Source: Verrucomicrobiota bacterium (GTDB taxonomy: Bacteria; Verrucomicrobiota; Verrucomicrobiia; Limisphaerales; JACDHS01). From it: a stretch of 64,000 nucleotides of DNA. Shown here one piece after another: positions 1 through 64,000 of the stretch (position 1 is the stretch's first letter; each line of letters opens with the position of its first letter). Under the pieces are notes generated by a model. That model was given only the letters and a program-made list of their open reading frames with translations. It was not told where the DNA came from and did no database searches. The position numbers and the translations under genes were made by a program. The stretch lies in NCBI GenBank assembly GCA_013820875.1, contig JACDHS010000007.1, positions 6,246-70,245 on the forward strand, given 5' to 3'.

Positions 1-3000
1 GTTATCGGGCATCAGTGAATTCTCAGAGTCCTGTCGTTGATCGATGTCCGCTTTGGGAACAGAGATCTCCCGGCCGGTTGCATCCGCGAAAATCAATAAC
101 TGCCCCTCTTCACGCCGGAATAGACCTGTGATCACCTGGTCATCTTTCAACGTCACATTGCTGTAGCGAAACGCGTGATCTACATTTCGATTCGGATCTA
201 AAATATCTTCCAACAACCGATCCAACCCGCGATTTCCCACGCCATCCAGTTGCGGACCGACGACAGTTCCCTGCCCATCAAGCTGATGACATGCCGCACA
301 GCTCTGCGCAAAAATCTGTGCTCCATTTCCTACCGACGCCACATCCGAATTGTAAGCCGCGCGTCGCTGATCAATGAGCTTTTGCTTTTCAGCGCTTAAC
401 GGACTCAAGCCCTTCGTCAACGCCTCAACGCGCTTCGCAAAGTTTTTTGGCTTTGCGGCGCCCACTCGATCCTTCACCGCTGCTTCCTGCAGGATACGAG
501 GCGAGGCTTTACCTTCTTCCACGGCACTCAACAACGCTTCCGCGCCTTCAGAACTGCTCGCTAGCGCGACGGCCAATTTGGTTTGCAATGTGCCAGAGGC
601 GCTTTCCATTGCCTGCACGAGAATGGACCGGGCGTCAGCCCGGTTTACCTGGGCCAATGCCTGCGCCGCCTTCTCCCGCAGCTTCGGTTGTGTCTCTGCA
701 TCCAACAAAACGGATCCCACAAATTGCAAATGAGCTGAGGCATTGAGGATCAACAAAGCTTTCGCTGCCGCCGCGCGAGCATCCACTCCGCCATTTTCAT
801 TTCGCAACATTTCAGCAATGCGCGCCTCCAGTCCCTGCAACCGAAAATGTTCCGCAAGCTCCGCCGCCGCGACCTGGCGTTTCTCAATCTGATTGGGACT
901 GATTCCCGGCAAAACAGCGACCACCGGCTCGAATTCTCCAACCGCAATCCACGCGTAGCCAGTGCCTGTATCCGCATCAATCACCTCAATGTAACCCTTC
1001 CTGGCGACATGCGCGCTCAAATCCCAATCCACTGGTTGCGCGACGTCATTCCGCGGCGCGAACGCTTCCATGAGCACCCGGTTCGATTCCTCTTCACGCA
1101 GGCGCACCAGGTTTTTTTTCTGGGCCGGTTTGCCTGGAACACCGTCATGTCCGGCAACCAGGAATTTCAACCGGACCGGAATATCGAAAGCTTTCGAGCG
1201 CAGAATGCCGGTCAATTGTTCGCTCCCCCGCGCAAAACTGGTGATGAAACGCACATTGCCAGCTCCATCCGGCAGGTTCCGACTTTCAAGCAACCACGGA
1301 TTCGTCGTGTTGTTCCCGGGAATCGGCACATTGCGCCATTCCAGTATATTGGGATCAATCGAAGCGAGCAGACGATCCGCCAATGCAGCGCCCCACTCAT
1401 TCACGGCCTGGGGAAGTTTTGTTCCACGTTGTGCCGTGCCATCGATCACCGACTTGAGCAAGGCGAGTTGAAAATCCAAATCGTCGGCGAACCTGGAGCG
1501 GGCTACTCGGGCCATATCGCTCAATTCTTCTTCCGGCGCGTGCCGTGCAATGTGGCGAAGATACTCGCTCATCTTCGGGCGGGTCTCGGTCACGCGCATA
1601 ACATGTTTCAAAAGGTATTGCCCTGACTGCGGACTCTTGACGCCGAGTGCCGCCTCCGCGATGGCGCGCGAATCTGCTTCCAGGAAATTCGCGGCGAGCA
1701 AATGCGCAAAATCGCGCGAGTCCAGGAGTTGATCACGCAATGCCATTCGCACGGTATGCAAGAGCTGCGAATCTTTCGGATCAATTGTTTGGCGAAACGC
1801 CAGGAGTGGTTGAATGTTTTCAAACTGCGGGTGACGCCCGAGCGCATCCGCAGCCGCCCGTTGCGCGTAAGCATCGGAATCGTTTAATCCCTGCAGAACC
1901 GCTTCACGAATCTTCGCCGTCCATTCTTTTGTTTCGGACGCAATACGCATGGCATGCACGCGTACCTCTCGCGTTTCGTTTTTTGCGAGTGTGAGGAGTG
2001 TTTTTTCGTCGAGCGCATTCAAGCGATGCAACACCCATGCGGCATGAATTTTATCGGATTCTTTTCCTTTTTTGGCGCTCAGAACTTTCTTCAGCGGTGT
2101 GATGGCACGAGAACCAAAGCTATCGCTCAATTCATTCATCGCCAGTAATCGGCGAGTAATGTTCGGGTGGCCAAGTTCAGCAACGAGACCTTTCAAATCC
2201 CTGGGCAACGCCAGGGCGTTATCCATCTTGCCGCCGGTATAAACGATTCGCCAAATGCGCCCCCGTTCACGGTCGCGGCCTGGATGATCCAGGGGTACTT
2301 CGTAATGGCCGATAATCCGATTGTAGAAATCCGCGACATACAATGCGCCATCCGGTCCGAGTTGAATGTCCACCGGACGAAACCAGGGATCATCGCACTC
2401 CACGAAATCGCCTTCCTCCTTAGCGATCCGCGTTGAGCCATGCTCCACGTAGGAATCGCGATTGATCCGGCTGGTCATCACGTTCCCAATGAATGTGTTG
2501 TGCTGGTACTCCGTCGGAAAATTGGTCGCGTGATAGTAAGCAATCCCAGCGATCGCCGTGGAACCATGTGAATGCGCGCAAATGTCCGGCGCATAGCCGA
2601 GTCCATCGTGCGGTTTGCCGAAGCTCGGATAATACCCGCCGCGCAAAAGCATATAAACCGGCGAACTATGGCAATCCGAAGACCAAAGATCTCCCAGGTG
2701 ATCAAAGTTCAAGCCAAACGGATTCACCTGGCCGTGTGAAAACTGTTCGATGCTTGAGCCATCCATTTTCACGCGATACACATTGCCAGAGTTCAGCTTG
2801 ATCTGGCTGCCGTCTTTTGCTGTAAGAGTGGAGTCATTGTTGAAGCCGTGATCCGCATAGAGCCAGCCATCGTAGCCGCGACGGAACGCGCCGGTCAGCC
2901 CATGCGCATCTTTTTCCCAGCCAAATTTTCCGAGGAACGTTTCCTTTTTATCCGCGCGCCCGTCGTTGTTTGTGTCTTCAAAAAAATAGATTTCGGGAAT

Positions 3001-3417
3001 GCTGAAGGCGAGAACGCCATTTTTGTACGGGTACAAACCGATAGGGATATTCAAGCCATCGGCAAAGGTCGTGATCTTTTGAGCGCGGCCATCCGTCGCA
3101 AAGTTTTCCAGCAGCATCACCTTGTCGCGACCTGGCTGGTCAAGCGGCGCAGGAAAGGGGTATTCGCGCGATTGCGTCAGCCACAGCCTGCCTTTTGCAT
3201 CGAAAGCGATGTTCATCGGCTTGCTGATTTCCGGTTCGCTGGCCACCAGTTGAATCTCAAATCCTGGGGGCAGCTTGAATTTCTTTAACTGTTCCGCCGC
3301 CGAAAGCGGTTCGGTTGTCCGGACCATTTCTGCAAACGGATCCTTCTGCGCCGAAACGGAAAAGCCGCTGACAAGTGCCGCGCAAACCACGCTGAACCAA
3401 ACGGAGTGAGGTTTCAT
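1..3417 (-). CDS. PVC-type membrane-bound dehydrogenase-domain / HEAT-repeat / cytochrome c (CxxCH) protein; the C-terminal end runs off the left window edge
   Basis: The minus frame with codon tops at 3417, 3414... stays open for all 1139 codons. It is absent from the ORF track because no stop lies in the window. ATG at 3417-3415 gives MKPHSVWFSVVCAALVSGFSVSAQ (signal peptide), then FKLPPGFEIQLVASEPEISKPMNIAFDAKGRLWL, the hallmark N-terminal motif of this Planctomycete/Verrucomicrobial family. An in-frame AQSCAACH heme-c motif is encoded at 286-309. Confidence 0.8.
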   Translation of the reverse strand, partial: MKPHSVWFSVVCAALVSGFSVSAQKDPFAEMVRTTEPLSAAEQLKKFKLPPGFEIQLVASEPEISKPMNIAFDAKGRLWLTQSREYPFPAPLDQPGRDKVMLLENFATDGRAQKITTFADGLNIPIGLYPYKNGVLAFSIPEIYFFEDTNNDGRADKKETFLGKFGWEKDAHGLTGAFRRGYDGWLYADHGFNNDSTLTAKDGSQIKLNSGNVYRVKMDGSSIEQFSHGQVNPFGLNFDHLGDLWSSDCHSSPVYMLLRGGYYPSFGKPHDGLGYAPDICAHSHGSTAIAGIAYYHATNFPTEYQHNTFIGNVMTSRINRDSYVEHGSTRIAKEEGDFVECDDPWFRPVDIQLGPDGALYVADFYNRIIGHYEVPLDHPGRDRERGRIWRIVYTGGKMDNALALPRDLKGLVAELGHPNITRRLLAMNELSDSFGSRAITPLKKVLSAKKGKESDKIHAAWVLHRLNALDEKTLLTLAKNETREVRVHAMRIASETKEWTAKIREAVLQGLNDSDAYAQRAAADALGRHPQFENIQPLLAFRQTIDPKDSQLLHTVRMALRDQLLDSRDFAHLLAANFLEADSRAIAEAALGVKSPQSGQYLLKHVMRVTETRPKMSEYLRHIARHAPEEELSDMARVARSRFADDLDFQLALLKSVIDGTAQRGTKLPQAVNEWGAALADRLLASIDPNILEWRNVPIPGNNTTNPWLLESRNLPDGAGNVRFITSFARGSEQLTGILRSKAFDIPVRLKFLVAGHDGVPGKPAQKKNLVRLREEESNRVLMEAFAPRNDVAQPVDWDLSAHVARKGYIEVIDADTGTGYAWIAVGEFEPVVAVLPGISPNQIEKRQVAAAELAEHFRLQGLEARIAEMLRNENGGVDARAAAAKALLILNASAHLQFVGSVLLDAETQPKLREKAAQALAQVNRADARSILVQAMESASGTLQTKLAVALASSSEGAEALLSAVEEGKASPRILQEAAVKDRVGAAKPKNFAKRVEALTKGLSPLSAEKQKLIDQRRAAYNSDVASVGNGAQIFAQSCAACHQLDGQGTVVGPQLDGVGNRGLDRLLEDILDPNRNVDHAFRYSNVTLKDDQVITGLFRREEGQLLIFADATGREISVPKADIDQRQDSENSLMPDN

Positions 3418-3535
3418 AATGAGTGAGATGCAATTCTGCATCGAACAAACTTTAATGCGCAACACTGGAAACAGGTTTGCGGGCGAAATTGAATCACTGG
3501 GATTCTCCTCGTTTACAGTCCCACATCCATGTCAC

Positions 3536-4291
3536 TCAGCTTCCCCTGTTCATCTGGCGCAGGAGGGAATACTTGAGATGCACTTCGCGGGCGCAGATCC
3601 GGGCGATGCGCCAGCCCTGGCCTCCATCGAGAAAGCCGCCTCGCAAGACGTAATAACGAAACCATTTAAACGCACCGCGCGCGTGCGGCGCGAGGAGAGT
3701 CGCGCGTTTGCCGGACTCGGACTGCATCTCTGCCCAGAGTTGCGCGTATTTCTGGCACCGCGCCCAATGATCAGCAACATCGCGAAAAGAATAATGGTGC
3801 AGGTCGCCACGAAGAGCCGTGATGGAACCGGCGATCTCAAGGCGTTCGTGAACTTTCCCGCCGCTGAAACGCGCCGTTGATTTTCGGAACAAGCGAACCA
3901 GACGATCCGGATACCAATCGCCATGCCGAATCCAACGGCCTTCATACAAAACACAACGCGGCATGCTGAACCCGGCAATCTCTCGCGCAGGTTCAATCTT
4001 TTTAAGAGCGGCAATTTCTTCCCGGAGCGTCGGTGAAAGTTCCTCATCAGCATCAATGCTGAAAACCCACTCGTTTGTGGCGAGGTGCAGCGCCAGATTC
4101 TTTTGGCCAACGTAGCCCAGCCAATCCTGATGAACGAACCGGGCGCAGAATTGCTGGGCGATGTTCTGGGTTCCATCCGTGCTGCCGGAATCGACAATCA
4201 GAATGTCATCGGCGAGATCAGCGCAACTGCGCAGGCAGCGCCCCAGGTTTTCCTCTTCATTGAGTGTGATAATGCAGAACGAAATTTTCAC
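3536..4291 (-). CDS. Family 2 glycosyltransferase (LPS core type, KdtX/WaaE-like)
   Basis: 251 aa. The N-terminus ISFCIITLNEEENLGRCLRS...ILIVDSGSTDGT and the SIDADE (DxD) motif are typical of GT2. Its start overlaps the upstream GT9 stop by 4 nt, which suggests one operon. Confidence 0.85.
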   Translation of the reverse strand: MKISFCIITLNEEENLGRCLRSCADLADDILIVDSGSTDGTQNIAQQFCARFVHQDWLGYVGQKNLALHLATNEWVFSIDADEELSPTLREEIAALKKIEPAREIAGFSMPRCVLYEGRWIRHGDWYPDRLVRLFRKSTARFSGGKVHERLEIAGSITALRGDLHHYSFRDVADHWARCQKYAQLWAEMQSESGKRATLLAPHARGAFKWFRYYVLRGGFLDGGQGWRIARICAREVHLKYSLLRQMNRGS

Positions 4292-5439
4292 AACGCAGGC
4301 AGCAGCATGCTGGAGTGAGGCTTGTTGAATCCCAGCACCCGCTTTTCAAACTCAACGAACACAGCGCGCGGCGACAGGGCTTCCATGCATTCGATCTTAT
4401 TGCGTTTGCTGATCGGACATGCCTGCAGTCCACACGGGACACACGGCCAATCGTGTTGCACCACGGTGATGCCTCCATGTTGTTGGATGCCACCCGTGCG
4501 ACCGTAAGGATTGTCCGTCTGCCAGCCATTGGGCCACGGACCCCAATTATGGACGAACGTGGGGCCGAACAATGCGATGAGTGGCACCTCCAGCGCGGCG
4601 GCCATGTGTGTCGCCACGGTATCCACCCCAATATAACCGTGCCCCCCGCGAATGGCAGCAGCGAGTTCCGTGAGGGTGAAAGGACGTGAAAAGGAATTCA
4701 GCCGGGTGTTACCCGCCGCCTTTTGAATGTCACTGAACTGCTGTTCGTCATGAGCGGACCTGGAACGGGTGAACACGGCTTTCATGCCGGTCTCGCATTC
4801 AACCAACGCGGCAAACTTCGCCCAGGATTCTGCCGGCCAGTACTTGTAACTCTGTCGCGTGTAAGGATGGAGCACCACGTAGTTGTTCCCCAGTTCGCCG
4901 CGCGTGAACGCTGCATCCTGCTGATCGAACTTAATCACCACACGCGGCTCCGGAGCAATTCCGAGTGGTTCCAATTGGCTTAATACAAGGGGAACAATGT
5001 GTTTGCTGTCGTCGTAGAGACGGCAGTCGGAAAGTAACCGCGTTTTCCATCGATCATGTCCGAGCAGATAAGAGAAGCCGATCGAATGGCGGGCCGCCGC
5101 GGCAGCGTAGATGGCAGTCCGGTCCGAGGGATTCACGCCAATGGCAAAATCGTAACGGCCAAACACTTTCGAAAAAGCCTTCGGACTGCCCAACCCCGGA
5201 GCAAGTGTGTGAACCCTGTGAACGTGGGGGTTCTTTTCCAAAATCCCTTCGGTCCCTTTGAACACCAGGTAATCCACGCGAGCATTTGGAAAACGTTGCT
5301 TGATGGAAAGAGCCAGGGGCGTGGAAAGCAGCACGTCGCCGATGTAGCGAAGCGATACGATCAGGAACTTGGAATCAGGCGATACGTTCAACGCAGTTGG
5401 TTTAATGATAACACAGTTTGCCGCCAATCCATTTTTCAT
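4288..5439 (-). CDS. Family 9 glycosyltransferase (LPS heptosyltransferase-like)
   Basis: 383 aa. FLIVSLRYIGDVLLSTPLALSIKQRFPNARVDYLV and C-terminal GVDTVATHMAAALEVPLIALFGPT are typical RfaF/RfaC-family motifs. The true start may be the TTG near 5391, which would remove the 38-nt overlap with the upstream ORF. Confidence 0.85.
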   Translation of the reverse strand: MKNGLAANCVIIKPTALNVSPDSKFLIVSLRYIGDVLLSTPLALSIKQRFPNARVDYLVFKGTEGILEKNPHVHRVHTLAPGLGSPKAFSKVFGRYDFAIGVNPSDRTAIYAAAAARHSIGFSYLLGHDRWKTRLLSDCRLYDDSKHIVPLVLSQLEPLGIAPEPRVVIKFDQQDAAFTRGELGNNYVVLHPYTRQSYKYWPAESWAKFAALVECETGMKAVFTRSRSAHDEQQFSDIQKAAGNTRLNSFSRPFTLTELAAAIRGGHGYIGVDTVATHMAAALEVPLIALFGPTFVHNWGPWPNGWQTDNPYGRTGGIQQHGGITVVQHDWPCVPCGLQACPISKRNKIECMEALSPRAVFVEFEKRVLGFNKPHSSMLLPAL

Positions 5440-5818
5440 TCAAAGAATGACCGTGCCGCAACTGTTCGTTCAGTCGCGCAATGTTATGGGCTGTCTTTGT
5501 CTGCATTCGCGCTATCAGTCTCTTTGGACTGTTCAGTTTCCATTTTCTTCGAAAATAAGCGCGATTTTCTGATTCGTAAGGGCGCTCCGCCTTGTCTTTG
5601 CGGATGGAGTTCTGGGTGATGGAACCGAAGTGATGAATGAAAGAGCAACCAGTTGTCGCGAGCTTGAAGCCCGCCCGCCGCGCTCGCAGAAAAAAGTCGG
5701 TGTCCTCAAATTGACCTATCCGAAAGTTTTCATCGAAGAAGCCAACGCTCTCAAAAACGGTGTTCCGCACCATGAAGCAGATTCCGTTGGCAACCCCGTG
5801 TCGCGCCACTCTTTTCAT
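5402..5818 (-). CDS. GT2 glycosyltransferase, C-terminal half only (split gene or frameshift)
   Basis: 138 aa. GICFMVRNTVFESVGFFDENFRIGQFEDTDFFLRARRAGFKL is the second half of a GT2 catalytic domain. The N-terminal Rossmann half is missing. Its ATG overlaps the stop of the 5815-6213 ORF (ATGA). Confidence 0.7.
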   Translation of the reverse strand: MKRVARHGVANGICFMVRNTVFESVGFFDENFRIGQFEDTDFFLRARRAGFKLATTGCSFIHHFGSITQNSIRKDKAERPYESENRAYFRRKWKLNSPKRLIARMQTKTAHNIARLNEQLRHGHSLNEKWIGGKLCYH

Positions 5819-6213
5819 TTCTTCACGAATTCACAGGCGTAACTCTGGAGTTCATAGTTCAGCTCACCCTCACGGATTGCAGGACTAATGATGTCCCACT
5901 TGTTTTGTTCCGCACAAACGACCAAACTATCCAGCCAGCCGGAGGACAACAGAACATCGTTGTTTAAAACAATCGTCCAACTCGCCGGAACCGCGCGCAC
6001 CCCCTGGTTCCAGGCGGCGGCACATCCGCAGTTCGTTTCATTTTGTACCAGGTGAATGTTCGGGATCCCACGAAGAAAGTCACCGCTCCCATCGGTTGAA
6101 CCATTGTCCACGATGACGATGCTCGCCTCATTCGTAACGGTCTGGCGCAAACTATCGAGGCACTGTTTTGTATAGTGCAGTTGATTAAAAACCGGAATGA
6201 CGATGCTGATCAT
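5815..6213 (-). CDS. GT2 glycosyltransferase, N-terminal half only (split gene or frameshift)
   Basis: 132 aa. ISIVIPVFNQLHYTKQCLDSL...IVIVDNGSTDGS...NCGCAAAWNQG...LNNDVLL is the nucleotide-sugar-binding half of GT2. It ends ...EFVKK-TGA, overlapping the ATG of the next ORF. Confidence 0.75.
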   Translation of the reverse strand: MISIVIPVFNQLHYTKQCLDSLRQTVTNEASIVIVDNGSTDGSGDFLRGIPNIHLVQNETNCGCAAAWNQGVRAVPASWTIVLNNDVLLSSGWLDSLVVCAEQNKWDIISPAIREGELNYELQSYACEFVKK

Positions 6214-6237
6214 CTCTGGATCAAATTCTTAAAGAGG

Positions 6238-6480
6238 GAAACCACAGATGGTGTGTAGGCGCAAAACGGAGCGCGGCGTAACCGCAAAGCGGTTCGTCGT
6301 TTCTATAGTTCTGATTTGTGCGAAGCATCAGCCGCAGCACGTGAGATTGTTCGAGCGGTTTGAAAATCTGAACGCCGCAATCAATGCAGTCCCCGCTGCG
6401 GCTGATCCTTCGGACACAGCCGCGCTCCGTCTCGGACCTGCTTTTTTTATCTGTGTCCATCTGTATTCATCTGTGGTTTC
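6238..6480. repeat. 243-bp nested-inverted-repeat (MITE/REP-like) element filling the GT2-msbA gap
   Basis: There are three perfect inverted-repeat pairs. GAAACCACAGATG at 6238-6250 pairs with 6468-6480. ACGGAGCGCGGC at 6266-6277 pairs with 6419-6430. ATCAGCCGCAGC at 6327-6338 pairs with 6395-6406. The right end carries three tandem ~10-nt motifs (CACAGATG type). Confidence 0.8.
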
Positions 6481-6490
6481 AATGAATTTA

Positions 6491-8506
6491 CTACGGTGTA
6501 TAAATTCCCTGGTTGCGGGCCATGCCGGCGAAAACACCATTCGCCTTGATCAATTTGCCGAAGGTGTCCTGCTCGACAATTTCGCCATCTTTCATGACGA
6601 GAATATGATCCATGTTCGCCAGAGTGGAGAGGCGATGGGCAATGCAGATCACCGTGCGATTCTCCGCAAGCCGATCAATCGCCGCCTGCACCTCTGCTTC
6701 GGCCGTGGGATCGAGTGAGGCTGTGGCTTCATCGAGCACGAGAATTGGCGCGTTCCGGACGAAAGCCCGTGCAATGCAAAGTCGTTGCCGCTGACCTCCG
6801 GAAAGCGTGATGCCGCGTTCACCGACGCGCGTTTCGTAGCCTTCGGGCAATTGCATGATAAAGTCATGCGCAGATGCCGCCTTCGCTGCCGCTTCCACTT
6901 CCTCGCGCGTAGCGCCTTCGCGTCCGCAGGTGATATTGTCCGCAACCGTTTGATCGAAAATGACAATGTCCTGGCTGACCAACGCCATCTGTTGCCGCAC
7001 ATCAAACAAGCTCAAATCGCGCAGGTCGTTGCCGTCGATCGTTATCCGGCCCTCTGTCGGATCGTAAAAGCGGAAAATAAGATTCACCAAGGTGCTCTTG
7101 CCCGAACCGCTTTCGCCAGCGATCCCCAGTCTCATCCCGCTGCGAACGGAGAAATTGAAATTCCGCACCACCGGCGTGTCGCGATAGGCAAAACTAACCT
7201 TATCAAAGGTGATGTCCCTTGCGAATTGGGGCAGCGGTTTGGCGTCAGCTTTTTCCAAAACAGATGGTTGTTGTTTGAAAATTTCAACTAACCGCCCGGC
7301 ACCAACACTGGCCTGCTGAAAGTAAACGTGCAGATGACCCAGTTTCTTGATCGGCGCGAAGATCATCGTGACGCCTGTTAGGAAGCCGATCAATTGCGGG
7401 ACGGTGACGCCGAAGGCAAAAATGTAAATGATCACGACACCCAACCCGAGCATCGAAATGGTTTCAACCGTGGGATTCACCAGTTCGCGGGCCTGGGTGC
7501 TTTTCATGCCGATGCGCAGCAGTCTTTGATAGATGCTACTGAAGCGCTGCATTTGCATTTTTTCCAGGCAGAACGCCTTCACCACGCGGATGCTGGTATA
7601 AACTTCCACCAACAAACTGTCCTGCATCATTCCCTGGCTGATCCCGGAAGTAATGGCAGCGCGGACTTTCTTACCCAGGATACGAATCGGTATGACGGTG
7701 AGTGGAGTAAAAAACACGGCCAACAACGTCAGCTTCCAGTTCACCGCGAAAAGCGCGATGGAAATACAGATAATCGAAACCGGTTCTTTGATCAGATCTG
7801 AAAAACCGAGGCTAAGGCAGCGATAAAGCGCGCCGGTATCGCCATTCACCCGCATCAACAATTCCCCAATCGTTGAGCGATTGAAAAAATCCATTGAAAG
7901 CGTGTTTAGTTTGGCAAGCAGGTTGAGCCGAAGATCGCGAATAACCCGTTCGCTGACCCAGGCCATGCAGTAACTGCTCAAATAGCCAATGTAACCTCGA
8001 AAAGCCACGAGGATCGGCAGGAACAAAAGGCCGCCAATCAACTGCTTCACGTCAATGGAACGTCCCGCCAACGGCAACCACGGATCGACGGTTGCATCAA
8101 AGCGGTTGATAGCCCGTCGTAAAACCCCCGGCCTCTCAGCCTCCTTTTTGCTGTCCAGATACTCACCTGTTGCAGCCAGCATTCCGCTGTCCATGAGATT
8201 TGGATCCACGATAACTTGTAGAACGACATTGTTCGAAACCAGCAACATGGGCTGCCTGCCATCGGCTACACTGAGATGCGGTTCCGCGTTTGTCGAAACG
8301 ACGATATTGAGATTCGCATTGGTTCCTACGATGAGGCGAGTGTCGTTGCGGGGTGCAAGGCGTTCGAACAGGGTTTTGGTGGCCCAGACAAAGCTTGCAT
8401 TGGATATTCCAAAAAGAACCCCCAGCACGATTCCCGCAATAAGGCGAAACCAGTACCGGCGCAAGTAGGGCCAGCCAAAATGGAAGATCTTCAGGGCGTC
8501 ACGCAT
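6491..8506 (-). CDS. msbA: ABC transporter permease/ATPase, MsbA-like lipid A/LPS-core exporter with an enlarged first periplasmic loop
   Basis: 671 aa with a six-TM exporter domain. It has Walker A GESGSGKST, the signature LSGGQRQR and Walker B ILVLDEATASLD, and it sits in an LPS glycosyltransferase operon. Confidence 0.85.
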   Translation of the reverse strand: MRDALKIFHFGWPYLRRYWFRLIAGIVLGVLFGISNASFVWATKTLFERLAPRNDTRLIVGTNANLNIVVSTNAEPHLSVADGRQPMLLVSNNVVLQVIVDPNLMDSGMLAATGEYLDSKKEAERPGVLRRAINRFDATVDPWLPLAGRSIDVKQLIGGLLFLPILVAFRGYIGYLSSYCMAWVSERVIRDLRLNLLAKLNTLSMDFFNRSTIGELLMRVNGDTGALYRCLSLGFSDLIKEPVSIICISIALFAVNWKLTLLAVFFTPLTVIPIRILGKKVRAAITSGISQGMMQDSLLVEVYTSIRVVKAFCLEKMQMQRFSSIYQRLLRIGMKSTQARELVNPTVETISMLGLGVVIIYIFAFGVTVPQLIGFLTGVTMIFAPIKKLGHLHVYFQQASVGAGRLVEIFKQQPSVLEKADAKPLPQFARDITFDKVSFAYRDTPVVRNFNFSVRSGMRLGIAGESGSGKSTLVNLIFRFYDPTEGRITIDGNDLRDLSLFDVRQQMALVSQDIVIFDQTVADNITCGREGATREEVEAAAKAASAHDFIMQLPEGYETRVGERGITLSGGQRQRLCIARAFVRNAPILVLDEATASLDPTAEAEVQAAIDRLAENRTVICIAHRLSTLANMDHILVMKDGEIVEQDTFGKLIKANGVFAGMARNQGIYTP

Positions 8507-8629
8507 TGATTTTCAAACGTTTATAGTTGGGGGTTTGCATATGAGATAGCAATTCGGATTTTAACCGCTAAATACACGAAACATGCGGAAGAACAAAAAA
8601 GATTGTTCCACTGAGGTGCTCCATCTCGC

Positions 8630-8972
8630 CTGATTTGCGGTCAATCCGGTCTGTCGTGAGGCGTTTTACAGCGAATATTGGTCTTCGACAGGCTGTCGTG
8701 AAGCGATTTACGGCAAATATCGGTCTACTACAGGCTGTCGTGAGGCGATTTACGGCGAATATCGGTCTACTACAGGCTGTCGAAGGACGATTTACGGCGA
8801 ATATCGGTCTACTACAGGCTGTCGTGAGACGATTTACGGCGAATATCGATCTACTACAGGCTGTCGAAGGACGATTTATGGCGAATATCGATCTACTACA
8901 GGCTGTCGAAGGACGATTTACGGCGAATATTGGTCTGCTACAGGCTGTCGTGAGGCGATTTACGGCGAATAA
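8630..8972. repeat. Tandem array A1: 42-bp unit, about 8 copies
   Basis: The anchor CTGTCG recurs at 8651, 8693, 8735, 8777, 8819, 8861, 8903 and 8945, exactly 42 bp apart. The unit is roughly CTGTCGTGAGGCGATTTACGGCGAATATCGGTCTACTACAGG, with two alternating variants (GTGAGG / GAAGGA). Confidence 0.95.
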
Positions 8973-9005
8973 TGGCTTGAACTGGCCAAATTCCTGTGTC
9001 GGGCG

Positions 9006-9740
9006 CTATTCCACCAACCCATGCTTCCGATTTTGCAGGACCGCCCATGAATAGATGGCAAAATCGGCCCAGTTATCGATGACCAGTTTCTGCAGGGTTT
9101 CCGCATCAAGCGCTGTAAAATTGTCAGCGTCAGTTTTGGGCGCGACGCGTTCCGCTTTTTGCAGCGTGATTTTCCGCGGGAGAAGTTGGTTAAGCCGTTC
9201 CACTTCCGCAGTGAACGATTCCTGCAATCCAACGAAAGCGTAATGTTCCAGGTTTTCCAGCGACTGCTTCAACGTTTGGATCGTTACATTTTGGCAGTCA
9301 TCGAAGTTGTGGCTATTAACGATGGAACGAGAGAAGTAAACGGCGAGATGATTCGGAAATGAGTGGCTCGGATCCTGCGCAATCTCCTTGAGTGAACGTT
9401 CCAGGAAAAGTGTGTGCAGGTTCTGCCGGGGCGTTCTTCGGACATGAAAATAGAACGAGACGAAGCGTGCAATCGGGTTCCGCACAAACGTCACGTAGAT
9501 TGTCGGCTGGGGAAAAAAGGTGTGGATGCCGTACCAGACTTGATGGCCATAAACCAAACGAATCTTTGCTTTGCGCTCTTCGGGCATCTGGCTCAATTCA
9601 TTACTCATTGTTTCCGAAGTATTATTGGGGCCATGAGCAAAATAAATTTCCTCGTCGCTGTAAACTTCGCGAAACGCCTTCAACAATGTAGATCCCGCCG
9701 TTTTAGGAATGTGATGAAAAATGACAACTGGCTCGCTCAT
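9006..9740 (-). CDS. Sulfotransferase family protein
   Basis: 244 aa. The N-terminal IFHHIPKTAGSTL is the PAPS 5'-phosphosulfate-binding loop of carbohydrate-type sulfotransferases. Confidence 0.75.
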   Translation of the reverse strand: MSEPVVIFHHIPKTAGSTLLKAFREVYSDEEIYFAHGPNNTSETMSNELSQMPEERKAKIRLVYGHQVWYGIHTFFPQPTIYVTFVRNPIARFVSFYFHVRRTPRQNLHTLFLERSLKEIAQDPSHSFPNHLAVYFSRSIVNSHNFDDCQNVTIQTLKQSLENLEHYAFVGLQESFTAEVERLNQLLPRKITLQKAERVAPKTDADNFTALDAETLQKLVIDNWADFAIYSWAVLQNRKHGLVE

Positions 9741-9843
9741 CTCGAAAAAAACATAACGGTCACCGCTGGGTTTCCAACCAAATTTCGCAGCTTGATTTTC
9801 CTTGCATGGAGTCGGCGACGTATGGTTTTGGTGTAGTCAACGA

Positions 9844-10656
9844 ATGAGTTCTCCAAAATATTTTTTGCTGTGCGGGGTAGGCCGCTCTGGAACCACCGTC
9901 CTTCGGAAAGCTCTGGGGCTTCATCCGGCTGTTTATTACAATGGAATGGAGAACAACATGGTTCAGGATGTGATCGGTTGTGCGCTCCGAAATTGCACCA
10001 TGCCATCGCGCAAAGAATCAATGGTCGTTTCCCAGGAGCAATACGACCGCACTTTCCTTCGTTTATTGAATGACCTTTTGTGGCCGGAAGAGGACAAGCG
10101 GGAAGCAAGGACGTTGATGTGCGCTATCAATCCTTCTTGTGACATTTCGGATTATCTCGTTCAGGTGTTTCAAAACTGCAAGTTGGTTTACCTGGTGCGC
10201 AACGGCATCGAGGTGGTTGCCTCGCGGCAGCGCTTCGCCTCTTTTTCAGAACGCTCTTTTGGCGAGCAATGCGATGTCTGGACCCGCTCTGAAGGCATGC
10301 TGAATTGGGGGCGCCAACATCCGGATATCTTCAGGGAATTCCGTTATGAATGGTTGGTGGACGAATCACAGATTTACGGCCGCTTTTCTGAACTATTCGA
10401 CTGGCTTGGATTGGAGCAGACCGATATTTGCGCGAAACACGTGCTCTCCAACCGGTATCATCCAACACTCGATCCCACGGACACTAAAGTGGTCGAGGCA
10501 GATTACGCGACCCAGGATGACGCCGTCCGAAAGAAGATGAGCGACGAGCGCATGGATCGATGGAAATCGTGGCGTCCTGAAGAAATGCAAATTTTCGAGC
10601 AAAAATGCGGCCCACTCATGAATGAACTGGGATATGCCTTGCCCTGGAAAACGTAG
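9844..10656 (+). CDS. Sulfotransferase family protein
   Basis: ATG at 9844 gives MSSPKYFLLCGVGRSGTTVLRKAL (P-loop-like PAPS-binding motif), and YLVRNGIEVVASR is a 3'-phosphate-binding region. The track ORF from 9802 only adds an unlikely 14-aa extension. Confidence 0.8.
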   Translation: MSSPKYFLLCGVGRSGTTVLRKALGLHPAVYYNGMENNMVQDVIGCALRNCTMPSRKESMVVSQEQYDRTFLRLLNDLLWPEEDKREARTLMCAINPSCDISDYLVQVFQNCKLVYLVRNGIEVVASRQRFASFSERSFGEQCDVWTRSEGMLNWGRQHPDIFREFRYEWLVDESQIYGRFSELFDWLGLEQTDICAKHVLSNRYHPTLDPTDTKVVEADYATQDDAVRKKMSDERMDRWKSWRPEEMQIFEQKCGPLMNELGYALPWKT

Positions 10657-10818
10657 AGCACGTAGTGGCAGGTTTTCCAACCTGCCAGTTCGAACGACTT
10701 TCCAGTTACGCCGCGCTCCGAATTTGTGCAATCTCACCCGTTTAAATCACACCCGCGGGAGAATGCAGGCTCTCGCAAGGCTTGCGAAGCAAATCGATAA
10801 CCGCTTAAGTTTCTTATT

Positions 10819-11766
10819 ATGTCGAGCAGTTCGCCAGCGGGCGCAATGGATCGCAGTCTAACTTTGTTCCACACACCGCAGCTCTCCTTTATAATTTTTG
10901 CGAGCCCTAAATCCGGCACCACCTGGATGCAGCGCCTTTTATCCGCTCACCCAGCGGTTCTGTGCGCTGAATCACGCCCGTTCGGTAATTATTTTCATCC
11001 CAATCCCCTTTCGAACCCGCATTTGTCGCTGCAAAAGTATGTGTCCATTCTCAGCACGCATTTTGCGCCCATGGAGAACGCGCTCAAACTGCCGGAAAAC
11101 AAGTTCGAGAACCGCGTACTGTTCAATTTCATTGACGCGCTTGGGGCCACTGCCCTGGCAGTCGCAAATAAAAAGGTTTACGGAGAGAAACTGACGCCTT
11201 TCCGCGGCACTGGACTGGAAGTGGTTGAAACTCTCAGCCTATACAATCCGAATGTGAAGTTTGTAAACCTCACGCGTGACGGTCGTGATGTGATGGTGTC
11301 CGGCGCAGCTCAATGGTTGAATCTGCGGGTGAAATCGGCCACGTCCGATTCAGAACGAATGAAGTGGACGGAAGCCCTGGCGCAGCGGTCCATTTATCAC
11401 GAAGATTTTGAAAACTTTATTTCATTGTGGACCGATGCGGTCGCTGCCGGATTACACGCGCAACAACTCTTCGAGAACTATCTGCCGCTGAAATACGAAA
11501 CTTTCCTCTCCGATCCCATTCAGGAAGCGCAAAAGTTGCTCGAGTTCCTGGAGGTCGAATCGAGCCCGGAGATCGTTCTATCCTGCGTGCAAGCGGCATC
11601 GTTTGAAAAGCTTTCGGGTGGTCGCACTCCGGGGGCTGAGGATCCGAACAGTTTTTTCCGTAAGGGCATTTCCGGCGATTGGAAAAACTGGTTTACTGAA
11701 AGTGAAACGCGGACTTTTATAGAACGAGCCGGTCATTTGCTGACACAATCAGGTTACAGTCTCTAA
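10819..11766 (+). CDS. Sulfotransferase domain protein (Sulfotransfer_1-like)
   Basis: 315 aa with FIIFASPKSGTTWMQRLL (5'-PSB), LTRDGRDVMVS (3'-PB) and C-terminal FFRKGISGDWKNWF, the classical cytosolic-type sulfotransferase motif set. Confidence 0.85.
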   Translation: MSSSSPAGAMDRSLTLFHTPQLSFIIFASPKSGTTWMQRLLSAHPAVLCAESRPFGNYFHPNPLSNPHLSLQKYVSILSTHFAPMENALKLPENKFENRVLFNFIDALGATALAVANKKVYGEKLTPFRGTGLEVVETLSLYNPNVKFVNLTRDGRDVMVSGAAQWLNLRVKSATSDSERMKWTEALAQRSIYHEDFENFISLWTDAVAAGLHAQQLFENYLPLKYETFLSDPIQEAQKLLEFLEVESSPEIVLSCVQAASFEKLSGGRTPGAEDPNSFFRKGISGDWKNWFTESETRTFIERAGHLLTQSGYSL

Positions 11767-11897
11767 TCTACACGCGGCCGTGTTTAACGACCTCCGGCAA
11801 GGTCTGCCAGTGAGTCGTCGGCAGTACGCTACTTCCCTCGCCCATTTGCAATCACCTTACTTTTCCGGCGAACACTTTTGCTTTAACTTCTCGCGAC

Positions 11898-12971
11898 ATG
11901 CGACGCACCATTTTTCATCTTGATATGGATGCGTTCTATGCTGCGATCGAACAGCGCGATAATCCCTCGCTTATCGGCAAACCCGTCATCGTCGGAAGCC
12001 CTCCGACTCAACGCGGTGTGGTTTGCGCCGCCAGTTATGAAGCCCGCAAGTTCGGCGTCCGTTCCGCCCTGCCGAGTGTGACCGCTGGACGCCTTTGTCC
12101 GAGCGGCGTTTTTATCTATCCGCGCATGAGTTATTACCGGGAAGAGTCGCGCCACATCATGGAGATCCTTTCCCGGAGTGGCGCCCGCCTGGAACCGATG
12201 TCCATTGACGAAGCTTACCTGGATGTGACGGAAGTGTTGCCGCCGGCAACATCCATGCTGGAAGAAAGTGCTGCAATCGCGCTGGCGCGGGAATTGAAGG
12301 CCCGGATACGGAAGGAGCGAGGTCTCACCGCGACCGTGGGTATCGCACCGAACAAACTTCTCGCCAAGCTCGCCAGCGATTTCCAAAAACCAGATGGCCT
12401 GACACTGATTCCGGAGCGGGACAAAGTTTTGTTTCTTCGGCCATTGCCGGTCCGGGTCATTCACGGCGTTGGCAAAGTGACGGAAGAAACGCTTATCGCC
12501 GCCGGGATCAAGACGATTGGAGACTTGCAGGATTTTGCGGGCGATCTCCGGCCATTTGTCGGCTCCTTCGCCGCTGTCCTCAAGAGATATGCTTTCGGAG
12601 AAGATGATCGTCCGCTGGAAACCAACTGGGAGACCAAAAGCATCAGCAGCGAAGAAACGTTCGACCAGGACACAGATGACCGGCGCATTTTGCGAGCGAC
12701 GTTGCGGCAACAATCTGAAGAGATTGCGACAGAGTTGCGCGATAAAAAACTGGGTGCGCACACCGTCCAGGTGAAAGTTCGTTACAGCGATTTCACAACA
12801 CTGACGCGACAGGTGACGGTCGAAGAGCCGAGTGCGGAAGCCAGTGAGATTTATCGGCTTGCCTGCTTTCTTCTTGCGCGGGACAGGTTGGTGAATCGTC
12901 CACTCCGATTGTTGGGGCTGGGCGTGAGCGGACTGACCGAGCCGGTGTGGCGGCAACTGACTTTTTTCTGA
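11898..12971 (+). CDS. dinB: DNA polymerase IV (Y-family)
   Basis: 357 aa. IFHLDMDAFYAAIEQRDNPSL.GKPVIVG and SIDEAYLDVT are the canonical DinB catalytic motifs. Confidence 0.95.
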   Translation: MRRTIFHLDMDAFYAAIEQRDNPSLIGKPVIVGSPPTQRGVVCAASYEARKFGVRSALPSVTAGRLCPSGVFIYPRMSYYREESRHIMEILSRSGARLEPMSIDEAYLDVTEVLPPATSMLEESAAIALARELKARIRKERGLTATVGIAPNKLLAKLASDFQKPDGLTLIPERDKVLFLRPLPVRVIHGVGKVTEETLIAAGIKTIGDLQDFAGDLRPFVGSFAAVLKRYAFGEDDRPLETNWETKSISSEETFDQDTDDRRILRATLRQQSEEIATELRDKKLGAHTVQVKVRYSDFTTLTRQVTVEEPSAEASEIYRLACFLLARDRLVNRPLRLLGLGVSGLTEPVWRQLTFF

Positions 12972-13019
12972 GCCGGGCGGAGGTGATGCCGACGGCACAT
13001 TGGGGGATTATGTCTCTCG

Positions 13020-14702
13020 TCACCCTTTGCGTTCAGCGCGGCTTTTTTCTTTCGTGCGGTGATCGCCAAACATGATGGAGATCACCAACCAAAATCCCAA
13101 TCCGGCGGCAGCCAGAAAGCAGATCATCGCAAACCCCGGATACCCCATCATCTGGAACTCTGTTTCCACCTGCATCAGCAACGCTGCCCCGACGATCAAC
13201 GATGCCAGTATCAAACCGGTGGTAATGCGATTGGCAACCTTCTGAAATCCATCAATCAGAAAATCGATTTGCGGCACTTTCACGCGCATCTCGAAATCTG
13301 AACTGCCAACGGTATCCAGGATCTTGTTCACGCGGTGGGGCAGTCCGCTGACAAAATCTTTAATCTCCAGCACGGATGAAAAGAGGCTTCGTGGAGTAAT
13401 TTCTTTCTGCAAACGCTCGTTCAGAATAGCGCTCACATGCCGGCGCACAGCCTCTTGGGGACTAAACTTTTCGTCGAGCGCGCGGCCGATCTCATCCAGT
13501 TGCAACAAGGCTTTGCCAAGCATTGTTAGTTCAACAGGAACGTACAGCCCGCTTTCCCCCGCAGCTTTTCCGATCTCCAACAATATCCGGCCGACATCGA
13601 TTTTTTCCAACGTCGTGTCCTGCTGATCCGCAACGATGGAGGCGATGGCGCGACGGAAACCGTCTTCCCGGAAAAACTCCGTCGTCTGGCTCATTTGAAT
13701 GGCAAGCTCCGCTGCGGTATCCCCCTTGCCGTCGGCGATTGCAATCAAGAGCTTGATCAGTTTCTCCTGCATCTCGGGAGAGATCCGTCCCACCATTCCG
13801 AGATCCAGCAACGCAATCTTCTTATCTTCAGTGAGGAAGACGTTTCCGGGATGCGGATCGGCGTGAAAGATACCGTCCACGAGCGTTTGTTTCAGATAGG
13901 CCCTGAACAATTCATCAGCGAGGGGGAAGCCCTGTAACTCCGTGCGCTCGAGCGGCGTTATGTCCGGGATCTTTTTCCCGGTGATATAATCCATTGTGAG
14001 CACGCCGCGAGAGCAATAGTCCATCACCGGCTGGGGAACAACGATGTTGGGGAATTCCGCGAGGTTCTTACCAATCGTCACCATGCTCGCGGCTTCGCGG
14101 CTGTAATCAAGTTCGCGGATGAGAGTCTTCTGGAATTCTTCGAAAATTTTACTGAACTGATAACGACGCGCGACCTTGAAATGTTCGTCCATGAAGGAGG
14201 TAATCTCTTCCAGCACTTCCAGGTCTTCTGCAATCTGTTTGCGAATGTCAGGACGCTGAACTTTCACCACGACCGGTTTCCCACTGCGCAATATCGCGCG
14301 ATGCACCTGGCCGAGAGAGGCGGCGGCAAGCGGTTCAGACTCAAACTCCTTGAACATTTTCGAGATGCGTCCGCCCAACTCGCTACTGATGATCTCTTCG
14401 ACTTCCGCGTAGGAAAATGGCTTCACCTTGTCCTGCAAACGGGACAACGCGTCCAGGTAGGGTTGTGGCAACAGATCTGCCCGGCTGGAAAGAATCTGCC
14501 CCAGTTTAATGAAGGTGGGCCCCATCCTCTCCAGTTCATTCGTCAGTTCCTCGGGCGCTTGCTTCTCGACCGATGGCAAATCCACGGCCAATTCTGCTCG
14601 CTTGTTGAACTGCCTGGCTAGATCGGGATTGGCATACTTCCCGAACAGCAGCGCGATTTCTTTGTAGCGTTTGAGATGAGATGGCTTCAGGGAAAGATTC
14701 AT
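13020..14702 (-). CDS. ABC1/UbiB-family atypical protein kinase
   Basis: 560 aa. It contains FIKLGQILSSRADLLP, AAASLGQVH, GIFHADPHPGNV and LLDLGMVG, with C-terminal TM helices. Confidence 0.9.
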   Translation of the reverse strand: MNLSLKPSHLKRYKEIALLFGKYANPDLARQFNKRAELAVDLPSVEKQAPEELTNELERMGPTFIKLGQILSSRADLLPQPYLDALSRLQDKVKPFSYAEVEEIISSELGGRISKMFKEFESEPLAAASLGQVHRAILRSGKPVVVKVQRPDIRKQIAEDLEVLEEITSFMDEHFKVARRYQFSKIFEEFQKTLIRELDYSREAASMVTIGKNLAEFPNIVVPQPVMDYCSRGVLTMDYITGKKIPDITPLERTELQGFPLADELFRAYLKQTLVDGIFHADPHPGNVFLTEDKKIALLDLGMVGRISPEMQEKLIKLLIAIADGKGDTAAELAIQMSQTTEFFREDGFRRAIASIVADQQDTTLEKIDVGRILLEIGKAAGESGLYVPVELTMLGKALLQLDEIGRALDEKFSPQEAVRRHVSAILNERLQKEITPRSLFSSVLEIKDFVSGLPHRVNKILDTVGSSDFEMRVKVPQIDFLIDGFQKVANRITTGLILASLIVGAALLMQVETEFQMMGYPGFAMICFLAAAGLGFWLVISIMFGDHRTKEKSRAERKG

Positions 14703-14858
14703 TGGTTTTCTTTCATCAACTTACCACCGTGCCCGTCGCGCCGCATACGGGGCCCAGACCTAACGCATATCGTGGCCTTGCCTGATGAGAGAAACGGGCA
14801 AGTCTGACGTTGAGTAGCAAATGGCTGGGACTAGGTTGCTGCAACAAAGGAGATTCAT

Positions 14859-15641
14859 ATGGAGGAAACACGCGCAAACTTTATGTCCGGGGCCGAAGCT
14901 GCCTGGGCCAGCACACTCTCGTTTTTGCCCAAACTCGGGATGTTCCTGATTATTCTGATCGTCGGCTATTTCGTCGCCAAATGGCTGGCTAAACTAACCA
15001 ATATGCTCTTGGAGAAAGTGCATTTCGACAGGGCCGTCGAGCGGGGCGGCATCAAACGGGTTTTGGAGAAAACCAAGTTTGATGCCAGCGACATCATGGC
15101 GAAAATCGTGTTCTACGCAGTTTTCCTCCTGGTCCTGCAATTCGCCTTTGGAGTGTTTGGACCCAATCCGGTCAGCGACCTTTTACAAAGAATTATTTTA
15201 TTTTTACCAACATTGTTTGTCGCGCTGCTGATTGTGGTAATTGCATCGGCGATTGCAAAGGCTGCAAAAGACATCCTTACAATAGCGTTGGGCAACCTGA
15301 GTTACGGTCCATTCCTGGCCAAACTAGCCGGAGTCGCCATCGTGACGATCGGTGTTTTTGCCGCCCTGAGTCACTTGGGGATCGCTCCAGCCATCGTCAA
15401 CGGTTTGTTCTATGCGTTGCTGGCGATCATCGCAGGATCCGCGATCATTGCCATCGGAGGAGGCGGTATCGCGCCCATGAGAGCGCAATGGGAAAAGGCA
15501 ATGCGCCGCATGGAAACCGAGGCTCCCCGCCTGAAAGGCGAAGCTCAAAAGGTCGGTGAAGTGGCCGGGCAAAAAGCGGAAACCTGGGTGAAATCGGGTG
15601 AAGAAAATGCTCCTCGTCCGATCTATACACCAAAACCATAG
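14859..15641 (+). CDS. Integral membrane protein with repeated 'conserved TM helix' segments
   Basis: 260 aa with several hydrophobic helices in a repeated pattern and a charged C-terminal tail. A strong AAGGAG lies 7 nt upstream of the ATG. Confidence 0.65.
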   Translation: MEETRANFMSGAEAAWASTLSFLPKLGMFLIILIVGYFVAKWLAKLTNMLLEKVHFDRAVERGGIKRVLEKTKFDASDIMAKIVFYAVFLLVLQFAFGVFGPNPVSDLLQRIILFLPTLFVALLIVVIASAIAKAAKDILTIALGNLSYGPFLAKLAGVAIVTIGVFAALSHLGIAPAIVNGLFYALLAIIAGSAIIAIGGGGIAPMRAQWEKAMRRMETEAPRLKGEAQKVGEVAGQKAETWVKSGEENAPRPIYTPKP

Positions 15642-15679
15642 CCCGGGAGAGTTTCAGGTTTGAAGTTCATTCAAAGTTC

Positions 15680-15715
15680 GGGCGCATCACGGTGTTGATG
15701 CGCCCGCTTTCGTTG
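15680..15715 (+). terminator. Putative rho-independent terminator
   Basis: GGGCGCATCA (15680-15689) pairs with TGATGCGCCC (15696-15705) across a 6-nt loop, followed by GCTTTCGTT. It lies 39 nt after the stop of the 14859-15641 gene. Confidence 0.5.
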
Positions 15716-15829
15716 GACGCCGGAGATAGGCGTCACACCACTCGCCGAATCTTAAGCCGTCAGAATTTCTCTCCTCTCACTCATTCTTCCCGATTGAATT
15801 TGGCCTGTTCTGCCCGTTAAGCTCGCGAG

Positions 15830-16918
15830 ATGGAATTGTTTCACAAGATCTTGAAAGCCGCCGTTGATGGGGGCGCATCCGACATTCATATCAAAGTGGG
15901 CACGCCGGTCATTTTCCGCATCAGCCGCCAATTGCTCAGCATCGAGGCGCCAATGCCCACCGAAGAATGGATGAACAATATCGCAGAAAATATTGTGCCC
16001 AAACATGTGAAGGTGAAGTTTCAGGAAGATCGCGAAATCGATTTCTCCTACTATGAGGAAGGAGTCGGTCGCTTTCGTACCAATATTTTCCAGCAACGCG
16101 GTTCCCTCTGCCTCGCCATGCGCCATGTGAAAACGCAGGTTCCGGACTTCGAGCAACTCGGGCTTCCGCACGTGTTGAAGAAGATCGCTGAGGCGCCGCG
16201 CGGAATCGTTCTCGTGGCAGGTTCCACCGGTTCGGGCAAATCCACCACGCTCGCCGCAATGATCGAACATGTGAATGCGAATTCCCGCAAACACATCGTT
16301 ACGATGGAAGATCCGATTGAATTTGTTTTTGAAGATAACCAATCGATCATTGAACAGCGCGAAGTCGGGTTGGACACAGTCTCCTTTCAGAGCGGGTTGA
16401 AGCATGTGTTGCGTCAGGATCCCGACCTGATCATGGTCGGTGAAATGCGTGATTCCGTCAGCTTTGCCGCTGCCATGAGCGCAGCGGACACGGGGCATTT
16501 GGTCTTGTCCACGCTCCACACCACCACAGCCGCGCTGTCTGTCATTCGTATTCTGGACTTCTTCAAAGCGGATGAGCGCGAGCAGGTGCGACGTCAATTG
16601 GCAGGCACGCTGCGTTCCGTCATCTGCCAGCGAATGGTGCCCACTTTGGACGGCAGCATGACGCCAGCGATTGAAATCATGATCAACACTTCAACGGTGC
16701 GCAAATTGATCGAAGAAAATCGTCTCGATAAATTGTCGGCTGCAATTGAAACCGGGCAGGACGACGGCATGCAGAATTTTAACCAGGCCCTGCTCAAGTT
16801 GGTGCAGGAAGGTCGCATCTCGAAGGAAGAAGCCCTACTGAAAGCGACCAACGCCCAGGCACTCGAAATGAATTTCCAAGGGATTTTCCTCACCGAAGGA
16901 AAACGTATTCTGGGTTAA
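15830..16918 (+). CDS. pilT: Type IV pilus retraction ATPase PilT/PilU family
   Basis: 362 aa with ASDIHI, Walker A GSTGSGKSTT, TMEDPIEF, MVGEMRD and STLHT motifs. Confidence 0.9.
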   Translation: MELFHKILKAAVDGGASDIHIKVGTPVIFRISRQLLSIEAPMPTEEWMNNIAENIVPKHVKVKFQEDREIDFSYYEEGVGRFRTNIFQQRGSLCLAMRHVKTQVPDFEQLGLPHVLKKIAEAPRGIVLVAGSTGSGKSTTLAAMIEHVNANSRKHIVTMEDPIEFVFEDNQSIIEQREVGLDTVSFQSGLKHVLRQDPDLIMVGEMRDSVSFAAAMSAADTGHLVLSTLHTTTAALSVIRILDFFKADEREQVRRQLAGTLRSVICQRMVPTLDGSMTPAIEIMINTSTVRKLIEENRLDKLSAAIETGQDDGMQNFNQALLKLVQEGRISKEEALLKATNAQALEMNFQGIFLTEGKRILG

Positions 16919-16942
16919 CCCGTCATTTGCACTCCCCCCGTA

Positions 16943-16975
16943 AAGCCGCGAAGCAATTCGCGGCTTTTCTTGTTT
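16943..16975. terminator. Bidirectional hairpin terminator between convergent genes
   Basis: AAGCCGCGAA (16943-16952) and TTCGCGGCTT (16957-16966) flank a 4-nt loop, followed by TTCTTGTTT. Confidence 0.6.
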
Positions 16976-17016
16976 ATCCGCCGTCTGGTCAGCCTCCCAT
17001 GTAACAATGCACCCAT

Positions 17017-17517
17017 TCAACCATGTAACGAAATCTCCTTCGTCCATTTCCTCGCCAGCCAGAGCGGAAAAACGCCAACGATACCAAATGCGCAATCAAT
17101 CAGTCTCCAGGGGATTGGAATTCCGCGAACCTCGCCAAAAATAAAGGCCCATGGAATGATCATGGCACAGGCAATCATTCCAAACTCGAACAGCCAGATA
17201 TTCCGCACCGGATCGCGAAGCGCGCCAATGAATGCCACCGCGATCACAATGTGACCGAATGCCAGCCAATCGAATCCGTAAGCAATGAACGGGTAGGCAG
17301 CGTTCGTGTCTTTCAATGCATCACGCACAATCAACAGCCACCTCGCCAAACCCGATTCCGCTTGTTCCGGTGTTAAATGAGCGATGCCGAAAATTTTCGT
17401 CAACAGTTCCATTTCCCACTCAAGCGGAATGGCAGTTATCCCGCTAATCACCAGGCCGAATATAAAAAACCACGTCAGCCATTTGACGCGTCTTCGCAAG
17501 ATCAGTTCACGGTTCAT
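17017..17517 (-). CDS. Hypothetical integral membrane protein
   Basis: 166 aa with about 4 predicted TM helices and no recognisable motif. Coding is supported only by ORF length, hydrophobic periodicity and its position between flanking genes. Confidence 0.55.
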   Translation of the reverse strand: MNRELILRRRVKWLTWFFIFGLVISGITAIPLEWEMELLTKIFGIAHLTPEQAESGLARWLLIVRDALKDTNAAYPFIAYGFDWLAFGHIVIAVAFIGALRDPVRNIWLFEFGMIACAMIIPWAFIFGEVRGIPIPWRLIDCAFGIVGVFPLWLARKWTKEISLHG

Positions 17518-17651
17518 AAGTAATTAAATGGCAGTGGGGAGAAGCCCCCTACGCGGTGCGGGGGCGGGGTGAGGGAGAGTCTCAGGGCTTTTATTGAACG
17601 TGAATTTCACCGAAAACAGAGACACCGTCTCGCCCTCGTTTAACTCCAGTT

Positions 17652-19175
17652 TTATGCCCCTGCCTCTTGAACCATTTGGCGCAAGCTGGTCTTCAGTATT
17701 TTGCCAGTCGCGTTGCGGGGCAGGGCCGGGAGTGCGGTTACCCGCTTGGGGATTTTGTAGTCGGCAAGTTTTTCGCGGAGAAACTGCAGGAGCGCTTTTT
17801 CGTCGAGAGTGGTTCCTTCGTTCATGGAAACGAACGCGATAGGCAGTTCCCCACGGCGCGCATCTGGCACGCCGATCACGGCGGCTTCTTTCACTCCGGG
17901 AAATTGATAGATGCGCTCTTCGATCTCGCGTGGGTAAACATTGATGCCGTTCACCAGCAACATGTCTTTCTTACGATCGGTGATGTAAAAATAACCTTCT
18001 TCATCCTGGTGCCCGACATCGCCGGTCAGCAACCAGCCGTCACGAATAGATTTCTCTGTTTCCTCAGGTTTATTCCAGTAACCCTGCATCACGTTACCGC
18101 CGCGCACGCAAATTTCTCCAGTCTCGCCTGCCCCCAAAAGAGCTCCGGCATCATCCTGGACAGTCACTTCCACTCCGGCAATCGGTTTGCCGATCGATCC
18201 CGGCTTCTGCTTCTCAAGCGGGTTAAAGGTGACCACCGGGCTGGCTTCGCTCAAGCCATAACCTTCAACGAGCGGAAAAGGAAATTTCGCCGTGAACTCC
18301 TTCAATATCTCCCCCGGCAACGGCGCACCGCCACTGATGCACAGCCGCAATGGTATTTGCGGTGGAACACTTGGGTGCATCAACGTTCGAAAAAATTGTG
18401 GCACGGCAGGAAGAATCGTCGCCTGCCGTTTCACCACTTCTTCAATAATGTTTTTCGGCGGGTGCAACGATTTGATCAGGACAATGGAACCACCCACGCA
18501 GAACGGCAGAAGTATCCCCACCGTCAGCATGAAGCTGTGGAACATCGGCAACACAACCACAAAACGATCATCGCCCACCGCTTTCAGCACCTGGCGGCAA
18601 CTGTTCACGTTGTGCAAAAGATTGCCATGCGTGAGCATCGCACCTTTCGGACGTCCGGTTGTGCCGGAGGTATAAATGATCACCGCCAGATCGCTCTCCG
18701 TGCGGGCACTGCCCGAAGCGGCTGGAACAGCGGGCGCATTGCTCATATCCACTCCGATCGGGTTTTCGGAACTGGAAGTGATCTCTTCGATTTTGAGAAA
18801 CACTGTGTCGGGTAGGAGGGCTTTTAATTTTTCACACGCTTCTGCCATGGATTCATCGGTGATCACCAGCTTGATCCCGGCATCGGAAAGAATATAAGCG
18901 ACCTCATCGGGTTTGAGGAAATTGTTGATTGGCGCAACAACCCCGTCTGCTTCCCAGACCCCGAACAAACTCGGAATGAATTGCGGACAATTCTTTAACC
19001 AAAGTCCAATGGTGGCGCCGGGCTTCACTCCTAATACCTTGAGACGTTCCCCCACCCAGGTGGTTTGAGCCCAGAGTTGGCCATAGCTGTATTGTTCGTC
19101 ACCCCAAAAAACAGCAGGCTTGTTTAAGTCATTGGTAGCCGCCCTTGCAAATGCTTCCGCCAGATTCATTTTCAA
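17652..19175 (-). CDS. Long-chain fatty acid-CoA ligase (AMP-dependent synthetase)
   Basis: 507 aa. It carries the AMP-binding signature IIYTSGTTGRPKGAMLTH, plus GEICVRG, TGD and the C-terminal GKILK. Confidence 0.9.
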   Translation of the reverse strand: MKMNLAEAFARAATNDLNKPAVFWGDEQYSYGQLWAQTTWVGERLKVLGVKPGATIGLWLKNCPQFIPSLFGVWEADGVVAPINNFLKPDEVAYILSDAGIKLVITDESMAEACEKLKALLPDTVFLKIEEITSSSENPIGVDMSNAPAVPAASGSARTESDLAVIIYTSGTTGRPKGAMLTHGNLLHNVNSCRQVLKAVGDDRFVVVLPMFHSFMLTVGILLPFCVGGSIVLIKSLHPPKNIIEEVVKRQATILPAVPQFFRTLMHPSVPPQIPLRLCISGGAPLPGEILKEFTAKFPFPLVEGYGLSEASPVVTFNPLEKQKPGSIGKPIAGVEVTVQDDAGALLGAGETGEICVRGGNVMQGYWNKPEETEKSIRDGWLLTGDVGHQDEEGYFYITDRKKDMLLVNGINVYPREIEERIYQFPGVKEAAVIGVPDARRGELPIAFVSMNEGTTLDEKALLQFLREKLADYKIPKRVTALPALPRNATGKILKTSLRQMVQEAGA

Positions 19176-19300
19176 AACATAGAAAGCAAATTGAATTTCT
19201 CAATGCTCGATTTCCATTAAATCATGAATTTCCACAAAAAAGGATCGAGCGGAATTCGACCGCGAAGAAGGTGAAAAAGCATCCTGCACTCGCCCATCGG

Positions 19301-22027
19301 TTAAGAATTTTTTACCGGTTTTCTGTGAAGAACTGGTTTGAGATATTGGCCGGTGTAAGATTTTGCGCATCGGACAATTTCCTCCGGTGACCCTTGCGCG
19401 ATGATTTCTCCTCCTCCGCCGCCCGCTTCAGGTCCGAGATCAATCACCCAATCAGCTTCCGCGATAAGATCAAGGTTATGCTCGATGACGATGACGGAAT
19501 GTCCGGCATCCACAAGGCGTTGAATGACCTCCACCAAACGCCGCACATCGGCCATGTGCAGCCCGATTGTCGGCTCTTCCAGGATGAATAGTGCTGATTT
19601 CTCCTTCTTGATGGGCAGGCCGAGTTCCGCTTGCTGCGCCTGCGCCCTGGTTTTTAGCTTCTGGTCAGATGCTGGATTCTTCAGGCCGCTAAGCAAATGC
19701 GTGACGAGCTTGATCCGTTGCGCTTCACCGCCGCTGAGCGTCGGGCTGGTCTGGCCAAGTTTCAGATAATCAAGGCCAGTATCGCGCAACGCCTCCAGCG
19801 GACGACGAATCTTTTGAAATGCACCGAAGAACTCCAGCGCTTCCGCGATGCTGAGTTCCAGGACTTGCGCGATGTTCTTGCCCGCGAATTCGATATCGAG
19901 GGTTTCGAGGTTGAAGCGGCAACCTTCGCATACTTCACACCGCACAAAGGACGGCGGCAGGAAATTCATCTCCAGTTTGATCGTGCCGGCGCCCTGGCAT
20001 TCCGGGCAACGCCCCTGCACGCTGTTGAAAGAGAAGCGACTTGCTGAATAACCGCGCAAGCGCGCTTCCGGAAGTTGCGCGAACAGGTTGCGAATCTCGT
20101 CGAAGAAACCAACGTAAGTCGCTGGAATTGACCGAGGCGTCCGGCCAATCGGCGCCTGGTCCACTTCGTAAATGGCAGAAATCAGATCGTCCCCTTTTGT
20201 GATTTTCCCGAACTCGCGATCCCCTGATGTATCGCCTTTCAGTTTCGCTCGGAGCACCGGAAGCAGACAGTCATGAATCAACGTGCTCTTGCCCGAACCG
20301 CTCACGCCGGACACCGCCACAAACCGGTTCAACGGAATTTCTACGGTCACATTCTTAAGGTTGTGCAGTGACGCTTTATTCAAAACCAGCCGGGCAGATT
20401 TTTTTTCGACAGGACGCCGTGTGCCGCGATGCGGGAAACGCTTGTGCTCGCGCAGACACTGACCGGTGATTGAGTTTTTGTTCCGCTTCAGCTCAGACAA
20501 AGTTCCCGCTGCCATTACTTCGCCGCCATGAACGCCTGCGCCCGGCCCCAGATCGATCACGTAATCTGCGCGTCGCATCGTTTCTTCGTCATGCTCCACA
20601 ACGACGAGCGAGTTCCCCCGCTTCTTCAGGAGGTCGAGCGCGTGTAGCAGATGCTCATTGTCGCGGGCATGCAAACCGATGGTTGGCTCATCGAGGATAT
20701 AAAGGACACCGGTGAGGTTGGATCCAAGTTGTGCGGCGAGCCGAATGCGTTGCGCTTCACCACCCGACAAAGTGGTCGCACTGCGGCCGAGTTGCAAATA
20801 GCCAAGCCCGACTTCACGAAGAAATTTCAGCCGCTCATGAATCTCCGGCAAAATATCGCGCGCAATTTCCGCTTCGCGACCTTGGATTTTCAATTCAGCA
20901 AAAAATGAAATTACGTCATCCACGGCGGCGTTGCCGATGTCAACAATGGTAGGACAGGCGCTTTTAGTGGAAGGAAACAGGCGAGACGCCTGTTCTACTC
21001 TAAGGCGCACCGCACGCGCGATCGGGTTTAGGCGGGTGCCGTTGCATTCCGGGCAAAGCTCGCGTTTGCCTTCCTGCCAGCCGAACCATGATTCTTCGAT
21101 GGCATCCGCGCGCGCGCCGCGGTCCACCTCCGGCAGATAAAAAAGCTCACCAAACCCGCGACAATTTCCGCACCAGCCTTGCGAGGAATTGTAGCTAAAG
21201 TTTTTCGGGTCGAGCACTGCGAAAGAATCACCGCACCTCGGACAAGCGCGATGCGTGGAATGAACAGACGTTTTACCATCCTTGCCGAGTGCGTAAAGCG
21301 TGCCGTTACCGAGGCGCAACGTTTCATCAATCAGTTGCTGCGGAGATTTCTCCCATGCCCTGGCTCGTTTCGCGAGCACGCCAGTGACGATTTCCACATC
21401 GTGTTCCTTGAACCGATCAAGCCGAAACGGTTCGCTCGTCGAATACATTTTCCCATCGGCGCGGAGTTGTTCGTAATCGTGCTTGGCAGCCCATTGCGCC
21501 ACATCGCTGTGAAAACCTTTCCGATTTTTCACAACCGGAGCGAGCAGGGACAAGTTTCCGCGACGTTTCACTTCCTCCTGAAGTTTGCGTCCGATCTCAT
21601 CACGCGTTTGCGCTTGAACCGCCAGGTCGCATTTCGGGCAGAACTGCGTTCCGAGCCGGGCATAGAGCAGTCGCAGGAAATGATATACCTCGGTCACTGT
21701 GGCAACGGTGCTTTTGCCGCCGCCGCGGGAAACCCGTTGTTCAATGCTCACCGTCGGCGGAATGCCGGTGATGAGATCCACATCCGGGCGGGCCATTTGC
21801 TCAACGAACTGGCGGGCATAGACGTTCATGGAATCCAAAAACCGGCGTTGCCCTTCCGAGAAGAGAAGGTCAAATGCCAGCGTGCTTTTTCCCGAACCGC
21901 TCACGCCGGTAATGACGACAAACTTCCCTCGCGGAATCTGCAGGGAAAGGTTTTTCAGATTGTGTTCACGCGCGCCAATAATGGAAATGGCGTCACTGAC
22001 AGCGAACTCTGTTTTGTCGTCCAACAT
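19301..22027 (-). CDS. uvrA: UvrA-family excinuclease ABC subunit A (closer to canonical; short insertion domain)
   Basis: 908 aa with two ABC modules (GVSGSGKSTL twice, LSGGEAQR twice). Zn-finger cysteines are CPKC...CPRC, CGNC...CPEC and CPEC...CEVC. SIEQR..GGGKSTVATVTEVYHFLRLLYARLG aligns with E. coli UvrA as I recall it. Confidence 0.85.
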   Translation of the reverse strand: MLDDKTEFAVSDAISIIGAREHNLKNLSLQIPRGKFVVITGVSGSGKSTLAFDLLFSEGQRRFLDSMNVYARQFVEQMARPDVDLITGIPPTVSIEQRVSRGGGKSTVATVTEVYHFLRLLYARLGTQFCPKCDLAVQAQTRDEIGRKLQEEVKRRGNLSLLAPVVKNRKGFHSDVAQWAAKHDYEQLRADGKMYSTSEPFRLDRFKEHDVEIVTGVLAKRARAWEKSPQQLIDETLRLGNGTLYALGKDGKTSVHSTHRACPRCGDSFAVLDPKNFSYNSSQGWCGNCRGFGELFYLPEVDRGARADAIEESWFGWQEGKRELCPECNGTRLNPIARAVRLRVEQASRLFPSTKSACPTIVDIGNAAVDDVISFFAELKIQGREAEIARDILPEIHERLKFLREVGLGYLQLGRSATTLSGGEAQRIRLAAQLGSNLTGVLYILDEPTIGLHARDNEHLLHALDLLKKRGNSLVVVEHDEETMRRADYVIDLGPGAGVHGGEVMAAGTLSELKRNKNSITGQCLREHKRFPHRGTRRPVEKKSARLVLNKASLHNLKNVTVEIPLNRFVAVSGVSGSGKSTLIHDCLLPVLRAKLKGDTSGDREFGKITKGDDLISAIYEVDQAPIGRTPRSIPATYVGFFDEIRNLFAQLPEARLRGYSASRFSFNSVQGRCPECQGAGTIKLEMNFLPPSFVRCEVCEGCRFNLETLDIEFAGKNIAQVLELSIAEALEFFGAFQKIRRPLEALRDTGLDYLKLGQTSPTLSGGEAQRIKLVTHLLSGLKNPASDQKLKTRAQAQQAELGLPIKKEKSALFILEEPTIGLHMADVRRLVEVIQRLVDAGHSVIVIEHNLDLIAEADWVIDLGPEAGGGGGEIIAQGSPEEIVRCAKSYTGQYLKPVLHRKPVKNS

Positions 22028-22065
22028 CTGAAATGTTTAGCACGACTTTCGGGCGGGGGCTAATT

Positions 22066-22230
22066 GGGTTTAAAGTTTAAGGTTTGAAGTTCAAGGTTGG
22101 GAGAAAGATTTAACGTGCTGTCGATCTTGCTGGCAGCGCTTGCCTTCTCCCTCTCTCTTTCCGAAGTTCAAGGTTGGGAACGCCACCCTTAACTTTGAAC
22201 TTTGAACCTTAAACTTTGAACTAAACTGCC
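22066..22230. repeat. Short-period palindromic element (TTTAAGG/TTCAAGG type)
   Basis: GGTTTAAAGTTTAAGGTTTGAAGTTCAAGGTTGGGA on the left is mirrored by ...CCCTTAACTTTGAACTTTGAACCTTAAACTTTGAAC on the right. There is also a direct repeat of GAAGTTCAAGGTTGGGA near 22088 and 22161. Confidence 0.6.
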
Positions 22231-22235
22231 ACAAA

Positions 22236-22269
22236 CAACCGGCTTGATGCATGAAGCTCAAGCCGGTTG
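22236..22269 (-). terminator. Perfect 12-bp hairpin downstream of the DUF3309 ORF
   Basis: CAACCGGCTTGA (22236-22247) pairs with TCAAGCCGGTTG (22258-22269) across a 10-nt loop, 22 nt past the stop at 22292. The T tract is weak. Confidence 0.45.
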
Positions 22270-22291
22270 CGAGTCGTTCTTGATCGTGTCG

Positions 22292-22450
22292 TTATATTCG
22301 TCCCAGCAGAACCAGAATGAGTAAGATCAACAGGATCAATCCGACAATGCCACTCGGCCCGTATCCCCAACCGGCGCTGTAGCCCCAGGTGGGAACCACG
22401 GCCAGGAGCAGCAAAACCATTAGGATTATCAGAATTGTTCCGAGGGTCAT
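22292..22450 (-). CDS. DUF3309-family small membrane protein (52 aa, below the ORF-track length cut-off)
   Basis: Hand translation gives MTLGTILIILMVLLLLAVVPTWGYSAGWGYGPSGIVGLILLILLILVLLGRI-TAA. The two-helix architecture and the P.W.YS.GWGY.PSG core match DUF3309 as I recall it. GAGG lies 7 nt upstream of the ATG. Confidence 0.7.
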   Translation of the reverse strand: MTLGTILIILMVLLLLAVVPTWGYSAGWGYGPSGIVGLILLILLILVLLGRI

Positions 22451-22479
22451 AATAGCCTCACTTTCTTACAGTCTGTCAG

Positions 22480-22911
22480 TTATCGGTCATCGATTTTAAT
22501 TTCGGCCCCATTGGGGGTGCGTTGCGCATCGATATCCACATCTACCCCGTTTCTCCTGATTGCTTCGCCTCCCGCGGCTTCATCCATTTTGATCATGATG
22601 TCGTTCTTGACGAACTGAACACCATCGGCTGCCCGGGCGAGTTCTTCCGCGCGTTGTTTTTGATCCGGACTATCCACGAATCCGGTCAATTGAACTGTCC
22701 CCCTGAAAGTATCCACCTTCACGTCCATGCCTGACACGTCAGGGTCGGCGAGTAACTTACTCTTGACGCGCGCTGTTGTCCCAGCGTCGTCAAAGGTCTG
22801 ACCTGTGCTTCGGCTGTAACGATCACCAGCGCAACCCGTGGAGAAAGTCACCAGGGAAACTGCCGCAATCATACAGGCGAACAAACCGCATTGTTTGATG
22901 AATTTTTTCAT
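22480..22911 (-). CDS. BON-domain lipoprotein (OsmY-like)
   Basis: The internal ATG at 22911 gives MKKFIKQCGLFACMIAAVSLVTFSTGC (lipobox), then AGTTARVKSKLLADPDVSGMDVKVDTFRGTVQLTGFV.SPDQKQRAEELA, a typical BON domain. The 259-aa track ORF adds an implausible Arg/Pro-rich extension. Confidence 0.8.
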   Translation of the reverse strand: MKKFIKQCGLFACMIAAVSLVTFSTGCAGDRYSRSTGQTFDDAGTTARVKSKLLADPDVSGMDVKVDTFRGTVQLTGFVDSPDQKQRAEELARAADGVQFVKNDIMIKMDEAAGGEAIRRNGVDVDIDAQRTPNGAEIKIDDR

Positions 22912-23120
22912 AATACGTTTTACTTTCGCTACAAACGTAAGTGGTGGGAAAGGTCCGTTCAATTGGTGCAAGACCCTGTTTCCAGTTGCCCGAGTTTTGC
23001 TCAACCGTGGATAGGAAAACTTCCTGAATGGCAGGGGATAGCAGCGCCAGCAATGTGCTGTCAGCGTCGTAGCTCGGACTTTCCGGTCTGCTGCACCGAT
23101 TGCGACTCGCCGCGCTGTGG

Positions 23121-26100
23121 TCAGGAAAGCACCTGGCGTAGCGCACGCCCAGTATGGCTCCCTTCCTGGAGCAACACCTCTTCCGGGGTGCCGACCGCGA
23201 CGATTTCGCCACCGCGATCCCCAGCCTCCGGCCCGAGGTCGATCAGCCAATCCGCACATTTGATGAGTTCAAGATTGTGTTCGATGACCACGACAGAATT
23301 CCCGGCTTCGACGAGTTTATGGAACGCTGCCGTGAGCACGCGAACATCGTCGAAATGCAAACCGGTTGTGGGTTCATCAAAGAAAAACATTGTTGGTTTG
23401 CCGGAGCTTTGCTGACGACCGAACTCGGCCAGGTGACTGACCAACTTTAACCGCTGACTTTCCCCGCCTGACAACGTGTTGATCGGTTGGCCCAGCCGCA
23501 GATAGCCCAGTCCAACTTCCTGCAACAGTTGCAGCGCACGAATGGCGTGTTGCGCGTGACGGCTTTGCGTGAGGCTTTGCAGAAAATGAATCACCTGGTC
23601 GGCACTCGCCTCCAGCAGATCGGCAATGTTCCATTGCACACTTTCCATTCGGGAATTTCGGAGCGACGAACCGGGCACGCTACCGTCCACCTTGATTTCG
23701 AGAATGTGCGAGCGATAACGGCGCCCGTCGCAATCCGGGCAACGAATAAAAACATCGCTGAGAAATTGCATCTCGATTTTCTCGAAGCCAGCACCGCGAC
23801 AACGCTCGCATTGGCCCTGGCTGGAATTGAAACTGAACGCACTGGCATTCAACCCACGTTGTTTGGCGACTTCTGTCTGTGCAAATATCTCGCGAATATC
23901 ATCAAAGGCCCCGATGTACACCGCCGGATTGGAACGAGGCGTCCGGCCAATCGCTGTTTGATCCACCAACAGGACGCGCCCGATGCTTTCGAAGCCGCGC
24001 AGATCCACTTCGGAATGCGGAGCGCGAAGCGCGGACTTTTCGTCGCCGTCATTCGCGGAATCATCCTCCGTCGTTTCAATCTCTGACGGAGCTTGCGCGT
24101 TTATCCTTTCTTCCAATGCAGGCAGGAGCACATCCCGCACAAGCGTGGATTTGCCCGAGCCGCTCACACCCGTGATGCAGACAAATCGGCCAAGAGGAAT
24201 TTCGACGGTGACATTACACAGGTTATGCGCCGTTGCACCGGTGATCTTTAAGGCAGGACAGGCATCCTGCCTGTCCCTCGGAGCTGATGCATCGCGAGAA
24301 ACTAAAGAGCGGTTGTCCACGTTTCTTGCGCTTCGAGCTCTTTTGCCATTCTGGGAGAGGCAGGATGCCTGTCCTGCTTTACGGCGTTCCGGCACTTCTA
24401 TCGCCTTGCGACCGCTTAAGTATTCACCCGTAAGCGAACCTTTCGCTTTAAGAATGTCACGGTAGCGTCCCTGGAAAACAATCTGTCCCCCGGTTTCGCC
24501 ATGGCCCGGGCCGAGATCAATTATCTCATCCGCAGCCCGCATCACATTCGCTTCGTGTTCAACGACCACCACGGTATTTCCGACATCGCGCAGGCGTTGC
24601 AGAATTTCAATCAGCCGATCGGTATCACGCGGATGCAATCCGACACTTGGCTCATCCAGGACAAACAACGTATTCACCAGGCCCGAACCAAGACAGGTGG
24701 TTAGGCTGACACGTTCGGTTTCGCCCCCGGAAAGCGTGCGGGTCGGTCGATCCAGGGTTAGATAACCCAGTCCGACTTCGTTCATGAACGAAAGTCGCGC
24801 CCGCACTTCATGCAATGCCAGCGTTAAAGGATCGGACGTCCTGGTGTGCTTGCGTCCAGCCGCCAGCGATTCGATAAACTGCAACGAATCGCGCAGGGAA
24901 AGCTGGTAGAAATCGGAGAGAGATAACTTCGCTGGTCGCCTTTTCCCGGAAGACTCAGAGAGGCGGGGTGTCTCTACTACTTTGTAGAGCAACGTGTCTG
25001 GTTGGAAACGCGCCCCGTGGCAATCGTCGCAGGGGCGGTAACTTCGGTAACGCGAGAGCAACACGCGCACATGCATTTTGTAGGATTTGGATTCCAGCCA
25101 GCGGAAATAACCTTTGATCCCGTACCAGGCTTTCGGCCACTGATGATTGTCATCCATGCCGTAGTTCGGTTCGCCGTTGATGACCCAGTCCTGGAATTCG
25201 TTCGGCAGATCGCGAAACGGAACATTGGTGGGGATATGACGTTTGCGACAGAATTTCATCATGTCATCCTGACACTCGGCGCTTTGACCGGTTTGCCACG
25301 GCTTCACCACTCCGCCCGCTAATGTTTTCGAACGATCCGGTATCGCCAGGTTGTAATCAATGGTGATGACCCGTCCGAACCCGCGACAGGTCGGACAAGC
25401 GCCGAGCGGATGATTGAAACTGAACAAAGCGGGAACCGGCTCGCGATAATCAATGTCGCACTCCGCACAATGCAAGCGGTTGGAAAATGTTTGCGTGCGG
25501 GTTCCAGCTTTCGAGTGGCCGGCCTCCGAAAAATGTAAAGTGAGTTTCCCTTTTCCGAAATGATAGGCCTGTTCGCACGCTTCAATAAAACGATGCCTAT
25601 TGGTCGGCGCGATTTTAATACGATCCTGAACGACCGTCAGCACAACAGCTTTCAATGCGGAAAGTTGAGCCGTCGCCTCTTCCAGACGTTTGATTTCACC
25701 CTCCACCAGCAACCGTTGGTAACCTTGCTTTGCCACCAGGTTAAGCGTTTCGGTGAGCGGCAGCTTTTCGGACAGCGGCAGTTTGAACGTGATAAGAATT
25801 TCGGAATGCGCGGCGGAGTTTGGCGCTCCGCCCTGGCTCACCGTTTCCCAAATCTTCTGTGGCGAATCTTTTGTCACAGGCCTGCCGCATTTTCGGCAAT
25901 GCAATTGTGCCAGGTGCGCCCAGAGCACTTTTGCGTAATCGCAAATCTCCGTCATCGTTCCGACAGTGGAGCGAGTCGTTTTGACGGCGTTCCGCTGTTC
26001 GATGGCGATGGCCGGTGGAATTCCCTCAATGCTATCGACCTGTGGCTTGTCCATCCGATCGAAAAACTGGCGGGTGTAAGGCGAGAACGTTTCAATGTAG

Positions 26101-26294
26101 CGACGTTGCCCCTCCGCAAACAAGACATCGAACGCCAGCGAACTCTTCCCTGAACCGCTCAAACCAGTGATCACCACCAGTTTTCCAATCGGCAGGTCGA
26201 GATCGAAATTCTTGAGATTATTATGCCGCACACCACGGAGGCGAATAAACTTTGGCGCGGACTTCTTTTGCATGCGGGCGAAACCTAATTGCAA
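23121..26294 (-). CDS. Divergent UvrA-family ABC ATPase (UvrA paralogue) with extra insertions
   Basis: 1057 aa. It contains GLSGSGKSSLAFDVLFAEGQRRY, LSGGETERVSL, GVSGSGKSTL and LSGGESQRLKL, with Zn-finger Cys pairs. It diverges from the neighbouring UvrA in the region between Zn fingers. It also carries an in-frame palindromic element in the inter-module linker and an acidic insert (ETTEDDSANDGDEKS). Confidence 0.85.
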   Translation of the reverse strand: MQLGFARMQKKSAPKFIRLRGVRHNNLKNFDLDLPIGKLVVITGLSGSGKSSLAFDVLFAEGQRRYIETFSPYTRQFFDRMDKPQVDSIEGIPPAIAIEQRNAVKTTRSTVGTMTEICDYAKVLWAHLAQLHCRKCGRPVTKDSPQKIWETVSQGGAPNSAAHSEILITFKLPLSEKLPLTETLNLVAKQGYQRLLVEGEIKRLEEATAQLSALKAVVLTVVQDRIKIAPTNRHRFIEACEQAYHFGKGKLTLHFSEAGHSKAGTRTQTFSNRLHCAECDIDYREPVPALFSFNHPLGACPTCRGFGRVITIDYNLAIPDRSKTLAGGVVKPWQTGQSAECQDDMMKFCRKRHIPTNVPFRDLPNEFQDWVINGEPNYGMDDNHQWPKAWYGIKGYFRWLESKSYKMHVRVLLSRYRSYRPCDDCHGARFQPDTLLYKVVETPRLSESSGKRRPAKLSLSDFYQLSLRDSLQFIESLAAGRKHTRTSDPLTLALHEVRARLSFMNEVGLGYLTLDRPTRTLSGGETERVSLTTCLGSGLVNTLFVLDEPSVGLHPRDTDRLIEILQRLRDVGNTVVVVEHEANVMRAADEIIDLGPGHGETGGQIVFQGRYRDILKAKGSLTGEYLSGRKAIEVPERRKAGQASCLSQNGKRARSARNVDNRSLVSRDASAPRDRQDACPALKITGATAHNLCNVTVEIPLGRFVCITGVSGSGKSTLVRDVLLPALEERINAQAPSEIETTEDDSANDGDEKSALRAPHSEVDLRGFESIGRVLLVDQTAIGRTPRSNPAVYIGAFDDIREIFAQTEVAKQRGLNASAFSFNSSQGQCERCRGAGFEKIEMQFLSDVFIRCPDCDGRRYRSHILEIKVDGSVPGSSLRNSRMESVQWNIADLLEASADQVIHFLQSLTQSRHAQHAIRALQLLQEVGLGYLRLGQPINTLSGGESQRLKLVSHLAEFGRQQSSGKPTMFFFDEPTTGLHFDDVRVLTAAFHKLVEAGNSVVVIEHNLELIKCADWLIDLGPEAGDRGGEIVAVGTPEEVLLQEGSHTGRALRQVLS
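24253..24377. repeat. GGACAGGCATCCTGCCTGTCC-type palindromic element inside the UvrA-paralogue CDS
   Basis: GCAGGACAGGCATCCTGCC (24254-24272) is the perfect reverse complement of GGCAGGATGCCTGTCCTGC (24359-24377). The 25-nt GGACAGGCATCCTGCCTGTCCCTCG at 24257-24281 is identical to 47360-47384 in glnS. Confidence 0.85.
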
Positions 26295-26326
26295 TGCAGC
26301 AGGAGTTCAAATTGCAGAGATATTCT

Positions 26327-27043
26327 TCAACTGATCAGCAGTAACCGCGGTGCCTGGCCGGGAACGGTTTCGGGAGCGCGATGAATGCATGGCGGAACCG
26401 GACTGCCGGGATAATCCACGGCGATACGCCAGAGGTTGCCCAGACCCAATGAAAAAGGCCGCGCTCCCGGGGCGGCGGCATAGTGGAGGTCGTAGCAGTT
26501 TTCATTCAGAAATTCGAGGAAGCCGTCGTCATCATTCCCTCCGAAGAGCTTGAGGAGTTCAGCGCGGGTTTTGGGAATGTCCACGCGCCGTTGCGCCTCG
26601 TCGTTGCGCAAGCCTTCGCTCGCCGGCCCGTGGTAAGTGCAAAGATAAGTATCGGTTTCCACCGTGGCGCTGTCTGCATGGAAGGAGAAGACGTCCGTGA
26701 CCACGGGCCCTGGATTCTCGTCGCGCGGATAGCCGTTGATGCAGTTGAGGACGGGGTCAAGGTGGAGTTCCCGGAGCAACCGCTGGTCTTCGATAAGAAT
26801 TTCAATGGCGGCTCTGCCCGCTGCGCTCACCGGGAGCGTATGGAGTTGTGCGTCGTCGAGGGTGGTTATCCCTTCGCCGCCGCCAAGCTGTTCCACGACT
26901 TCGCTAAAGTTGCCAGGCAAGGTGCGCTCCCAGCAGAGGGCATTGATGCCGTCGCCAAAAGGCGTCGTGACAAGTTCATGAAAACTTTTCACCAGCTTGA
27001 TGCGGGTGTAGCCGGGAGGCAGAGTGAAAGGAGTCATGCGCAT
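26327..27043 (-). CDS. Conserved hypothetical protein (possibly DUF1826-like; unverified)
   Basis: 238 aa, with no TM segment or signal peptide, 33 nt upstream of the UvrA paralogue on the same strand. The family assignment comes from memory only. Confidence 0.55.
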   Translation of the reverse strand: MRMTPFTLPPGYTRIKLVKSFHELVTTPFGDGINALCWERTLPGNFSEVVEQLGGGEGITTLDDAQLHTLPVSAAGRAAIEILIEDQRLLRELHLDPVLNCINGYPRDENPGPVVTDVFSFHADSATVETDTYLCTYHGPASEGLRNDEAQRRVDIPKTRAELLKLFGGNDDDGFLEFLNENCYDLHYAAAPGARPFSLGLGNLWRIAVDYPGSPVPPCIHRAPETVPGQAPRLLLIS

Positions 27044-27346
27044 GTAAAAAGGACAGGTAAACTAAAGTGCCTGGTATTTACATCAAGTGAGATTCCCGCT
27101 CGGTTTGGTTTCCCGTAATTTGTGTTAATAACCACGGACTTCGGATTGATTCCCGCCAGACCGCTTCCTACATCCCCTGAGCGACGCCCAGGCAAACCGC
27201 AAATCCGATAGTGTGAGAGGGGTGGCGGGCGCAATCCCGTCACTCCGGACCGGATCGTGGGCAGGCGTTGCTCATGTCTGCAGGAAAGTAAAATGCGCGC
27301 GCCCTGAAAACCGCTCCACATTCGCTCTCGACAGTCCATTTCGTAA

Positions 27347-28318
27347 ATGGCTTACTCTTGCATAGGCATGCTGCATAATTATTCAGACGAACAGTTGCGA
27401 CTTGCAGCACGCCTTTATTATTTGGATGGACTGCCGCAGGCGGAGGTCGCCAGGTTTACCAACGTTTCTCAGGCAAAAGTTTCCCGGTTGCTCTCCCTGG
27501 CGCGGGAGCGCGGCATTGTGCGGATCACGGTGGAGGATTACCAACCACGCAACGTTTCCCTGGAGAAAGAACTCAAAAAAGGGTTTTGCCTCTCCACGGT
27601 GGCGGTCATCAAAACGGCGGAAGACTTGTCTCTCGAAGACCTGCGCCGCGCTGTCGGCCATTTCGCCGGATCATTTATTGATTCAATGATTGAGGCGCAT
27701 AGCACAGTCACTATTTCCGGCGGCAGAACGATGCGCGAACTGGTCCAATCGCTGCCTCAAGCCCCAGCCAGGCAGCTAACGGTGGTGCAAGCAATGGGCA
27801 GCGTGGATTCCAGTGTTAGTCCTGTGGATTCTCTCGAACTTGGTCGCACTCTCGCTCACCGCTTCGGCGGCACCTTTCTGACGATCAACACGCCCGCGTT
27901 TGTTCCTGACAAAAAAACCCGCGACGCCTTTCTCCAGCTCGAACAAATCCAGAATGTGCGAAGGCGTCTCAGTAAGGTGGACGTAGCGCTCGTGGGGATC
28001 GGCACCTTGCAGAATTCTGTCTTTGCAGAGCGCGGCGTGCTCGGACGCAAAGATGTCGCTGACCTGAAAGCCGCAGGGGCAGTCGGCGAGATGTGCGGAC
28101 GTTTCTTCGATGCCAACGGCAGGGAATGCGACACTCAATGGCGCGACCGCGTCATCAGCATCGAACTGGAGCAACTTAGAAAAATTCCGCAGGTGGTCGG
28201 GGTCATTGCCGGAAGCGATCGGTGCGATGCCATTCGCGCTGCGGTGAAAGGAAAGCTTTTGAAGTCGCTGGTGATTGATGAAGCGGGAGCGCGGGCTTTA
28301 CTTGGAAAAACAATTTAA
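27347..28318 (+). CDS. SorC/DeoR-family sugar-phosphate-binding transcriptional regulator
   Basis: 323 aa. LAARLYYLDGLPQAEVARFTNVSQAKVSRLLSLARERGIVRI is the SorC-type HTH, followed by a sugar-binding domain (GIGT, VGEMCGRFFD). Confidence 0.85.
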   Translation: MAYSCIGMLHNYSDEQLRLAARLYYLDGLPQAEVARFTNVSQAKVSRLLSLARERGIVRITVEDYQPRNVSLEKELKKGFCLSTVAVIKTAEDLSLEDLRRAVGHFAGSFIDSMIEAHSTVTISGGRTMRELVQSLPQAPARQLTVVQAMGSVDSSVSPVDSLELGRTLAHRFGGTFLTINTPAFVPDKKTRDAFLQLEQIQNVRRRLSKVDVALVGIGTLQNSVFAERGVLGRKDVADLKAAGAVGEMCGRFFDANGRECDTQWRDRVISIELEQLRKIPQVVGVIAGSDRCDAIRAAVKGKLLKSLVIDEAGARALLGKTI

Positions 28319-28346
28319 CCACGGATGAACACGGATAGACACCGAT
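28317..28346. repeat. Single arm of a triple-motif element (CACGGATG type)
   Basis: ACCACGGATGAACACGGATAGACACCGATG is three 10-nt repeats filling the 26-nt gap between the regulator stop and the GDPD start. Confidence 0.6.
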
Positions 28347-29304
28347 GAAAAATATGAAAATTCAATTTCTCACCTTGCTTCTTGGCCTGACTTCGCTGCT
28401 GGCTGTCGCTGAAGAAAAGGCAGTTTCGGCAAAAGCGAAAGCCAACTGGAACGTGACCAAACACATTCCCTTCGAACAATTCATCCTGCAAAGCCACCGC
28501 GGGGCTGGAGTGCTTGCGCCGGAGAACACCATCGAAGCATTTGAACTGGGCTGGAAGCTTGGGACCTATCCGGAGGCTGACATTCGCACCACCAAGGATG
28601 GGGTGATCGTCGCGTTTCACGATGCGAACTTTAGTCGTGTCGTCAAAGGAGCCAGCGAGGAATTGAAAAAGAAAGGGGTTCAGGATCTAACTTTCGCCGA
28701 ATTAGGCAAAATCGATGTCGGTTCCTGGCATGGCGACGATTTTGAAGGGCGTCGCGTCTCAAGAATTTCCGAGATATTCGAGCTCATGCGTGGCAAACCG
28801 GACCGCCATCTTTACCTCGACATCAAAAATGTGGACCTGCGCAAGCTTGCCGATGAAGCCAAAGCCGGTGGCGTGGCAAAGCAGGTTATCCTCGCCAGCC
28901 GCCACCCGGAAATCATTCGGGAATGGAAATCGTACCTCCCCGAATCTGACACACTCCTCTGGATGAGCGGCGATGAAAAGACCCGTCGCGAACGGCTCGA
29001 GAAATTGAAGCAGGAAAACTTCGACGGCATCACCCAGGTGCAAATCCACATTCACCTGAACAAAAACAAGAACAGCGCCGATCCGTTCACACCCTCGAAT
29101 GCGTTCATCATCGAAACCGGCGAAGAACTGCGCCGGCGCAACATTCTTTACCAGGCGCTGCCTTATACGGACGACCTGACTGTTTACGCCAAGCTGCTTG
29201 ATCTGGGACTTGGCTCATTTTCCACCGATTATCCCGATGCGACCATGCGCGAGATAAAGGCTTATTACGAAAAACACGGCAGGAAAATGCAGCAGGGAAA
29301 ATAG
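28345..29304 (+). CDS. Secreted glycerophosphodiester phosphodiesterase family protein
   Basis: 319 aa with a signal peptide (MKNMKIQFLTLLLGLTSLLAVA). QSHRGAG.LAPENT..AF and EADIRTTKDGVIVAFHD are GDPD catalytic motifs. Confidence 0.85.
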   Translation: MKNMKIQFLTLLLGLTSLLAVAEEKAVSAKAKANWNVTKHIPFEQFILQSHRGAGVLAPENTIEAFELGWKLGTYPEADIRTTKDGVIVAFHDANFSRVVKGASEELKKKGVQDLTFAELGKIDVGSWHGDDFEGRRVSRISEIFELMRGKPDRHLYLDIKNVDLRKLADEAKAGGVAKQVILASRHPEIIREWKSYLPESDTLLWMSGDEKTRRERLEKLKQENFDGITQVQIHIHLNKNKNSADPFTPSNAFIIETGEELRRRNILYQALPYTDDLTVYAKLLDLGLGSFSTDYPDATMREIKAYYEKHGRKMQQGK

Positions 29305-29350
29305 ATATGAGTTGCACGAATTTTCACAACGCGACAAAGCCGCAATTAGC

Positions 29351-29384
29351 GGAGCGCGGCTGTGTCCGAAGGATCAGCCGCAGC
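29351..29384. repeat. Second copy of the GGAGCGCGGCTGTGTCCGAAGGATCAGCCGCAGC core
   Basis: All 34 nt are identical to the reverse complement of 6395-6428. Flanking similarity (CGCTCGAAC.ATCTCAC) continues to about 29450. Confidence 0.85.
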
Positions 29385-29479
29385 AGCCAGGGATGGAATC
29401 GTAAGCGTACGAATTTCCAGATCGCTCGAACCATCTCACACCGTTTCCGATTTTGTGTTCTTTCGCGGCTAAATAAAAA

Positions 29480-30838
29480 ATGAATTTTCCCACCCGCAAA
29501 TTATCCCTGGCTGAAGCGCTGCAATCCGCTCGTGAAACGCGCGCTTTGGATATCGGAAAAAATATTCTCGGCAACACGCCGGAACTTTTTCGGCAATATT
29601 TTCCCGGCGAAACGGCAGTCATCGTCGCGGATGAACACACCATGCCGATTGCGGGTTCAACTGTGGCAACTGCTTTGCAAAATGCCGGACAAAAATGTGA
29701 AGCGCCGTTTGTCTTCACAGATCCCGATCTTTACGCGGAATACAGTTACGTCACTCAACTGGAAGAGTCGTTGCGCAAACACGATGCGATTCCTATCGCG
29801 ATTGGTTCAGGTGCAATCAATGACATCACCAAACTTGCCGCACACAACCTGGGACGGCCTTACATGTGTGTCGCAACTGCGGCTTCGATGGACGGTTACA
29901 CGGCGTTCGGCGCGTCCATTACATACAAAGGTTCCAAGCAAACGTTCAACTGTCCCGCGCCGGTCGCAGTGCTTGCTGACATCGAAATCATTCGTAACGC
30001 CCCACCGCAAATGACCGCCTCCGGCTATGCGGATCTCCTCGCGAAAATGACGGCCGGTGCGGATTGGATGCTGGCAGAGGCACTGGGCATTGAACCGATT
30101 GATGAACAAGCCTGGAACATCGTGCAAGGGGGATTGCGAGACGCCTTGTCTGATCCTGCTGGTGTTCGCGAACGGGATGAACGCGCCATTGAGCAGTTGA
30201 CGGAAGGATTGATGCTCGGCGGCTTTGCGATGCAATGGGCAAAGTCGAGTCGTCCCGCCAGCGGTGCGGAACATCAGTTCAGTCACCTGTGGGATATGCA
30301 GGACCACACCCACAATGGCTATCCACCTTCGCATGGTTGCAAAGTCGCCATCGGTTCGCTCGCCGTTTCCGCGCTTTACGAACATCTTCTGCAGCTACCG
30401 ATTGAAACTCTCGACGTGGAAAAATGCTGCGCCGCCTGGCCGGAACTCTGTGAACTCGAAAAACGGATTCAGGAAATCTTCGCATCCTACAGTTTCATTG
30501 AGAAAGCCATCGAAGAAACACGCGCCAAATATATTTCGAGAGAAGGACTGCGAACCCAATTGGAACAACTCCGGATCACGTGGCCAAAATTGAAGTGTGA
30601 TTTGCGGACGCAATTGCTTCCGTTCGCTGAGTTGAAACAAATGTTGGCAGCCGCAGGTGCGCCGACGGAACCAGAACAGATCGGTATTTCCCGAGAGCGT
30701 CTCCGCGACAGTTTCGAGCAAGCCTATTACATTCGTCGCCGTTTCACTGTTCTGGATTTCGCGATGAGAGCCAACCTGCTCCCGGACAATTTGGAAGCGT
30801 TGTTCGGCGACGACGGTATCTGGCCAAATGATAAATAA
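29480..30838 (+). CDS. Iron-containing alcohol dehydrogenase superfamily enzyme, sn-glycerol-1-phosphate dehydrogenase (AraM/EgsA)-like
   Basis: 452 aa. GSGAINDITK is the GGGxxxDxxK-type NAD(P) motif. It also has ASMDGY and the predicted metal ligands D...HQFSHLWD...H. It lies between GDPD and glpT. Confidence 0.7.
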   Translation: MNFPTRKLSLAEALQSARETRALDIGKNILGNTPELFRQYFPGETAVIVADEHTMPIAGSTVATALQNAGQKCEAPFVFTDPDLYAEYSYVTQLEESLRKHDAIPIAIGSGAINDITKLAAHNLGRPYMCVATAASMDGYTAFGASITYKGSKQTFNCPAPVAVLADIEIIRNAPPQMTASGYADLLAKMTAGADWMLAEALGIEPIDEQAWNIVQGGLRDALSDPAGVRERDERAIEQLTEGLMLGGFAMQWAKSSRPASGAEHQFSHLWDMQDHTHNGYPPSHGCKVAIGSLAVSALYEHLLQLPIETLDVEKCCAAWPELCELEKRIQEIFASYSFIEKAIEETRAKYISREGLRTQLEQLRITWPKLKCDLRTQLLPFAELKQMLAAAGAPTEPEQIGISRERLRDSFEQAYYIRRRFTVLDFAMRANLLPDNLEALFGDDGIWPNDK

Positions 30839-30843
30839 AAATT

Positions 30844-31242
30844 ATGGAACCTCGCATTAGCTTCATCACGCTAGGCGTTTCTGATTTGAAACGTGCCACT
30901 GCTTTTTATGCCGACGTCCTGCACCTGCCGGTTAAGCAGGAGTTGGCAGACGTCGTTTTTTTTGAAATGGGTAAAACCTGGCTCGCCCTCTACCCACGCG
31001 AGTTGCTCGCGGCGGATGCGGGCGTCCCCTCCGCTGGCTCGGGCTTCCCGGGTTTCGCGCTCGCCCATAATGTCAGCACCGAACAAGGCGTGGATGAACT
31101 ACTTCATGAAGTGGAGGCAGGCGGCGGCCGTATTGTGAAACCGGCAAAGAAAGCAGATTGGGGTGGGCGCTCCGGTTACTTCGCTGATCCGGATGGCTTC
31201 CTCTGGGAAGTCGCCTGGAATCCCAACTTCCCACACGCCTAA
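30844..31242 (+). CDS. VOC (glyoxalase/bleomycin-resistance/dioxygenase) family protein
   Basis: 132 aa. The N-terminus is ISFITLGVSDLKRATAFYADVL and the C-terminus is GYFADPDGFLWEVAWNP. Confidence 0.85.
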   Translation: MEPRISFITLGVSDLKRATAFYADVLHLPVKQELADVVFFEMGKTWLALYPRELLAADAGVPSAGSGFPGFALAHNVSTEQGVDELLHEVEAGGGRIVKPAKKADWGGRSGYFADPDGFLWEVAWNPNFPHA

Positions 31243-31246
31243 AGTA

Positions 31247-32611
31247 ATGCTGCAAACGCCACAAACGGAACAGCCGGCCAGCCATGCAAGCAAAAGCGGT
31301 TGGCTAAATATTTTTAAACCCGCACCCGCCGCACCGCCAATCGTCGCGAGCGATGCAGAATTGAAAGCGCATTTCCGCTACTGGCAGAACCGCGTTCTCG
31401 TTACTTCGCTGATTGGCTACGCACTGTTTTATTTCGTGCGCAAGAATCTCAGCATGGCGATGCCGTTGATGGAAAAGGACCTCGGGATCAGCAAATCCGA
31501 TCTCGGACTGTTTCTCACTTTGCACGGACTGCTCTACGGCGTTTCCAAGTTCGTCAACGGTTACCTGGGAGACCGCTCGAATGCCCGCACCTTCATGGTG
31601 TTTGGGCTGGTCCTCTCCGCCTTGTGCAACGTTGCTTTCGGCTTTAGCTCCGCCGTCTTTGCCTTCGGCATTTTTTGGATGTTAAACGGTTGGTTCCAGG
31701 GAATGGGATTCCCGCCGTGTGCCCGGTTAATGACCCACTGGTTTCCGCCGAAAGAACTCGCAACAAAAATGTCTATCTGGAACACATCACACTCGATCGG
31801 CGCCGGGTTGGTGCTTGTGCTCTGCGGTTACCTGGTCGCCTTCGGTTGGCGCTGGTGCTTGTTCGGGCCAGCGATCATTGCCTTTGTGGGTGCAATATTT
31901 CTCTGGTTCACCTTACGCGACACCCCGCGCTCCGTTGGCTTGCCTGAGTTGACCGAAACTGAATCAAGCCAAAGCGCCACCGAAAGTTCAGCAGAATTCA
32001 AAGCATTCGTCCGCAAACAGGTTTTCGGAAATCCCTACATCTGGCTGCTCGCCATCGCCAATTTCTTCGTTTACACGATGCGTTACGCCATTCTCGATTG
32101 GGGTCCGACGTTGCTCGGTGAATGGAAAGGTGTTTCGATTCAACACGCCGGATGGATGGTCGCGGCGTTTGAAGTTTCCGGTGTCGCCGGCATGTTGGTG
32201 GCTGGATGGCTCACCGATAAAGTATTCGGCGGACGCGGTGCCCGCATGTGTGTCATTTGTATGATCATGGCTACCCTCTCGCTGTTCCTTTTCTGGCAGT
32301 GGCCGAGCAACCATTGGCTTCTGAACACCACGCTACTCGGTGCGGCGGGATTCTTTATCTATGGACCGCAGGCGCTCGTCGGAATTGCGGTCGCCAACCT
32401 CGCTACCAAGAAGGCTGCAGCAACCGCTGTCGGTTTCACCGGACTGTTCGGTTACGCCAGCACGATCCTCTCGGGCGTCGGCCTCGGTGCACTCGTCGAG
32501 AGAAGCGGCTGGGACGCTGGCTTCCTTGGCATCATGTGCATTGCTGTGATTGGAACAGCTTTGTTTGCCCTCGCCTGGCGTGCGAAGGCACATGGTTATT
32601 CGGCGCATTAA
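31247..32611 (+). CDS. glpT: MFS organophosphate:Pi antiporter, glycerol-3-phosphate transporter
   Basis: ATG at 31247, 5 nt after the VOC stop. IFKPAP...YFVRKNLSMAMP, GDRSNAR and NGWFQGMGFPPCARLMTHWF align closely with E. coli GlpT as I recall it. The track start at 31163 would overlap the VOC gene. Confidence 0.85.
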   Translation: MLQTPQTEQPASHASKSGWLNIFKPAPAAPPIVASDAELKAHFRYWQNRVLVTSLIGYALFYFVRKNLSMAMPLMEKDLGISKSDLGLFLTLHGLLYGVSKFVNGYLGDRSNARTFMVFGLVLSALCNVAFGFSSAVFAFGIFWMLNGWFQGMGFPPCARLMTHWFPPKELATKMSIWNTSHSIGAGLVLVLCGYLVAFGWRWCLFGPAIIAFVGAIFLWFTLRDTPRSVGLPELTETESSQSATESSAEFKAFVRKQVFGNPYIWLLAIANFFVYTMRYAILDWGPTLLGEWKGVSIQHAGWMVAAFEVSGVAGMLVAGWLTDKVFGGRGARMCVICMIMATLSLFLFWQWPSNHWLLNTTLLGAAGFFIYGPQALVGIAVANLATKKAAATAVGFTGLFGYASTILSGVGLGALVERSGWDAGFLGIMCIAVIGTALFALAWRAKAHGYSAH

Positions 32612-32618
32612 AACCTGT

Positions 32619-32758
32619 CTGAAATGGGTGGACGGGCTCCTAGCCCGTTGTCGGTGGCGACCCTGCCACCGACTCTTCGGCTGTTCAACACGCACCAATC
32701 CTGTATTACTCTCTCTGACCTCGGCAGCTATAGAGTAGCCCGTTCCACCCATTTTCAG
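32619..32758. repeat. 140-bp palindromic (REP/MITE-like) element
   Basis: CTGAAATGGGTGGACGGGCT (32619-32638) faces AGCCCGTTCCACCCATTTTCAG (32737-32758). There is an internal hairpin GTCGGTGGC-gaccct-GCCACCGAC. Confidence 0.75.
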
Positions 32759-32855
32759 TCAGGCTCTTAACAATGGCCGGGAAATAGCTTGCCCAAGTAG
32801 CGTTTGCCTTTCCAACATCGCAGACTCGGAAGAGCAGTCGCTGCTTTCCGCAAAT

Positions 32856-33779
32856 ATGTTTTCCACCATTCGCAAATGGGCTGAGTTCGTAAAACTGTCA
32901 CACACAGTGTTTGCGCTGCCGTTTGCATTGGCGGCGATGGTCGTGGCAGCGCGCGATACTCGGGGCTGGCCAGGGTGGCGAACGTTTGGGCTTATCCTGA
33001 TCGCAATGGTTTGTGCGCGCACTTGCGCCATGGCGTTCAACCGGATTGTGGATCGAAAATTCGACGCGGCAAATCCGCGGACTGCGATGCGTCACTTGCC
33101 AGCAGGCCAGATTTCATTGGCGAGCGCGTGGACACTTTGTTTGCTCAGTGCAGGCGGGTTGATTGCGGCGGCGTATCTTCTGAATCCGATCTGCTTTTAC
33201 CTGTCACCGGTGGCGCTCTTCTTCGTTTGCTTCTATTCGTTGACCAAACGTTTCACCGATTTCACACATGTCTTCCTCGGCATTGCGCTGGCGCTCGCAC
33301 CGATCGGGGCCTGGCTGGCGGTGCAGGGTGAGATTAACTTTTTTCCGAGAGTGGATGGCGTGCTTTCCTTGAAACACAGTTTCTTTTTGCCACTTCTCCT
33401 GGCTTTGGCCGTTGTGTTCTGGCTGATCGGCTTCGATATCATCTACGCAATCCAGGATTACGAATTCGATAAATCGCATGGGTTGCACTCACTCGTAGTG
33501 CGCTGGGGTGTCAGCAATGCGCTCGCTTCCGCCTTCCTTTCCCACATGCTGATGGTGATGGTGCTGGTTGTCTTCGGTCTGCTCAGCCGGTTCAAATTCG
33601 CATTTCTTATTGGAATAGCCATCATCGCTCTCTTGCTACTCATCGAACATTTCCTCGCGCGTCGCCGCAGTTTGAACTGGGTGCAAAATGCATTCTTCCG
33701 ATTGAACGCTCTTGTCAGCGCACTCTTTCTCCTCGTGACCGCGATCGAAGTGGTGTTCCCGTTTTTCCGGATCAAGTAA
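32856..33779 (+). CDS. UbiA-family aromatic prenyltransferase (4-hydroxybenzoate polyprenyltransferase-related; plausibly the futalosine-pathway MqnP)
   Basis: 307 aa and polytopic. NRIVDRKFDAANPRT is the first Asp-rich motif (NxxxDxxxD), and YAIQDYEFD is the second. Confidence 0.8.
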   Translation: MFSTIRKWAEFVKLSHTVFALPFALAAMVVAARDTRGWPGWRTFGLILIAMVCARTCAMAFNRIVDRKFDAANPRTAMRHLPAGQISLASAWTLCLLSAGGLIAAAYLLNPICFYLSPVALFFVCFYSLTKRFTDFTHVFLGIALALAPIGAWLAVQGEINFFPRVDGVLSLKHSFFLPLLLALAVVFWLIGFDIIYAIQDYEFDKSHGLHSLVVRWGVSNALASAFLSHMLMVMVLVVFGLLSRFKFAFLIGIAIIALLLLIEHFLARRRSLNWVQNAFFRLNALVSALFLLVTAIEVVFPFFRIK

Positions 33780-34278
33780 TCTCGCCCGGCAGTTTCTGCC
33801 CGGCCAATCTGTCCAGCGCATCAGCGCTCATCCGTTGCGCCGTCCATTCACTCATCGGCACCGCGCCGAGTGAACGATAAAACTCCAGCGACGGCTCATT
33901 CCAATCCAGCACCGACCATTCGAACCGACCGCAATCCCGTTCCTTCGCCAGTCGCGCGATGTGGATCATAAGTGCTTTGCCATAACCACGTCCGCGAAAC
34001 TCGGGGCGAACGAAAACATCCTCCAGGTAAATCCCCGGTTTGCCGAGGAAGCTGGAAAAATTATAGAAGAACAACGCAAACCCGACGTAAACGTCCCTTT
34101 CACTGGCGAGAAGAACTTCCGCGCCCCTGCGCTCTGCGAAGAGATTGCGTCGTAGAATATCTTCAGTTGCGGTGACTTCGTGGGGCAGTTTCTCATAGTC
34201 CGCGAGGTCTTTGATGAAACTAAGAATCAGCGGAACATCATCCGGTGTGGCAGTGCGTATGGAAAATAGATTTGGCAT
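33772..34278 (-). CDS. GNAT family N-acetyltransferase
   Basis: The internal ATG at 34278 gives MPNLFSIRTATPDDVPLILSFI. VRPEFRGRGYGKALM is the acetyl-CoA-binding motif A. Confidence 0.8.
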   Translation of the reverse strand: MPNLFSIRTATPDDVPLILSFIKDLADYEKLPHEVTATEDILRRNLFAERRGAEVLLASERDVYVGFALFFYNFSSFLGKPGIYLEDVFVRPEFRGRGYGKALMIHIARLAKERDCGRFEWSVLDWNEPSLEFYRSLGAVPMSEWTAQRMSADALDRLAGQKLPGEIT

Positions 34279-34312
34279 ACTTTTAAATCGAACCAACCAA
34301 AACCTCCTCTCG

Positions 34313-35314
34313 TCACGGCAAATCAATCATGATCTCCCGCTGGGGGGCGCCGCCGGGGAAGTTGGCCCAGAAGATTTCACGGAATCCTGGTGGGTTGTAT
34401 TCCCAATGCCACGGTTCGTTCTGGTAGGGATACCAGCCGAATTCATCGGCGCGCAGAACCAGCCACTTATGCACGGGCGATTCGCGCATGTGTACCATTG
34501 CTGGCATGGAACCCGTGGAGCCTTCTTTGGTCTGGAAATCATTGCGATGACTCATCTTGAAGTCGATGGCGAGGCCGAGCGAATGTGAGGAGAAACTCGC
34601 GACGGCGTTCGGATTGCCCGCCCGTGCCGCGTTCCTGGCTGCCGTTTCCGGATAGCGGTGCGCTGAATTGATAATCAAGTCCACGCCGTCAAGCTTCGCC
34701 GCCTCGCGCATGCGGACGAATGATTCCAATGCATGAGGGTTGAGCTTCCAGCGTTCCTGGCCGGGCACAGGCGTCCATTTGTTGGTGATAAGACCCCAAA
34801 CCGCATCATTTACCTCGGCTCTGAGGACAACCGCATTGCGTGTACTGTTGGCACGTCGCTCGGGCAGAACCAGATCGAGGGTATCAACCATCACGTCAGC
34901 AAACGATTCATTGGGGCCTTTAGCGCCACCGGGGAAATCGGCCTCATGCCAGGCGAAGCTACGGAAATGGTGGCTTAGTTCCGGACCGAGAATGTCGAGT
35001 CCGGAGGTGTTCGGATCATGAATGAATTTCAGCTCGATGGCACGGAGCAATGCGAGCCTGGATTTGCGGTTGTCTTTGGCCAATGCCCGTTTGAAAGCGG
35101 CGTTAATGGTAGCGTCCTGCTCACGGTCTTTGAGCGTTGCCCAGATGTAATTCGGGTGGAGGCGAGTGGTGCGATCTTCGGCAAGTTGCGCCGTCGCTTC
35201 GATTAAGCCCATGGCAGACGGTGTCTTCGTTGCATTATGCCGCGAAGTCGCGCAACCGCTAAAAACCATCACGCAGCCTAGGAACAAAGGCAGGAGCCGG
35301 ACGAGTGTTTTCAT
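34313..35314 (-). CDS. Peptidase M15 (VanY/D-Ala-D-Ala carboxypeptidase-like) lipoprotein
   Basis: ATG at 35314 gives MKTLVRLLPLFLGCVMVFSGC (lipobox). SAHRYPE, SSHSLGLAIDF and EPWHWEY form the H..D..H zinc motif set of M15. Confidence 0.75.
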   Translation of the reverse strand: MKTLVRLLPLFLGCVMVFSGCATSRHNATKTPSAMGLIEATAQLAEDRTTRLHPNYIWATLKDREQDATINAAFKRALAKDNRKSRLALLRAIELKFIHDPNTSGLDILGPELSHHFRSFAWHEADFPGGAKGPNESFADVMVDTLDLVLPERRANSTRNAVVLRAEVNDAVWGLITNKWTPVPGQERWKLNPHALESFVRMREAAKLDGVDLIINSAHRYPETAARNAARAGNPNAVASFSSHSLGLAIDFKMSHRNDFQTKEGSTGSMPAMVHMRESPVHKWLVLRADEFGWYPYQNEPWHWEYNPPGFREIFWANFPGGAPQREIMIDLP

Positions 35315-35458
35315 CGGGTGATACTCACAAGGACAGTTCTGGGCGTCAACTGGAGAGCGTATCCACTGATCGGACGGGCGATTCCTGCGATTTTTCAGTG
35401 GAATTGACGTAGGCGGGTGCAAATTGACCGGCCCCGGTGGACGTTCGCTGAGGTCCAA

Positions 35459-35800
35459 AAACACGTATTTTTCCTGTTTTGTGAGTCACGGAGGTCGTGA
35501 AAAACGTATTTCGCGTGTTTTGTGAGTCACAGAAGTCGTAAAAAATATATTTCACGTGTTTTGTGAGTCACGGAAGTGGTGAAAAATATATTTCGCGTGA
35601 TTTGTGAGTCACGGAAGTGGCGAAAAATATATTTCACGTGATTTGTGAGTCGCGGAAGTGGTGAAAAATATATTTCACGTGATTTGTGAGTCACGGAAGT
35701 GGTGAAAAATATATTTCACGTGATTTGTGAGTCACGGAAGTGGTGAAAAATATATTTCACGTGATTTGTGAGTCACAAATGTCGTGAGAAACGTATTGGT
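35459..35800. repeat. Tandem array A2: 41-bp unit, about 8 copies
   Basis: GTGAGTC recurs at 35481, 35522, 35563, 35604, 35645, 35686, 35727 and 35768, exactly 41 bp apart. The consensus is GTGAGTCACGGAAGTGGTGAAAAATATATTTCACGTGATTT. Central copies are near identical and edge copies are degenerate. Confidence 0.95.
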
Positions 35801-36088
35801 GGGTTGGTGTAAATCGTTGGTAGGGAATGGGATGTTGATGAGGATAAGGTTCCTCGCCCTTTCCAGAAGCGCTTTTTATGAACTTCAACCCGCGCTGTTC
35901 CGACGAGAAGCCTGTTTGGTCCCACCGATTGTTCGAAGAGGCTTCGGCCAGTTTCCGAATCTTCGCACTTCGGTTTGTGGGCCAATTCGTGTCAAACTTC
36001 GAAACGGCAGAAACCCTCATCCATAAGTTCACAAAATCTTTTCTTCCCTTTTGGGTGTGGCTTTTTAGAGTTTGCCACTTGTTTATAT

Positions 36089-37948
36089 ATGAACGCCACT
36101 GCTGAAAACATTGAAGTCTCGCCTGAAACGTTGTCCCAGGTTGCAAATCAACTCCGGATCCACTCCATTGCCGCCACGACCGCTTCAGGCAGCGGACACC
36201 CCACTTCCTGCGCCTCTGCCGCCGATCTGGTGGCTGCCCTTTTCTTCGGGCACATGCGCTACGACCCGAAAACTCCGCGCTATTACAATAACGACCGTTT
36301 CATTCTTTCCAAAGGTCACGCGGCACCGTTGCTTTACGCTGCATGGGCCGAAACCGGTTTGTTTCCGACGTCCGAACTGTTGAAACTTCGGGAATGGGGC
36401 CACGATCTCGAAGGTCATCCCACACCGCGTCTGCCATTCGTTGATGTCGCCAGCGGATCGCTCGGACAAGGCCTCAGTGTCGGCGTTGGCATGGCATTGA
36501 GTGCGCGCCAGGATAAACTCGATTTTCGCACCTACGTTTTGCTCGGCGACGGCGAATGCGCCGAAGGTTCTGTCTGGGAAGCCGCCCTGCTCGGTGGACA
36601 CTACAAATTAAACAATCTCGTCGCCCTGGTTGACGTCAATCGCCTCGGTCAAAGCCAGGCAACTTCTGTCGGTCACAATGTCGAAGTTTACGCGAAACGT
36701 TTCGAAGCATTCGGCTGGCGCACGGAAATCATTGACGGCCACGACATGGAAGAAATCCTCGAAGTGCTCGCCGCCGCCGGTCTGGGGGATCAACCGCTCG
36801 CCATCATTGCCAAAACCTACAAAGGCCATGGCATCGAAACGATCAGCGACAAAGATGCATGGCACGGCAAAGCGCTTTCCAAGGATGAAGCCCAGGTCGC
36901 CATCGCCGCTCTGCAACCGAAAGCTCGCGGTGGCGAAGGGATCGAGATTCCCAAGCCACACCAATTGCCTGAGCCAAACGTTGTCGGTCCCGCCAGCTAT
37001 CCCGCGATTAATTACAACATGGGCGATAAGATCGCCACGCGTGAAGCCTACGGTGCTGCCCTCGTCCGAGTGGGCGAAGCCGATCCGCGCATCGTCGCGA
37101 TGGATGGTGATACAAAGAATTCCACGTTTGCCGAAAAGTTTGCGAAGAAATTCCCCGAGCGGTTCACGGAATGTTTCATTGCCGAACAAAACATGGTCGG
37201 TGTCGCTGTTGGATTCAGTGCGCTGCGCAAAGTGCCGTTCGCTTCAACATTCGCCGCGTTCTTCACCCGTGCGCATGACCAGATCCGCATGGCTGGCATC
37301 TCCCTCGCAAATCTCAATCTCGTCGGCTCGCACGTCGGCGTCAGCATCGGCGAAGATGGCGCTTCCCAGATGGCGCTCGAAGATCTCGGCATGATGCGCG
37401 CCATTCCGGACAGCGTCGTGCTCTATCCGTCCGATGCCGTTTCCACCGAGAAGTTGGTGGAACTCATGATCGGCCACAAAGGGATCTGCTACCTGCGCAC
37501 CTCCCGCCCGAAGACACCCGTCATCTACAAGAACGACGAACAATTCCCAATCGGCGGCGCGAAAGTTTTGAAGCAGGCCGACGGTGATAAAGTCACCATC
37601 GTCACCGCTGGCGTCACCCTGTTCGAAGCGTTGAAAGCGGCCGATGCACTCGCCAAGGATGGCATTGGAGTGACGGTGATTGACGCCTACAGCATCAAGC
37701 CGCTCGCCAAAGATCTGATCAAGGCTGCCGCCCAGAAGACGAACAACGTCATCCTGACCGTTGAAGATCATTATCCAGAAGGCGGCATCGGTGACACCGT
37801 CGCTGGCGAACTCAGCGCCGACGGCATCAAAGTGCATAAGATGGCGGTCCTCGAGTTGCCTCGTTCCGGAAAACCGGAAGAGTTGCTCGGCAAATTCGGC
37901 ATCGACTTCGAAGCCATCATCAAGAAAGTCAAAACTCTGGCGTCGTAA
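36089..37948 (+). CDS. tkt: Transketolase
   Basis: ATG at 36089 gives 619 aa. It contains SGSGHPTSCASAADL, ILSKGHAAP.LY, the TPP motif GDGECAEGSVWEA, and the pyrimidine-binding and C-terminal domains. The track start at 35975 only adds low-complexity sequence. Confidence 0.9.
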   Translation: MNATAENIEVSPETLSQVANQLRIHSIAATTASGSGHPTSCASAADLVAALFFGHMRYDPKTPRYYNNDRFILSKGHAAPLLYAAWAETGLFPTSELLKLREWGHDLEGHPTPRLPFVDVASGSLGQGLSVGVGMALSARQDKLDFRTYVLLGDGECAEGSVWEAALLGGHYKLNNLVALVDVNRLGQSQATSVGHNVEVYAKRFEAFGWRTEIIDGHDMEEILEVLAAAGLGDQPLAIIAKTYKGHGIETISDKDAWHGKALSKDEAQVAIAALQPKARGGEGIEIPKPHQLPEPNVVGPASYPAINYNMGDKIATREAYGAALVRVGEADPRIVAMDGDTKNSTFAEKFAKKFPERFTECFIAEQNMVGVAVGFSALRKVPFASTFAAFFTRAHDQIRMAGISLANLNLVGSHVGVSIGEDGASQMALEDLGMMRAIPDSVVLYPSDAVSTEKLVELMIGHKGICYLRTSRPKTPVIYKNDEQFPIGGAKVLKQADGDKVTIVTAGVTLFEALKAADALAKDGIGVTVIDAYSIKPLAKDLIKAAAQKTNNVILTVEDHYPEGGIGDTVAGELSADGIKVHKMAVLELPRSGKPEELLGKFGIDFEAIIKKVKTLAS

Positions 37949-37980
37949 GATCCTGGAGAAGAACTCACCTTTACACTCCA

Positions 37981-38017
37981 AAAGCGGCGGTTTTCGAACT
38001 GCCGCTTTTTTCTTTTT
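37981..38017. terminator. Bidirectional rho-independent terminator between tkt and the lplA-like gene
   Basis: AAAGCGGCGG-ttttcgaa-CTGCCGCTTT is followed by TTTCTTTTTC. Confidence 0.7.
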
Positions 38018-38071
38018 CATGCGCAACGCCAGTAAACTAAATGACTGTGGGCCCACGCCCAAGGTGCCGCG

Positions 38072-38848
38072 TCAGAACTTCAGGTTCCAATCGTCCCTTC
38101 TATATTTCTCATCTGCAAGGCTGCGATGGTCTGGAATCTCGGAGAGGAGTTGGTGGGCACCCCATACTTCGCGGAGAGCGGCTTTGATTCGTTCAGCCGG
38201 CAGGTTGAGGTTTGTGATAAACGCTTCGTGCGGCCGGTTATGGCGGTAATCCGGTTCTTTGGAAGGCATTTGCAGGAGTTTTGCGATCAACGGGAGATCG
38301 AAATTGAGCAGAAAGGTGCCGTGGAATACAAGGAATTGACGTTTGCGACGTTGAGCGTTGCCGGAGAATTTCAAATTGCTGAGAGCAAGATCGGTGTGGC
38401 CGCGCACAACGGGTGGGGTGATGGAGTGTTGGAGTGTTGGAGTATTGGGACTGTCGGTTTCCACGACTCCATTACTCCAATACTCCATTACTCCCTCAAT
38501 CGCCTTTCTCTGCCGTTCCATGACAAACTCGTTGGTCTTCGGAATGGTTTCCACCTGTGGATTGCCTTCGATTTGCAGGACGAGGTTGTAATTCAGGCAC
38601 CCCGGCCCTTGCAGCACTGTTCCGCCACCGCTGCAGCGGCGTAGTATGGGGACTTTCGCTGTTTCGCAGGCGAGGCGATTTACCTCCAGCTCCACCTTGT
38701 TGGCGTAACCGACGACCACGAAATATTCGGGGGATTCCCAGAAACGGAGCGTTTCTTCCCCGTGGCCGGATTCGCACCAGTCGAGCAAAGCTTCGTCCAT
38801 GGCAAGATTCTCAGCTGGAGTTGGGAGGGATAGATCAAGAAGCTTCAT
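38072..38848 (-). CDS. Lipoate-protein ligase / octanoyltransferase family (BPL/LPL catalytic domain) with an in-frame repeat insertion
   Basis: 258 aa. It contains RR.SGGGTV.QGPG.LNY and KFSGNAQRR. It is divergent from the pyruvate dehydrogenase operon, whose E2 subunit needs lipoylation. Confidence 0.8.
   Translation of the reverse strand: MKLLDLSLPTPAENLAMDEALLDWCESGHGEETLRFWESPEYFVVVGYANKVELEVNRLACETAKVPILRRCSGGGTVLQGPGCLNYNLVLQIEGNPQVETIPKTNEFVMERQRKAIEGVMEYWSNGVVETDSPNTPTLQHSITPPVVRGHTDLALSNLKFSGNAQRRKRQFLVFHGTFLLNFDLPLIAKLLQMPSKEPDYRHNRPHEAFITNLNLPAERIKAALREVWGAHQLLSEIPDHRSLADEKYRRDDWNLKF
38417..38494. repeat. GGAGTATTGGAGT-type palindromic element inside the lplA-like CDS
   Basis: GGAGTGTTGGAGTGTTGGAGTATTGGGA faces TCCATTACTCCAATACTCCATTACTCC across an approximately 18-nt loop. 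It encodes ...EYWSNGVVETDSPNTPTLQHSITP.... Confidence 0.85.
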
Positions 38849-38919
38849 TTGTGCGCATCAGATTCTAATGTATTTTATCGGGCTGTTTGGAAAGGGATTT
38901 CTTCCTGATAACGGTGGAA

Positions 38920-39035
38920 ATTCTTCACCATAGAGGGACTGAGAAGACGGTGATGGGGAGGTGCAGAGTTATATTTGACGGTCAGCAATACGCCTTTTCT
39001 TTCCCTTGTGAGCTCCGTGTCTCGATGGTGGATTC
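38920..39035. repeat. Imperfect palindromic element (CACCATAGAGG / CACGGAGCTCAC type) in the lplA-aceE divergent spacer
   Basis: TTCACCATAGAGGGACTGAGAAGACGGTGA faces GTGAGCTCCGTGTCTCGATGGTGGATTCC, at roughly 70 percent complementarity. Confidence 0.5.
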
Positions 39036-39143
39036 CTTCGGTGTAGAAATCTGCGGTTTGGAATTTGTTAAAAAATAGTTGGCGACGGCGACTCGTGCCC
39101 TTACAACTCTGCCTTTGTTTGCCGCCCGGCGGCACGATCTAAA

Positions 39144-41717
39144 GTGAAACCGAAACGAAAAGACCTCGACATCACATCGCACACGGACAGCGATCCGATC
39201 CGGACTCCGTATACCAATACCATTCCTCCGGAGGATGAACCGCGTTATCCAGGCGACCGTGAAACCGAGCGCCGCATCAAGAGCATCATCCGCTGGAATG
39301 CAATGGCGATGGTGGTCAATGCCAACAGCAAACACGATGGTCTTGGCGGGCATATTTCGAGTTTCGCCTCCAGCGCGACTCTTTACGAAGTCGGCTACAA
39401 TCATTTTTTCCGCGGCGGCGAAGGGGATCGTCCGGCTGACCTGATCTATTTCCAGGGCCATGCCACACCCGGAAACTACGCCCGTGCTTTTCTGGAAGGA
39501 CGTTTGACCGAGCAGCATTTGCGCAATTTTCGGCAGGAGCTTAGTCCCGGCGGCGGTTTGTCTTCCTATCCGCATCCTTATTTGATGCCGGAGTTTTGGC
39601 AGTTCCCGACTGTTTCGATGGGGCTTGGCCCGATCATGTCCCTATACCAGGCCCGTTTCATTCGTTACATGCAGGCCCGTGGACTGCTGAAGAAAGAGAA
39701 TGAACCCAAGATATGGTCCTTCGTCGGTGACGGCGAATCGGATGAACCAGAAACTCTTGGTGCCGCAACACTCGCCTCGCGCGAGAAGCTCGACAACCTG
39801 GTCTGGGTCGTGAATTGCAATTTGCAGCGTTTGGATGGACCGGTTCGCGGCAATGGTAAAATCATTCAAGAACTCGAAGGCTCTTTCCGCGGCGCTGGCT
39901 GGAATGTCATCAAAGTGATTTGGGGTTCCAACTGGGATCCGCTGTTTGCCAAAGATGAGACCGGTCTGCTGCTCAAGCGCATGGAAGAATGCGTGGATGG
40001 TGATTTCCAGAAGTATTCTGTCGAGCCCGGCAGTTACATTCGTCGGCATTTCTTTGGAAAATATCCGGAATTGCTCAGCCTGGTGGCGCATTTAAGCGAT
40101 GATGAATTGCGAAAGCTCACTCGTGGCGGGCACGATCCGCAGAAAGTTTACGCTGCTTTCAAAGCGGCTGTGGAACATAAAGGTGCGCCTACCGTTATTC
40201 TCGCCAAGACCATTAAAGGATATGGCCTGGGTGAAGCAGGCGAAGGCCGCAACATTTCGCACGGTCAGAAAAAGATGAACGAAAAAGAGCTGCGGGAATT
40301 CCGCGCTCGTTTCGACATTCCCATTTCCGACGAAGAAATCGCGGAGTATCCGTTCTATCGGCCATCACCGGACTCGCACGTCATCAAGTATTTGCAGGAT
40401 CGCCGGAAGAAACTCGGCGGCTACGTTCCCAAGCGGGAAGTAAAGGCTGCTCCGCTGCAGATTCCACCGATCTCGACGTTTGCTTACGCACTCAAAGGGA
40501 CGGGGAAGACGCGCGTGGGTTCGACGACGAAAGGTTTTGCCGAAACCATCAAGTCGCTAATGCGGGACAAAACGGTAGGGCGCCATGTCGTGCCGATCAT
40601 TCCTGACGAAGCGCGCACCTTCGGCATGGATACGATGTTTTCCGAGTTCGGAATCTATTCCTCCAAGGGTCAGCTTTATGAACCTGTGGATCGGGAAGCG
40701 ATTGCCTATTACAAAGAAGCGAAGGATGGACAGATCCTTGAAGAAGGCATCACGGAAGCAGGCGCCATTTCTTCCTTCGTCGCGGCTGGCACCGCCTACG
40801 CCAATCATGGCGTCAACATGATTCCGTTCTACATCTTCTATTCGATGTTCGGTTTCCAACGTGTTGGCGATCAGATTTGGCTCGCGGGTGATAGTCGTTG
40901 CAAAGGTTTTCTGCTCGGGGCGACTTACGGTCGGACCACCCTGAATGGCGAAGGTTTGCAGCACGAAGATGGTCATACGTTGCTCATGGCGAGCACTGTT
41001 CCAAACATTTTTGCCTATGATCCGGCGTTTGATTTCGAAACTGCCGTCATCATCCATGATGGACTCAAGCGGATGTACGAGAAGGGCGAAGAAATCTTCT
41101 ATTACATCACCCTTTACAACGAAGATTATCAAATGCCTGCGATGCCGGAAGTTGAAGGTATCGAAGAAGGCATTCTGAAGGGGCTTTATAAATTCAAGGC
41201 TGGCGAAAAAGGAAAATACAAAGCGCAGATCTTCGGCAGTGGTTCCATCATCCGCCAGGCGTTGAGAGCGCAGGAAATTCTCGCGGAAAAATACAATGTT
41301 TCCGCCGACGTCTGGAGCGCCACCAATTACAAATCACTTCGCAACGACGCTTTGAAATGTGATCGTTGGAACATGCTGCATCCGACCGAAACACCGAAGC
41401 AATCCTACGTTGAATCGCTCTTGCAGAAGGAAAAGGGACCGTTCATTGCCGTATCCGATTCGTTGAAACTGGTTCCCGAACAAATTCGGCCATGGGTTCC
41501 AGGTCACTTTACGGTGCTCGGGACGGACGGCTTTGGTCGCAGCGAAACGCGTCCGAATCTGCGACGGTTCTTTGAGATTGATGCCGAATGCACGGTCATC
41601 GCGACACTTTGGGCACTGGCCAAAGAAGGGGCGATTGAAAAGAAAGTCGTCGCGCAAGCGATCAAGGATCTTGGGGTGAACCCGGACAAAGTGTTCCCGG
41701 AAATACTCTCCGCGTAA
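39144..41717 (+). CDS. aceE: Pyruvate dehydrogenase E1 component (homodimeric AceE type)
   Basis: 857 aa with a GTG start as listed. RIKSIIRWNAMAMV, GGHISSFASSATLYEVGYNHFFRG and FVGDGESDEPE align with E. coli AceE as I recall it. Confidence 0.9.
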   Translation: MKPKRKDLDITSHTDSDPIRTPYTNTIPPEDEPRYPGDRETERRIKSIIRWNAMAMVVNANSKHDGLGGHISSFASSATLYEVGYNHFFRGGEGDRPADLIYFQGHATPGNYARAFLEGRLTEQHLRNFRQELSPGGGLSSYPHPYLMPEFWQFPTVSMGLGPIMSLYQARFIRYMQARGLLKKENEPKIWSFVGDGESDEPETLGAATLASREKLDNLVWVVNCNLQRLDGPVRGNGKIIQELEGSFRGAGWNVIKVIWGSNWDPLFAKDETGLLLKRMEECVDGDFQKYSVEPGSYIRRHFFGKYPELLSLVAHLSDDELRKLTRGGHDPQKVYAAFKAAVEHKGAPTVILAKTIKGYGLGEAGEGRNISHGQKKMNEKELREFRARFDIPISDEEIAEYPFYRPSPDSHVIKYLQDRRKKLGGYVPKREVKAAPLQIPPISTFAYALKGTGKTRVGSTTKGFAETIKSLMRDKTVGRHVVPIIPDEARTFGMDTMFSEFGIYSSKGQLYEPVDREAIAYYKEAKDGQILEEGITEAGAISSFVAAGTAYANHGVNMIPFYIFYSMFGFQRVGDQIWLAGDSRCKGFLLGATYGRTTLNGEGLQHEDGHTLLMASTVPNIFAYDPAFDFETAVIIHDGLKRMYEKGEEIFYYITLYNEDYQMPAMPEVEGIEEGILKGLYKFKAGEKGKYKAQIFGSGSIIRQALRAQEILAEKYNVSADVWSATNYKSLRNDALKCDRWNMLHPTETPKQSYVESLLQKEKGPFIAVSDSLKLVPEQIRPWVPGHFTVLGTDGFGRSETRPNLRRFFEIDAECTVIATLWALAKEGAIEKKVVAQAIKDLGVNPDKVFPEILSA

Positions 41718-41744
41718 TGAAACCCCGGTTTGAGACCAAACGGA

Positions 41745-41815
41745 GCATTGGAGCAATGGAGTGCTGGATTATTGCGCTTATTCCATTTTTCCATTACTCC
41801 ATTACCCCACGTTTT
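41745..41815. repeat. GGAGCAATGGAGT-type palindromic element in the aceE-aceF spacer
   Basis: TTGGAGCAATGGAGTGCTGGATTATTG faces TTATTCCATTTTTCCATTACTCCATTACC. This is the same family as 38417-38494 and the single arm CACTCCAATACTCCAATGCC at about 43128-43150. Confidence 0.75.
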
Positions 41816-41819
41816 TAAT

Positions 41820-43127
41820 ATGGACTTCAGATTACCAACTCTTGGCGAAGGCGCTGATTCCGGCACCGTCGTCAATATCCTCGTCAACGAAGGCGATACC
41901 ATTACCAAAGGCCAGACGGTCATCGAACTGGAAACCGGCAAAGCAGTGACGCCGATTCCTTCAGCCGTCGCCGGGCAGATCACCAAGCTGCTCGTCAAAG
42001 AAGGTCAAAAACTTTCCGTTGGCGCGCCCATCCTTTCCGTATCCGGTGATGCTGCGGGATCGGATGAAGCCCCTGCTGCCGCTGCTCCGAAGAGAGCGGG
42101 GGGCAAACCTGCGGCGAAGAAAGTTTCCAAACCAGAACCAGAGGAAGAAGAAACGGAAGAAGCAGAATCCGAAGAGGATTTTGAATATTCAGGCGATCAA
42201 CCTCCGCCAGCCTCTCCCTCTTTGCGCCGCCTGGCTCAAGACCTTGGCATTAATCTCCGCAAAGTCCGCGGGAGCGAAGGTGGCGGGCGCATTGTTCTCA
42301 CCGATCTCAAAGCCTATATCGCCAATCTCCAGGCGCTCGCGAAAAAAGCACAGGCTCCTGCCGCTGCAGCGCCGGGTGCGCAAGCCAAGCCTGTTGCAGC
42401 GCCGGTTGATTTCTCACGTTTCGGTTCCATTTACAAACGTCCAATGACCCCGTTGCGGAAAGTTATTTCGCAACGCATGGCCGAAAACTGGAATGCAATT
42501 CCGCACGTCACCCAGTTCGATAACATCGACCTGACGAACCTCATGGCGATGCGCAAAAAATACGTGGAAGCCTACGAGAAGAAGGGTGCCAAACTGACCG
42601 TCACTGCACTTTCCTTAAAGGCAGTGGTTAACGCGCTGAAGAAACATCCGATCTTCAACTCGAGCCTCGACGAGGTGGCTGAAGAAATCGTTTTCAAGGA
42701 ATATTTCCACATCGGCATCGCCGTGGATACTGACCAGGGACTTATCGTTCCGGTGATTCGCAATGCGGATAAGAAATCGATTTTCGAACTGGCTAAAGAA
42801 TTGGCTGAGCTCGCGGAGAAAACACGGGACCGCAAAGTCTCGATGGAAGATCTGCAGGGCGGCACCTTTACGATTTCGAACCAGGGCTCATTCGGCGGCG
42901 CTCATTTCACTCCGATTGTTAACCGACCGGAAGTCGCCATTCTCGGAATGGGCAAAGGCGCGATGCAACCGGTGGTGACAAAGGACGGCAAGATTGAAGC
43001 GCACAGTGTGTTGCCGGTCGGACTGTCCTACGATCATCGGGTGATCGATGGTGGCAGTGCCGCCCGATTCATGGTGGATCTCGTCAATGAGTTCCAAAAC
43101 TTCAACGAAGCAGATGTGAAGATTTAA
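41820..43127 (+). CDS. aceF: Dihydrolipoamide acetyltransferase (PDH E2), single lipoyl domain
   Basis: ATG at 41820 gives MDFRLPTLGEGADSGTVVNILV...ELETGKAV (lipoyl-Lys motif). It has an Ala/Pro/Glu linker, the subunit-binding domain (SPSLRRLAQDLGINL) and the catalytic site DHRVIDG. Confidence 0.9.
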   Translation: MDFRLPTLGEGADSGTVVNILVNEGDTITKGQTVIELETGKAVTPIPSAVAGQITKLLVKEGQKLSVGAPILSVSGDAAGSDEAPAAAAPKRAGGKPAAKKVSKPEPEEEETEEAESEEDFEYSGDQPPPASPSLRRLAQDLGINLRKVRGSEGGGRIVLTDLKAYIANLQALAKKAQAPAAAAPGAQAKPVAAPVDFSRFGSIYKRPMTPLRKVISQRMAENWNAIPHVTQFDNIDLTNLMAMRKKYVEAYEKKGAKLTVTALSLKAVVNALKKHPIFNSSLDEVAEEIVFKEYFHIGIAVDTDQGLIVPVIRNADKKSIFELAKELAELAEKTRDRKVSMEDLQGGTFTISNQGSFGGAHFTPIVNRPEVAILGMGKGAMQPVVTKDGKIEAHSVLPVGLSYDHRVIDGGSAARFMVDLVNEFQNFNEADVKI

Positions 43128-43166
43128 TGCCAGCACTCCAATACTCCAATGCCCCCCTCTCCTAAC

Positions 43167-44582
43167 ATGGAAACAATTAAAACTGAAATCGTCGTTGTGG
43201 GTGCCGGGCCTGGCGGGTACGCCGCGGCGTTCTACGCTGCTGACCTTGGCAAAAAAGTCATTCTCATCGAGCAGGACACCAAGCTCGGCGGCGTTTGCCT
43301 GAACCGCGGTTGCATCCCCTCCAAGGCATTGCTGCATGCAACCAAGATGATCAACGAAGCCAAACAATCGGCAAATCGCGGAATTACTTTCGATGCGCCG
43401 AAGGTGGACGTCAGCAAATTGCGCGATTGGAAAAACTCGGTTGTGCAAAAGCTTTCGGGCGGTATCGCGCAACTCGCCAAAGCTCGTGGCGTCGAAGTGA
43501 TGTATGGTCGTGGACACTTTGATGGCTCGCAGAAACTGCGCGTTGAAACCGAGGATGGCCAGAAGTGGGTCGAGTATGACAAAGCGATCATTGCCGTCGG
43601 TTCCAAACCGGCGATGCCGAAGATTTTTGATCTGGGCAATCCGCGGGTGATGACAAGCACCGAAGCACTCGAAGTCGAAGAAGTGCCCGAAGACATGCTC
43701 GTCATTGGTGGCGGATACATTGGGATGGAGTTGGGCACTGTTTACGCCTCTCTTGGCACAAAAGTCACCGTGATCGAAGCGATGGATTCGATCCTCGCCG
43801 GCGCTGATCCAGACCTGATTCGTCCCGTCGTTAAATACGCGGAGAAGAATTTCAAAGAAGTTCGTTACAAAGCGAAAGTCGTGAAGATGGCCACCAAAGG
43901 AAAAAAGATCCAGGTCATCAGTGAAAAGGATGGTCAACAAACCGAAGAACTTTACGACCGTGTTTTGGTTTCCGTCGGCCGCGTGCCGAACAACAAAGAT
44001 CTCGGGCTGGAAACAACCAAGATCGAGATGGATGAAAAAGGTTTCATCAAGGTCAACGAAACCATGCAAACCAGTGATGCGAATATCTATGCCATCGGCG
44101 ACATCGCTGGCGGTGTGATGCTGGCGCATAAAGCTTCTCGCGAAGCGCGTATTGCGATTGAAAACATTGCTGGCGAAGGTGCGATCAACAAAGACATCGT
44201 CATCCCGGCTGTTGTGTTTACCGAACCTGAAGTTGCCTGGGCCGGCATCACCGAAGCCGAAGCGAAAGCCAAAGGCATCGCAGTGAACATTGCCAAGTTC
44301 CCATGGGCCGCCTCTGGACGTGCGCTCACCTTTGACCATGCTGAAGGTGTCACCAAGCTTATCCTGGAACCCGACACCGACCGCATTCTTGGCGTGGGTA
44401 TTGTTGGCCATGGTGCAGGTGAACTGATTGGCGAAGCTGTCGTGGCCATTGAGATGGGAGCGAATGCCAAGGATCTTGCGCTTTGTGTGCATCCGCACCC
44501 GACTGTCTCCGAGACCATGATGGAAGCTGCGGAAGCTTTCTACGGGCACGCGACCCATATCTACGCTCGGAAGAAGCAGTAA
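43167..44582 (+). CDS. lpdA: Dihydrolipoyl dehydrogenase (E3)
   Basis: ATG at 43167. It has the FAD motif VVVGAGPGGY, the redox-active GGVCLNRGCIPSK, the NAD motif VIGGGYIGMELG and the C-terminal HPHPTVSE. Confidence 0.92.
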   Translation: METIKTEIVVVGAGPGGYAAAFYAADLGKKVILIEQDTKLGGVCLNRGCIPSKALLHATKMINEAKQSANRGITFDAPKVDVSKLRDWKNSVVQKLSGGIAQLAKARGVEVMYGRGHFDGSQKLRVETEDGQKWVEYDKAIIAVGSKPAMPKIFDLGNPRVMTSTEALEVEEVPEDMLVIGGGYIGMELGTVYASLGTKVTVIEAMDSILAGADPDLIRPVVKYAEKNFKEVRYKAKVVKMATKGKKIQVISEKDGQQTEELYDRVLVSVGRVPNNKDLGLETTKIEMDEKGFIKVNETMQTSDANIYAIGDIAGGVMLAHKASREARIAIENIAGEGAINKDIVIPAVVFTEPEVAWAGITEAEAKAKGIAVNIAKFPWAASGRALTFDHAEGVTKLILEPDTDRILGVGIVGHGAGELIGEAVVAIEMGANAKDLALCVHPHPTVSETMMEAAEAFYGHATHIYARKKQ

Positions 44583-44625
44583 GTGCCAATTGTCTTTGTC
44601 GGCAGTTGAGGATTATAGTGCAGCC

Positions 44626-44874
44626 ATGAACATTGGCGTTCTATTTGAAAAGGTTGAAGATCCGGGATTTCCTCCCGGCTTTTACTACGCTCATGTTCCA
44701 AGTCTCGGGTTGACCACTCAAGGCGAAGGAATCGACAACGCGAGAAAGGCAGCGATCGATCTGGTGCAACTCTGGATCGCGGAAAAAAAGGCGAGTGGGG
44801 AACCTATTCCATCCGGCAGCGAGATTCTGTTTTCCACATTAGAAATCCCCGACGATGCCTTACAAAGCGCGTGA
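44626..44874 (+). CDS. hicB: HicB-family antitoxin (UPF0150-type)
   Basis: ATG at 44626 with GAGGA 13 nt upstream. The sequence is [51 protein letters not shown], a HicB N-terminal fold pattern. It overlaps hicA by 20 nt. Confidence 0.7.
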
Positions 44875-45061
44875 GGTTCTGTCGAAGCTCCAGCACGCCG
44901 GATTTGTCATCAAACGGCAATCGGGTTCACACGTAATTCTCAGGCATTCAGATGGACGCCAAACCTACGTTGCGATGCATCCTGGTGACTTGCCGACTGG
45001 CACCTTCCGGGCAATTCTGAAGCAAGCTAATCTGAGCGAAGAAGAGTTTCGCAATTTGTGA
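44855..45061 (+). CDS. hicA: HicA-family mRNA interferase toxin
   Basis: 68 aa. [56 protein letters not shown] is the classic YcfA/HicA pattern (G.H....). Confidence 0.85.
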
Positions 45062-45945
45062 ATCCACCCGATGACATCCCCAAACTCCGAATGGCGCCGC
45101 GTGAATCGGCGGAGGACCTGGCGCACCGGTTCGAACGCGAGGCCCGACTGGTTCGCGAGCATCGAGAAAGTGAACTGTCGAATTCTCTTGCTCCCTTCCG
45201 GGTCGGTTCCGTCCCGTATTTGAATGCCGTTCCACTCACGCGCGGATTGGAAGAAGAGATTACTTTTCTTCCCCCTTCCCAACTCGCGATCAAGCTTCAG
45301 CAAAACGAACTCGATGCTGCCCTCGTCAGCGTGACGGAAGTGCTTTTCAACGATCGCTACGACATACTCGATGGAGTGGCGGTGGCATCGCTTGGGGAAG
45401 TGAAGAGTGTTTTCCTCGCCCACAAACAACCGCTTGCAGAGATCCGCGAGATTTATTGCGACACCGCTTCTCTCACCAGTGTTAACCTGTTGAAAGTGCT
45501 TCTCGCTGAAAAAAATTTAAAGCCCGAATTCAAACCCTTGCCGAGTTATGACGCTGCCCCGCAATGCGACAATGTCCTTCTCATCGGGGATCGCGGGATC
45601 GATTTCCTCCTGGCGCAGCATCCGCATGAGATTTGGGATCTGGGCGCGGCCTGGCTTGAAATGACTCAACTCCCTTTCGTTTACGCCGTCTGGGCGTTGC
45701 GACGTGGGATGGAAAATGATCTGCTCCGACGCCAACTCCGGGGAGCGAAAGACTTCGGCCTGGATACGCTCGAACATATCATTCGCACCCGCACCGAATA
45801 CGATTTGCAGTTCCGCCAGGATTATCTCGGTTGGCATATCCATTACCATCTCGGGGCTGATGAGAAACGCGGGTTAGCCCGGTTCATCGAGCTTCTGCGC
45901 AAACACGGGTTTGGTCCTGTCTTCGACCCGCGTTTTGTGAGTTAA
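45058..45945 (+). CDS. mqnA: Chorismate dehydratase MqnA (futalosine pathway); start uncertain
   Basis: [18 protein letters not shown] is the typical MqnA N-terminus, and YAVWALRR lies in the periplasmic-binding-like fold. The listed GTG at 45058 overlaps the hicA stop. ATG at 45091 is an alternative start. Either start leaves an unusual N-terminal extension of about 35-45 aa. Confidence 0.75.
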
Positions 45946-46139
45946 TGCTTTCCGTTTCGTACCGTCAGGTGTGCGGTGAATGGTAGGACTGATCGCATCG
46001 AATCGCGTTCTTTTCAGTCACAAAGCATATTATGGGATTTATCGATTCAATAGGAATTCGCGTGGTTTGCGGACAGGTGCGAAAGCTTCATCCGGGTGAA
46101 TTGTTGAAAAATAAGGGTTTTTTCACTTAGGTCGCCAGA

Positions 46140-46400
46140 AACGTGGGCGACACGGTCTCATGGTTAACTTTCTTTTCCGGAAACGCCACCGAGACGGTCT
46201 CATGGCCACCTTTTTTTCCGGAAACGCCGCCGAGACGGTCTCACGACCACCTTTCTTTTCCGGAAACGCCGTCGAGACGGTCTCATGGCTACCTATTTTT
46301 TCCGGGAACGTCGCCGAGACGGTCTCATGGTTAACTTTTTTTTCCGGAAACGTCGTCGAAACGGTCTCACGACGACTTTTTTTTCATATCAAAACGGTTC
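46140..46400. repeat. Tandem array A3: 41-42-bp unit, about 6 copies
   Basis: ACGGTCTC recurs at 46152, 46194, 46235, 46277, 46319 and 46361. The unit is roughly GAGACGGTCTCATGGCCACCTTTTTTTCCGGAAACGCCGCC. It contains the palindromes GAGAC-G-GTCTC and TTTCCGGAAA plus a T tract. Confidence 0.9.
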
Positions 46401-46507
46401 AGATGGTCTCCTGACTTGCCTTCCGGAGACTCAGAAATGAAGGCATTCGTTGCGCGGGTTCCTCGCCGGATTTTAGGGTCTGATTGGGTATGGCGCCTTT
46501 AAGAGAA

Positions 46508-46837
46508 GGAACCACGAATGTACACCAATGAACACTAATCCTAAAAACCGCAGTTTAACCGCTAATCTGCGCTAATAGTCGCTAATGGAAAAGCGGTTAC
46601 GTGAAAACAAAGGCTTCACCCCAACAGGTAGTTGGCTTTTTCAAGCGGCATTCTTCGCAATCCCCTCTGATTAGCGGTCATTAGCGTAGATTAGCGGTAT
46701 TGAACTGCCTCGGATTTAGGCTAATTAGGATGGCCAGAATTCCGCATCATAGTCGGCCCACCACATGGTGAATTGAATCATACAACAACAGGGTGTAATC
46801 AAACTCGGTTCCTTATTGGTGTTTATTCGTGGTCACG
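46508..46837. repeat. Composite 330-bp element with nested inverted repeats made of triple short motifs
   Basis: The outer arm GGAACCACGAATGTACACCAATGAACACTAAT (46508-46539) faces GGTTCCTTATTGGTGTTTATTCGTGGTCAC (46808-46837). The inner arm AACCGCTAATCTGCGCTAATAGTCGCTAATGG (46558-46588) faces CTGATTAGCGGTCATTAGCGTAGATTAGCGGTAT (46667-46700). Confidence 0.8.
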
Positions 46838-46846
46838 GAGCAACCT

Positions 46847-46951
46847 GATTTCACCTGGTGAAATCGTACCCGAATCATCCCCCGTTCCCGTCAGCCTTGA
46901 GCTTAATGGAACCCTCCATTGCACTGCTTGCAAACTTCTGTAAGTTTGCAA
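46847..46951 (+). promoter_or_regulatory. Two perfect palindromes in the glnS leader
   Basis: GATTTCACC-tg-GGTGAAATC lies at 46847-46865. TTGCAAACTT-ctgt-AAGTTTGCAA lies at 46928-46951 and ends 8 nt before the glnS ATG. The function (operator or 5'-UTR hairpin) is not established. Confidence 0.35.
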
Positions 46952-46959
46952 CCCGAACT

Positions 46960-48810
46960 ATGACGATGCCGACAGGTGACAATCCGGAAACCGAAACCAG
47001 CAAAGTTCCTTCTGATTTTATTCGCGACATTGTCGCGCAACATCTCGCCGAGGGGAAATATCCGCAGATCCATACCCGTTTTCCGCCGGAACCAAATGGT
47101 TACCTGCACATCGGCCATGCCAAATCCATTTGCCTGAACTTCGGCATCGCCCGTGATTTCGGAGGCATTTGCAACCTGCGCATGGACGATACCAATCCGA
47201 CCAAGGAAGAGGTCGAATACGTCGAATCCATTCAGAAAGATGTTCAATGGCTGATCAGTGATTGGGCAGACGACAAGATTGGGCTCAAGCCCAAAGGCGA
47301 AACGCCGGAGCAAAAGGATGTAAATGGAAAAACAGATTTCCATCTGCCCGCTAAAGTAGGACAGGCATCCTGCCTGTCCCTCGAATCCGCAGACGGGGAC
47401 AGGCAAGATGCCTCTCCTACGCTTGAACCCTTTTACGCCTCCGATTATTTCGACCCGATTTTCGAATACGCCCTTCAACTCATCAGAAAAGGGAAAGCCT
47501 ACGTCTGCGATCTTTCTCCAAAAGACACAGACGAATATCGTGGCGCACCCGATCGGCCTGGAAAAGAAAGTCCCTGGCGCAATCGCAGCATTGAAGAGAA
47601 CCTCGACCTTTTCCAACGAATGCGCGCTGGTGAATTCCCGGATGGCACCCGTTCACTCCGCGCCAAAATTGACATGGCTGCGCCGAATGTTTGGTTACGC
47701 GACCCGTTGCTTTATCGCATCCGTCACGCCGAACATCATCATACCGGCAGCAAGTGGTGCATCTATCCTCTTTACGATTTTGCCCACTGTCTCAGTGATT
47801 ACATCGAGGGGATTACTCACTCCATTTGCACCTTGGAATTTGAGGTGCACCGCCCCCTTTACGATTGGATTCTGGAATCGCTCGAACTCCCGCGTCCGCG
47901 TCCGCATCAATATGAATTTGCCAAGCTGATTCCCAGTTACATGATCGTCTCCAAGCGCAAGCTCATTCAACTCGTGAACGAGAAGCTCGTGACCGGCTGG
48001 GATGATCCTCGCCTGCCGACCATCTCCGGCATTCGTCGCCGCGGAATCACAGCGCAGGCCTTGCGTAATTTTGCCATCGGGGTGGGTGTGACCAAATACA
48101 TCTCTGTCACCGACATTGCCGTTTTCGAACACGCCATTCGCGAGGATCTCAACAAACGCGCGCTCCGTCGTCTCGCCGTGCTCAGGCCGCTCAAAGTGGT
48201 CATCATCAATTATCCTGAAGATAAAATTGAAGAACTGGACGCCACCAACAATCCGGAAGACCCGAACGGCGGCACGCGTAAGATACCTTTCAGTCGCGAG
48301 CTTTACATTGATGCCGACGACTTCATGGAAGTGCCTGCCCCGAAATATTTCCGGCTGAAACCGGACGGAGAAGTGCGTCTCAAATACGCTTACATTATCA
48401 AGTGCGAAGAGGTGGTGAAAGATGCCGATGGCAATGTAACGGAACTCCGTTGCACCGCGGATCTCGACAGCAAAAGCGGTGGCGCCACCTCAGGCCGCAA
48501 GATCAAGGGAACCATCCACTGGGTCAGTGCGGAACACGCGGTAGATGCTGAAGTTCGACTTTACGACCGCCTTTTCACTGTTCCAGAGCCCGATGCCGAC
48601 GGTGATTTCAAAAAGCATATCAATCCCAACTCACTGCAAGTGATTACGGCCAAGTGCGAACCCTCTCTTGCTGGAGCCAAACCCGGAGAACGTTACCAGT
48701 TCGAACGCCTCGCCTACTTCTGCCTCGATCAGGATAGTGCCCCAGGAAAGCTGGTTCTTAACCGGACGATCACCTTGAAAGATGCGTGGTCGAAGGAAGT
48801 GCGGAAGTAG
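46960..48810 (+). CDS. glnS: Glutaminyl-tRNA synthetase with an in-frame insertion
   Basis: ATG at 46960 gives 616 aa. It has the HIGH motif ([14 protein letters not shown]) and the KMSKS variant (IVSKRKL). It is collinear with E. coli GlnRS as I recall it, except for about 50 extra residues after QKDVQWL. Confidence 0.92.
47357..47420. repeat. 64-bp palindromic element inside the glnS CDS
   Basis: GTAGGACAGGCATCCTGCCTGTCCC (47357-47381) faces GGGGACAGGCAAGATGCCTCTCCTAC (47395-47420) with 2 mismatches and a 13-nt loop. It encodes ...[22 protein letters not shown].... Confidence 0.9.
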
Positions 48811-48815
48811 AGTTC

Positions 48816-48923
48816 GTTACATTGTTGAATTGTTGAATCGTTGCATGGTGGGGAACTTGCGCGGCAATAGGCTGCTCGGATGCCTCTTCCCCATGTAACA
48901 ATGCAACTATTCCACCATGCAAC
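48816..48923. repeat. Palindromic element (CATGTAACAATGCAAC type) between convergent glnS and the UDG gene
   Basis: GTTACATTGTTGAATTGTTGAATCGTTGCATGGTGGGG faces CCCCATGTAACAATGCAACTATTCCACCATGCAAC. A single related arm, CATGTAACAATGCACCCATTCAACCATGTAACG, lies at 16998-17030. Confidence 0.7.
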
Positions 48924-48930
48924 TTTTCCC

Positions 48931-49662
48931 TCACTGCCACACTCCAAGCTCCCGTAGTTGTCGGGCGACGGTTCCGGGCCAATCGCGATTGGCCAGGGGA
49001 CTGGCTGGGCTGGGGTGCAGTATCTGACCAATTTTCACAGGCATTGCTCCGCAAACAGTTTCCGCGCGTTCACGAGCAAAGGCTCCCACTCCGATCAACC
49101 ATTCTGGTTTTAGGATTTCGACGACCTGCTGCAGGTGTTCATCACAGGCGCGGAAGAGTTTTGCAGATTCAGTGGCAGGCAATTTGTCCGGAGTGCGATT
49201 ACATCCGCTCGTCTCACAGAATGCGAGAGGACAATAGTTGACGACGAAATGGTCGGCGAAGAATGCTTCAGGCGAACCGAATCGGTCTGCGAACAGTTTC
49301 CAGAGACGTTTGCCGCTCACCTCAGAACGTTTGCAATCGAACCCGGTGATGGGGCGTTTGGGATGTTCGATCGCAGGCTTTCCCACTTGCGCAGGCAGTT
49401 GCATCCAATCGCGGACCGCCGCCACTTCACCAAATGGAATCCCGGTTTGCACCATGCCGAACGGTCCGGGATTCATCCCGAGAAAAACGACACGCTTACG
49501 ACTGTTCCCAAACCTGCGGAGATACTCTTGGTGAACAGCCCAGGCGTATTGCAGGGGATTATAAACATGTGTCACCGGCGCCTGGAACTTCATGCCCCCA
49601 ACCGCACAGGAAAGTTGGCGCGCGGCGGCGATGAGTGGCTCGGAAGTAATTGAATCTGCCAT
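48931..49662 (-). CDS. SMUG1-family (family 3) uracil-DNA glycosylase
   Basis: ATG at 49662 gives MADSITSEP.... VVFLGMNPGPFGMVQTGIPFGE is the SMUG1 motif-1 signature, and the C-terminal HPSPASPLANRDW is motif 2 (HPSP). Confidence 0.8.
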   Translation of the reverse strand: MADSITSEPLIAAARQLSCAVGGMKFQAPVTHVYNPLQYAWAVHQEYLRRFGNSRKRVVFLGMNPGPFGMVQTGIPFGEVAAVRDWMQLPAQVGKPAIEHPKRPITGFDCKRSEVSGKRLWKLFADRFGSPEAFFADHFVVNYCPLAFCETSGCNRTPDKLPATESAKLFRACDEHLQQVVEILKPEWLIGVGAFARERAETVCGAMPVKIGQILHPSPASPLANRDWPGTVARQLRELGVWQ

Positions 49663-49981
49663 GGTGCGAAAGTCGCACAGAAGAAAGCACACCCGGCGCT
49701 CTGCTCAAATCATTTTCGTGGCTGATGCAATAATCTTTCCGCTTTATGCACTGTGGCAAGGTATATGGCGTCAGTGGGAACGGGTGATTGCGTGGAGTGC
49801 TTAGCGACGGCAGAAGAGCGTTCTGCAAGCGGGAAAAGTGACCGCATCGGACCGGGAACCTGCTATTGAATCACGTCGCCTGCTTGTCTGCTGGAAATGG
49901 GGCAGCACGCTATCAGTTCCTCAAACACGTTCACTGCACCCGTAGCAAAGCAGAGCGAGTGGAGTAGGTTTAGAGCGGCGT

Positions 49982-51058
49982 ATGAAATTTGTGAAGCTCA
50001 TAGCCGAACTGCTGGGGGCATTTGTCCTCGTCGCCACGTTTTTGACTTATATTCGCACGGACGAATGGTGGATTCGCGTTTTTGATTTCCCACGCGTGCA
50101 ACTCCTCTTCATTGGGTTATTGGTCGTAGTGGTATTCTGGTTCCTGCCTCAGAAAATTGGGTTGTTCGACAAAGTATTGATCGCGCTGCTGGGAGTCGCG
50201 TTGCTGGTGCAATGCTGGCACATCATTCCTTACACACCGCTGGCGAGGAAACAAGTGAAAGGAGCTGAGGACCAGACGGCGACAATACGCGTGTTCGTTG
50301 CCAATGTGTTGCAAGAAAACCGGAGGTCGCCGGAACTGATAGATGGAATTGCGAAGGTAAATCCAGACATCATTCTCCTGAACGAAATGGATGACTGGTG
50401 GACGGAACAGTTGCGTCCATTGGAGAAATCTCATCCGGAAACTGTTTTGCATCCACGCACGAACACCTATGGAATGAATCTTTATTCGCGGTTCGATTTG
50501 ATCGACCCCGAAGTGCGATTCCTGCTCGACCCGGAGATCCCGTCCATTCGGACAAAAATCCAAATGCCTGGCGGACGGATGATCCATTTCTACGGAGTGC
50601 ATCCACAGCCACCCGCATTGAAAAAGCCCGAGCAGGAGAATAGGCAGGATAGCGAACAGCGTGATGCCGAGCTTGTAATGATAGCGAAGGAAGTCGCTAA
50701 ATTGAAAGGGCCGGTGATTGTGGCCGGTGATTTCAATGATGTGGCGTGGTCGCACACCACCCGATTATTCCAGCGCACCAGTCGCTTGCTCGATCCTCGT
50801 GTCGGGCGCGGGTTGTACAACAGTTACAGCGCCAAAATCCCAATGTTACGGTATCCGCTGGATCATCTGTTTCATTCAGATGAATTCACCTTCGTGACAA
50901 TGGAACGGATGAGTTACTTCGGCTCAGATCATTTCCCCATTTTTGTTGCATTGAACATCGAGCCCGAGGCTGCTCAGGAACAGGAAGCCCCACCTCGAAA
51001 GGCGGGCGATAAGAAAGAAGCTGAAAAGATTCTGACGCGTCCGGCCGAGAAGGAATGA
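49982..51058 (+). CDS. Membrane-anchored endonuclease/exonuclease/phosphatase (EEP) family protein
   Basis: 358 aa with 3-4 N-terminal TM helices, then ILLNEMD, GDFND and the C-terminal SDHFP typical of the EEP fold. Confidence 0.8.
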   Translation: MKFVKLIAELLGAFVLVATFLTYIRTDEWWIRVFDFPRVQLLFIGLLVVVVFWFLPQKIGLFDKVLIALLGVALLVQCWHIIPYTPLARKQVKGAEDQTATIRVFVANVLQENRRSPELIDGIAKVNPDIILLNEMDDWWTEQLRPLEKSHPETVLHPRTNTYGMNLYSRFDLIDPEVRFLLDPEIPSIRTKIQMPGGRMIHFYGVHPQPPALKKPEQENRQDSEQRDAELVMIAKEVAKLKGPVIVAGDFNDVAWSHTTRLFQRTSRLLDPRVGRGLYNSYSAKIPMLRYPLDHLFHSDEFTFVTMERMSYFGSDHFPIFVALNIEPEAAQEQEAPPRKAGDKKEAEKILTRPAEKE

Positions 51059-51152
51059 GTCGGGCACAACTCTACTTTTTGTTCAACTGTTTAAGCTTCT
51101 TGATGGCAGCAATGGGTGTGATTCAGTTCTTCGGTGCTGATAGTTTGACGCA

Positions 51153-51599
51153 CTATTGTTGATTCAGTTCTGCCAGTTTTTGGATCGCGAGGGTGTTCCC
51201 CTGTGTCGCGGCGGCCTCCAGCCACCTCCGTGCCTCGGTCTCATTCTGTTCAACTCCGTTGCCCTTGAGGAAACGAATTCCGAGATCGTATTGTGCGGAT
51301 GCCGATCCATCGCTCGCACGTGTCGTTTGAAACGCGATTGTTTTCGCCTCGATCTCGCGTAGTTCCTCGGCTGTCTTCGGGCGCACCGGTGGAGCCACTC
51401 GCACCGGTTGCGGTTGCGCCGGTTGCTCCGATACCGCAGGTGCTGGCGCAGCCTCTGGCGGTGGAGCGGGTGATTCCGGTGGCGTGCGCTGATCTTTCGG
51501 AACCGTCTTTTCCACTATCTCCTCCGGGCTGGTCACCTGGCCGAAAAGCGAGACGCTGAAGAACGAAAACGAGAGTAGAATAATGCTGAACGCTTTCAT
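51153..51599 (-). CDS. Secreted Sel1-repeat protein with a Pro/Ala-rich linker
   Basis: ATG at 51599 gives MKAFSIILLSFSFFSVSLFG (signal peptide). The C-terminal GSASAQYDLGIRFLKGNGVEQNETEARRWLEAAATQG is a Sel1/TPR-like repeat. Confidence 0.7.
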   Translation of the reverse strand: MKAFSIILLSFSFFSVSLFGQVTSPEEIVEKTVPKDQRTPPESPAPPPEAAPAPAVSEQPAQPQPVRVAPPVRPKTAEELREIEAKTIAFQTTRASDGSASAQYDLGIRFLKGNGVEQNETEARRWLEAAATQGNTLAIQKLAELNQQ

Positions 51600-51679
51600 A
51601 ATGACGCAACGTTCCCGCGCTGCGCAGGCGCGGCAAGAGAAAGCCTGGTGTAAAAAAGGATAAGGTTTCGGACGATGGA

Positions 51680-52651
51680 TTACTTCTTCGGCAGCCACTT
51701 CTCCCATTGTATGGCGAATTCGTCCACGTTCCCTTTACCCACCCGCATTAAAGCCGTGTTATCAATCGCGCTGGCCGGGTTCTTTTTGAAATGAATTTTG
51801 TTAATGACATGTTCGATGGATCGATAGCCGTAATTGTAAACATCCTGGCCAAGCAACACTTCCACATGACCGCTCCTGACATATTTTAGTTGTTGGGGCA
51901 GGGCATCCACCGAAACGGATTTAATCGTACCCGGTTTCCATTTCAATGCGTCATCTGTGAACAACGGCCAACCGCCAAGAAATCCCCACCCGGTAATCTG
52001 CGGATTGGCCTGCATGACCTGCTCAATCCTGGCGACTGCATCCTGCGGCGTCTCTTTGTGATAATAAATATCGAGCAACTCGATCTGCGGGAATTTCTTT
52101 GCCGCCGCCCGAAACCCCGCTGCCCGCTGCTGGAGATTGGCAGCGTTCGGGTTGCCATCGATCGCGGCGACCACTCCCTTGCCGCCGAGCAGCTTGGCCA
52201 ATTCTTCCATCGTCTCCTCGCCGCATTTGAAATCATCAATGCCGATTGAAACGAACCGTTTGCTTTGCGGGGCATCGCCGGAGAAGGTGGCGGTCGGCAC
52301 TCCCATGCTCGCAGCTTTGTTAATGGCATCCGTCAATTTATTCGCATCCGAACAACTGATCACGATGCCATCCGCGCCATTCAACACGAGTTGTTCGATG
52401 AACTCAGCTTGCTTCTGGGCGTCTTCCTCATTCGGCGTGCGCCAATCGATCTTTATCTTGATGCCATGCTTCGCGCTGAGTTCGCGCGCGGCATCGTTGG
52501 CGCCGACCCGAGCTGCTTCGAAGAACGGATTACCCTGTGATTTGGCGATCATCCCGATCGTGTAACTCTTCTGGGCATGAGCCGAAACCAATGAAATGAA
52601 AAGAAGTGTGAACAGAAGAAGCCGCAGCGGCAGATTGGAAACGGATTTCAT
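51680..52651 (-). CDS. Periplasmic sugar-binding protein (RbsB/LsrB-like ABC substrate-binding fold); no cognate permease or ATPase nearby
   Basis: ATG at 52651 gives MKSVSNLPLRLLLFTLLFISLVSAHA (signal peptide), then YTIGMIAKSQGNPFFEAARVGANDAA, typical of Peripla_BP_4 proteins. Confidence 0.8.
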   Translation of the reverse strand: MKSVSNLPLRLLLFTLLFISLVSAHAQKSYTIGMIAKSQGNPFFEAARVGANDAARELSAKHGIKIKIDWRTPNEEDAQKQAEFIEQLVLNGADGIVISCSDANKLTDAINKAASMGVPTATFSGDAPQSKRFVSIGIDDFKCGEETMEELAKLLGGKGVVAAIDGNPNAANLQQRAAGFRAAAKKFPQIELLDIYYHKETPQDAVARIEQVMQANPQITGWGFLGGWPLFTDDALKWKPGTIKSVSVDALPQQLKYVRSGHVEVLLGQDVYNYGYRSIEHVINKIHFKKNPASAIDNTALMRVGKGNVDEFAIQWEKWLPKK

Positions 52652-52830
52652 GCTTTGAAAGTAGGGGAATGATACTCTGTCGCGAGACAAAAAATTCAGC
52701 GCGGATTTACGGAGTGACGTGAAATCGGCTGGAATGCTGGTTCGGGGCGCGGCTAAGCTCGAAATATAAAAATTCGTGCTGCCGTTCTGGTCTTTCAGAT
52801 TTATATATTCTCAGATTCTTTTAAATCATT

Positions 52831-54003
52831 ATGGCACATCTGCTCAACAGTTTTTACGCAGCTCTCCTGCTGGTTTTCCTGGGAAGTCCCCTATGCGGCC
52901 ATGCCGCCGTGCGGGATCCCAGGCCTGCGCAGTCGCACCATTCAAAACAAAAATTGGAGTGGATAAAAGTTTCTCACGATGGGAAAGGTTTTGTTCGTGT
53001 CGCATCGGGCAAACCGTTCACCCCCTGGGGATTCAACTACGATCGCGACTATAAAATGCGACTGCTCGAGGAGTATTGGAATGATGAGTGGCAAACCATC
53101 GTGGAAGATTTTCGGAAAATGAAGAATCTCGGCGCCAATGTCGTGCGCGTGCATCTGCAATTTCCGAAGTTCATGGATGCGCCCGATCAACCGAACCAGG
53201 CCGCTTTTAAGAAACTGGAAAACATCCTGTCCCTGGCGGAGGAGACGGGAGTGTATCTTGATGTGACTGGACTGGGTGGATATCGCAAAGCCGATGTCCC
53301 GGTGTGGTTCGACGCATTGACCGAAAACGAACGATGGACGGCGCAGGCAAACTTCTGGAGGCACGTCGCGAAACATTGCCGCAGGAGCCCGGCCGTTTTC
53401 TGCTACAACCTGATGAATGAACCAGTCGTTCCCAATCCCAAATTCAAGGATTGGCTGGTCGGCGAGTTTGCTGGATTTTATTATGTGCAGGCTATCGCGC
53501 TTGATCTCCAGGGAAGAAACCGGACAGAGGTTGGCCGGCAATGGATATCCCAAATGACGGCAGCCATTCGTCAGCACGACAAGCGGCATTTGATAACTAT
53601 CGGTTTGTTGCCCAACAGCGCCGACAAACCGAGCGGTTCCGGATTCCAGCCACGCGAAATCGTTTCAGAAGTGGACTTTATCTCAGTCCACTATTACCCG
53701 CGCGCGGGGGAACTTGAGAAAGATCTTAACACCGTGAAGAAGTTCAGCGTTGGGAAGCCGGTCGTCATTGAAGAAATTTTCCCCATGCATTGCAGCAGCA
53801 AAGAACTGCGCACCTTCATTGAACGATCGCGCCAACATGTAAATGGATGGATCGGTTTCTATTGGGGGCAAACACCAGAGGATCTGCGCAATGGCACCAC
53901 CCTGAGTGACCTGCTCACGCGCGAATGGCTTGAACTCTTTCAGCAGATGCAGGTGGATAGCCCAACTCAAAACTCCCAGAGATATAATCTGAATCCGAAA
54001 TAG
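52831..54003 (+). CDS. Glycoside hydrolase family 5 protein
   Basis: 390 aa with a signal peptide. NVVRVHL and YNLMNEPV (the NEP acid/base Glu motif) are present, and VIEE is the candidate nucleophile region. Confidence 0.75.
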   Translation: MAHLLNSFYAALLLVFLGSPLCGHAAVRDPRPAQSHHSKQKLEWIKVSHDGKGFVRVASGKPFTPWGFNYDRDYKMRLLEEYWNDEWQTIVEDFRKMKNLGANVVRVHLQFPKFMDAPDQPNQAAFKKLENILSLAEETGVYLDVTGLGGYRKADVPVWFDALTENERWTAQANFWRHVAKHCRRSPAVFCYNLMNEPVVPNPKFKDWLVGEFAGFYYVQAIALDLQGRNRTEVGRQWISQMTAAIRQHDKRHLITIGLLPNSADKPSGSGFQPREIVSEVDFISVHYYPRAGELEKDLNTVKKFSVGKPVVIEEIFPMHCSSKELRTFIERSRQHVNGWIGFYWGQTPEDLRNGTTLSDLLTREWLELFQQMQVDSPTQNSQRYNLNPK

Positions 54004-55172
54004 AAATTGATTGAAGAAAAATCCCCCGACCGTTCCGGGACATTCGCTGCCTCTATCTTTTGATCCCAGGTATAGAGATAGCGCACATCTGTATTGACTG
54101 AAAAGTTCCGGGCGATGAAATACTCGAACCCGGCTCCTGCGCTGACCGCTGGAGAAAAACCACTGGCTGCAACGGGAACCCCCAGCCCGACTGGTTTACG
54201 ATCATTAAACTCCGCGTAGGTCACGCCCATCCCGGCCATCACATAGGGAACCCACCGGCCATTCTTGATCGGCCAGCGCAGGCGCAGATGCGGGACTATT
54301 GTGTAAACAGAGTACTCACCAATTGCGCCATAAGGATCGACGTTTAACGTGTATTCCGTGAAGTCACCGGAGAGTTCAATGCCCCAATCGCGACCGACAT
54401 CCACACCCAGGGTCATGCTTCCGAAATCATTGATGCGTGAAAAATTGGCAGAAACTTCCGGTGAAAGGCTTACTCCCTCCGCCCACTGATCGTCCAGCAG
54501 GACGGAACCGCCGTAGCGAACTCCAAAATAAAATCGGTTGCGAATCGCGGACTCTTCGAGCAGGAGCGGGCGTTTATGGTTCTCAATGAAATAGGCTCTC
54601 ACTCCCATCGTCAGCAGGGGCGCCGACATATCTATGTCATAACGCCGCCCGTCCACGGATCCCTCCAGATCCTGGATCCACATGTATTTTCCCTCCAGGT
54701 TGAAGGTTACGTTGTCCGCAACAAAGTATTCGAGTCCCACCCCCACAGCAGTGACCAACCGAACTCCATCGGCCTCGATCTCAGCCCCGAACGCATTCCC
54801 CTTCCGATCGTTGAATTGGAGAAAACCGGGCCCGAGACCGAACAATCCATAAACCGTCCAGCGATCGTTCGCGAATGGGTAACGAAGCCGCATCTGGGGA
54901 ACGAGGCTGAAGACCGCTTCTTCACCGATGCCGTCGAGGACATCTTCGTAGAGACTGTGCTCGTAGGTGTCGATGGCCAGTTCGATGCCGAAATGGCGGT
55001 TCAAATTCGCACCCAACGCAAAACCCCAACCATCGTTCACTCCCCAAACTGTGTTAAACTCGGCACTGCGAAAATGAAGGTAGGGACGGAAAATCTCTGA
55101 GTCATATGCCCTCGCCTGAAAAGCAACGAGTCCGACGACACAAAAGACAAAAAGGCGTTTTGCGATTAACAT
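53967..55172 (-). CDS. Outer-membrane beta-barrel protein (two tandem OmpW/Opa-like barrel modules)
   Basis: ATG at 55172 gives MLIAKRLFVFCVVGLVAFQARA (signal peptide). The sequence has an alternating amphipathic beta-strand pattern and ends in the aromatic-terminated ...FGFRLYLWEF, typical of OMPs. Confidence 0.7.
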   Translation of the reverse strand: MLIAKRLFVFCVVGLVAFQARAYDSEIFRPYLHFRSAEFNTVWGVNDGWGFALGANLNRHFGIELAIDTYEHSLYEDVLDGIGEEAVFSLVPQMRLRYPFANDRWTVYGLFGLGPGFLQFNDRKGNAFGAEIEADGVRLVTAVGVGLEYFVADNVTFNLEGKYMWIQDLEGSVDGRRYDIDMSAPLLTMGVRAYFIENHKRPLLLEESAIRNRFYFGVRYGGSVLLDDQWAEGVSLSPEVSANFSRINDFGSMTLGVDVGRDWGIELSGDFTEYTLNVDPYGAIGEYSVYTIVPHLRLRWPIKNGRWVPYVMAGMGVTYAEFNDRKPVGLGVPVAASGFSPAVSAGAGFEYFIARNFSVNTDVRYLYTWDQKIEAANVPERSGDFSSINFYFGFRLYLWEF

Positions 55173-55807
55173 CTGCTTTCTTGTGAAAACGCCGGTCATC
55201 CTGCGTTCGAGAACCATGGAAGCAGTTTTCTGATTTCGGGAGAATAGGGAGTCAAACCGAATCCGACATCATCGCGCACACTTACTGGATTGGTGACGAG
55301 AATCCTTGCTTCGGGAAAAGCGGCGGAATGAACCTTTGGGAGCGATATCCGAAGTCTAAAAGGGGCCACCGTGGCAACGGGCCGCACGTTAAGCGCCTCA
55401 CCCGTTTAAAAACACACGGCCGCAATGAGTCGCTACAAAAAATCGTTGCAAGCAATGGACTGAACGATAATTTTCCTAAGACATGCAGCAGACAAAAGAA
55501 AATACCCGCCCAATCACCGTCGCACAGGTATTTTGCTGCCTGATCACACCACCGTAATGTCTAATGACCGCGCTCGCGGTCGTTGTCAGTGCAGTTGCCT
55601 TTCGTGCAATTGCTATCCGATGCAGGATGGCTCCCCGGCAAATCATCTCGCGAAATCGAGATTGTTTAATTCTGGTTGGCTCGAGTTCATTGGACGGAGA
55701 ACCAGATGCCGTGCTCTGCATGGTCCGTGCTGGCGCTGCAAAACGCTAAAACAAATTTGTTCGGCAGATGCGATGTGTCATCGCGTGTTGCTGAAATCCG
55801 AAGAAAA

Positions 55808-57295
55808 ATGAAAATGAATTGGAATGTTGTTAAACAGGAATGGTTTTCGAATGTGCCGAAAGATCTCCTGGCCGGCGCTGTCGTCGCCCTTGCCCTTATA
55901 CCGGAGGCAATTGCCTTCTCGATCATCGCGGGAGTCGATCCCAAGGTGGGACTTTACGCTTCTTTTTGCATCGCGGTGATCACCGCTTTTCTTGGCGGAC
56001 GTCCTGGAATGATCTCAGCGGCCACCGGGGCGATGGCTCTGTTGATGGTGACATTGGTAAAGGAACATGGGCTGCAATATCTCCTGGCGGCAACGTTGCT
56101 GACGGGTGTTTTACAGATAGCAGCGGGGGCCTTTCGACTGGGCGATATGTTGAAGTTCGTCTCTCGCTCCGTGATGACCGGGTTTGTAAATGCGCTGGCC
56201 ATCCTGATCTTCATGGCGCAGTTGACCGAATTTCGAAATGTGGGTTGGGAGATGTATGCGATGGTCGCAGGCGGGCTTGCGATTATTTATATCCTGCCGC
56301 GCTTTACCAAAGTTGTGCCTTCTCCGCTGGTTTGCATTATCGCGCTGACGATCTTCTCAATGTTTACTGGAATGAATCTGCGAACCGTGGGCGACATGGG
56401 TGAACTCCCCTCCACCCTGCCGATTTTCCTTTTTCCTGATGTGCCTCTCAACCTGCAAACGCTCTGGATCATTCTCCCTTACGCCGTGCCGCTGGCGATT
56501 GTGGGTCTGCTCGAATCTTTGATGACTGCGACCATCGTGGATGATTTAACCGATACCGAGAGCGCAAAGAACCGCGAATGCACCGGGCAAGGCATCGCCA
56601 ACATTGTCTCCGGATTCTTCGGCGGCATGGCGGGTTGCGCCATGATTGGACAATCGGTGATCAATGTTAAGTCAGGCGGGCGTGGACGTCTTTCGGCGTT
56701 TGCGGCGGGCACCTTTTTACTCCTGCTGATTGTTGTGCTGGGCGATTGGGTAAAGCGCATTCCCATGGCAGCGCTGGTGGCGGTGATGTTCATGGTGGCC
56801 ATCGGAACCTTCAGTTGGGCATCACTGAAAAACCTGCGCACCCATCCGAAGATGTCGAGCCTCGTGATGATTGCGACCGTGGCGGTGGTGGTGGTTACCC
56901 ACAATCTTGCGCTTGGAGTGATGGTCGGTGTGTTGATGAGCGCATTGTCATTTGCCCGCAAGGTGGCCCAAGTCTTCCGGATCACCTCCACGCTGGATGA
57001 GAAGAACGAAGAGCGCACGTATATCGTCGAGGGACAGGTCTTCTTCGTGTCAGCAAGCCGGTTTTGCCAAAGCTTCGATTTTCGTGAAGCATTGACGAAA
57101 GTTCGTATTGACGTTTCCCGTGCTCATTTCTGGGATCTTTCCGCCGTGGGCGCGCTGGACAAAGTGATCTTAAAATTTCGTCGGGACGGCACAGCCGTTG
57201 AAGTGGTCGGTCTCAACGAAGCAAGCGCGACCATTGTGGATCGTCTTGCCATTCACGACAAACCCGGGGCGCTTGACCGGCTTCTGGAACATTAA
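55808..57295 (+). CDS. SulP-family anion (sulfate/bicarbonate) transporter with a C-terminal STAS domain
   Basis: ATG at 55808. [25 protein letters not shown] is the SulP signature region. The protein has about 10-12 TM helices and a STAS domain ([15 protein letters not shown]...). Confidence 0.88.
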
Positions 57296-57307
57296 CTAAA
57301 CTTACCT

Positions 57308-58162
57308 ATGCCCACTATTATCACCTGCACGGACGGCTCATTATATGCGCCAAGCGTTTATGACCTCAGCGCCTGGGCCGCCCGGCGGATGCATGCCGGC
57401 ATCCATGTTCTTCACATGCTCGACTTTCATCGGGAACGCGCGCAAATCGCCGACTTCAGCGGCAGCATTGGAGTGGATGCGCGCGAGGCATTGATGCAAG
57501 AACTCGTTGCCTTGGAAGAGGCCAAGGGACGCGTGGCGCTCAACAAAGGGAGGGCAATCCTCTCCGAGGCAGAACGCCAGATCAAAGCAGCAGGGATTGA
57601 ACGCGTGAAAACCGAGCAACGCCACGGCGCGCTCGTGGAAACTCTGGAAGAGATGGAACAAGCCGCGGACATGGTGGTGATCGGGCGGCGCGGTGAATCA
57701 GCCGATTTTGCCAAACTTCACCTCGGCGGAAACGTGGAACGGGTCATCCGCAGCAGTATCCGCCCTGTGCTGATTGCTTCGCGCAAATTTGTTCCAATTG
57801 AGAAATTTTTGATTGCCTTTGACGGCAGTCCAAGCGCGAAGAAAGCTGTCGCTTATGCGGTTGAGCAGCCGTTGCTCAAAGGGTTGGAGTGTCATCTCTT
57901 GATGGTGGGCCATTCTGACGCGGGACATAACCAGGAACTGGAATCCGCCCGCTCACAACTGGCTGAAGCCGGGTATGCGGTCGTGAGCCGTCATCTTTCC
58001 GGCGATGTCGAAAAGGTCATTGCCGAAGTCATTCAGGCAGAGAAAATTCAGTTGCTCGTGATGGGAGCCTATGGGCATTCGAGGATCCGCCAATTGATTG
58101 TCGGCAGCACCACGACAACGATGGTGCGCACCTCGCTTGTTCCCGTGTTGATGTTTCGTTAA
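57308..58162 (+). CDS. Universal stress protein, tandem UspA domains
   Basis: 284 aa, two Usp domains. The second ends in LLVMGAYGHSRIRQLIVGSTT..MVR...PVLM. Confidence 0.85.
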   Translation: MPTIITCTDGSLYAPSVYDLSAWAARRMHAGIHVLHMLDFHRERAQIADFSGSIGVDAREALMQELVALEEAKGRVALNKGRAILSEAERQIKAAGIERVKTEQRHGALVETLEEMEQAADMVVIGRRGESADFAKLHLGGNVERVIRSSIRPVLIASRKFVPIEKFLIAFDGSPSAKKAVAYAVEQPLLKGLECHLLMVGHSDAGHNQELESARSQLAEAGYAVVSRHLSGDVEKVIAEVIQAEKIQLLVMGAYGHSRIRQLIVGSTTTTMVRTSLVPVLMFR

Positions 58163-58165
58163 GAC

Positions 58166-58200
58166 GTTCCTCACCCACTGAATGGCAGTGGGTGAGGAAC
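58166..58200. terminator. Perfect 15-bp hairpin between convergent usp and the Cys-rich gene
   Basis: GTTCCTCACCCACTG (58166-58180) pairs with CAGTGGGTGAGGAAC (58186-58200) across the loop aatgg. There is no clear U tract. Confidence 0.45.
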
Positions 58201-58336
58201 CGGGAAATGATCGGCCAAAGAGTTTTCAAGGCGAGCCTGGAACGTCCTGGTTTCCAGTCCACCCCAAAATTTCAGATTGCTTTGCGTGCAGAATCGCCAA
58301 TGGCATCGGCGATGGCGCGGTTTCACTGAAGCGGAG

Positions 58337-58636
58337 TTAAGCTGCTTCTTTCTTCTTGTTACACTTCTGGCACACCTTCTTTTCTTTGGTGGCTTCCTTG
58401 CAGCATGCGTGAGTGCAATCTTTCTTCTTGGCGATCGCTTTGTCACAGCAGGAGGCATCTTTCTGGCACTTTTCGCAGGTCTTTTCTGCGTCACGCGCTT
58501 CCACGCAACATTTGTGACTGCAATCTTTGCCGGTAGCTTTGGCTTTGACGCAGCAACTTTCTGCGAATGCGCTGTTTGCGCCGAAAGAAAGGGCGAATGC
58601 TACGGTAAGTAGTGAGAATGCTTTGATGAGTTTCAT
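58337..58636 (-). CDS. Small secreted Cys/Lys-rich protein with an internal 35-aa duplication (putative periplasmic metal-binding protein)
   Basis: 99 aa with signal peptide MKLIKAFSLLTVAFALSFGANSAFA. The mature 74 aa contain 14 Cys in two repeats with identical spacing, CC-x9-C-x3-CC-x9-C-x2-C. Confidence 0.65.
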   Translation of the reverse strand: MKLIKAFSLLTVAFALSFGANSAFAESCCVKAKATGKDCSHKCCVEARDAEKTCEKCQKDASCCDKAIAKKKDCTHACCKEATKEKKVCQKCNKKKEAA

Positions 58637-59052
58637 ATTTTACTTTGTTCCTGGAACTAATGTTTGCCTGTATCCTGGTGGCATACCTTTGCTTGACAGA
58701 CACAGGTGAACTGAGGCTGAAACTGACAGAATACCCTGCGTTTGTCGATAGGCATCTCCCCTGATACCGAGTAGTCGGCGCATCCCAGTTTCTTTCAGTG
58801 CGTCTCAATCCTGAACACCGGGAGGACGCCCGGTGAACTCGCAGCCGAGGACGACTACGCTACGTAGGGCAGGCCTCCGCCTGCCCGTTCAATCCGCGTA
58901 TCCTACGTTCCCGGGCACTTTCGGATCATCCGAAAACCTTCCTAAACGCCTGAAAATCAGGCGATCCTCGCTATCGGTTGAATCATCCTAAAAACGGCAG
59001 TTTAAGGCAGAGACACAGAGAGGCAAAGGCGCAGAGAGAGGGGAGAGTGCAC

Positions 59053-59160
59053 CGGAACGCCGGATTTATCCGGCAGCAATCTCCAAACTAAACGGTGATC
59101 CGATAAATAATGGCAGGTCGCTCCAGTATCTCGCTGCTGCCGGATAAATCCGGCGTTCCG
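59053..59160. repeat. Palindromic element with 25-bp perfect arms
   Basis: CGGAACGCCGGATTTATCCGGCAGC (59053-59077) is the exact reverse complement of GCTGCCGGATAAATCCGGCGTTCCG (59136-59160). Each arm contains its own CCGGAT(T/A)(T/A)ATCCGG palindrome. Confidence 0.9.
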
Positions 59161-59408
59161 AGGATTTCCAACTGCTTCTGCCATCCATGCAACCACACGA
59201 CACCTCCTTAAACTTACTTCGGAAATATCCGTGCTCTTTCCGCAAAAACCTTTAAAAACCCCCGCATGGAAATGGACCTCGAAACAGACCTCACCAACGA
59301 CGAAGTATATCAAAAAGCCCTCAAAGAGCTCACCAGCTTCGGCTTTCACCAAAGGGAAAAGATTGGCCCTCTCTTCCCCAAGGACTGCAGAGAGCCCGAC
59401 GAGAAAGG

Positions 59409-61982
59409 CTACTTGGGCCCGACTAATCGCCATCTCGGTGCCACCGGCTGCCCATCGCGAATCAACATTGCGCTGACAAAATCTATCCCATTCATCGACC
59501 ACATTGCCAGCTTCCCGGAATCGTGTTGAAAAACGATATCAATATTTCCGTCGTTGTTCAAATCTGCCAAAGCCGCAGCGCGCCAACCTGATCCGATGGG
59601 GTGCCCATTCCGCAGCAACTCCGCGCTTTGAAAATCGGAGCCGTTCATTAACCAAACTGCCAGCCTACCATTGACATGTTGCATTAAAATGTCGCCTTGC
59701 TTGTCGCCATTAAAATCCGCCACGCCAATTATACGCCAGATGGGTGCAAGCGGTTGACCATTGCGGATCGATATCGAGTTGATGAACGCAGCCCCGTTAA
59801 GATGCCAAACAGCAAGTTTGCCGTTGTCGTGCTGAAACAGTATGTCTGTTTGTCCGTCGTTGTTAAAATCATTAAGCCCAACGATTTTCCAGCTCGGACC
59901 AACTTTTCGAATGGATACTGAGTCAATGAATTCGGTCTGATTCATCAGCCATGCCGTAATGCGTCCATCTTCATGCTGCCAAAGAATATCCCAATTAGCA
60001 TCGCCGTTGAAATCAGCCTGTCCAACAATCTTCCAGCCAGGACCTACGCGAGTGCCGTTTCTCAGCAAGGCGCCGCGGACGAAAGTCGTTCCTTCCATCA
60101 CCCACGCAGCAGTCACACCATTTGTATCCTGCCAAAGCAGATCGGGCCGCACGTCTCCGGAAAAGCTTGCCGAGGAAGAAACCATTTCGAATTGGCCTGT
60201 CTGCATGTCTCCGGAAAAATTTGTGGAGATGTAGCTGCCGGTTCCCGGCGTAACGAAGGTCAGAGTGGTATTGATGGAATGAAACCCAAGGGTCGCGCTG
60301 GTGGCATCGGATTTGACGTAGGTGTAAATGCCATTCGTTGCAGCAGTAACACCAGTCACAGGGACGATATTGAAAAAATTATTAGTTCCAGTAGAGGATA
60401 CAAAAAGAAAGATGCCATCACCCGGGAACACCCCATTCCCATCGCTGATTGTCATCCGCAAGGTTTGGCCCACGAGCGTTGTTCCCGCTTCCTCGCCGCT
60501 CTGGGTAATCACAAAATTGTGCGTCCCAATCTGGATCGAACCCCTGCGAGGGATCTGGCCATTGTTTGGGGCAACCGATAAAATTACCGCATCGGGACCA
60601 CGCCCAATCTCCGTTCCGTCGATAGAAATCCACGCATTTGTGTTTATGACAATAGAATCAAGACACATGCCCCATCCCATAATGTGTAGATTGTTCGTTC
60701 CAGCTGAGGGCACGGATGCTTGATTCCAAAATAATGTTGGATTACATTGAACGTTCAAAGTAGCTGCGGAACTGGTGATCGACCCTGCTTTATTTGAGAC
60801 CACTACATGATACGTACCCGCACTTTCCTGTTGGATATTCCAAATAACCAAATTGGACGAAACTGCACCTTCAAGGAGGTTCCCATTCTTGAACCATTGG
60901 AACGAGAATGGCATTGGGCCTGTAACACCCACTGAAAGTTGAAACGTAGAATCCACCAGCTGTGTGGAACTCTGCGGGTGTTGATGAATGTGAGATGCCG
61001 TCAGTTTAGCCAATGCACTTGGATTCTGTCCAACGGCGGTTTTCATGACAACTCGATAGGCACCCTCGTCAGCGGCCGAGACATTCCTGATGGTCAGGCT
61101 GTCGTTAGTCTCACCTGGAATTAGAACCCCATTGAATTGCCATTGATAACTCACGGGATAGGAACTGACAGCACGAACACGGAAGGCGGCCGTTTCAGTG
61201 AGTTTTTTATCGACGTTCTCTGGCTGTTCAACGATGAAAACACCAGTTGGCCTTAAGCCTACCGAATGCCCGCCAGCCAGAGCCAAAGCCAAAAAATTTG
61301 TTGCTCGAGCAGGTACGTGACTATTGAGCCCCCACATGGATACTGTTCCGTCAGACTTCAATACGGCACAGCGGCCATAGTGAGTTGCCATTTGAACTAC
61401 ATTCGAAAGATTTGGAGGGACAATCGACTCACCCCAGTAATTCGGAGCAGTCACCAGCACATTTCCGCTCTTCTTCAGAATCATGCTGGAAATCCAACCG
61501 GCAGCAATTGCCTTTGCATCTGAAACAGAGGAAGAAATTCCAAACTCCCCCCAACCAACTACGGTTCCATCTGATTTTAGAGCGAGATTATGATAAGCCC
61601 CCGCTGCCACAGCTACTACATCTGTCAGTCCTTGCGGCACAGACGTGGCGCCTCCATAACCGTTACCCCATGCCGCGACGGTGCCGTTACTTCTCAAAGC
61701 CACGCTAAAATCGGCACCTGCTGAGATTCCTATGGCATCAATGAGCGGTGGAGGAGCCGCTTGTCCATTGTAATTACGTCCCCATCCAACAATCGTCCCG
61801 TCCTTTTTCAATGCAAGACTGTGAGTGTCTCCTCCAGCGACAGCGACGACATTTCTTAATCCCGCCGGAACGTCACATTGACCGTCTGAATTAATTCCCC
61901 ACGCGACTACTGTCCCATCAGCCCGCACAGCAAGAGTATGGCCTCCGCCACAAGCAATGGAGATGATGCCAGATATCCCCAA
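59409..61982 (-). CDS. RCC1-repeat / Ig-like / FG-GAP(VCBS)-repeat surface protein, distal part (no ATG, no signal peptide; in frame with the upstream ORF)
   Basis: 857 aa from a TTG. It has about 6-7 blades of the GGGHTLAVRADGTVVAWG / VVAVAAGAYHNLALKSDGTVVGWG type and two Ig-like modules (YQWQFNGVLIPGETNDSLTIRNVSAADEGAYRVV). About five C-terminal repeats are of the DFNGDxxxDILWQHxxGxLAxWLMNG type. Confidence 0.75.
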   Translation of the reverse strand: MGISGIISIACGGGHTLAVRADGTVVAWGINSDGQCDVPAGLRNVVAVAGGDTHSLALKKDGTIVGWGRNYNGQAAPPPLIDAIGISAGADFSVALRSNGTVAAWGNGYGGATSVPQGLTDVVAVAAGAYHNLALKSDGTVVGWGEFGISSSVSDAKAIAAGWISSMILKKSGNVLVTAPNYWGESIVPPNLSNVVQMATHYGRCAVLKSDGTVSMWGLNSHVPARATNFLALALAGGHSVGLRPTGVFIVEQPENVDKKLTETAAFRVRAVSSYPVSYQWQFNGVLIPGETNDSLTIRNVSAADEGAYRVVMKTAVGQNPSALAKLTASHIHQHPQSSTQLVDSTFQLSVGVTGPMPFSFQWFKNGNLLEGAVSSNLVIWNIQQESAGTYHVVVSNKAGSITSSAATLNVQCNPTLFWNQASVPSAGTNNLHIMGWGMCLDSIVINTNAWISIDGTEIGRGPDAVILSVAPNNGQIPRRGSIQIGTHNFVITQSGEEAGTTLVGQTLRMTISDGNGVFPGDGIFLFVSSTGTNNFFNIVPVTGVTAATNGIYTYVKSDATSATLGFHSINTTLTFVTPGTGSYISTNFSGDMQTGQFEMVSSSASFSGDVRPDLLWQDTNGVTAAWVMEGTTFVRGALLRNGTRVGPGWKIVGQADFNGDANWDILWQHEDGRITAWLMNQTEFIDSVSIRKVGPSWKIVGLNDFNNDGQTDILFQHDNGKLAVWHLNGAAFINSISIRNGQPLAPIWRIIGVADFNGDKQGDILMQHVNGRLAVWLMNGSDFQSAELLRNGHPIGSGWRAAALADLNNDGNIDIVFQHDSGKLAMWSMNGIDFVSAMLIRDGQPVAPRWRLVGPK

Positions 61983-62003
61983 TGGGGCATTCGTCTGGTC
62001 GCC

Positions 62004-63431
62004 TCAGAGGATTGGTAAACCCATCGGTTTTGATGATAAGACCGCTACGTTTACTGTTACGTTCGTTTCTCTTTCCCAATCCGTGACGAGTTTGACTGTA
62101 TAAATGCCGGAGTCTGCATCCTGGGCGTTATCTAAATTCAACGTGGCGTTTGTAGCCTCAGGAAGATCAATCCCTTCAAATTGCCACTGGTATCGAATCG
62201 GAACGGCGTTCGTCGCGGAAATCGTCAGGGCTAAATCTGTTCCCGCAAAGATGTAATCATCCCGAGGGGATTCAAGAATTGAGGGAAGATCCCCAAATGC
62301 CAGTTTCGCCGAAGCTCTCACGGAAGCCCCATCTCCTGTTATCACGACAGTATAAATTCCTGCATCCGTGGACTGCACATTGCTGAGCAGCAACTCGGCA
62401 CTCGTTGCAAAAGGGATATCAGTTCCGTTTAACTGCCATTGATATTGGATCGATCCGGCAGTGTTTGCCTCAACACGAAAGAGGACTGATGACCCGAATT
62501 CGGAAACGACATTTGTTGGTTCGGAAGTGATAAACGGTCCGATAAAAATTGCGTAATTCTGAGCATACCCGCAATCAATGGCCACGACATTCGTAAGACC
62601 ATGCGGCGGAGCGGGCATCTCATAAACGGTCGTGACACTGCTTGAATAGACAACTTTCCCCCAACTTACCACCGTGCCATTGTCCTTTAACGCAAGGCTA
62701 TGATAAGCACCCGCCGCGACGGCAACGACGTTGGAAAGCGTGTGAGGCGGAGAAACCTGCCCATACGTATTGTTCCCAAATCCGACGACAGAACCGTCAT
62801 TCTTCAGAGCCAACGCGTGACTTCCTCCCGCGGCGATCGCAACCACATCATTCAGTCCAGTGGGAACGATTAGAGGAAAATTTGCAGCCCAACTCACTAC
62901 ATGTCCGTTATCAAGCAGAGCGAGGGCAGAGGTGCCGGAGGCAATCGCAACCGCATTCGTTATAGTCGGGTAATTAACCCCGCTATAGCTGGGAGGACTG
63001 GTTAGATGAACCACTGTTCCATTGGTTCTTAGAGCCATTTTGTATGGCAAGCCAGCGACCGCGATAACATCGTCCAACTCCAAATTGAGAGTCGCGTTGG
63101 TATAATGACCGGTCCATTGCAGTAATTTTCCATCGCTCTGAAGGGCAATGCCCTCGGCAAAATCAATAATATTACTGAGGATCGGATAGCCTGCATTGTC
63201 GCAGACGATTCCTGAGGAATTGAGGAAATAGTTTTTACCATTAAAGCTGAGAGGAATAACTTTTACAATGTCCGCCAAATCCAGAGGAATAGTCGTTTCA
63301 ATTTGGGAATGCATATCGCCCCATCCTACAACTCTTCCTTTGGGCATGTTGGTCAACGACAACCAATTGGCCTGGTGAGCGTATGCACTAAAAGTGGAAA
63401 CCAAACAAAGAAGGAGGATGCGCCCGAACAT
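62004..63431 (-). CDS. RCC1-repeat / Ig-like surface protein, proximal part with signal peptide
   Basis: ATG at 63431 gives MFGRILLLCLVSTFSAYA (signal peptide). RCC1-like blades follow (VVAIAAGGSHALALKNDGSVVGFG, VVAVAAGAYHSLALKDNGTVVSWG), then two Ig-like modules (IQYQWQLNGTDIP..., IRYQWQFEGIDLP...). It ends at TGA 62006-62004. Confidence 0.75.
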   Translation of the reverse strand: MFGRILLLCLVSTFSAYAHQANWLSLTNMPKGRVVGWGDMHSQIETTIPLDLADIVKVIPLSFNGKNYFLNSSGIVCDNAGYPILSNIIDFAEGIALQSDGKLLQWTGHYTNATLNLELDDVIAVAGLPYKMALRTNGTVVHLTSPPSYSGVNYPTITNAVAIASGTSALALLDNGHVVSWAANFPLIVPTGLNDVVAIAAGGSHALALKNDGSVVGFGNNTYGQVSPPHTLSNVVAVAAGAYHSLALKDNGTVVSWGKVVYSSSVTTVYEMPAPPHGLTNVVAIDCGYAQNYAIFIGPFITSEPTNVVSEFGSSVLFRVEANTAGSIQYQWQLNGTDIPFATSAELLLSNVQSTDAGIYTVVITGDGASVRASAKLAFGDLPSILESPRDDYIFAGTDLALTISATNAVPIRYQWQFEGIDLPEATNATLNLDNAQDADSGIYTVKLVTDWERETNVTVNVAVLSSKPMGLPIL

Positions 63432-64000
63432 AGTATAATAAAAACACTTTATTATCAGATTAATCCACCCTTGGGAAGAAGCATCGGCAATACGAAACCA
63501 GCTCACCTCTCGCGTCCATCGGATCTTTATTATGGGAACCTGGAATGCTTTACGTTGAGCGTACCGACGACAAAGCCATCGCATCCGTCCGCCGTGAATT
63601 TCCAGATAGCGAAATGGAAATCTAAGGAGAATACCCGAGAGTGAAGCTACCCGAGGACGCCTACGAAGCTCCCGAATAGACGCTGCTGACCCTCTCGGAA
63701 CAGCTCAAAACGGATGTCATTTGGATGAGTTTTCTGAGTGCGGTGGATGCATTTCAGTTTCATCATTGTCGATCTGGGAAGTGCATGCGATGGCTTGTCA
63801 TTGGTTGCTTTGTAGAAGAGCGCAAGTGGGAGCGAGTGGAACGCAATCCGGAGCCGTGGGAACGCGAGAACTTTTTCAATGATAAAAGCCTTGAGTTTGA
63901 ACTGAAGTGGAAAGACACGCAAAACGGGAAGGACGAGTTGCGACGGATCTGGCGGGAAGCTGAAGTTCAACCCGGAAAGACGGAGCCCAATTAAGACTCT

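Follow-up and report, generated by a model that had tools for sequence, protein, structure and literature searches.

Intergenic palindromic tandem arrays with a shared 41–43-bp period in an uncultured lineage of Verrucomicrobiota

The DNA analyzed here is a 64-kb stretch of a Verrucomicrobiota contig, which we call the window. Tandem repeats were called with TRF. Three arrays, A1, A2, and A3, are the sole tandem repeats in the window with a period above 18 bp, and all three are intergenic.

A1 (8651..8971, no strand assigned) has a TRF period of 42 bp, with 7.6 copies, 89% matches, and a score of 482. Pfam confirms its placement, proposed earlier, between an msbA-like gene and a sulfotransferase. 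The MsbA-like ABC transporter gene (6491..8506, minus strand; ABC_membrane and ABC_tran domains; identical to P0001) has its start codon 145 bp from the array, downstream along the direction of transcription. The stop codon of the sulfotransferase gene (Sulfotransfer_2; 9006..9740, minus strand) is 35 bp from the array on the other side. Three sulfotransferase genes, including this one, are absent upstream of msbA in relatives.

The A1 unit, CTGTCGTGAGGCGATTTACGGCGAATATCGGTCTACTACAGG, is an imperfect palindrome of 42 bp. One dyad centre is close to position 21 (ACGGCGA), and the other falls at the junction between units (ACAG-G-CTGT). The array is 0.63 identical to its own reverse complement, compared with 0.45 ± 0.04 in permuted-unit arrays (z = 4.3). 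A GTAG tetranucleotide is found on the minus strand, within CCTGTAGTAG. Listing the units in register shows the CTGTCG anchor at exact 42-bp steps from 8651 to 8945, as the preliminary description had it. Variable positions concentrate at unit positions 7–11. The two unit variants reported as interleaved are both real, but they run T,T,T,A,T,A,A,T and do not strictly alternate. Degenerate additional units, spotted by eye beside A1, were dropped as no better than random 90-mers.

A1 stays open in four of six reading frames because the unit contains no stop codon in those frames. The 139-aa open reading frame (ORF) over the array has no Pfam match, and the view that it is incidental stands. Periods of 41 bp (A2), 83 bp (A3), and 85 bp in this class are not multiples of three. 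A six-frame query of the array units found no match among 5.8 billion predicted proteins, a weak result given that the window’s own arrays are never called as genes. With no Pfam match, no protein homolog, and four open frames in A1, a coding tandem repeat was rejected.

A2 (35478..35776, no strand assigned) occupies a divergent intergenic region. It has a TRF period of 41 bp, with 7.3 copies, 93% matches, and a score of 507. On one side is a VanY-like peptidase gene (34313..35314, minus strand; Pfam), divergent from the array. Its start is probably the ATG at 35314, although the longest ORF reaches 35464. On the opposite flank, a transketolase-family gene (36089..37948, plus strand; L008 gene call and Pfam) opens a pyruvate dehydrogenase (PDH) gene cluster. 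The 41-bp unit, TTTGTGAGTCACGGAAGTGGTGAAAAATATATTTCACGTGA, contains the palindromes GTGA-G-TCAC, GTGAAA-N6-TTTCAC, and TCACGTGA. Dyad symmetry is 0.64 compared with 0.46 ± 0.04 in permuted-unit controls (z = 4.9). Each unit carries a single weak promoter-like match (9 of 12 positions) on the minus strand.

A3 (46138..46385, no strand assigned) was called by TRF as 3.0 copies of an 83-bp period, or alternatively as 5.3 copies of a 42-bp period at 46148–46369. It thus comprises about six units of 41–42 bp with an 83-bp super-period. Every unit carries GAGAC-G-GTCTC, a T-run, and TTTCCGGAAA, and CGTC occurs inside or beside the palindrome. These palindromes are short, and no array-wide dyad symmetry was detected in A3 (z = 0.2–1.1). 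The array lies between an MqnA-like menaquinone biosynthesis gene (45058..45945, plus strand; Pfam), whose stop codon is 193 bp before the array, and a glutaminyl-tRNA synthetase gene (46858..48810, plus strand; Pfam) at least 473 bp downstream. No regulatory role has been demonstrated for any of the arrays with respect to their flanking genes (msbA and LPS genes, the PDH cluster, and glnS).

A3 was recovered at 100% identity in an independent short-read assembly (L008). Short-read contigs end within A1 and within A2, and the L008 contig begins inside the last A2 units. A1 in the window is one 42-bp unit longer than in NCBI record JAITZQ014411080.1 (7.6 versus 6.6 copies), with identical flanks. 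The copy number of A1, and probably that of A2, is therefore assembly-dependent or variable in the population. A1 has the features of a generic VNTR or minisatellite, namely head-to-tail units with a copy number that is polymorphic between assemblies.

The preliminary description held that the period of the arrays is constrained, and proposed a repeat census to look for a peak at 41–42 bp. A census of this kind was run on 158 kb of clade DNA (the MAG and its closest relatives) and on 1.38 Mb of outgroup DNA (distant Verrucomicrobia and other phyla). Arrays outside the window are designated by locus (L006, L007a, L007b, L099, and L222). All eight clade repeats with a period of at least 20 bp have a base period of 41–43 bp or a super-period of 83–85 bp. 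None of the 13 long-period outgroup repeats has either of these periods; theirs range from 21 to 219 bp (Fisher p = 5e-6). Across seven families the mean base period is 41.9 bp, or 4 × 10.46. The constraint on period is thus stronger than could be known from the window. Because the seven families fall inside a 3-bp range, they point to a common cause, and it is very unlikely that seven independent families would share this period without one. The class occurs at a density of about one array per 20 kb, or about 1.5% of the sampled clade DNA, and its arrays are found in intergenic regions of every orientation (tandem, divergent, and convergent). To date, the class to which A1, A2, and A3 belong is known only from a small set of uncultured Verrucomicrobia.

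A second shared feature is internal symmetry. The units of all arrays are assembled from short palindromes, and five of the six arrays tested are dyad-symmetric (A1, A2, L006, L007a, and L007b, but not A3), with shuffles as controls for the three outside the window. Imperfect palindromes of 20–40 nt that are able to form a stem-loop, which characterize REP and BIME elements, are present in the class; A3 contains short palindromes only. Dyad centres are about 19–21.5 bp apart in most units. Loops of 0–1 nt are common among the palindromes, as in TCACGTGA, TTTCCGGAAA, GAATTCTAGAATTC, and GAGAC-G-GTCTC.

In some arrays, units are also arranged in inverted pairs. The 85-bp unit of L007b consists of a unit and its inverted copy, and identity between repeats in L007b and L222 is 96% and 93% at period 85 but 74% and 72% at period 43. 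The second half of the L006 array is inverted. In L099, the core GAATTC-YR-GAATTC switches orientation (CA, TA, and TG). Together with the one-unit difference in A1, the inverted pairs of L007b and L222 and the flips in L099 match the alternating, tandemly amplified, locus-homogeneous clusters of variable number that define BIMEs.

Some of these families are related. The units of L007a and L007b, from one genome, align collinearly over the whole unit (z = 7.1, 0 of 150 shuffles), and the two families are detectably homologous. L006 and A3 are more weakly similar to L007b, sharing with it a TTCCGGAAA motif that precedes a hairpin. The window units were earlier called sequence-unconstrained. They do differ from one another, but the term overstates the case for units that are built of palindromes and, in L007a and L007b, align in order from end to end. 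A nhmmer profile built from the relatives’ units did not detect the window arrays, and a single superfamily is therefore not demonstrated for A1, A2, and L099. A census of viral contigs for three copies of TTCCGGAAA was abandoned because it matched only in-frame coding repeats, such as a protein with a 14-aa QPWEALSGIRPTAA repeat.

We then considered where the arrays occur in other genomes. The data show that related genomes do not keep them at corresponding sites. Upstream of msbA, no array is present in the three closest relatives, where the msbA homologs (80%, 70%, and 67% identity) are preceded by array-free gaps of 120–165 bp. None of 80 AceE-centred loci contains a 41–43-bp array; wherever gene order is preserved, their flanks should take in the sites corresponding to A2 and A3. 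A search of the window and of about 2 Mb of fetched loci turned up no solitary or second unit of A1, A2, or A3, and no copy of the A1 unit was found in JGI metagenomes or viral contigs. A metagenome scan for the L099 core gave matches of which those listed came mostly from an unrelated AT-rich organism.

One family does occur at two places. L222, which comes from the same sample as L007 and has equal coverage (10.5x), contains an array of the L007b family in an unrelated location. The two arrays are 86% identical over 344 bp and have a degenerate terminal unit in common. At a distance of 1.6 kb from the L222 array is an IS200/IS605-family Y1 transposase gene (NCBIfam NF033573, 64 bits). A 230-bp element, in itself an inverted repeat, is present in two copies that flank this gene, a layout resembling that of a REPtron. 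Since the gene is flanked by the 230-bp element and not by array units, its link to the array is one of proximity, in one case. No relatives of this gene were found in the other fetched loci (about 2 Mb in total), and tblastn and Pfam detected no Y1 transposase or other mobilizing gene in the 64-kb window.

Three further properties of the arrays are shown by the data. They gain and lose whole units, their copies are kept alike within an array while arrays diverge from each other, and a complete array can be duplicated en bloc into a new intergenic region. Because one family has been block-copied to a second locus beside a Y1 transposase, this is behavior of the REP/BIME type, whether selfish or domesticated. 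With moderate confidence, we interpret A1–A3 as a lineage-specific class of REP/BIME-like palindromic minisatellites that is non-coding and acts at the DNA level, a new variant form of a known kind of element.

We propose the following model. The unit of about 42 bp would comprise one short hairpin-type palindrome and a linker of about 23 bp bearing a second short palindrome. Units would be paired, often as a unit and an inverted or diverged partner, giving the 83–85-bp higher-order repeat. The constant period would be the inherited architecture of one fast-diverging superfamily, probably imposed by the mechanism through which units are seeded or amplified. The best candidate enzyme would be a Y1 (HUH) transposase, IS200/IS605-type or RAYT-like, acting on single-stranded hairpins. 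Subsequent expansion and contraction could proceed by slippage or unequal recombination. Any effects on the host, such as supercoiling, protein binding, or promoter spacing, would be secondary, as has been argued for Escherichia coli BIMEs.

This interpretation draws on what is known of REPs and BIMEs. BIME-2 elements are tandem copies of REP and inverted REP that are well conserved within a locus, while their number differs from one locus or strain to another; in vitro, TnpA-REP is able to add units (PMC3333891). REPs are known from the PVC group (PMC3733652). The arrays resemble REP/BIME-2 elements in being intergenic and non-coding, in their imperfect palindromes and tandem inverted pairs, in having near-identical copies per locus in variable number, and in their abundance as a class, which is comparable. 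A further likeness is the association with a Y1 (HUH) transposase, here the one gene 1.6 kb from L222.

The differences are also clear. A GTAG/CGTC tag is a defining criterion of REPs (PMC3733652), but the arrays have no consistent tag; GTAG and CGTC are absent from the units of A2, L006, L007a, L007b, and L099, and are not conserved at the palindrome foot. No cognate RAYT gene flanked by the same REPs is present in the window or in L222. REPs have one consensus in hundreds of dispersed copies, whereas unit sequence here is private to each array: within the window and the fetched loci (about 2 Mb), the L007b family was seen at two loci and each window family at one, and solitary units were not found. 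REPs are predominantly downstream of coding regions (PMC3733652), whereas these arrays also occur in divergent promoter regions. Finally, BIME linkers vary in length (PMC3333891) and E. coli periods follow them, the gltP-yjcO BIME array for example having a period of 113 bp, whereas the period here is fixed at 41–43 or 83–85 bp. Since E. coli BIME periods are not fixed, the label BIME-like does not by itself explain the tight period.

A different explanation of the period is that it is itself under selection, with the arrays serving as a helically phased DNA scaffold. In this scheme 42 bp corresponds to four turns of B-DNA and the unit dyads, about 21 bp apart, to two. Palindromes on the same face could align dimeric or structure-specific proteins (nucleoid proteins, gyrase, or ParB/SopB-like or ribbon-helix-helix-like proteins), or in-phase bends could add up. 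The mean period of the seven families and the spacing of the dyad centres both agree with this, and loops of 0–1 nt fit dimeric proteins on duplex DNA more readily than hairpins in RNA. A precedent is sopC of the F plasmid (PMC3177203). The arrays also occupy every type of intergenic region regardless of transcription direction. Nevertheless, we consider a scaffold unlikely. Unit sequences differ between arrays, so no one sequence-specific protein could bind them all, and no candidate gene for a binding protein lies beside any array. The arrays are not conserved in position, their copy number drifts, and A3 lacks extended symmetry. Moreover, selection on phase would equally permit periods of 21, 31–32, 52–53, or 63 bp, and none was seen. 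The structural or protein-scaffolding role first suggested for the arrays is shown by nothing in our results, given the array-free relatives at msbA, the 80 AceE loci, and the unstable copy number.

A more far-reaching version, which we find distinctly improbable, extends this geometry across a whole clade. A Pedosphaera-like clade of Verrucomicrobia would then hold hundreds of intergenic arrays, extrapolating from about one per 20 kb, in which period and not sequence is maintained. Units of any sequence, provided that each 42 bp (four helical turns) displays two dyads on the same side of the helix, would dock or organize a structure-specific nucleoid or topology factor.

The arrays might instead be ordinary neutral minisatellites, each arising by independent slippage of a local palindromic segment, with hairpin size and replication mechanics giving a shared period and with neither mobility nor function. 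Unit sequences private to each locus, relatives without arrays at matching positions, unstable copy number, and the lack of a second copy of any window family in the DNA searched are all expected under such an origin. Chance convergence of seven families within 3 bp is not (Fisher p = 5e-6 against the outgroup), and neither is the presence of the L007b family at two unrelated loci with the terminal unit in common, or the whole-unit homology of L007a and L007b. We therefore give neutral slippage little chance of being the full account. Mycobacterial MIRU-VNTRs and pneumococcal BOX elements are the familiar comparison. Both are intergenic tandem units of about 40–100 bp, strain-variable in number and with some secondary-structure potential, and the arrays resemble them in being intergenic and variable. 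MIRUs and BOX modules form sequence families common to many loci per genome, and MIRUs are operon-oriented, with small ORFs overlapping flanking genes. Neither is known to have a single fixed period common to unrelated unit sequences, the feature that sets the present arrays apart.

It is highly improbable that the arrays act as RNA in the manner of some REPs, whether as transcribed stacked hairpins that stabilize mRNA or cause transcription attenuation or termination, or as small RNAs in tandem. A1, A3, and L099 do lie 35–200 bp downstream of a same-strand gene, folding energies are moderately below those of shuffled-unit controls for most arrays (z = –2 to –4), and the L007a hairpin has a GTAA loop of the GNRA type. 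But the genes on either side of A2, L007b, and L222 are transcribed divergently. A1 folds no better than its controls (z of about 0), and the strand that folds more stably runs antisense to the genes on both sides. Palindromes with loops of 0–1 nt cannot form fully in RNA. Nor did the arrays show an RNA-family signal. Rfam gave no match at gathering score across the window and none to A1 even at E ≤ 10; A2 and A3 had only far-sub-threshold matches, those of A2 to generic long-hairpin miRNA models. No tRNA or tmRNA was found, and a ribozyme or small-RNA tandem array finds no support. Arrays of promoters or terminators were likewise rejected, there being no terminator-like or promoter-like signals in A1 and A3 and only the weak 9-of-12 repeat in A2.

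Gene context effectively rules out remnant plasmid or phage iterons, a sopC-like centromere, or a CRISPR-like array: three arrays that are unrelated in sequence share a 38-kb stretch of housekeeping chromosome, the window has no par, rep, integrase, cas, or mobile-element genes, the arrays show no similarity to 72,556 plasmids, and A1 has no viral-contig match. The geometry is nonetheless like that of F-plasmid sopC, in which SopB binds a 16-bp inverted repeat within each of 12 direct 43-bp repeats (PMC3177203). Period is nearly equal, copy number is similar, and each unit has one protein-sized palindrome. But sopC is a single array per replicon beside sopAB, whereas here there are many chromosomal arrays with differing sequences and no partition genes nearby. 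CRISPRs share the regular spacing and partly palindromic repeats but have unique spacers of similar length and, usually, cas genes. The head-to-tail 41–42-bp units here have no spacers, and the annotated genes contain no cas domains, in agreement with the initial assignment of the arrays as non-coding and not CRISPR.

Whatever their origin, the arrays interrupt short-read assemblies and give assembly-dependent copy numbers, which affects the contiguity of MAGs in this group. If the less probable geometric reading were true, they would be a kind of bacterial chromatin-positioning satellite. If confirmed genome-wide, the class would be one of bacterial repeats defined by geometry (41–43-bp units, 83–85-bp dimers, and internal dyads) and not by consensus sequence, and in this uncultured lineage of Verrucomicrobiota it would account for perhaps 1–2% of the genome. 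Such a class would bear on the origin and diversification of REPs and BIMEs and on whether Y1 transposases measure unit length. It would also provide a natural test of helical-phasing selection in bacterial intergenic DNA.

Tandem Repeats Finder (TRF), applied to the entire window, returned three arrays and no other tandem repeat with a period above 18 bp. A1 (8651-8971) has a period of 42 bp, 7.6 copies and 89% matches (score 482). A2 (35478-35776) has a period of 41 bp, 7.3 copies and 93% matches (score 507). A3 is reported either at 46148-46369 with a 42-bp period (5.3 copies, 86% matches, score 304) or at 46138-46385 with an 83-bp period (3.0 copies, 83% matches, score 347). The preliminary description of three arrays is thus borne out, and the same period in relatives extends it. 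In a register listing of A1, the CTGTCG anchor recurs at exact 42-bp intervals between 8651 and 8945. The two unit variants described there (TGAGGC-like, T; AAGGAC, A) both exist but do not strictly alternate, the order being T,T,T,A,T,A,A,T.

The arrays did not arise in assembly. One Logan short-read contig, assembled from this sample and corresponding to window 35747-46556, matches A3 at 100% identity and starts within the last, nearly identical A2 units; further short-read contigs end inside A1. A1 also differs in copy number between versions of the contig. Compared with its counterpart in record JAITZQ014411080.1 (locus L003, 9578-9856), the window has exactly one additional 42-bp unit between identical flanks, giving an intergenic gap of 499 rather than 457 bp. 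The two differ, too, by a 1-bp indel within window 1-8506. The protein database version of the 77,138-bp contig is 77,220 bp long, and this 82-bp difference would fit one unit each of A1 (+42) and A2 (+41) and the indel (minus 1), the A2 share being one that we infer.

Loci were fetched for the MsbA homologs nearest to that of the window, and arrays of the same period but unlike sequence were found in them. L006 (MsbA identity 70%) has an array reported at 1884-1998 (period 42 or 21 bp). L007 (67%) has two, L007a (4018-4305; 42 or 84 bp) and L007b (20340-20750; 43 or 85 bp), and L099 (65%) has one (9854-10160; 42 or 84 bp). In 158 kb of clade sequence, all tandem repeats of period >=20 bp that reach 2.5 copies or more belong to this class, eight arrays in all. 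As a control we used 80 AceE-centred loci (1.38 Mb), comprising about 20 Verrucomicrobia at 64-87% identity and many other phyla. These contain no 41-43 bp array, and their 13 long-period repeats scatter from 21 to 219 bp (8/8 versus 0/13; p = 4.9e-6, Fisher's exact test). Array density is about 1 per 20 kb (7 in ~138 kb, leaving out the L222 array, which was obtained by targeted search), and base periods average 41.9 bp, or 4 x 10.46. The period constraint therefore reaches relatives and is clade-specific, and the proposed length constraint on the units is real.

The L006 array is more degenerate and longer than TRF gives, truly spanning ~1860-2210. Its second half is inverted, with the hairpin loop changed from AGACC to GGTCT and the TTTTCC/GGAAAA stems retained. 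A tRNA-Arg(ACG) gene (L007 3641-3717) has L007a ~300 bp downstream of it; such genes are well known as hotspots at which mobile DNA inserts.

The array units consist of palindromes, a point absent from the preliminary description. In A1 and A2 the whole unit is an imperfect palindrome, with a self-reverse-complement identity of 0.63 and 0.64, respectively, against 0.45-0.46 +/- 0.04 for permuted-unit arrays. L006, L007a and L007b also show strong dyad symmetry, and the 85-bp unit of L007b is one unit plus its own inverted copy. The palindromes of A3 are limited to GAGAC-G-GTCTC and TTTCCGGAAA. L099 carries a perfect 14-bp palindrome, GAATTC-YR-GAATTC, whose centre switches among CA, TA and TG.

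Some families are also related. L007a and L007b units align co-linearly over their entire length (z = 7.1, 0/150 shuffles). Weaker similarity to L007b occurs in L006 and A3, the common layout being TTCC(N)GGAAA followed by ~5 nt and then a short hairpin of variable stem sequence. A profile built from the units of the relatives did not detect A1, A2, A3 or L099, and blastn-short gave no cross-family matches between array units. From these alignments, the families are not all unrelated, with a kinship that does not generalise to all. To call the units sequence-unconstrained was therefore an overstatement, given their palindromes and the L007a/L007b homology.

The arrays are evolutionarily labile. 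In msbA homologs at 80%, 70% and 67% identity, the upstream gap is just 120-165 bp and the upstream neighbour is different each time. The AceE-centred loci, whose flanks should span the A2 and A3 positions where gene order is kept, lack any 41-43 bp array. At least one family occurs twice. A 174-aa spurious ORF through L007b, used as a protein query, led to P0122 on a second contig of the same sample and the same 10.5x coverage (L222). The array there (10163-10504; period 43 or 85 bp) is 86% identical to L007b across 344 bp, in opposite orientation. The two have a degenerate terminal unit in common and unrelated flanks, which means that the whole array was copied en bloc.

This behaviour matches that described for Escherichia coli BIME-2, in which a REP/inverted-REP pair forms tandem copies that are well conserved inside one locus and vary in number across loci and strains (Ton-Hoang et al., PMC3333891). 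The Y1 transposase TnpA-REP can cleave and join single-stranded BIMEs, thereby adding units (PMC3333891). REPs are also documented in the PVC group (PMC3733652). On these grounds we favour a lineage-specific REP/BIME-like class of palindromic minisatellites.

The match is incomplete. Most array units lack the defining GTAG/CGTC tag of REPs, and no dispersed high-copy family was found for the arrays. REPs lie mostly downstream of coding regions (PMC3733652), whereas A2, L007b and L222 lie between divergent genes. As a calibration, the E. coli K-12 gltP-yjcO BIME array (L223 25835-26433), under the same TRF settings, has a period of 113 bp (5.3 copies, 97% identity), made up of iREP 37, linker 36, REP 34 and linker 6. 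BIME periods are thus set by linkers and are not constant, unlike those of the arrays here.

The window has no cognate RAYT. A candidate enzyme for the arrays is a 150-aa IS200/IS605-family Y1 transposase (Pfam PF01797; NCBIfam NF033573, 64 bits) encoded 1.6 kb from the L222 array (L222 8076-8528, minus strand, within region 7790-8830). This gene, the only Y1 gene found, is bracketed by a repeat other than the array units: a 230-bp element, an inverted repeat in its own right, is present on both sides in direct copies that are 86% identical. Such an arrangement is REPtron-like and resembles REPIN-RAYT-REPIN. The other fetched loci (~2 Mb) encode no relatives of it. A WYL-domain gene adjoins the region.

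Given these mismatches, a REP/BIME-like origin explains the tight 41-43 bp period only in part, which leaves room for the helical phasing suggested earlier, with four turns to the unit and, in the palindromes described here, a dyad at every second turn. A precedent in array geometry is sopC of the F plasmid, 12 x 43 bp, whose inverted repeat binds SopB (PMC3177203). However, the unit sequences differ, so that a single sequence-specific protein cannot serve all of the arrays, none of which has a linked binding-protein gene; array position is not conserved, and periods corresponding to other whole numbers of turns are absent. The length constraint behind this suggestion stands, while the scaffold role is unproven.

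Action at the RNA level fits less well. Folding gains over shuffled-unit arrays are moderate (z = -2 to -4; ~0 for A1), and the A1 strand with the stabler fold is antisense to both adjacent genes. Many array palindromes have loops of 0-1 nt and could not form fully in RNA. A1 and A3 have no promoter-like or terminator-like matches; A2 has one weak 9-of-12 promoter-like match per unit. No Rfam family reached the gathering score in the window, and permissive scans gave nothing for A1 and only generic long-hairpin models, far under threshold, for A2 and A3.

Open reading frames cross A1 in four of six frames, but protein-coding repeats are ruled out by the class periods of 41, 83 and 85 bp; the 139-aa ORF of A1 has no Pfam match, and a six-frame composite of A1, A2 and A3 found no homologs among 5.8 billion proteins. 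Nothing supports derivation from a plasmid or phage. The window contains no transposase, integrase, par, rep, cas or phage genes, and no tRNAs.

The host MAG is verrucomicrobial and uncultured, its relatives being Pedosphaera/Limisphaerales-like, and all three arrays are intergenic amid ordinary chromosomal genes. A1 has a sulfotransferase gene on one side and an msbA-like gene on the other (both minus strand). An LPS glycosyltransferase cluster comes after msbA, the two together occupying 3536-8506. A2 separates a divergent VanY-like gene from the gene that opens a pyruvate dehydrogenase (PDH) cluster, and A3 lies between mqnA-like and glnS genes (both plus strand).

Other features were seen along the way. 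A1 sits at the boundary of three sulfotransferase-family genes (9006-11766) upstream of the msbA/LPS-core genes. Relatives with MsbA identities of 80%, 70% and 67% lack the cluster at that position, suggesting that it is an envelope modification island specific to this lineage. A separate family of small repeats within and beside the PDH operon (38414-38494, 41742-41809, 43135-43150), not found in clade relatives, sets (TGGAGTRT)n runs opposite (ACTCCAWT)n runs. The resulting long hairpins have arms of 8-bp tandem repeats, and G-U wobble pairs favour plus-strand RNA. One copy lies within an LplA-like ligase ORF, the rest between the E1/E2 and E2/E3 genes. Two same-strand UvrA-like genes less than 5 kb apart (19301-22027, 908 aa; 23121-26294, 1057 aa) are probably a canonical UvrA and a class II paralog. 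In an unrelated AT-rich organism (contigs L102-L181, JGI, SAMEA3663013__coassemble_*, OBLI01*), GGAATTCTAGAATTCC is a palindromic repeat that is truly dispersed, occurring 4-10 times per contig among the matches listed. Those matches include many short arrays with periods near 20-22, 29-33, 40-46 and 51-54 bp, which approximate multiples of 10.5 bp.

Under the REP/BIME-like reading, a hairpin-recognising enzyme, for which a Y1/HUH protein is the best candidate, would seed or copy units. Slippage or unequal exchange would then expand and contract the arrays, with units homogenised within arrays and diverging fast between them. We infer both this enzyme and the cause of the constant unit length, which may be an inherited or enzyme-imposed architecture. 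The period class, palindromic structure, instability, block copying and partial inter-family homology are demonstrated by the arrays themselves. The class is best filed as REP/BIME-like, set apart by an unusually strict unit length common to private sequences, and a repeat class defined by geometry would be notable to the specialist.

Follow-up and report, generated by a model that had tools for sequence, protein, structure and literature searches.

The array studied here, A2, occupies positions ~35450–35800 of the window, the term used throughout for the whole 64-kb stretch of DNA that was analysed, which belongs to a contig of 77,220 bp. It sits in a 774-bp spacer between two divergent genes, an arrangement on which the public gene calls agree. 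On one side, about 136 bp from the array, is the start of a gene of the VanY/M15 D-Ala-D-Ala carboxypeptidase family (34313–35314, minus strand), which was recognized by Pfam and whose product is identical to the NCBI protein MBA4146994.1 of 333 aa. On the other side, 289 bp from the array, is the start of the transketolase gene tkt (36089–37948, plus strand), recognized both by Pfam and in the public gene calls. The original prediction had placed the repeat in a divergent promoter region between an M15 peptidase gene starting at 35314 and tkt starting at 36089, and Pfam and the public gene calls bear this out. The wider region is chromosomal and of a housekeeping nature, with UbiA, GNAT, lipB, PDH E1/E2/E3, mqnA-like, and glnS genes, together with two uvrA paralogues and sugar and LPS genes. 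Among the Pfam-annotated genes and public gene calls of the region, no partition, replication, transposase, integrase, or cas gene was found, and none of the annotated genes adjoining A2, or adjoining the sister arrays A1 and A3 described below, is a regulator gene. Neither Rfam, searched at gathering thresholds, nor a tRNA scan gave any match within the window. A sigma-54 promoter near tkt was looked for by eye and rejected, the spacing of the GG-N10-GC element being wrong.

A2 is made of about 8.5 direct copies of a 41-bp unit, as seen with TRF, in a repeat search, and in a table of the aligned units; no strand is assigned to the array or to its parts. For positions 35478–35776, TRF gives a period of 41, 7.3 copies, 93% matches, 0% indels, and a score of 507, and the repeat search finds seven registers at a spacing of exactly 41 bp. 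The heptamer GTGAGTC is found at 35481, 35522, 35563, 35604, 35645, 35686, 35727, and 35768 (35481 + 41n, with n = 0–7) and only once outside A2 in the whole 64-kb window. The predicted 41-bp repeat is thus real and located where it had been described, as confirmed by TRF, the repeat search, and the spacing of GTGAGTC. The consensus unit is TTTGTGAGTCACGGAAGTGGTGAAAAATATATTTCACGTGA, and the units abut without spacers, all in direct orientation. A homogenised core of five units (35560–35764) shows 0–1 differences from this consensus: when the units are aligned in register, those at 35683 and 35724 are identical and that at 35642 differs by one base. Substitutions are more numerous in the outer units (35478, 35519, and 35765) than in the central ones. 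At the left edge (35450–35559), a half-decayed copy at ~35450–35477 is followed by two units of an older variant, with GTCGTGAAAAACGTATT / GTCGTAAAAAATATATT where the centre has GTGGTGAAAAATATATT, and the right edge (35765–35800) consists of a final unit that is truncated and diverged (TTTGTGAGTCACAAATGTCGTGAGAAACGTATT...). According to the unit table, the older variant GTCGTGA.AAACGTATT is common to both edges, which is the pattern expected if the middle of the array keeps duplicating. The near-identical centre and the decayed edges announced in the original prediction are both visible in this table.

The core of the unit is the 9-bp palindrome GTGA-G-TCAC, which recurs every 41 bp over positions 35481–35776 as seven perfect copies and one GTGAGTCGC; the TTTGTGAGTC positions are invariant in 8/8 units. 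The claim that each unit packs three palindromes holds for the central copies but not for the others, since GTGA-G-TCAC is found in 7/8 units, TCACGTGA in 4/8, and a perfect GTGAAA-N6-TTTCAC, as read off the unit table, in only 3. Compared with its own reverse complement, the consensus matches at 26/41 positions, a score reached by 0/300 shuffles, and the unit has two dyad centres ~20.5 bp apart, one at the G of GTGA-G-TCAC and the other at the middle of AAAAATATATTT. A search for these palindromes elsewhere in the 64-kb window found none; their confinement to the array means that the window gives no sign of a regulon. A2 cannot form a coding frame, as 41 is not divisible by 3, and the ORFs that cross it are all short and spurious. 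With tandem units in the 10–100-bp range, an intergenic location, and a copy number that varies by whole units between assemblies (see below), A2 has all the properties by which variable-number tandem repeats (VNTRs) are recognized. It is a real, non-coding intergenic minisatellite.

The window also holds two sister arrays, which match A2 in period but are unrelated to it in sequence, and they change the question from the one posed by A2 viewed alone. Array A1 (8651–8971, no strand assigned; 42 bp × 7.6 by TRF) starts 145 bp upstream of the start of an ABC-transporter gene at 8506 (minus strand), and its invariant palindrome is ACAG-G-CTGT. Array A3 (46138–46385, no strand assigned; period 83 × 3.0 by TRF) is made of about six units of alternating 42 and 41 bp, carries the palindromes GAGAC-G-GTCTC and TTTCCGGAAA, and is located between the mqnA-like gene and glnS. 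All three arrays are intergenic and lie upstream of at least one gene start each. An ORF at 8635–9054, which stays open through A1 because 42 is a multiple of 3, was rejected as a gene; it has no Pfam match and was treated as spurious. The density is thus of three arrays in ~77 kb, within 38 kb of each other, and no additional array is present in the ~13 kb of contig that lie beyond the window. What A1, A2, and A3 have in common is a period of ~41.5 bp and not a sequence. The best rotated two-strand local alignments of their consensus units are no better than those of shuffles, no common leader or flank was found, and no solo unit of any of them was found elsewhere in the 64 kb. In all three, the least variable part of the unit is the core palindrome (TTTGTGAGTC in A2, ACAGGCTGTCG in A1, and ACGGTCTCA in A3), a hint that is statistically insecure: for ~12 variable positions that all fall outside a 10-bp block, a hand calculation, uncorrected for the choice of block, gives P ~0.02. 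Each of the three core palindromes is centred on one base only, an arrangement compatible with recognition of duplex DNA by a dimer but not with formation of a hairpin loop. The shared period comes from three arrays, a small sample, and common descent or chance could explain it.

A second public assembly, GCA_020064125.1, covers the same region in a contig of 77,138 bp (JAITZQ014411080.1). Where its flanks differ from the window they are 99.8–99.9% identical to it, with 10–19 mismatches per 9–16-kb stretch. In this assembly, A2 has 7 GTGAGTC versus 8 here, the missing unit being one of the two identical units at 35683/35724, and A1 is short by exactly one unit, namely the distinct one at 8777, while A3 is identical in both. 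These 41 + 42 bp explain the 82-bp size difference between the two contigs to within 1 bp. Both assemblies were built from short reads, so the true copy numbers are uncertain, and the one-unit difference in A2 could be either a true allele or an assembly collapse of identical copies. The loss in A1 is hard to explain as such a collapse because the deleted unit has its own sequence. A difference of one unit in A2 is what replication slippage or unequal exchange would produce, and it is this process that keeps the centre of the array homogeneous while its edges decay. The unequal exchange that had been proposed from the pattern of the copies is supported by a whole-unit change, one unit fewer in an assembly 99.8–99.9% identical. 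Logan contigs, built independently from run SRR11719875, match the window with 100% identity. Their breaks fall at or close to the arrays: one contig starts inside the last full A2 unit, another ends 2.5 units into A1, and another holds all of A3. The arrays are therefore present in the reads and are not the product of one assembler.

The distribution of the array is narrow. In 38 loci that encode relatives of the peptidase (26–82% identity, ~597 kb in total), no comparable array was found, the only repeat of the kind being one 2.0-copy 42-bp duplication, and in 0/38 of these loci does a tkt or GNAT gene adjoin the peptidase gene. Conservation at this locus in relatives, by which the original prediction was to be judged, thus failed in all 38 loci, both for the array and for its junction with tkt. 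The best peptidase homologues among GTDB species representatives, with at most 80% identity over the full length, are encoded by metagenome-assembled genomes (MAGs) of Limisphaerales and other Verrucomicrobiota. In the closest relative found, whose peptidase is 84% identical, the gene lies on a 1.7-kb contig that begins inside it, and the downstream neighbour differs. BLAST of A2 against plasmid and phage records gave no match, nor did a degenerate pattern of the A2 unit in JGI metagenome contigs, in which the A3 pattern had one chance match that is not an array. Viral contigs scanned for the core palindromes of A1, A2, and A3 at the right spacing yielded only unrelated arrays (45 and 16 bp) or coding repeats. 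Those with a 45-bp period carry GTGAGTCAC, and one of them is part of an ORF whose match to a phage replisome organiser is sub-threshold. A2 is restricted to one species-level lineage.

DNA paths were computed with two tables of dinucleotide wedges, that of Bolshoy-Trifonov and that of De Santis; as a control, phased A6 tracts curved strongly, as expected. Curvature was measured as the end-to-end/contour ratio per 330-bp window, lower values meaning more curved DNA. With the Trifonov table, this ratio is 0.61 for A2, 0.37 for A3, and 0.79 for A1, against a mean of 0.91 over the windows, and with the De Santis table it is 0.44, 0.61, and 0.81, respectively, against a mean of 0.94. Expressed as a fraction, the rank among the windows of the 64 kb is 0.001–0.009 for A2, 0.003–0.005 for A3, and 0.03–0.05 for A1, and the eight most curved windows are all at A2 or A3 in both models. 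The original prediction had attributed intrinsic curvature to a phased A/T tract. The high predicted curvature stands, with A2 in the top 0.1–1% of windows, but the AAAAATATATTT tract is not its cause. When the units are shuffled and then repeated with the original period, curvature equals or exceeds that of the real array in 10–12% of trials for A2 and in 10–51% across the arrays, and random repeated units curve only at periods of 31–32, 41–43, and 52–53 bp. The fact that shuffled units curve about equally identifies the period as the cause, and the content of the units shows no selection for bending. The twist of the array units amounts to 3.90–4.05 turns in the two models. Within the model, the predicted curvature of the arrays is thus real and follows from the four-turn period and not from the A-tract. 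With a unit of four turns, all copies of GTGA-G-TCAC are expected to face one side of the helix, and the bends of the individual units to add coherently.

The reading preferred here, which is put forward tentatively and at somewhat less than even chances, is that A2 serves as an upstream element of an architectural, operator-like kind, placed between the divergent promoters of the peptidase gene and tkt. The equal period of the three arrays points to a constraint on DNA geometry. The dyad sites of A2 would then form a lattice on one side of the helix that is bound by a dimeric DNA-binding or nucleoid protein; in an alternative form of the same proposal, A2 would act simply as bent DNA. Gain or loss of a unit would alter the amount of scaffold and leave unchanged the helical phase between its two sides. 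This reasoning would extend to the sister arrays A1 and A3, with which the period is common and the sequence is not. Against a functional role for A2 stand the lack of evidence for a function, the lack of conservation of either the array or the gene junction, and the uniqueness of its palindromes in the window. A wider version of the proposal, which must be considered unlikely, is that A1–A3 represent, in this lineage of Verrucomicrobiota, an undescribed class of sequence-diverse intergenic arrays with a period locked at four turns (~41.5 bp), each with its own odd-centred palindrome. Such arrays would shape the architecture of the local chromosome or of promoters, serving either as protein lattices with one face or as scaffolds of bent DNA, and would be tuned by the gain and loss of units.

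Nearly as likely as an architectural role is that A2 has no function at all, a possibility to which we would give about one chance in three. A quasi-palindromic 41-bp segment would have been duplicated once and then expanded by slippage, remaining harmless in its 774-bp spacer. The restriction of the array to one lineage and its lack of conservation fit such a repeat, as do a copy number that differs between near-identical assemblies, a combination of edge decay and homogenised centre that is typical of neutral arrays, a curvature no greater than that of shuffled units, and the fact that cognate genes were not found nearby. The period shared with A1 and A3 could in that case derive from an old dispersed element of 41–42 bp homogenised separately in each array, from the filtering out of expansions that upset helical phase, or from chance. 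However, three unrelated units of the same period in 77 kb would presumably be an unlikely outcome if periods are drawn broadly. Moreover, a dispersed parent element would be marked by solo units or shared flanks, of which there are none, and in each unit it is the core palindrome that varies least. Much less probable is that A2 acts as RNA, a plus-strand transcript, either separate or forming a long tkt leader, that by binding several CsrA-type dimers would serve as a sponge or a regulated leader. The Rsm/CsrA consensus is A/U-CANGGANG-U/A (PMC6849547). The central A2 units carry UCACGGAAGU, a perfect match to it (WCANGGANGW), and 5/9 of the plus-strand consensus matches of the window fall in A2, one per unit. 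As read off the sequence, this motif can sit in a GUCAC-GGAA-GUGGU hairpin, and the plus strand of A2 folds at -143 kcal/mol (z -10) versus -90 kcal/mol (z -8) for the minus strand, by virtue of G-U pairs; some A1 units also have UCG-AAGGA-CGA on the plus strand. Yet the motif was found post hoc among the many motifs that were compared, and its repetition counts as one independent event. In the predicted folds, neighbouring quasi-palindromic units pair with each other and GGA is not in loops; the search for a promoter or terminator of a plus-strand RNA was negative, an Rfam match is absent, and the edge units of A2 are devoid of GGA. Nor do the sister arrays follow the same pattern. A3 has no such motif, A1 is no more stably folded than its shuffles, and the strand of A1 that carries GGA is antisense to the genes on either side. 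The two-unit fold z-scores are -4.5 and -4.3 for A2, -2.8 and -3.0 for A3, and -0.4 and +0.3 for A1, and RNA structure was rejected as the unifying property of the arrays on the grounds that A1 folds like shuffles.

About as improbable as an RNA is that A2 is a stack of tandem promoters for the peptidase gene, in which copy number would set the number of start sites directed towards 35314. On the minus strand, the units carry GTGACT-16 nt-TATATT, and the six minus-strand matches of this kind are all in A2 and in register, against 0.9 expected from shuffles. These six matches amount to one event repeated, though, and the match is weak (9/12, with a poor -35 hexamer) to a consensus that may not be that of this phylum; A1 and A3 have no such matches. 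A centromere-like or iteron-like array of sites, after the model of sopC of plasmid F or of phage and plasmid origin iterons, is very improbable and largely refuted by context. The architecture does match sopC, with tandem units of about four turns that each contain an inverted repeat, viral contigs do contain the unrelated GTGAGTCAC arrays of 45-bp period, and TTTCACGTGA corresponds to the central 10 bp of parS, the consensus of which is TGTTNCACGTGAAACA. But the window holds no match to parS within 3 mismatches, the best 16-mer of the arrays reaching 11/16 by hand count, and a chromosomal parS site was rejected for this reason. Replication-origin iterons were likewise rejected, there being no rep or dnaA gene in the window and no similarity to plasmid or phage records. 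The par and sop genes were not found in the window either, the context is that of chromosomal housekeeping genes, and three different arrays in 38 kb are unlike the layout of a centromere or an origin. There is, finally, barely any likelihood that A2 results from misassembly through a spurious de Bruijn graph loop. Breaks in short-read assemblies do fall at the arrays or close to them, and the copy number differs from one assembly to another, but point changes between units and edge decay would not arise artefactually, two assemblies of different strains agree on all units but one, and the Logan contigs exactly reproduce the array edges and all of A3.

Taken alone, A2 is an ordinary, unannotated VNTR that is useful as a strain marker, and the arrays account for the short-read assembly breaks at these loci in this organism. 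Only the coincidence of periods might open a new direction. If the three arrays do represent a class, the genome would hold many such arrays, with a sharp peak in their period. Should the four-turn period hold genome-wide, it would be geometry rather than sequence that is selected or generated in the arrays, and this would open promoter architecture or nucleoid organisation to testing in a phylum that is uncultured and little studied; should it not hold, A2 would be a routine minisatellite.

Several known systems share part of this architecture. A CRISPR array was rejected, as the units abut without spacers and no cas domains are found among the annotated genes, and the likeness of the A2 unit to the sites of CRP, MatP, SlmA, Noc, KorB, LexA, and AP-1, judged by eye, is at half-site level only. 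Like the curved promoter elements with phased A-tracts, A2 has an upstream location, an A/T tract in helical phase, and a high predicted curvature, but it has one tract per four turns where they have one per turn, and its curvature is explained by the period alone. With the CsrB/RsmZ sponge RNAs, it shares multiple perfect copies of the Rsm/CsrA consensus on one strand, but no promoter, terminator, or Rfam match was found for it, its predicted folds leave GGA outside loops, and the sister arrays are devoid of the motif. The REP/BIME units of enterobacteria are clustered extragenic imperfect palindromes of ~35–40 bp, as here, and occur as hundreds of dispersed copies, in alternating orientation within BIMEs. 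By contrast, all units are direct here and each sequence occurs at a single locus within the 64 kb; with no dispersed units in this stretch, a REP/BIME cluster was rejected.

The closest known architecture is that of sopC of plasmid F, in which a 43-bp unit is directly repeated 12 times and SopB binds a 16-bp inverted repeat in every unit (PMC3177203). Both have tandem units of about four turns with inverted repeats, but here there is no sopA/sopB or parA/parB nearby, the setting is chromosomal, the three arrays differ in sequence, and the palindromes are only 9–11 bp long. Bacterial VNTR loci, for their part, are exemplified by the MIRU loci of Mycobacterium tuberculosis and by the 40-bp dru repeats of staphylococcal SCCmec. 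As in these loci, the units of A2 are direct, non-coding, and intergenic, change by whole units between strains, and have a homogenised centre and diverged edges. MIRUs form one homologous dispersed family, whereas the arrays described here have neither solo units nor shared flanks. What sets them apart from VNTR loci in general is that three unrelated units, with odd-centred palindromes, share a four-turn period in a single 77-kb contig.

Two sister arrays of A2, the 41-bp tandem array between the VanY/M15 peptidase gene and tkt, are found elsewhere in the window: A1 at 8651–8971 (42 bp x 7.6) and A3 at 46138–46385 (alternating 42 and 41 bp, about 6 units). A period of about 41.5 bp is common to A1, A3 and A2, and their units are mutually unrelated in sequence. 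The cores of the A1 and A3 units each carry an odd-centred palindrome, different in each. In the second public assembly (GCA_020064125.1), A1 has one unit fewer than in the window. Left of A2, contig L044 of the independent Logan assembly ends at 35310, which is 4 bp within the peptidase ORF and about 140 bp short of A2; the contig of the nearest relative (L052) likewise begins within the 5' end of the peptidase gene.

Another array, unrelated to A2, is harbored by an IMG/VR viral contig (L042, UViG_2597490226_000001; positions 3980–4120, 45 bp x about 3.5). It displays many GTGAC/GTCAC half-sites, GTGAGTCAC among them, and is contained in a 365-aa ORF with a sub-threshold match (E 0.008) to a phage replisome-organiser N-terminal domain. 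This array looks like origin iterons within the initiator gene.

Shorter repeats are also present in the window. A 10-bp direct repeat (CACGGATGAA-like, with AACCAC in front) occurs in triplets at three intergenic sites (6449–6475, 28320–28349 and 46513–46539). Since the triplet at 28320–28349 directly follows a SorC-type regulator gene (27347–28318) and precedes a GDPD gene, it may be the operator of this adjoining regulator. Upstream of glnS (start 46906, public gene call), three CGCTAAT repeats with 10-bp spacing (about 46556–46585) and three copies of their reverse complement ATTAGCG (46671–46698) form an inverted pair, about 90 bp apart, whose layout is operator-like. The end of Logan contig L001 coincides exactly with the first of these two triplets. 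The window also has two large UvrA-like ABC ATPase paralogues (19301–22027 and 23121–26294, both on the minus strand), which lie about 1 kb apart with a BON-domain gene between them.

Finally, a hairpin-like element of about 85 bp (38410–38496) lies within a lipB-like ORF (38072–38848, minus strand), its arms being made of 8-bp repeats, (TGGAGTRT)x4 then (AYTACTCC)x4. A second 8-mer-repeat palindrome of this kind, (GGAGCAWT)x3 then (TTAYTCCA)x4, occupies 41742–41812, between the stop of PDH E1 and the start of E2 (ATG 41822), and a trace, ACTCCAAT x2, is found in the E2–E3 gap (43135–43150). Together, these palindromes suggest a small family of dispersed elements. The copy at 38410–38496 is in frame with the lipoyl ligase/transferase gene, to which it adds about 30 residues (EGVMEYWSNGVVETDSPNTPTLQHSITPPV); in the Pfam match of this ORF, 178 profile positions are stretched over 205 residues. 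This copy is similar to the in-frame palindromic insertions known as RPE in Rickettsia.

Follow-up and report, generated by a model that had tools for sequence, protein, structure and literature searches.

The 64-kb stretch of DNA analysed here (the window) comes from a MAG of a Verrucomicrobium and contains a glnS gene with a palindromic repeat inside its coding sequence (Table 1). The open reading frame, 46858-48810, opens with a GTG codon at 46858 and is stop-free throughout, so that the hairpin stands in frame, as an earlier account made from the letters alone (the sequence-only reading) had claimed. Translation likely starts at the ATG at 46960, or at 46966 as in the 614-aa NCBI protein, and residues are numbered below on the 616-aa reading. 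The product matches the Pfam families tRNA-synt_1c, tRNA-synt_1c_C and tRNA-synt_1c_C2 (PF00749, PF03950, PF20974), is 100% identical to P0001, an NCBI MAG protein named glutamine--tRNA ligase, and aligns to solved GlnRS structures with E = 2e-208. Its HIGH motif (H50-H53) is invariant in a 40-sequence alignment, and VSKRK, a KMSKS-type motif, is also found. These matches identify the protein as a class I glutaminyl-tRNA synthetase (GlnRS) with catalytic and anticodon-binding domains and with its HIGH/KMSKS-type motifs intact.

Table 1. Position of the glnS element, its host gene and the related copies in the window
Feature	Position	Strand	Basis
glnS (glutaminyl-tRNA synthetase) CDS	46960-48810	+	ORF, Pfam, protein identity, solved-structure alignment
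Lineage-specific, conserved segment of the GlnRS insert, 34 aa, not repeat-derived	47254-47355	+	about 200 homologues; AF2 model
REPIN-like doublet, 65 nt, in frame in glnS	47356-47420	+	sequence, RNA/DNA folding, absence from L001 and L002
Left REP unit: GTAG head and perfect hairpin GGACAGGCA-TCC-TGCCTGTCC	47356-47380	+	DNA fold; core identical to 24256-24280
Spacer/loop of the doublet, 14 nt, TCGAATCCGCAGAC	47381-47394	+	sequence, folding
Right unit, inverted (iREP), CCTAC at its end, 2 mismatches to the left unit	47395-47420	+	sequence, folding
Second REPIN of the same family, in UvrA-like ORF 23121-26294 (minus)	24249-24381	-	I3, 93% complementary; DNA fold z = -7.2
Third, degenerate copy GTAGAACAGGCGTCTCGCCTGTT...GCGCCTGTCCTAC, reading VEQASRLFPSTKSACPT in frame	20949-20998	-	adjacent UvrA-like ORF 19301-22027 (minus)

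The glnS element is a GTAG-headed REP doublet with the architecture of a REPIN, that is, two units of about 25 nt placed in inverse orientation with their heads outwards. It is composed of GTAGGACAGGCATCCTGCCTGTCCC, the loop and GGGGACAGGCAAGATGCCTCTCCTAC, with arms of 25 and 26 nt that differ at 2 positions, the number of mismatches given before. The hairpin had been placed at 47357-47420, with 64 bp and a 13-nt loop; the hairpin itself stands, but its start does not, since the first G of GTAGG belongs to it and brings the element to 65 nt and the loop to 14 nt. The GTAG head occupies 47356-47359 and the CTAC 47417-47420. The element fills codons 133-154 (V133-T154, 47356-47421, the last codon ending at 47421) and so encodes 22 aa. 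The GC-rich unit is stop-free in two of the three frames, the sole closed frame being that read as G/TAG, and no direct repeat is found at the junctions (gctaaa/GTAGG...CCTAC/gcttga).

A single REP unit of this element folds into a 9-bp stem with a 3-nt loop (-10.2 kcal/mol as DNA, z = -5.4), and the two units pair with each other to give one long hairpin. This hairpin is far stronger than chance, both as DNA (-22.4 kcal/mol, z = -7.3, for the 64 nt at 47357-47420, with the first G left out) and as RNA folded within 101 nt of sequence (-45.8 kcal/mol, z = -6.4; none of 200 shuffles did as well). Such a fold might be a selected RNA or DNA structure of glnS that causes a translational pause, stabilises the mRNA or exposes it to RNase, or works by attenuation, with the peptide incidental; the high stability, the arms of related alleles (class A, below), which are much better conserved than their spacer, and the known effect of REPs on mRNA stability (PMC3733652) would all agree with this. 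We nevertheless consider it improbable. There is no U-tract or other sign of an intrinsic terminator or attenuator at the element, and an Rfam search of the window returned no matches. Furthermore, units of the same GTAGGACAGGC class are also found in unrelated genes and in intergenic DNA. Among the alleles of this glnS loop, only those with REP-type inserts fold significantly, whereas short alleles, those of the closest relatives among them, give z values between -3 and +2, and therefore the hairpin is not required for glnS function; the idea that a hairpin is always selected at this site was rejected on these values. The class E loop (PRLDRxTARAAAAVAA) forms no hairpin (z = +0.8).

The segment had also been described as a dispersed palindromic repeat and not GlnRS-specific sequence, a view that is upheld; the closest syntenic orthologues lack the repeat. 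The 25-nt core occurs exactly twice in the window, against 0.00 expected; the identity with the UvrA paralogue is as claimed, and the position is 24256-24280, not 24257-24281. This second REPIN has 29-nt arms and a 75-nt spacer, and both of its heads are co-mutated to GCAGG/CCTGC (GCAG/CTGC). It lies in frame in an inter-domain linker of the UvrA-like protein, a linker that measures about 55 aa with the REPIN and has a median of 17 aa among 43 homologue segments. The loop ATCCT and the tail cctcg are common to the glnS and UvrA-like copies. All three loci in the window are intragenic and in frame, with five units in 64 kb, and no unit was found in a further 6.8 kb beyond the 3' end of the window.

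Beyond this genome, the repeat class, GTAGGACAGGC-loop-GCCTGTC(C), is carried by at least 120 genome stretches from Verrucomicrobiota, Planctomycetota, Acidobacteriota, Chloroflexota, Cyanobacteria, Nitrospirota and other phyla, with at least 23 head-out doublets whose spacers range from 5 to 108 nt. When 163 units of the class were located, 35% fell inside long stop-free frames, compared with 73% of random positions, so the class is depleted there; where units are intragenic, nine of the ten host frames tested are real genes, including DnaE and Mfd. Members of the class are also associated with RAYT genes. One ORF of Cylindrospermum (L011), with 94.5 bits on NCBIfam REP_Tyr_transpos against a cutoff of 80 bits, has a class unit on both sides, and in two Verrucomicrobia (L048, L208) RAYT-like domains with 64.7 and 72 bits (best family) are bracketed by class units. 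In the 64-kb window itself no RAYT was detected with a regular expression or with an HMM built from 120 cyanobacterial RAYTs, nor was one found within about 6.8 kb past its 3' end, and a word-indexed protein search with a cyanobacterial RAYT gave only cyanobacterial proteins among the best 120 named matches.

These properties are those of the GTAG REPs and REPINs, which share a 5' GTAG, a hairpin unit of 20-40 nt, head-out doublets and variable spacers (Nunvar 2010; Bertels & Rainey 2011, PMC3116915; PMC3333891; PMC3733652). At the level of the class, the many dispersed copies and their depletion in coding sequence, together with the RAYT gene flanked by class units in Cylindrospermum and the CC/TAC cleavage-type sequence at the iREP end of the glnS element extend the likeness. 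TnpA(REP) requires GTAG and a hairpin on ssDNA (Ton-Hoang 2012, PMC3333891). There are also differences. GTAG REPs are usually extragenic, whereas in the window three of three loci lie inside genes; a mismatched REP stem is required by the E. coli enzyme (PMC3333891), whereas the unit hairpins of the glnS element are perfect; and REPIN-RAYT systems are usually described as lineage-specific, whereas the present class spans many phyla. E. coli BIMEs resemble the element in that a short linker lies between a REP and its inverted counterpart, and as ssDNA they are substrates of TnpA(REP), but they are strictly extragenic, are often arranged in tandem arrays, have another sequence and are built of heterologous y/z units.

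The nearest published case is that of Opitutus terrae, of the same phylum, in which intragenic GTAG REP dimers encoding 20-30 aa, reported in 2013, are most numerous; both of its uvrA genes carry such dimers, and tRNA synthetase genes of other species also carry intragenic GTAG REPs (Di Nocera 2013, PMC3733652). That study shares with ours the in-frame dimers of 20-30 aa, the uvrA targets and the argument that inserts are found in linkers and loops. It differs in that its REP families are others, GTAG-17 to -20 encoding VGPALAAG, TGGTPVP and the like, that GlnRS was not reported, and that it does not describe a single loop occupied repeatedly by several REP families in a clade, a remark on recB in two species of Xanthomonas excepted. 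Its supplementary tables contain neither the peptides GQAS and DACPT nor the motif ACAGGC. The glnS element adds to the cases in which selfish palindromic DNA is read as a piece of an essential enzyme, and such events are already documented.

The sequence-only reading had named the Rickettsia palindromic elements (RPEs) as the precedent. They serve as an analogy only, for the anatomy is that of a GTAG-type REP doublet of the RAYT-associated kind. RPEs were reportedly presented by Ogata and colleagues in 2000 as palindromic selfish repeats lying in frame in housekeeping genes, translated, and thought to be on protein surfaces. RPE-4 and RPE-6 have been equated with CGTC-type REPs, and RPEs are not known to be linked to a RAYT. 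Membership of the RPE family, or the nature of a classical MITE derived from a DDE-type IS with terminal inverted repeats and target-site duplications, is very improbable for the glnS element in spite of the likeness that RPEs too lie in frame in housekeeping genes (PMC10969869). RPEs are about 150 bp long (PMC10969869), have conserved peptide families of their own and belong to Rickettsia, whereas the glnS element has 65 nt, encodes 22 aa and bears the GTAG/CTAC tags of REPs. Furthermore, its junctions show none of the duplications of a MITE, no parent IS was found, and the enzyme linked to the GTAGGACAGGC class is a RAYT and not a DDE transposase.

In the window GlnRS, 61 residues separate VQWL from ASDYFD, where about 60 had been counted before. 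Aligned to solved GlnRS, the protein has its residues 105-155 placed between positions 104 and 105 of the P. aeruginosa enzyme (5bnz). The earlier account implied that the roughly 50 residues in excess of the E. coli enzyme come from the repeat, and this has to be revised: 44-48 residues are a lineage-wide insert, kept in relatives without the repeat, and of the approximately 61 extra residues the repeat supplies 22, with a net gain of 15 aa (45 nt). The conserved insert, with the motif GWADDKLGLKPKGKTPE..NGK.DF.LP..VG...LEPFY, is found in all of the approximately 200 Verrucomicrobial homologues examined, whether or not they have the repeat. Had relatives without the repeat carried the same inserted residues, the whole would be an ancestral GlnRS loop; because the conserved insert is present in such relatives, this is so for two thirds of the insert, and it is not so for the repeat. 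In an AF2 model the conserved insert has a pLDDT of 72-87 and three short beta-strands at residues 107-127, and residues 140-152 have a pLDDT below 50; the model is poor overall (mean pLDDT 58.8) because its input was limited to homologues at least 75% identical. The conserved insert, of about 45 aa, is a genuine folded subdomain and not a repeat, and the loop tip that carries the repeat is a hypervariable and in all probability disordered surface loop.

The repeat is missing in the three nearest relatives and in the neighbouring clade with a 45-aa insert. Two syntenic orthologues without it (L001 and L002, 85% and 84% identical to the window protein by BLASTP) have 24 nt at the place of 69 nt in the window. 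The net gain is consequently 45 nt for an element of 65 nt, and therefore a simple insertion into an allele like that of L001 does not explain the junctions; either about 20 nt were lost or the ancestral allele was different. In L001 the short allele bears a weak likeness to a single unit that has collapsed (a post-hoc test in which 10 of 2000 shuffles did as well, p ~ 0.005), and the signal of a remnant in L002 is not significant; the short alleles of these relatives might conceivably be what is left of the element.

Alleles with this element (class A) are found at the same codon in L003, L105, L166 and L183 and in the protein clusters P0006 to P0114. Their recurrence in independent assemblies from other projects makes an assembly or binning artefact exceedingly improbable, even though the source is a MAG and repeats are typical places of mis-assembly; the frame is moreover intact across both junctions, and part of the window recurs in a Logan assembly made independently. 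In all five class-A alleles with DNA (the window, L003, L105, L166 and L183) the element starts and ends at the same nucleotides, with GTnGGACA after the same codon at the start and CCTAC before (C/T)TnGARCC at the end. Most class-A proteins have an insert of 63 aa with loosely similar spacers (PSS.E.V.R), and partial forms exist, P0115 with the right arm only and L166 with degenerate heads. There are also variants specific to a genome: in L183 all four half-stems carry one and the same G>A / C>T change, and in MAG WYBW01 the loop GTCGC and the tail tcca are common to the copy in glnS and one that is not linked to it. For a relation between class A and the REP density on the same contig the counts, 2 units in 84 kb and 1 unit in 504 kb, are too small.

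The shared junction would also be expected if a single old insertion had later been homogenised with other copies in the genome. In its full form this explanation supposes a single ancient Verrucomicrobial insertion into glnS, inherited vertically, lost or decayed often, including in the closest relatives, and with its arms refreshed by gene conversion or RAYT strand exchange, so that no recent insertion took place in the window genome. The common junctions, the common length with its similar spacers, the partial forms and the L001 allele, if the latter is taken as a collapsed unit, would fit it. We consider it unlikely. The nearest relatives and the 45-aa clade lack the repeat, and L002 has no remnant signal. 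Canonical intergenic doublets elsewhere (L041, L046, L061) have the same length of 71 nt and spacers similar to those of the 63-aa alleles (L105, L003), and equal length is therefore no proof of common descent. Furthermore, the class B allele is certainly a separate event. Gain and loss counts by Fitch parsimony on a loop-masked NJ tree were abandoned: even the clearly homologous GKTHxD state needs 16 steps on 29 taxa, and the protein tree is thus too poorly resolved for events to be counted.

Other repeat families are found at the same loop tip in other lineages, and a second GTAG REP doublet, GTAGGGCGGGCAG..., starts 4 nt downstream in the glnS loop, in another codon phase. At least two GTAG REP families and several further kinds of repeat have thus used this one site. 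The GlnRS loop tip is therefore a permissive insertion hotspot. A more ambitious proposal is that REPs and REPINs land again and again, possibly by targeting, in surface loops of the aminoacyl-tRNA synthetases of Verrucomicrobiota, with essential genes as safe harbours, the glnS copy live and homogenised by a RAYT, and GTnGG Val-Gly codons, one mismatch from the GTAGG head, as the preferred target. We regard this as possible but doubtful.

The glnS element is very probably a REPIN of the multi-phylum GTAG class, non-autonomous, that is harboured in a tolerant loop of GlnRS most likely as a neutral passenger. A single-copy HUH/Y1 RAYT would act on it, and such an enzyme is expected to have mobilised the family in this genome as well; by analogy with E. 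coli biochemistry, it would bind GTAG and the hairpin on ssDNA and cut between C and T within the complementary CTAC. The presence of a copy at the tip of the lineage-specific GlnRS insert may be due to insertion or to copying, driven by a RAYT or by homology, from a copy elsewhere in the genome. Its survival can be attributed to a net change that is a multiple of three (+45 nt), to the stop-free reading of two of the three frames and to the tolerance of the loop. The 22 encoded residues would be neutral, and the strong mRNA hairpin would be a tolerated side effect.

The glnS element is mainly useful for annotation, where the peptides GQASxLS and DRxDACPT flag REP-derived sequence. The reuse of the GlnRS loop tip by different repeat families offers a natural experiment on insertion-tolerant protein sites and on the target preferences of RAYT elements. 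As a separate observation, valyl-tRNA synthetase in a Verrucomicrobial clade (Chthoniobacterales, Terrimicrobiaceae; a sister clade) contains a whole REP-RAYT-REP unit in frame inside valS; the embedded RAYT-like domain, of the type seen in L048 and L208, is that of the GTAGGACAGGC class. If confirmed, this would be an unusual genomic anchoring of a domesticated transposase; the HUH and Tyr motifs of the embedded RAYT-like domain are conserved down to about 55% identity.

The glnS frame is open throughout, and its product, which is 100% identical to an NCBI protein of a Verrucomicrobia MAG, matches all three GlnRS Pfam domains and solved GlnRS structures (E = 2e-208). The palindrome lies in frame within it and leaves it uninterrupted, as the sequence-only reading had claimed; the start and loop length given there each needed a correction of one nucleotide. 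With arms of 25 and 26 nt that carry two mismatches, and a loop of 14 nt, the element measures 65 nt and encodes 22 residues (codons 133-154 of the 616-aa reading). It folds far beyond shuffled sequence, both as RNA (-45.8 kcal/mol, z = -6.4) and as DNA (-22.4 kcal/mol, z = -7.3). It has a GTAGG head at one end and CCTAC at the other, and this anatomy, a hairpin unit of ~25 nt in a heads-out inverted pair, matches that of GTAG-type REPs and REPINs (PMC3116915, PMC3733652, PMC3333891). No terminator-like site was found at the element and no Rfam family matched it, and nothing suggests a function for the encoded peptide or the hairpin. The Rickettsia palindromic elements, first offered as precedent, are an analogy and not the same family, being ~150 bp long (PMC10969869) against 65 nt.

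Coordinates of the glnS element, related units and neighbouring repeats
Feature	Stretch	Position	Strand, frame	Details
glnS	window	GTG 46858, probable ATG 46960 or 46966, to 48810	plus	from ORF listing
glnS element	window	47356-47420	within plus-strand frame	GTAGGACAGGCATCCTGCCTGTCCC-TCGAATCCGCAGAC-GGGGACAGGCAAGATGCCTCTCCTAC (arm-loop-arm)
25-nt core	window	47359-47383; 24256-24280		
Second copy	window	24249-24381	minus, in frame	UvrA-like ORF 23121-26294; reads ...KAGQASCLS...DRQDACPALK...
Third copy, degenerate	window	20949-20998	minus, in frame	adjacent UvrA-like ORF 19301-22027; reads VEQASRLFPSTKSACPT
Other GTAG-headed hairpins	window	10662; 58864		intergenic
Tandem UvrA-like ORFs	window	19301-26294	minus	908 + 1057 aa
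Inverted low-complexity repeat, 31 nt	window	22068-22221		in gap between UvrA-like ORFs
Tandem arrays	window	8651-8971; 35478-35776; 46138-46385		periods 42, 41, 42 nt
VitK2_biosynth-like gene to glnS spacer	window	45946-46959		~1 kb, repeat-rich
29-nt inverted repeats	window	46558-46586 / 46670-46698		in this spacer
Dispersed family GCTGCGGCTGATCCTTCGGACACAGCCGCGCTCCG	window	6395-6429 / 29350-29384	inverted	two perfect 35-nt copies
Its diverged copies	window	6267-6296; 6317-6338; 10691-10720		
7-8-nt periodic repeats	window	38424-38503; 41742-41817; 43128-43156; also 22068-22221		low complexity; CTCCAATACTCCATTACTCC and similar
Perfect 26-nt inverted repeat	window	59053-59160		56-nt spacer
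ValRS frame with RAYT-like domain	L048	97-2340		748 codons, stop-free
ValRS with bracketed domain	L208	3001-6300		
REP-like unit in RAYT gene	L011	3933-3958	in frame	GTGAACAGGCGAGACGCCTGTTCTAC, EVNRRDACST
RAYT-like ORF	L168	6624-7301		~0.8 kb downstream of glnS

The repeat accounts for a minor part of the GlnRS insert. Residues 105-155 are extra relative to solved GlnRS, and the sequence-only reading implied a repeat origin for this whole excess of ~50 residues; only 22 residues, a net gain of 15 over the nearest relatives, are repeat-derived. All of the roughly 200 Verrucomicrobial homologues have 42-90 residues at this site, with a conserved body, (I)xGWADDKLGLKPKGKTPE..NGK.DF.LP..VG...LEPFY. 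The AF2 model is weak overall (mean pLDDT 58.8); within it, residues ~100-130 form confident short beta-strands (pLDDT 72-87), and residues 140-152, in the repeat-encoded part, fall below 50. The closest homologues with DNA, L001 and L002 (85% and 84% protein identity, BLASTP), are syntenic with the window across VitK2_biosynth, glnS, UDG and Exo_endo_phos, and have 24 nt at the element site against 69 nt in the window; the element is also absent from the neighbouring 45-aa clade. Loss in the sister lineage would be the alternative to gain. The short allele of L001 weakly resembles a single unit in collapsed form (in a post-hoc comparison, 10 of 2000 shuffles were as good), a resemblance not seen in that of L002, and the alleles compared do not support loss. 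With an element of 65 nt and a net gain of 45 nt, a clean insertion into an L001-like allele does not account for the event.

Two exact occurrences of the 25-nt core were counted in the window, where none is expected by chance; its exact recurrence, noticed from the sequence alone, thus stood, with the second position corrected to that in the table. The second copy has the same two arms with 75 nt between them, and occupies the linker joining the two halves of the UvrA-like protein, which is ~55 residues long against a median of 17 in 43 homologue segments. In the window, each of the three loci of this class lies inside a gene, and the two other GTAG-headed hairpins, unlike it in sequence, are both intergenic, the usual location of REPs. 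Scanning one genome per species for GTAGGACAGGCN5GCCTGTC, we found at least 120 stretches, from Verrucomicrobiota, Planctomycetota, Acidobacteriota, Chloroflexota, Cyanobacteria, Nitrospirota and other phyla. Isolated chance matches are estimated at ~17 (18 specified bases, 1.2e12 positions), and chance cannot explain the head-out doublets, at least 23 among the matches listed, with spacers of 5-108 nt. Among the matches listed, the class is depleted from long frames (35% inside, against 73% for random positions), yet many copies are intragenic, and nine of ten host frames tested are real genes. In-frame units were found in DnaE (HHH_6 region), Mfd/TRCF (CarD_TRCF_RID region), an alpha-2-macroglobulin and an MmeI-type methylase, all from other bacteria (loci L091, L106, L013, L061), in line with the published bias towards replication and repair genes. 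The class behaves as REPs generally do.

Intragenic GTAG REPs were described by Di Nocera et al. (2013), who found the largest number in the Verrucomicrobium Opitutus terrae, where both uvrA genes are interrupted by REP dimers; such dimers encode 20-30 aa, REPs also occur in tRNA synthetase genes of Xanthomonas oryzae, Erythrobacter litoralis and Sphingopyxis alaskensis, and intragenic REPs were argued to occupy linkers and loops (PMC3733652). The glnS element is a further instance of this known phenomenon. Its sequence class, the GlnRS host and a multi-family hotspot are all absent from the tables of that study.

The GlnRS loop tip is an insertion hotspot. The class of the window recurs there as GQASxLS...DRxDACPT (e.g. 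in glnS of L003, L105, L166 and L183), a second class reads GRAGSPLPA...GAHGVTRPT, and L186 and L189 carry a SPHPNPLPQGERG...GGEDKGEG hairpin class; heptamer-type low-complexity inserts (SAIRNPQSAM, KSEIRNPKSEI, STLNSQLSTS) and, in some lineages, further types of unexplained origin occur as well. DNA of two alleles of the second class shows a different GTAG REP doublet (GTAGGGCGGGCAGTCCCCTGCCCGCC...GCGCCCTAC), which starts 4 nt further downstream in another codon phase and is consequently an independent event. Significant folding is confined to alleles with REP-type inserts, so the tip does not need a hairpin as such. Furthermore, glnS copies match the REP variant of their own genome: those in glnS and the uvrA-like gene of the window have in common the loop ATCCT and tail cctcg, those in glnS and at an unlinked site of MAG WYBW01 the loop GTCGC and tail tcca, and L183 has an identical G>A / C>T change in all four half-stems. 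This agrees with the REP population of each genome being the source of repeated insertions or of homogenisation. The nucleotide junction is identical in all five alleles of the window's class. Targeting could account for this, as empty alleles have GTCGG or GTGGG for the Val-Gly codons and so differ from GTAGG at a single base; so could a single old insertion with later conversion. The protein tree is too poorly resolved to separate the two.

TnpA(REP) acts on single-stranded DNA only, needs a GTAG head and a hairpin, and cuts C|T inside CTAC (PMC3333891). By analogy with this biochemistry, a RAYT of the window organism would have copied or moved the doublet into the GlnRS loop tip. It would have been tolerated in an essential gene because the length changed overall by a multiple of three, two of the three frames of the GC-rich unit are free of stops (G|TAG alone is closed), and the site is the flexible tip of a surface subdomain. 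No RAYT was found in the window or in 6.8 kb beyond its 3' end. In the nearly complete genome of Cylindrospermum (L011), a 177-aa ORF scoring 94.5 bits on the NCBIfam model 'REP-associated tyrosine transposase' (cutoff 80) has a unit of the class on both sides; between the HUH and Tyr motifs, its gene also carries a REP-like unit of the same class in frame. A second case, detected with an HMM built from L011 RAYT homologues, is a RAYT-like domain bracketed by units in the Verrucomicrobium L048. The RAYT-like ORF near glnS on a freshwater contig (L168) scored 72.6 bits on REP_Tyr_transpos (cutoff 80).

The L048 frame reads ValRS, REPIN (VGQASRLSPENDHGRDARAT), RAYT-like domain, REP plus REPIN, and ValRS. 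It is not a one-off: 32 of 118 ValRS clusters in a protein search have a long WWGHRIPxW-DVLDTWF gap (242-285 residues, against 21-38 in plain ValRS), filled by an entire REP, RAYT-like domain and REP unit in frame. Their full-length members are of 1086-1163 aa, with a few partial sequences besides, and belong to Verrucomicrobial Chthoniobacterales, Terrimicrobiaceae and 'Spartobacteria'. Most have precomputed PF01797 matches and, down to ~55% identity, all 32 retain the Tyr motif and 30 the HUH motif. No report of a RAYT together with ValRS was found in the literature searched. In the distant member L208, REP units of the glnS-element superfamily bracket the RAYT-like domain in frame, with the same spacer after each. 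On the RAYT model the domains reach 64.7 bits (L048) and 72 bits (L208), short of the 80-bit equivalog cutoff but far above IS200.

The window has other repeats as well. The tandem UvrA-like ORFs, separated by ~1.1 kb, may represent a split or interrupted 'double UvrA', since their best homologues are mostly single proteins of ~1800-1960 aa. The three tandem arrays (5-8 copies, 86-93% matches) have unrelated consensus units despite their near-equal period, and the third is found a short way upstream of glnS, in a spacer that measures ~50 nt in L001 and L002. The perfect copies of the dispersed family are 23 kb apart. Heptamer repeats like those of the window occur in frame in GlnRS and ValRS loops elsewhere (KSEIRNPKSEI, SAIRNPQSAM).
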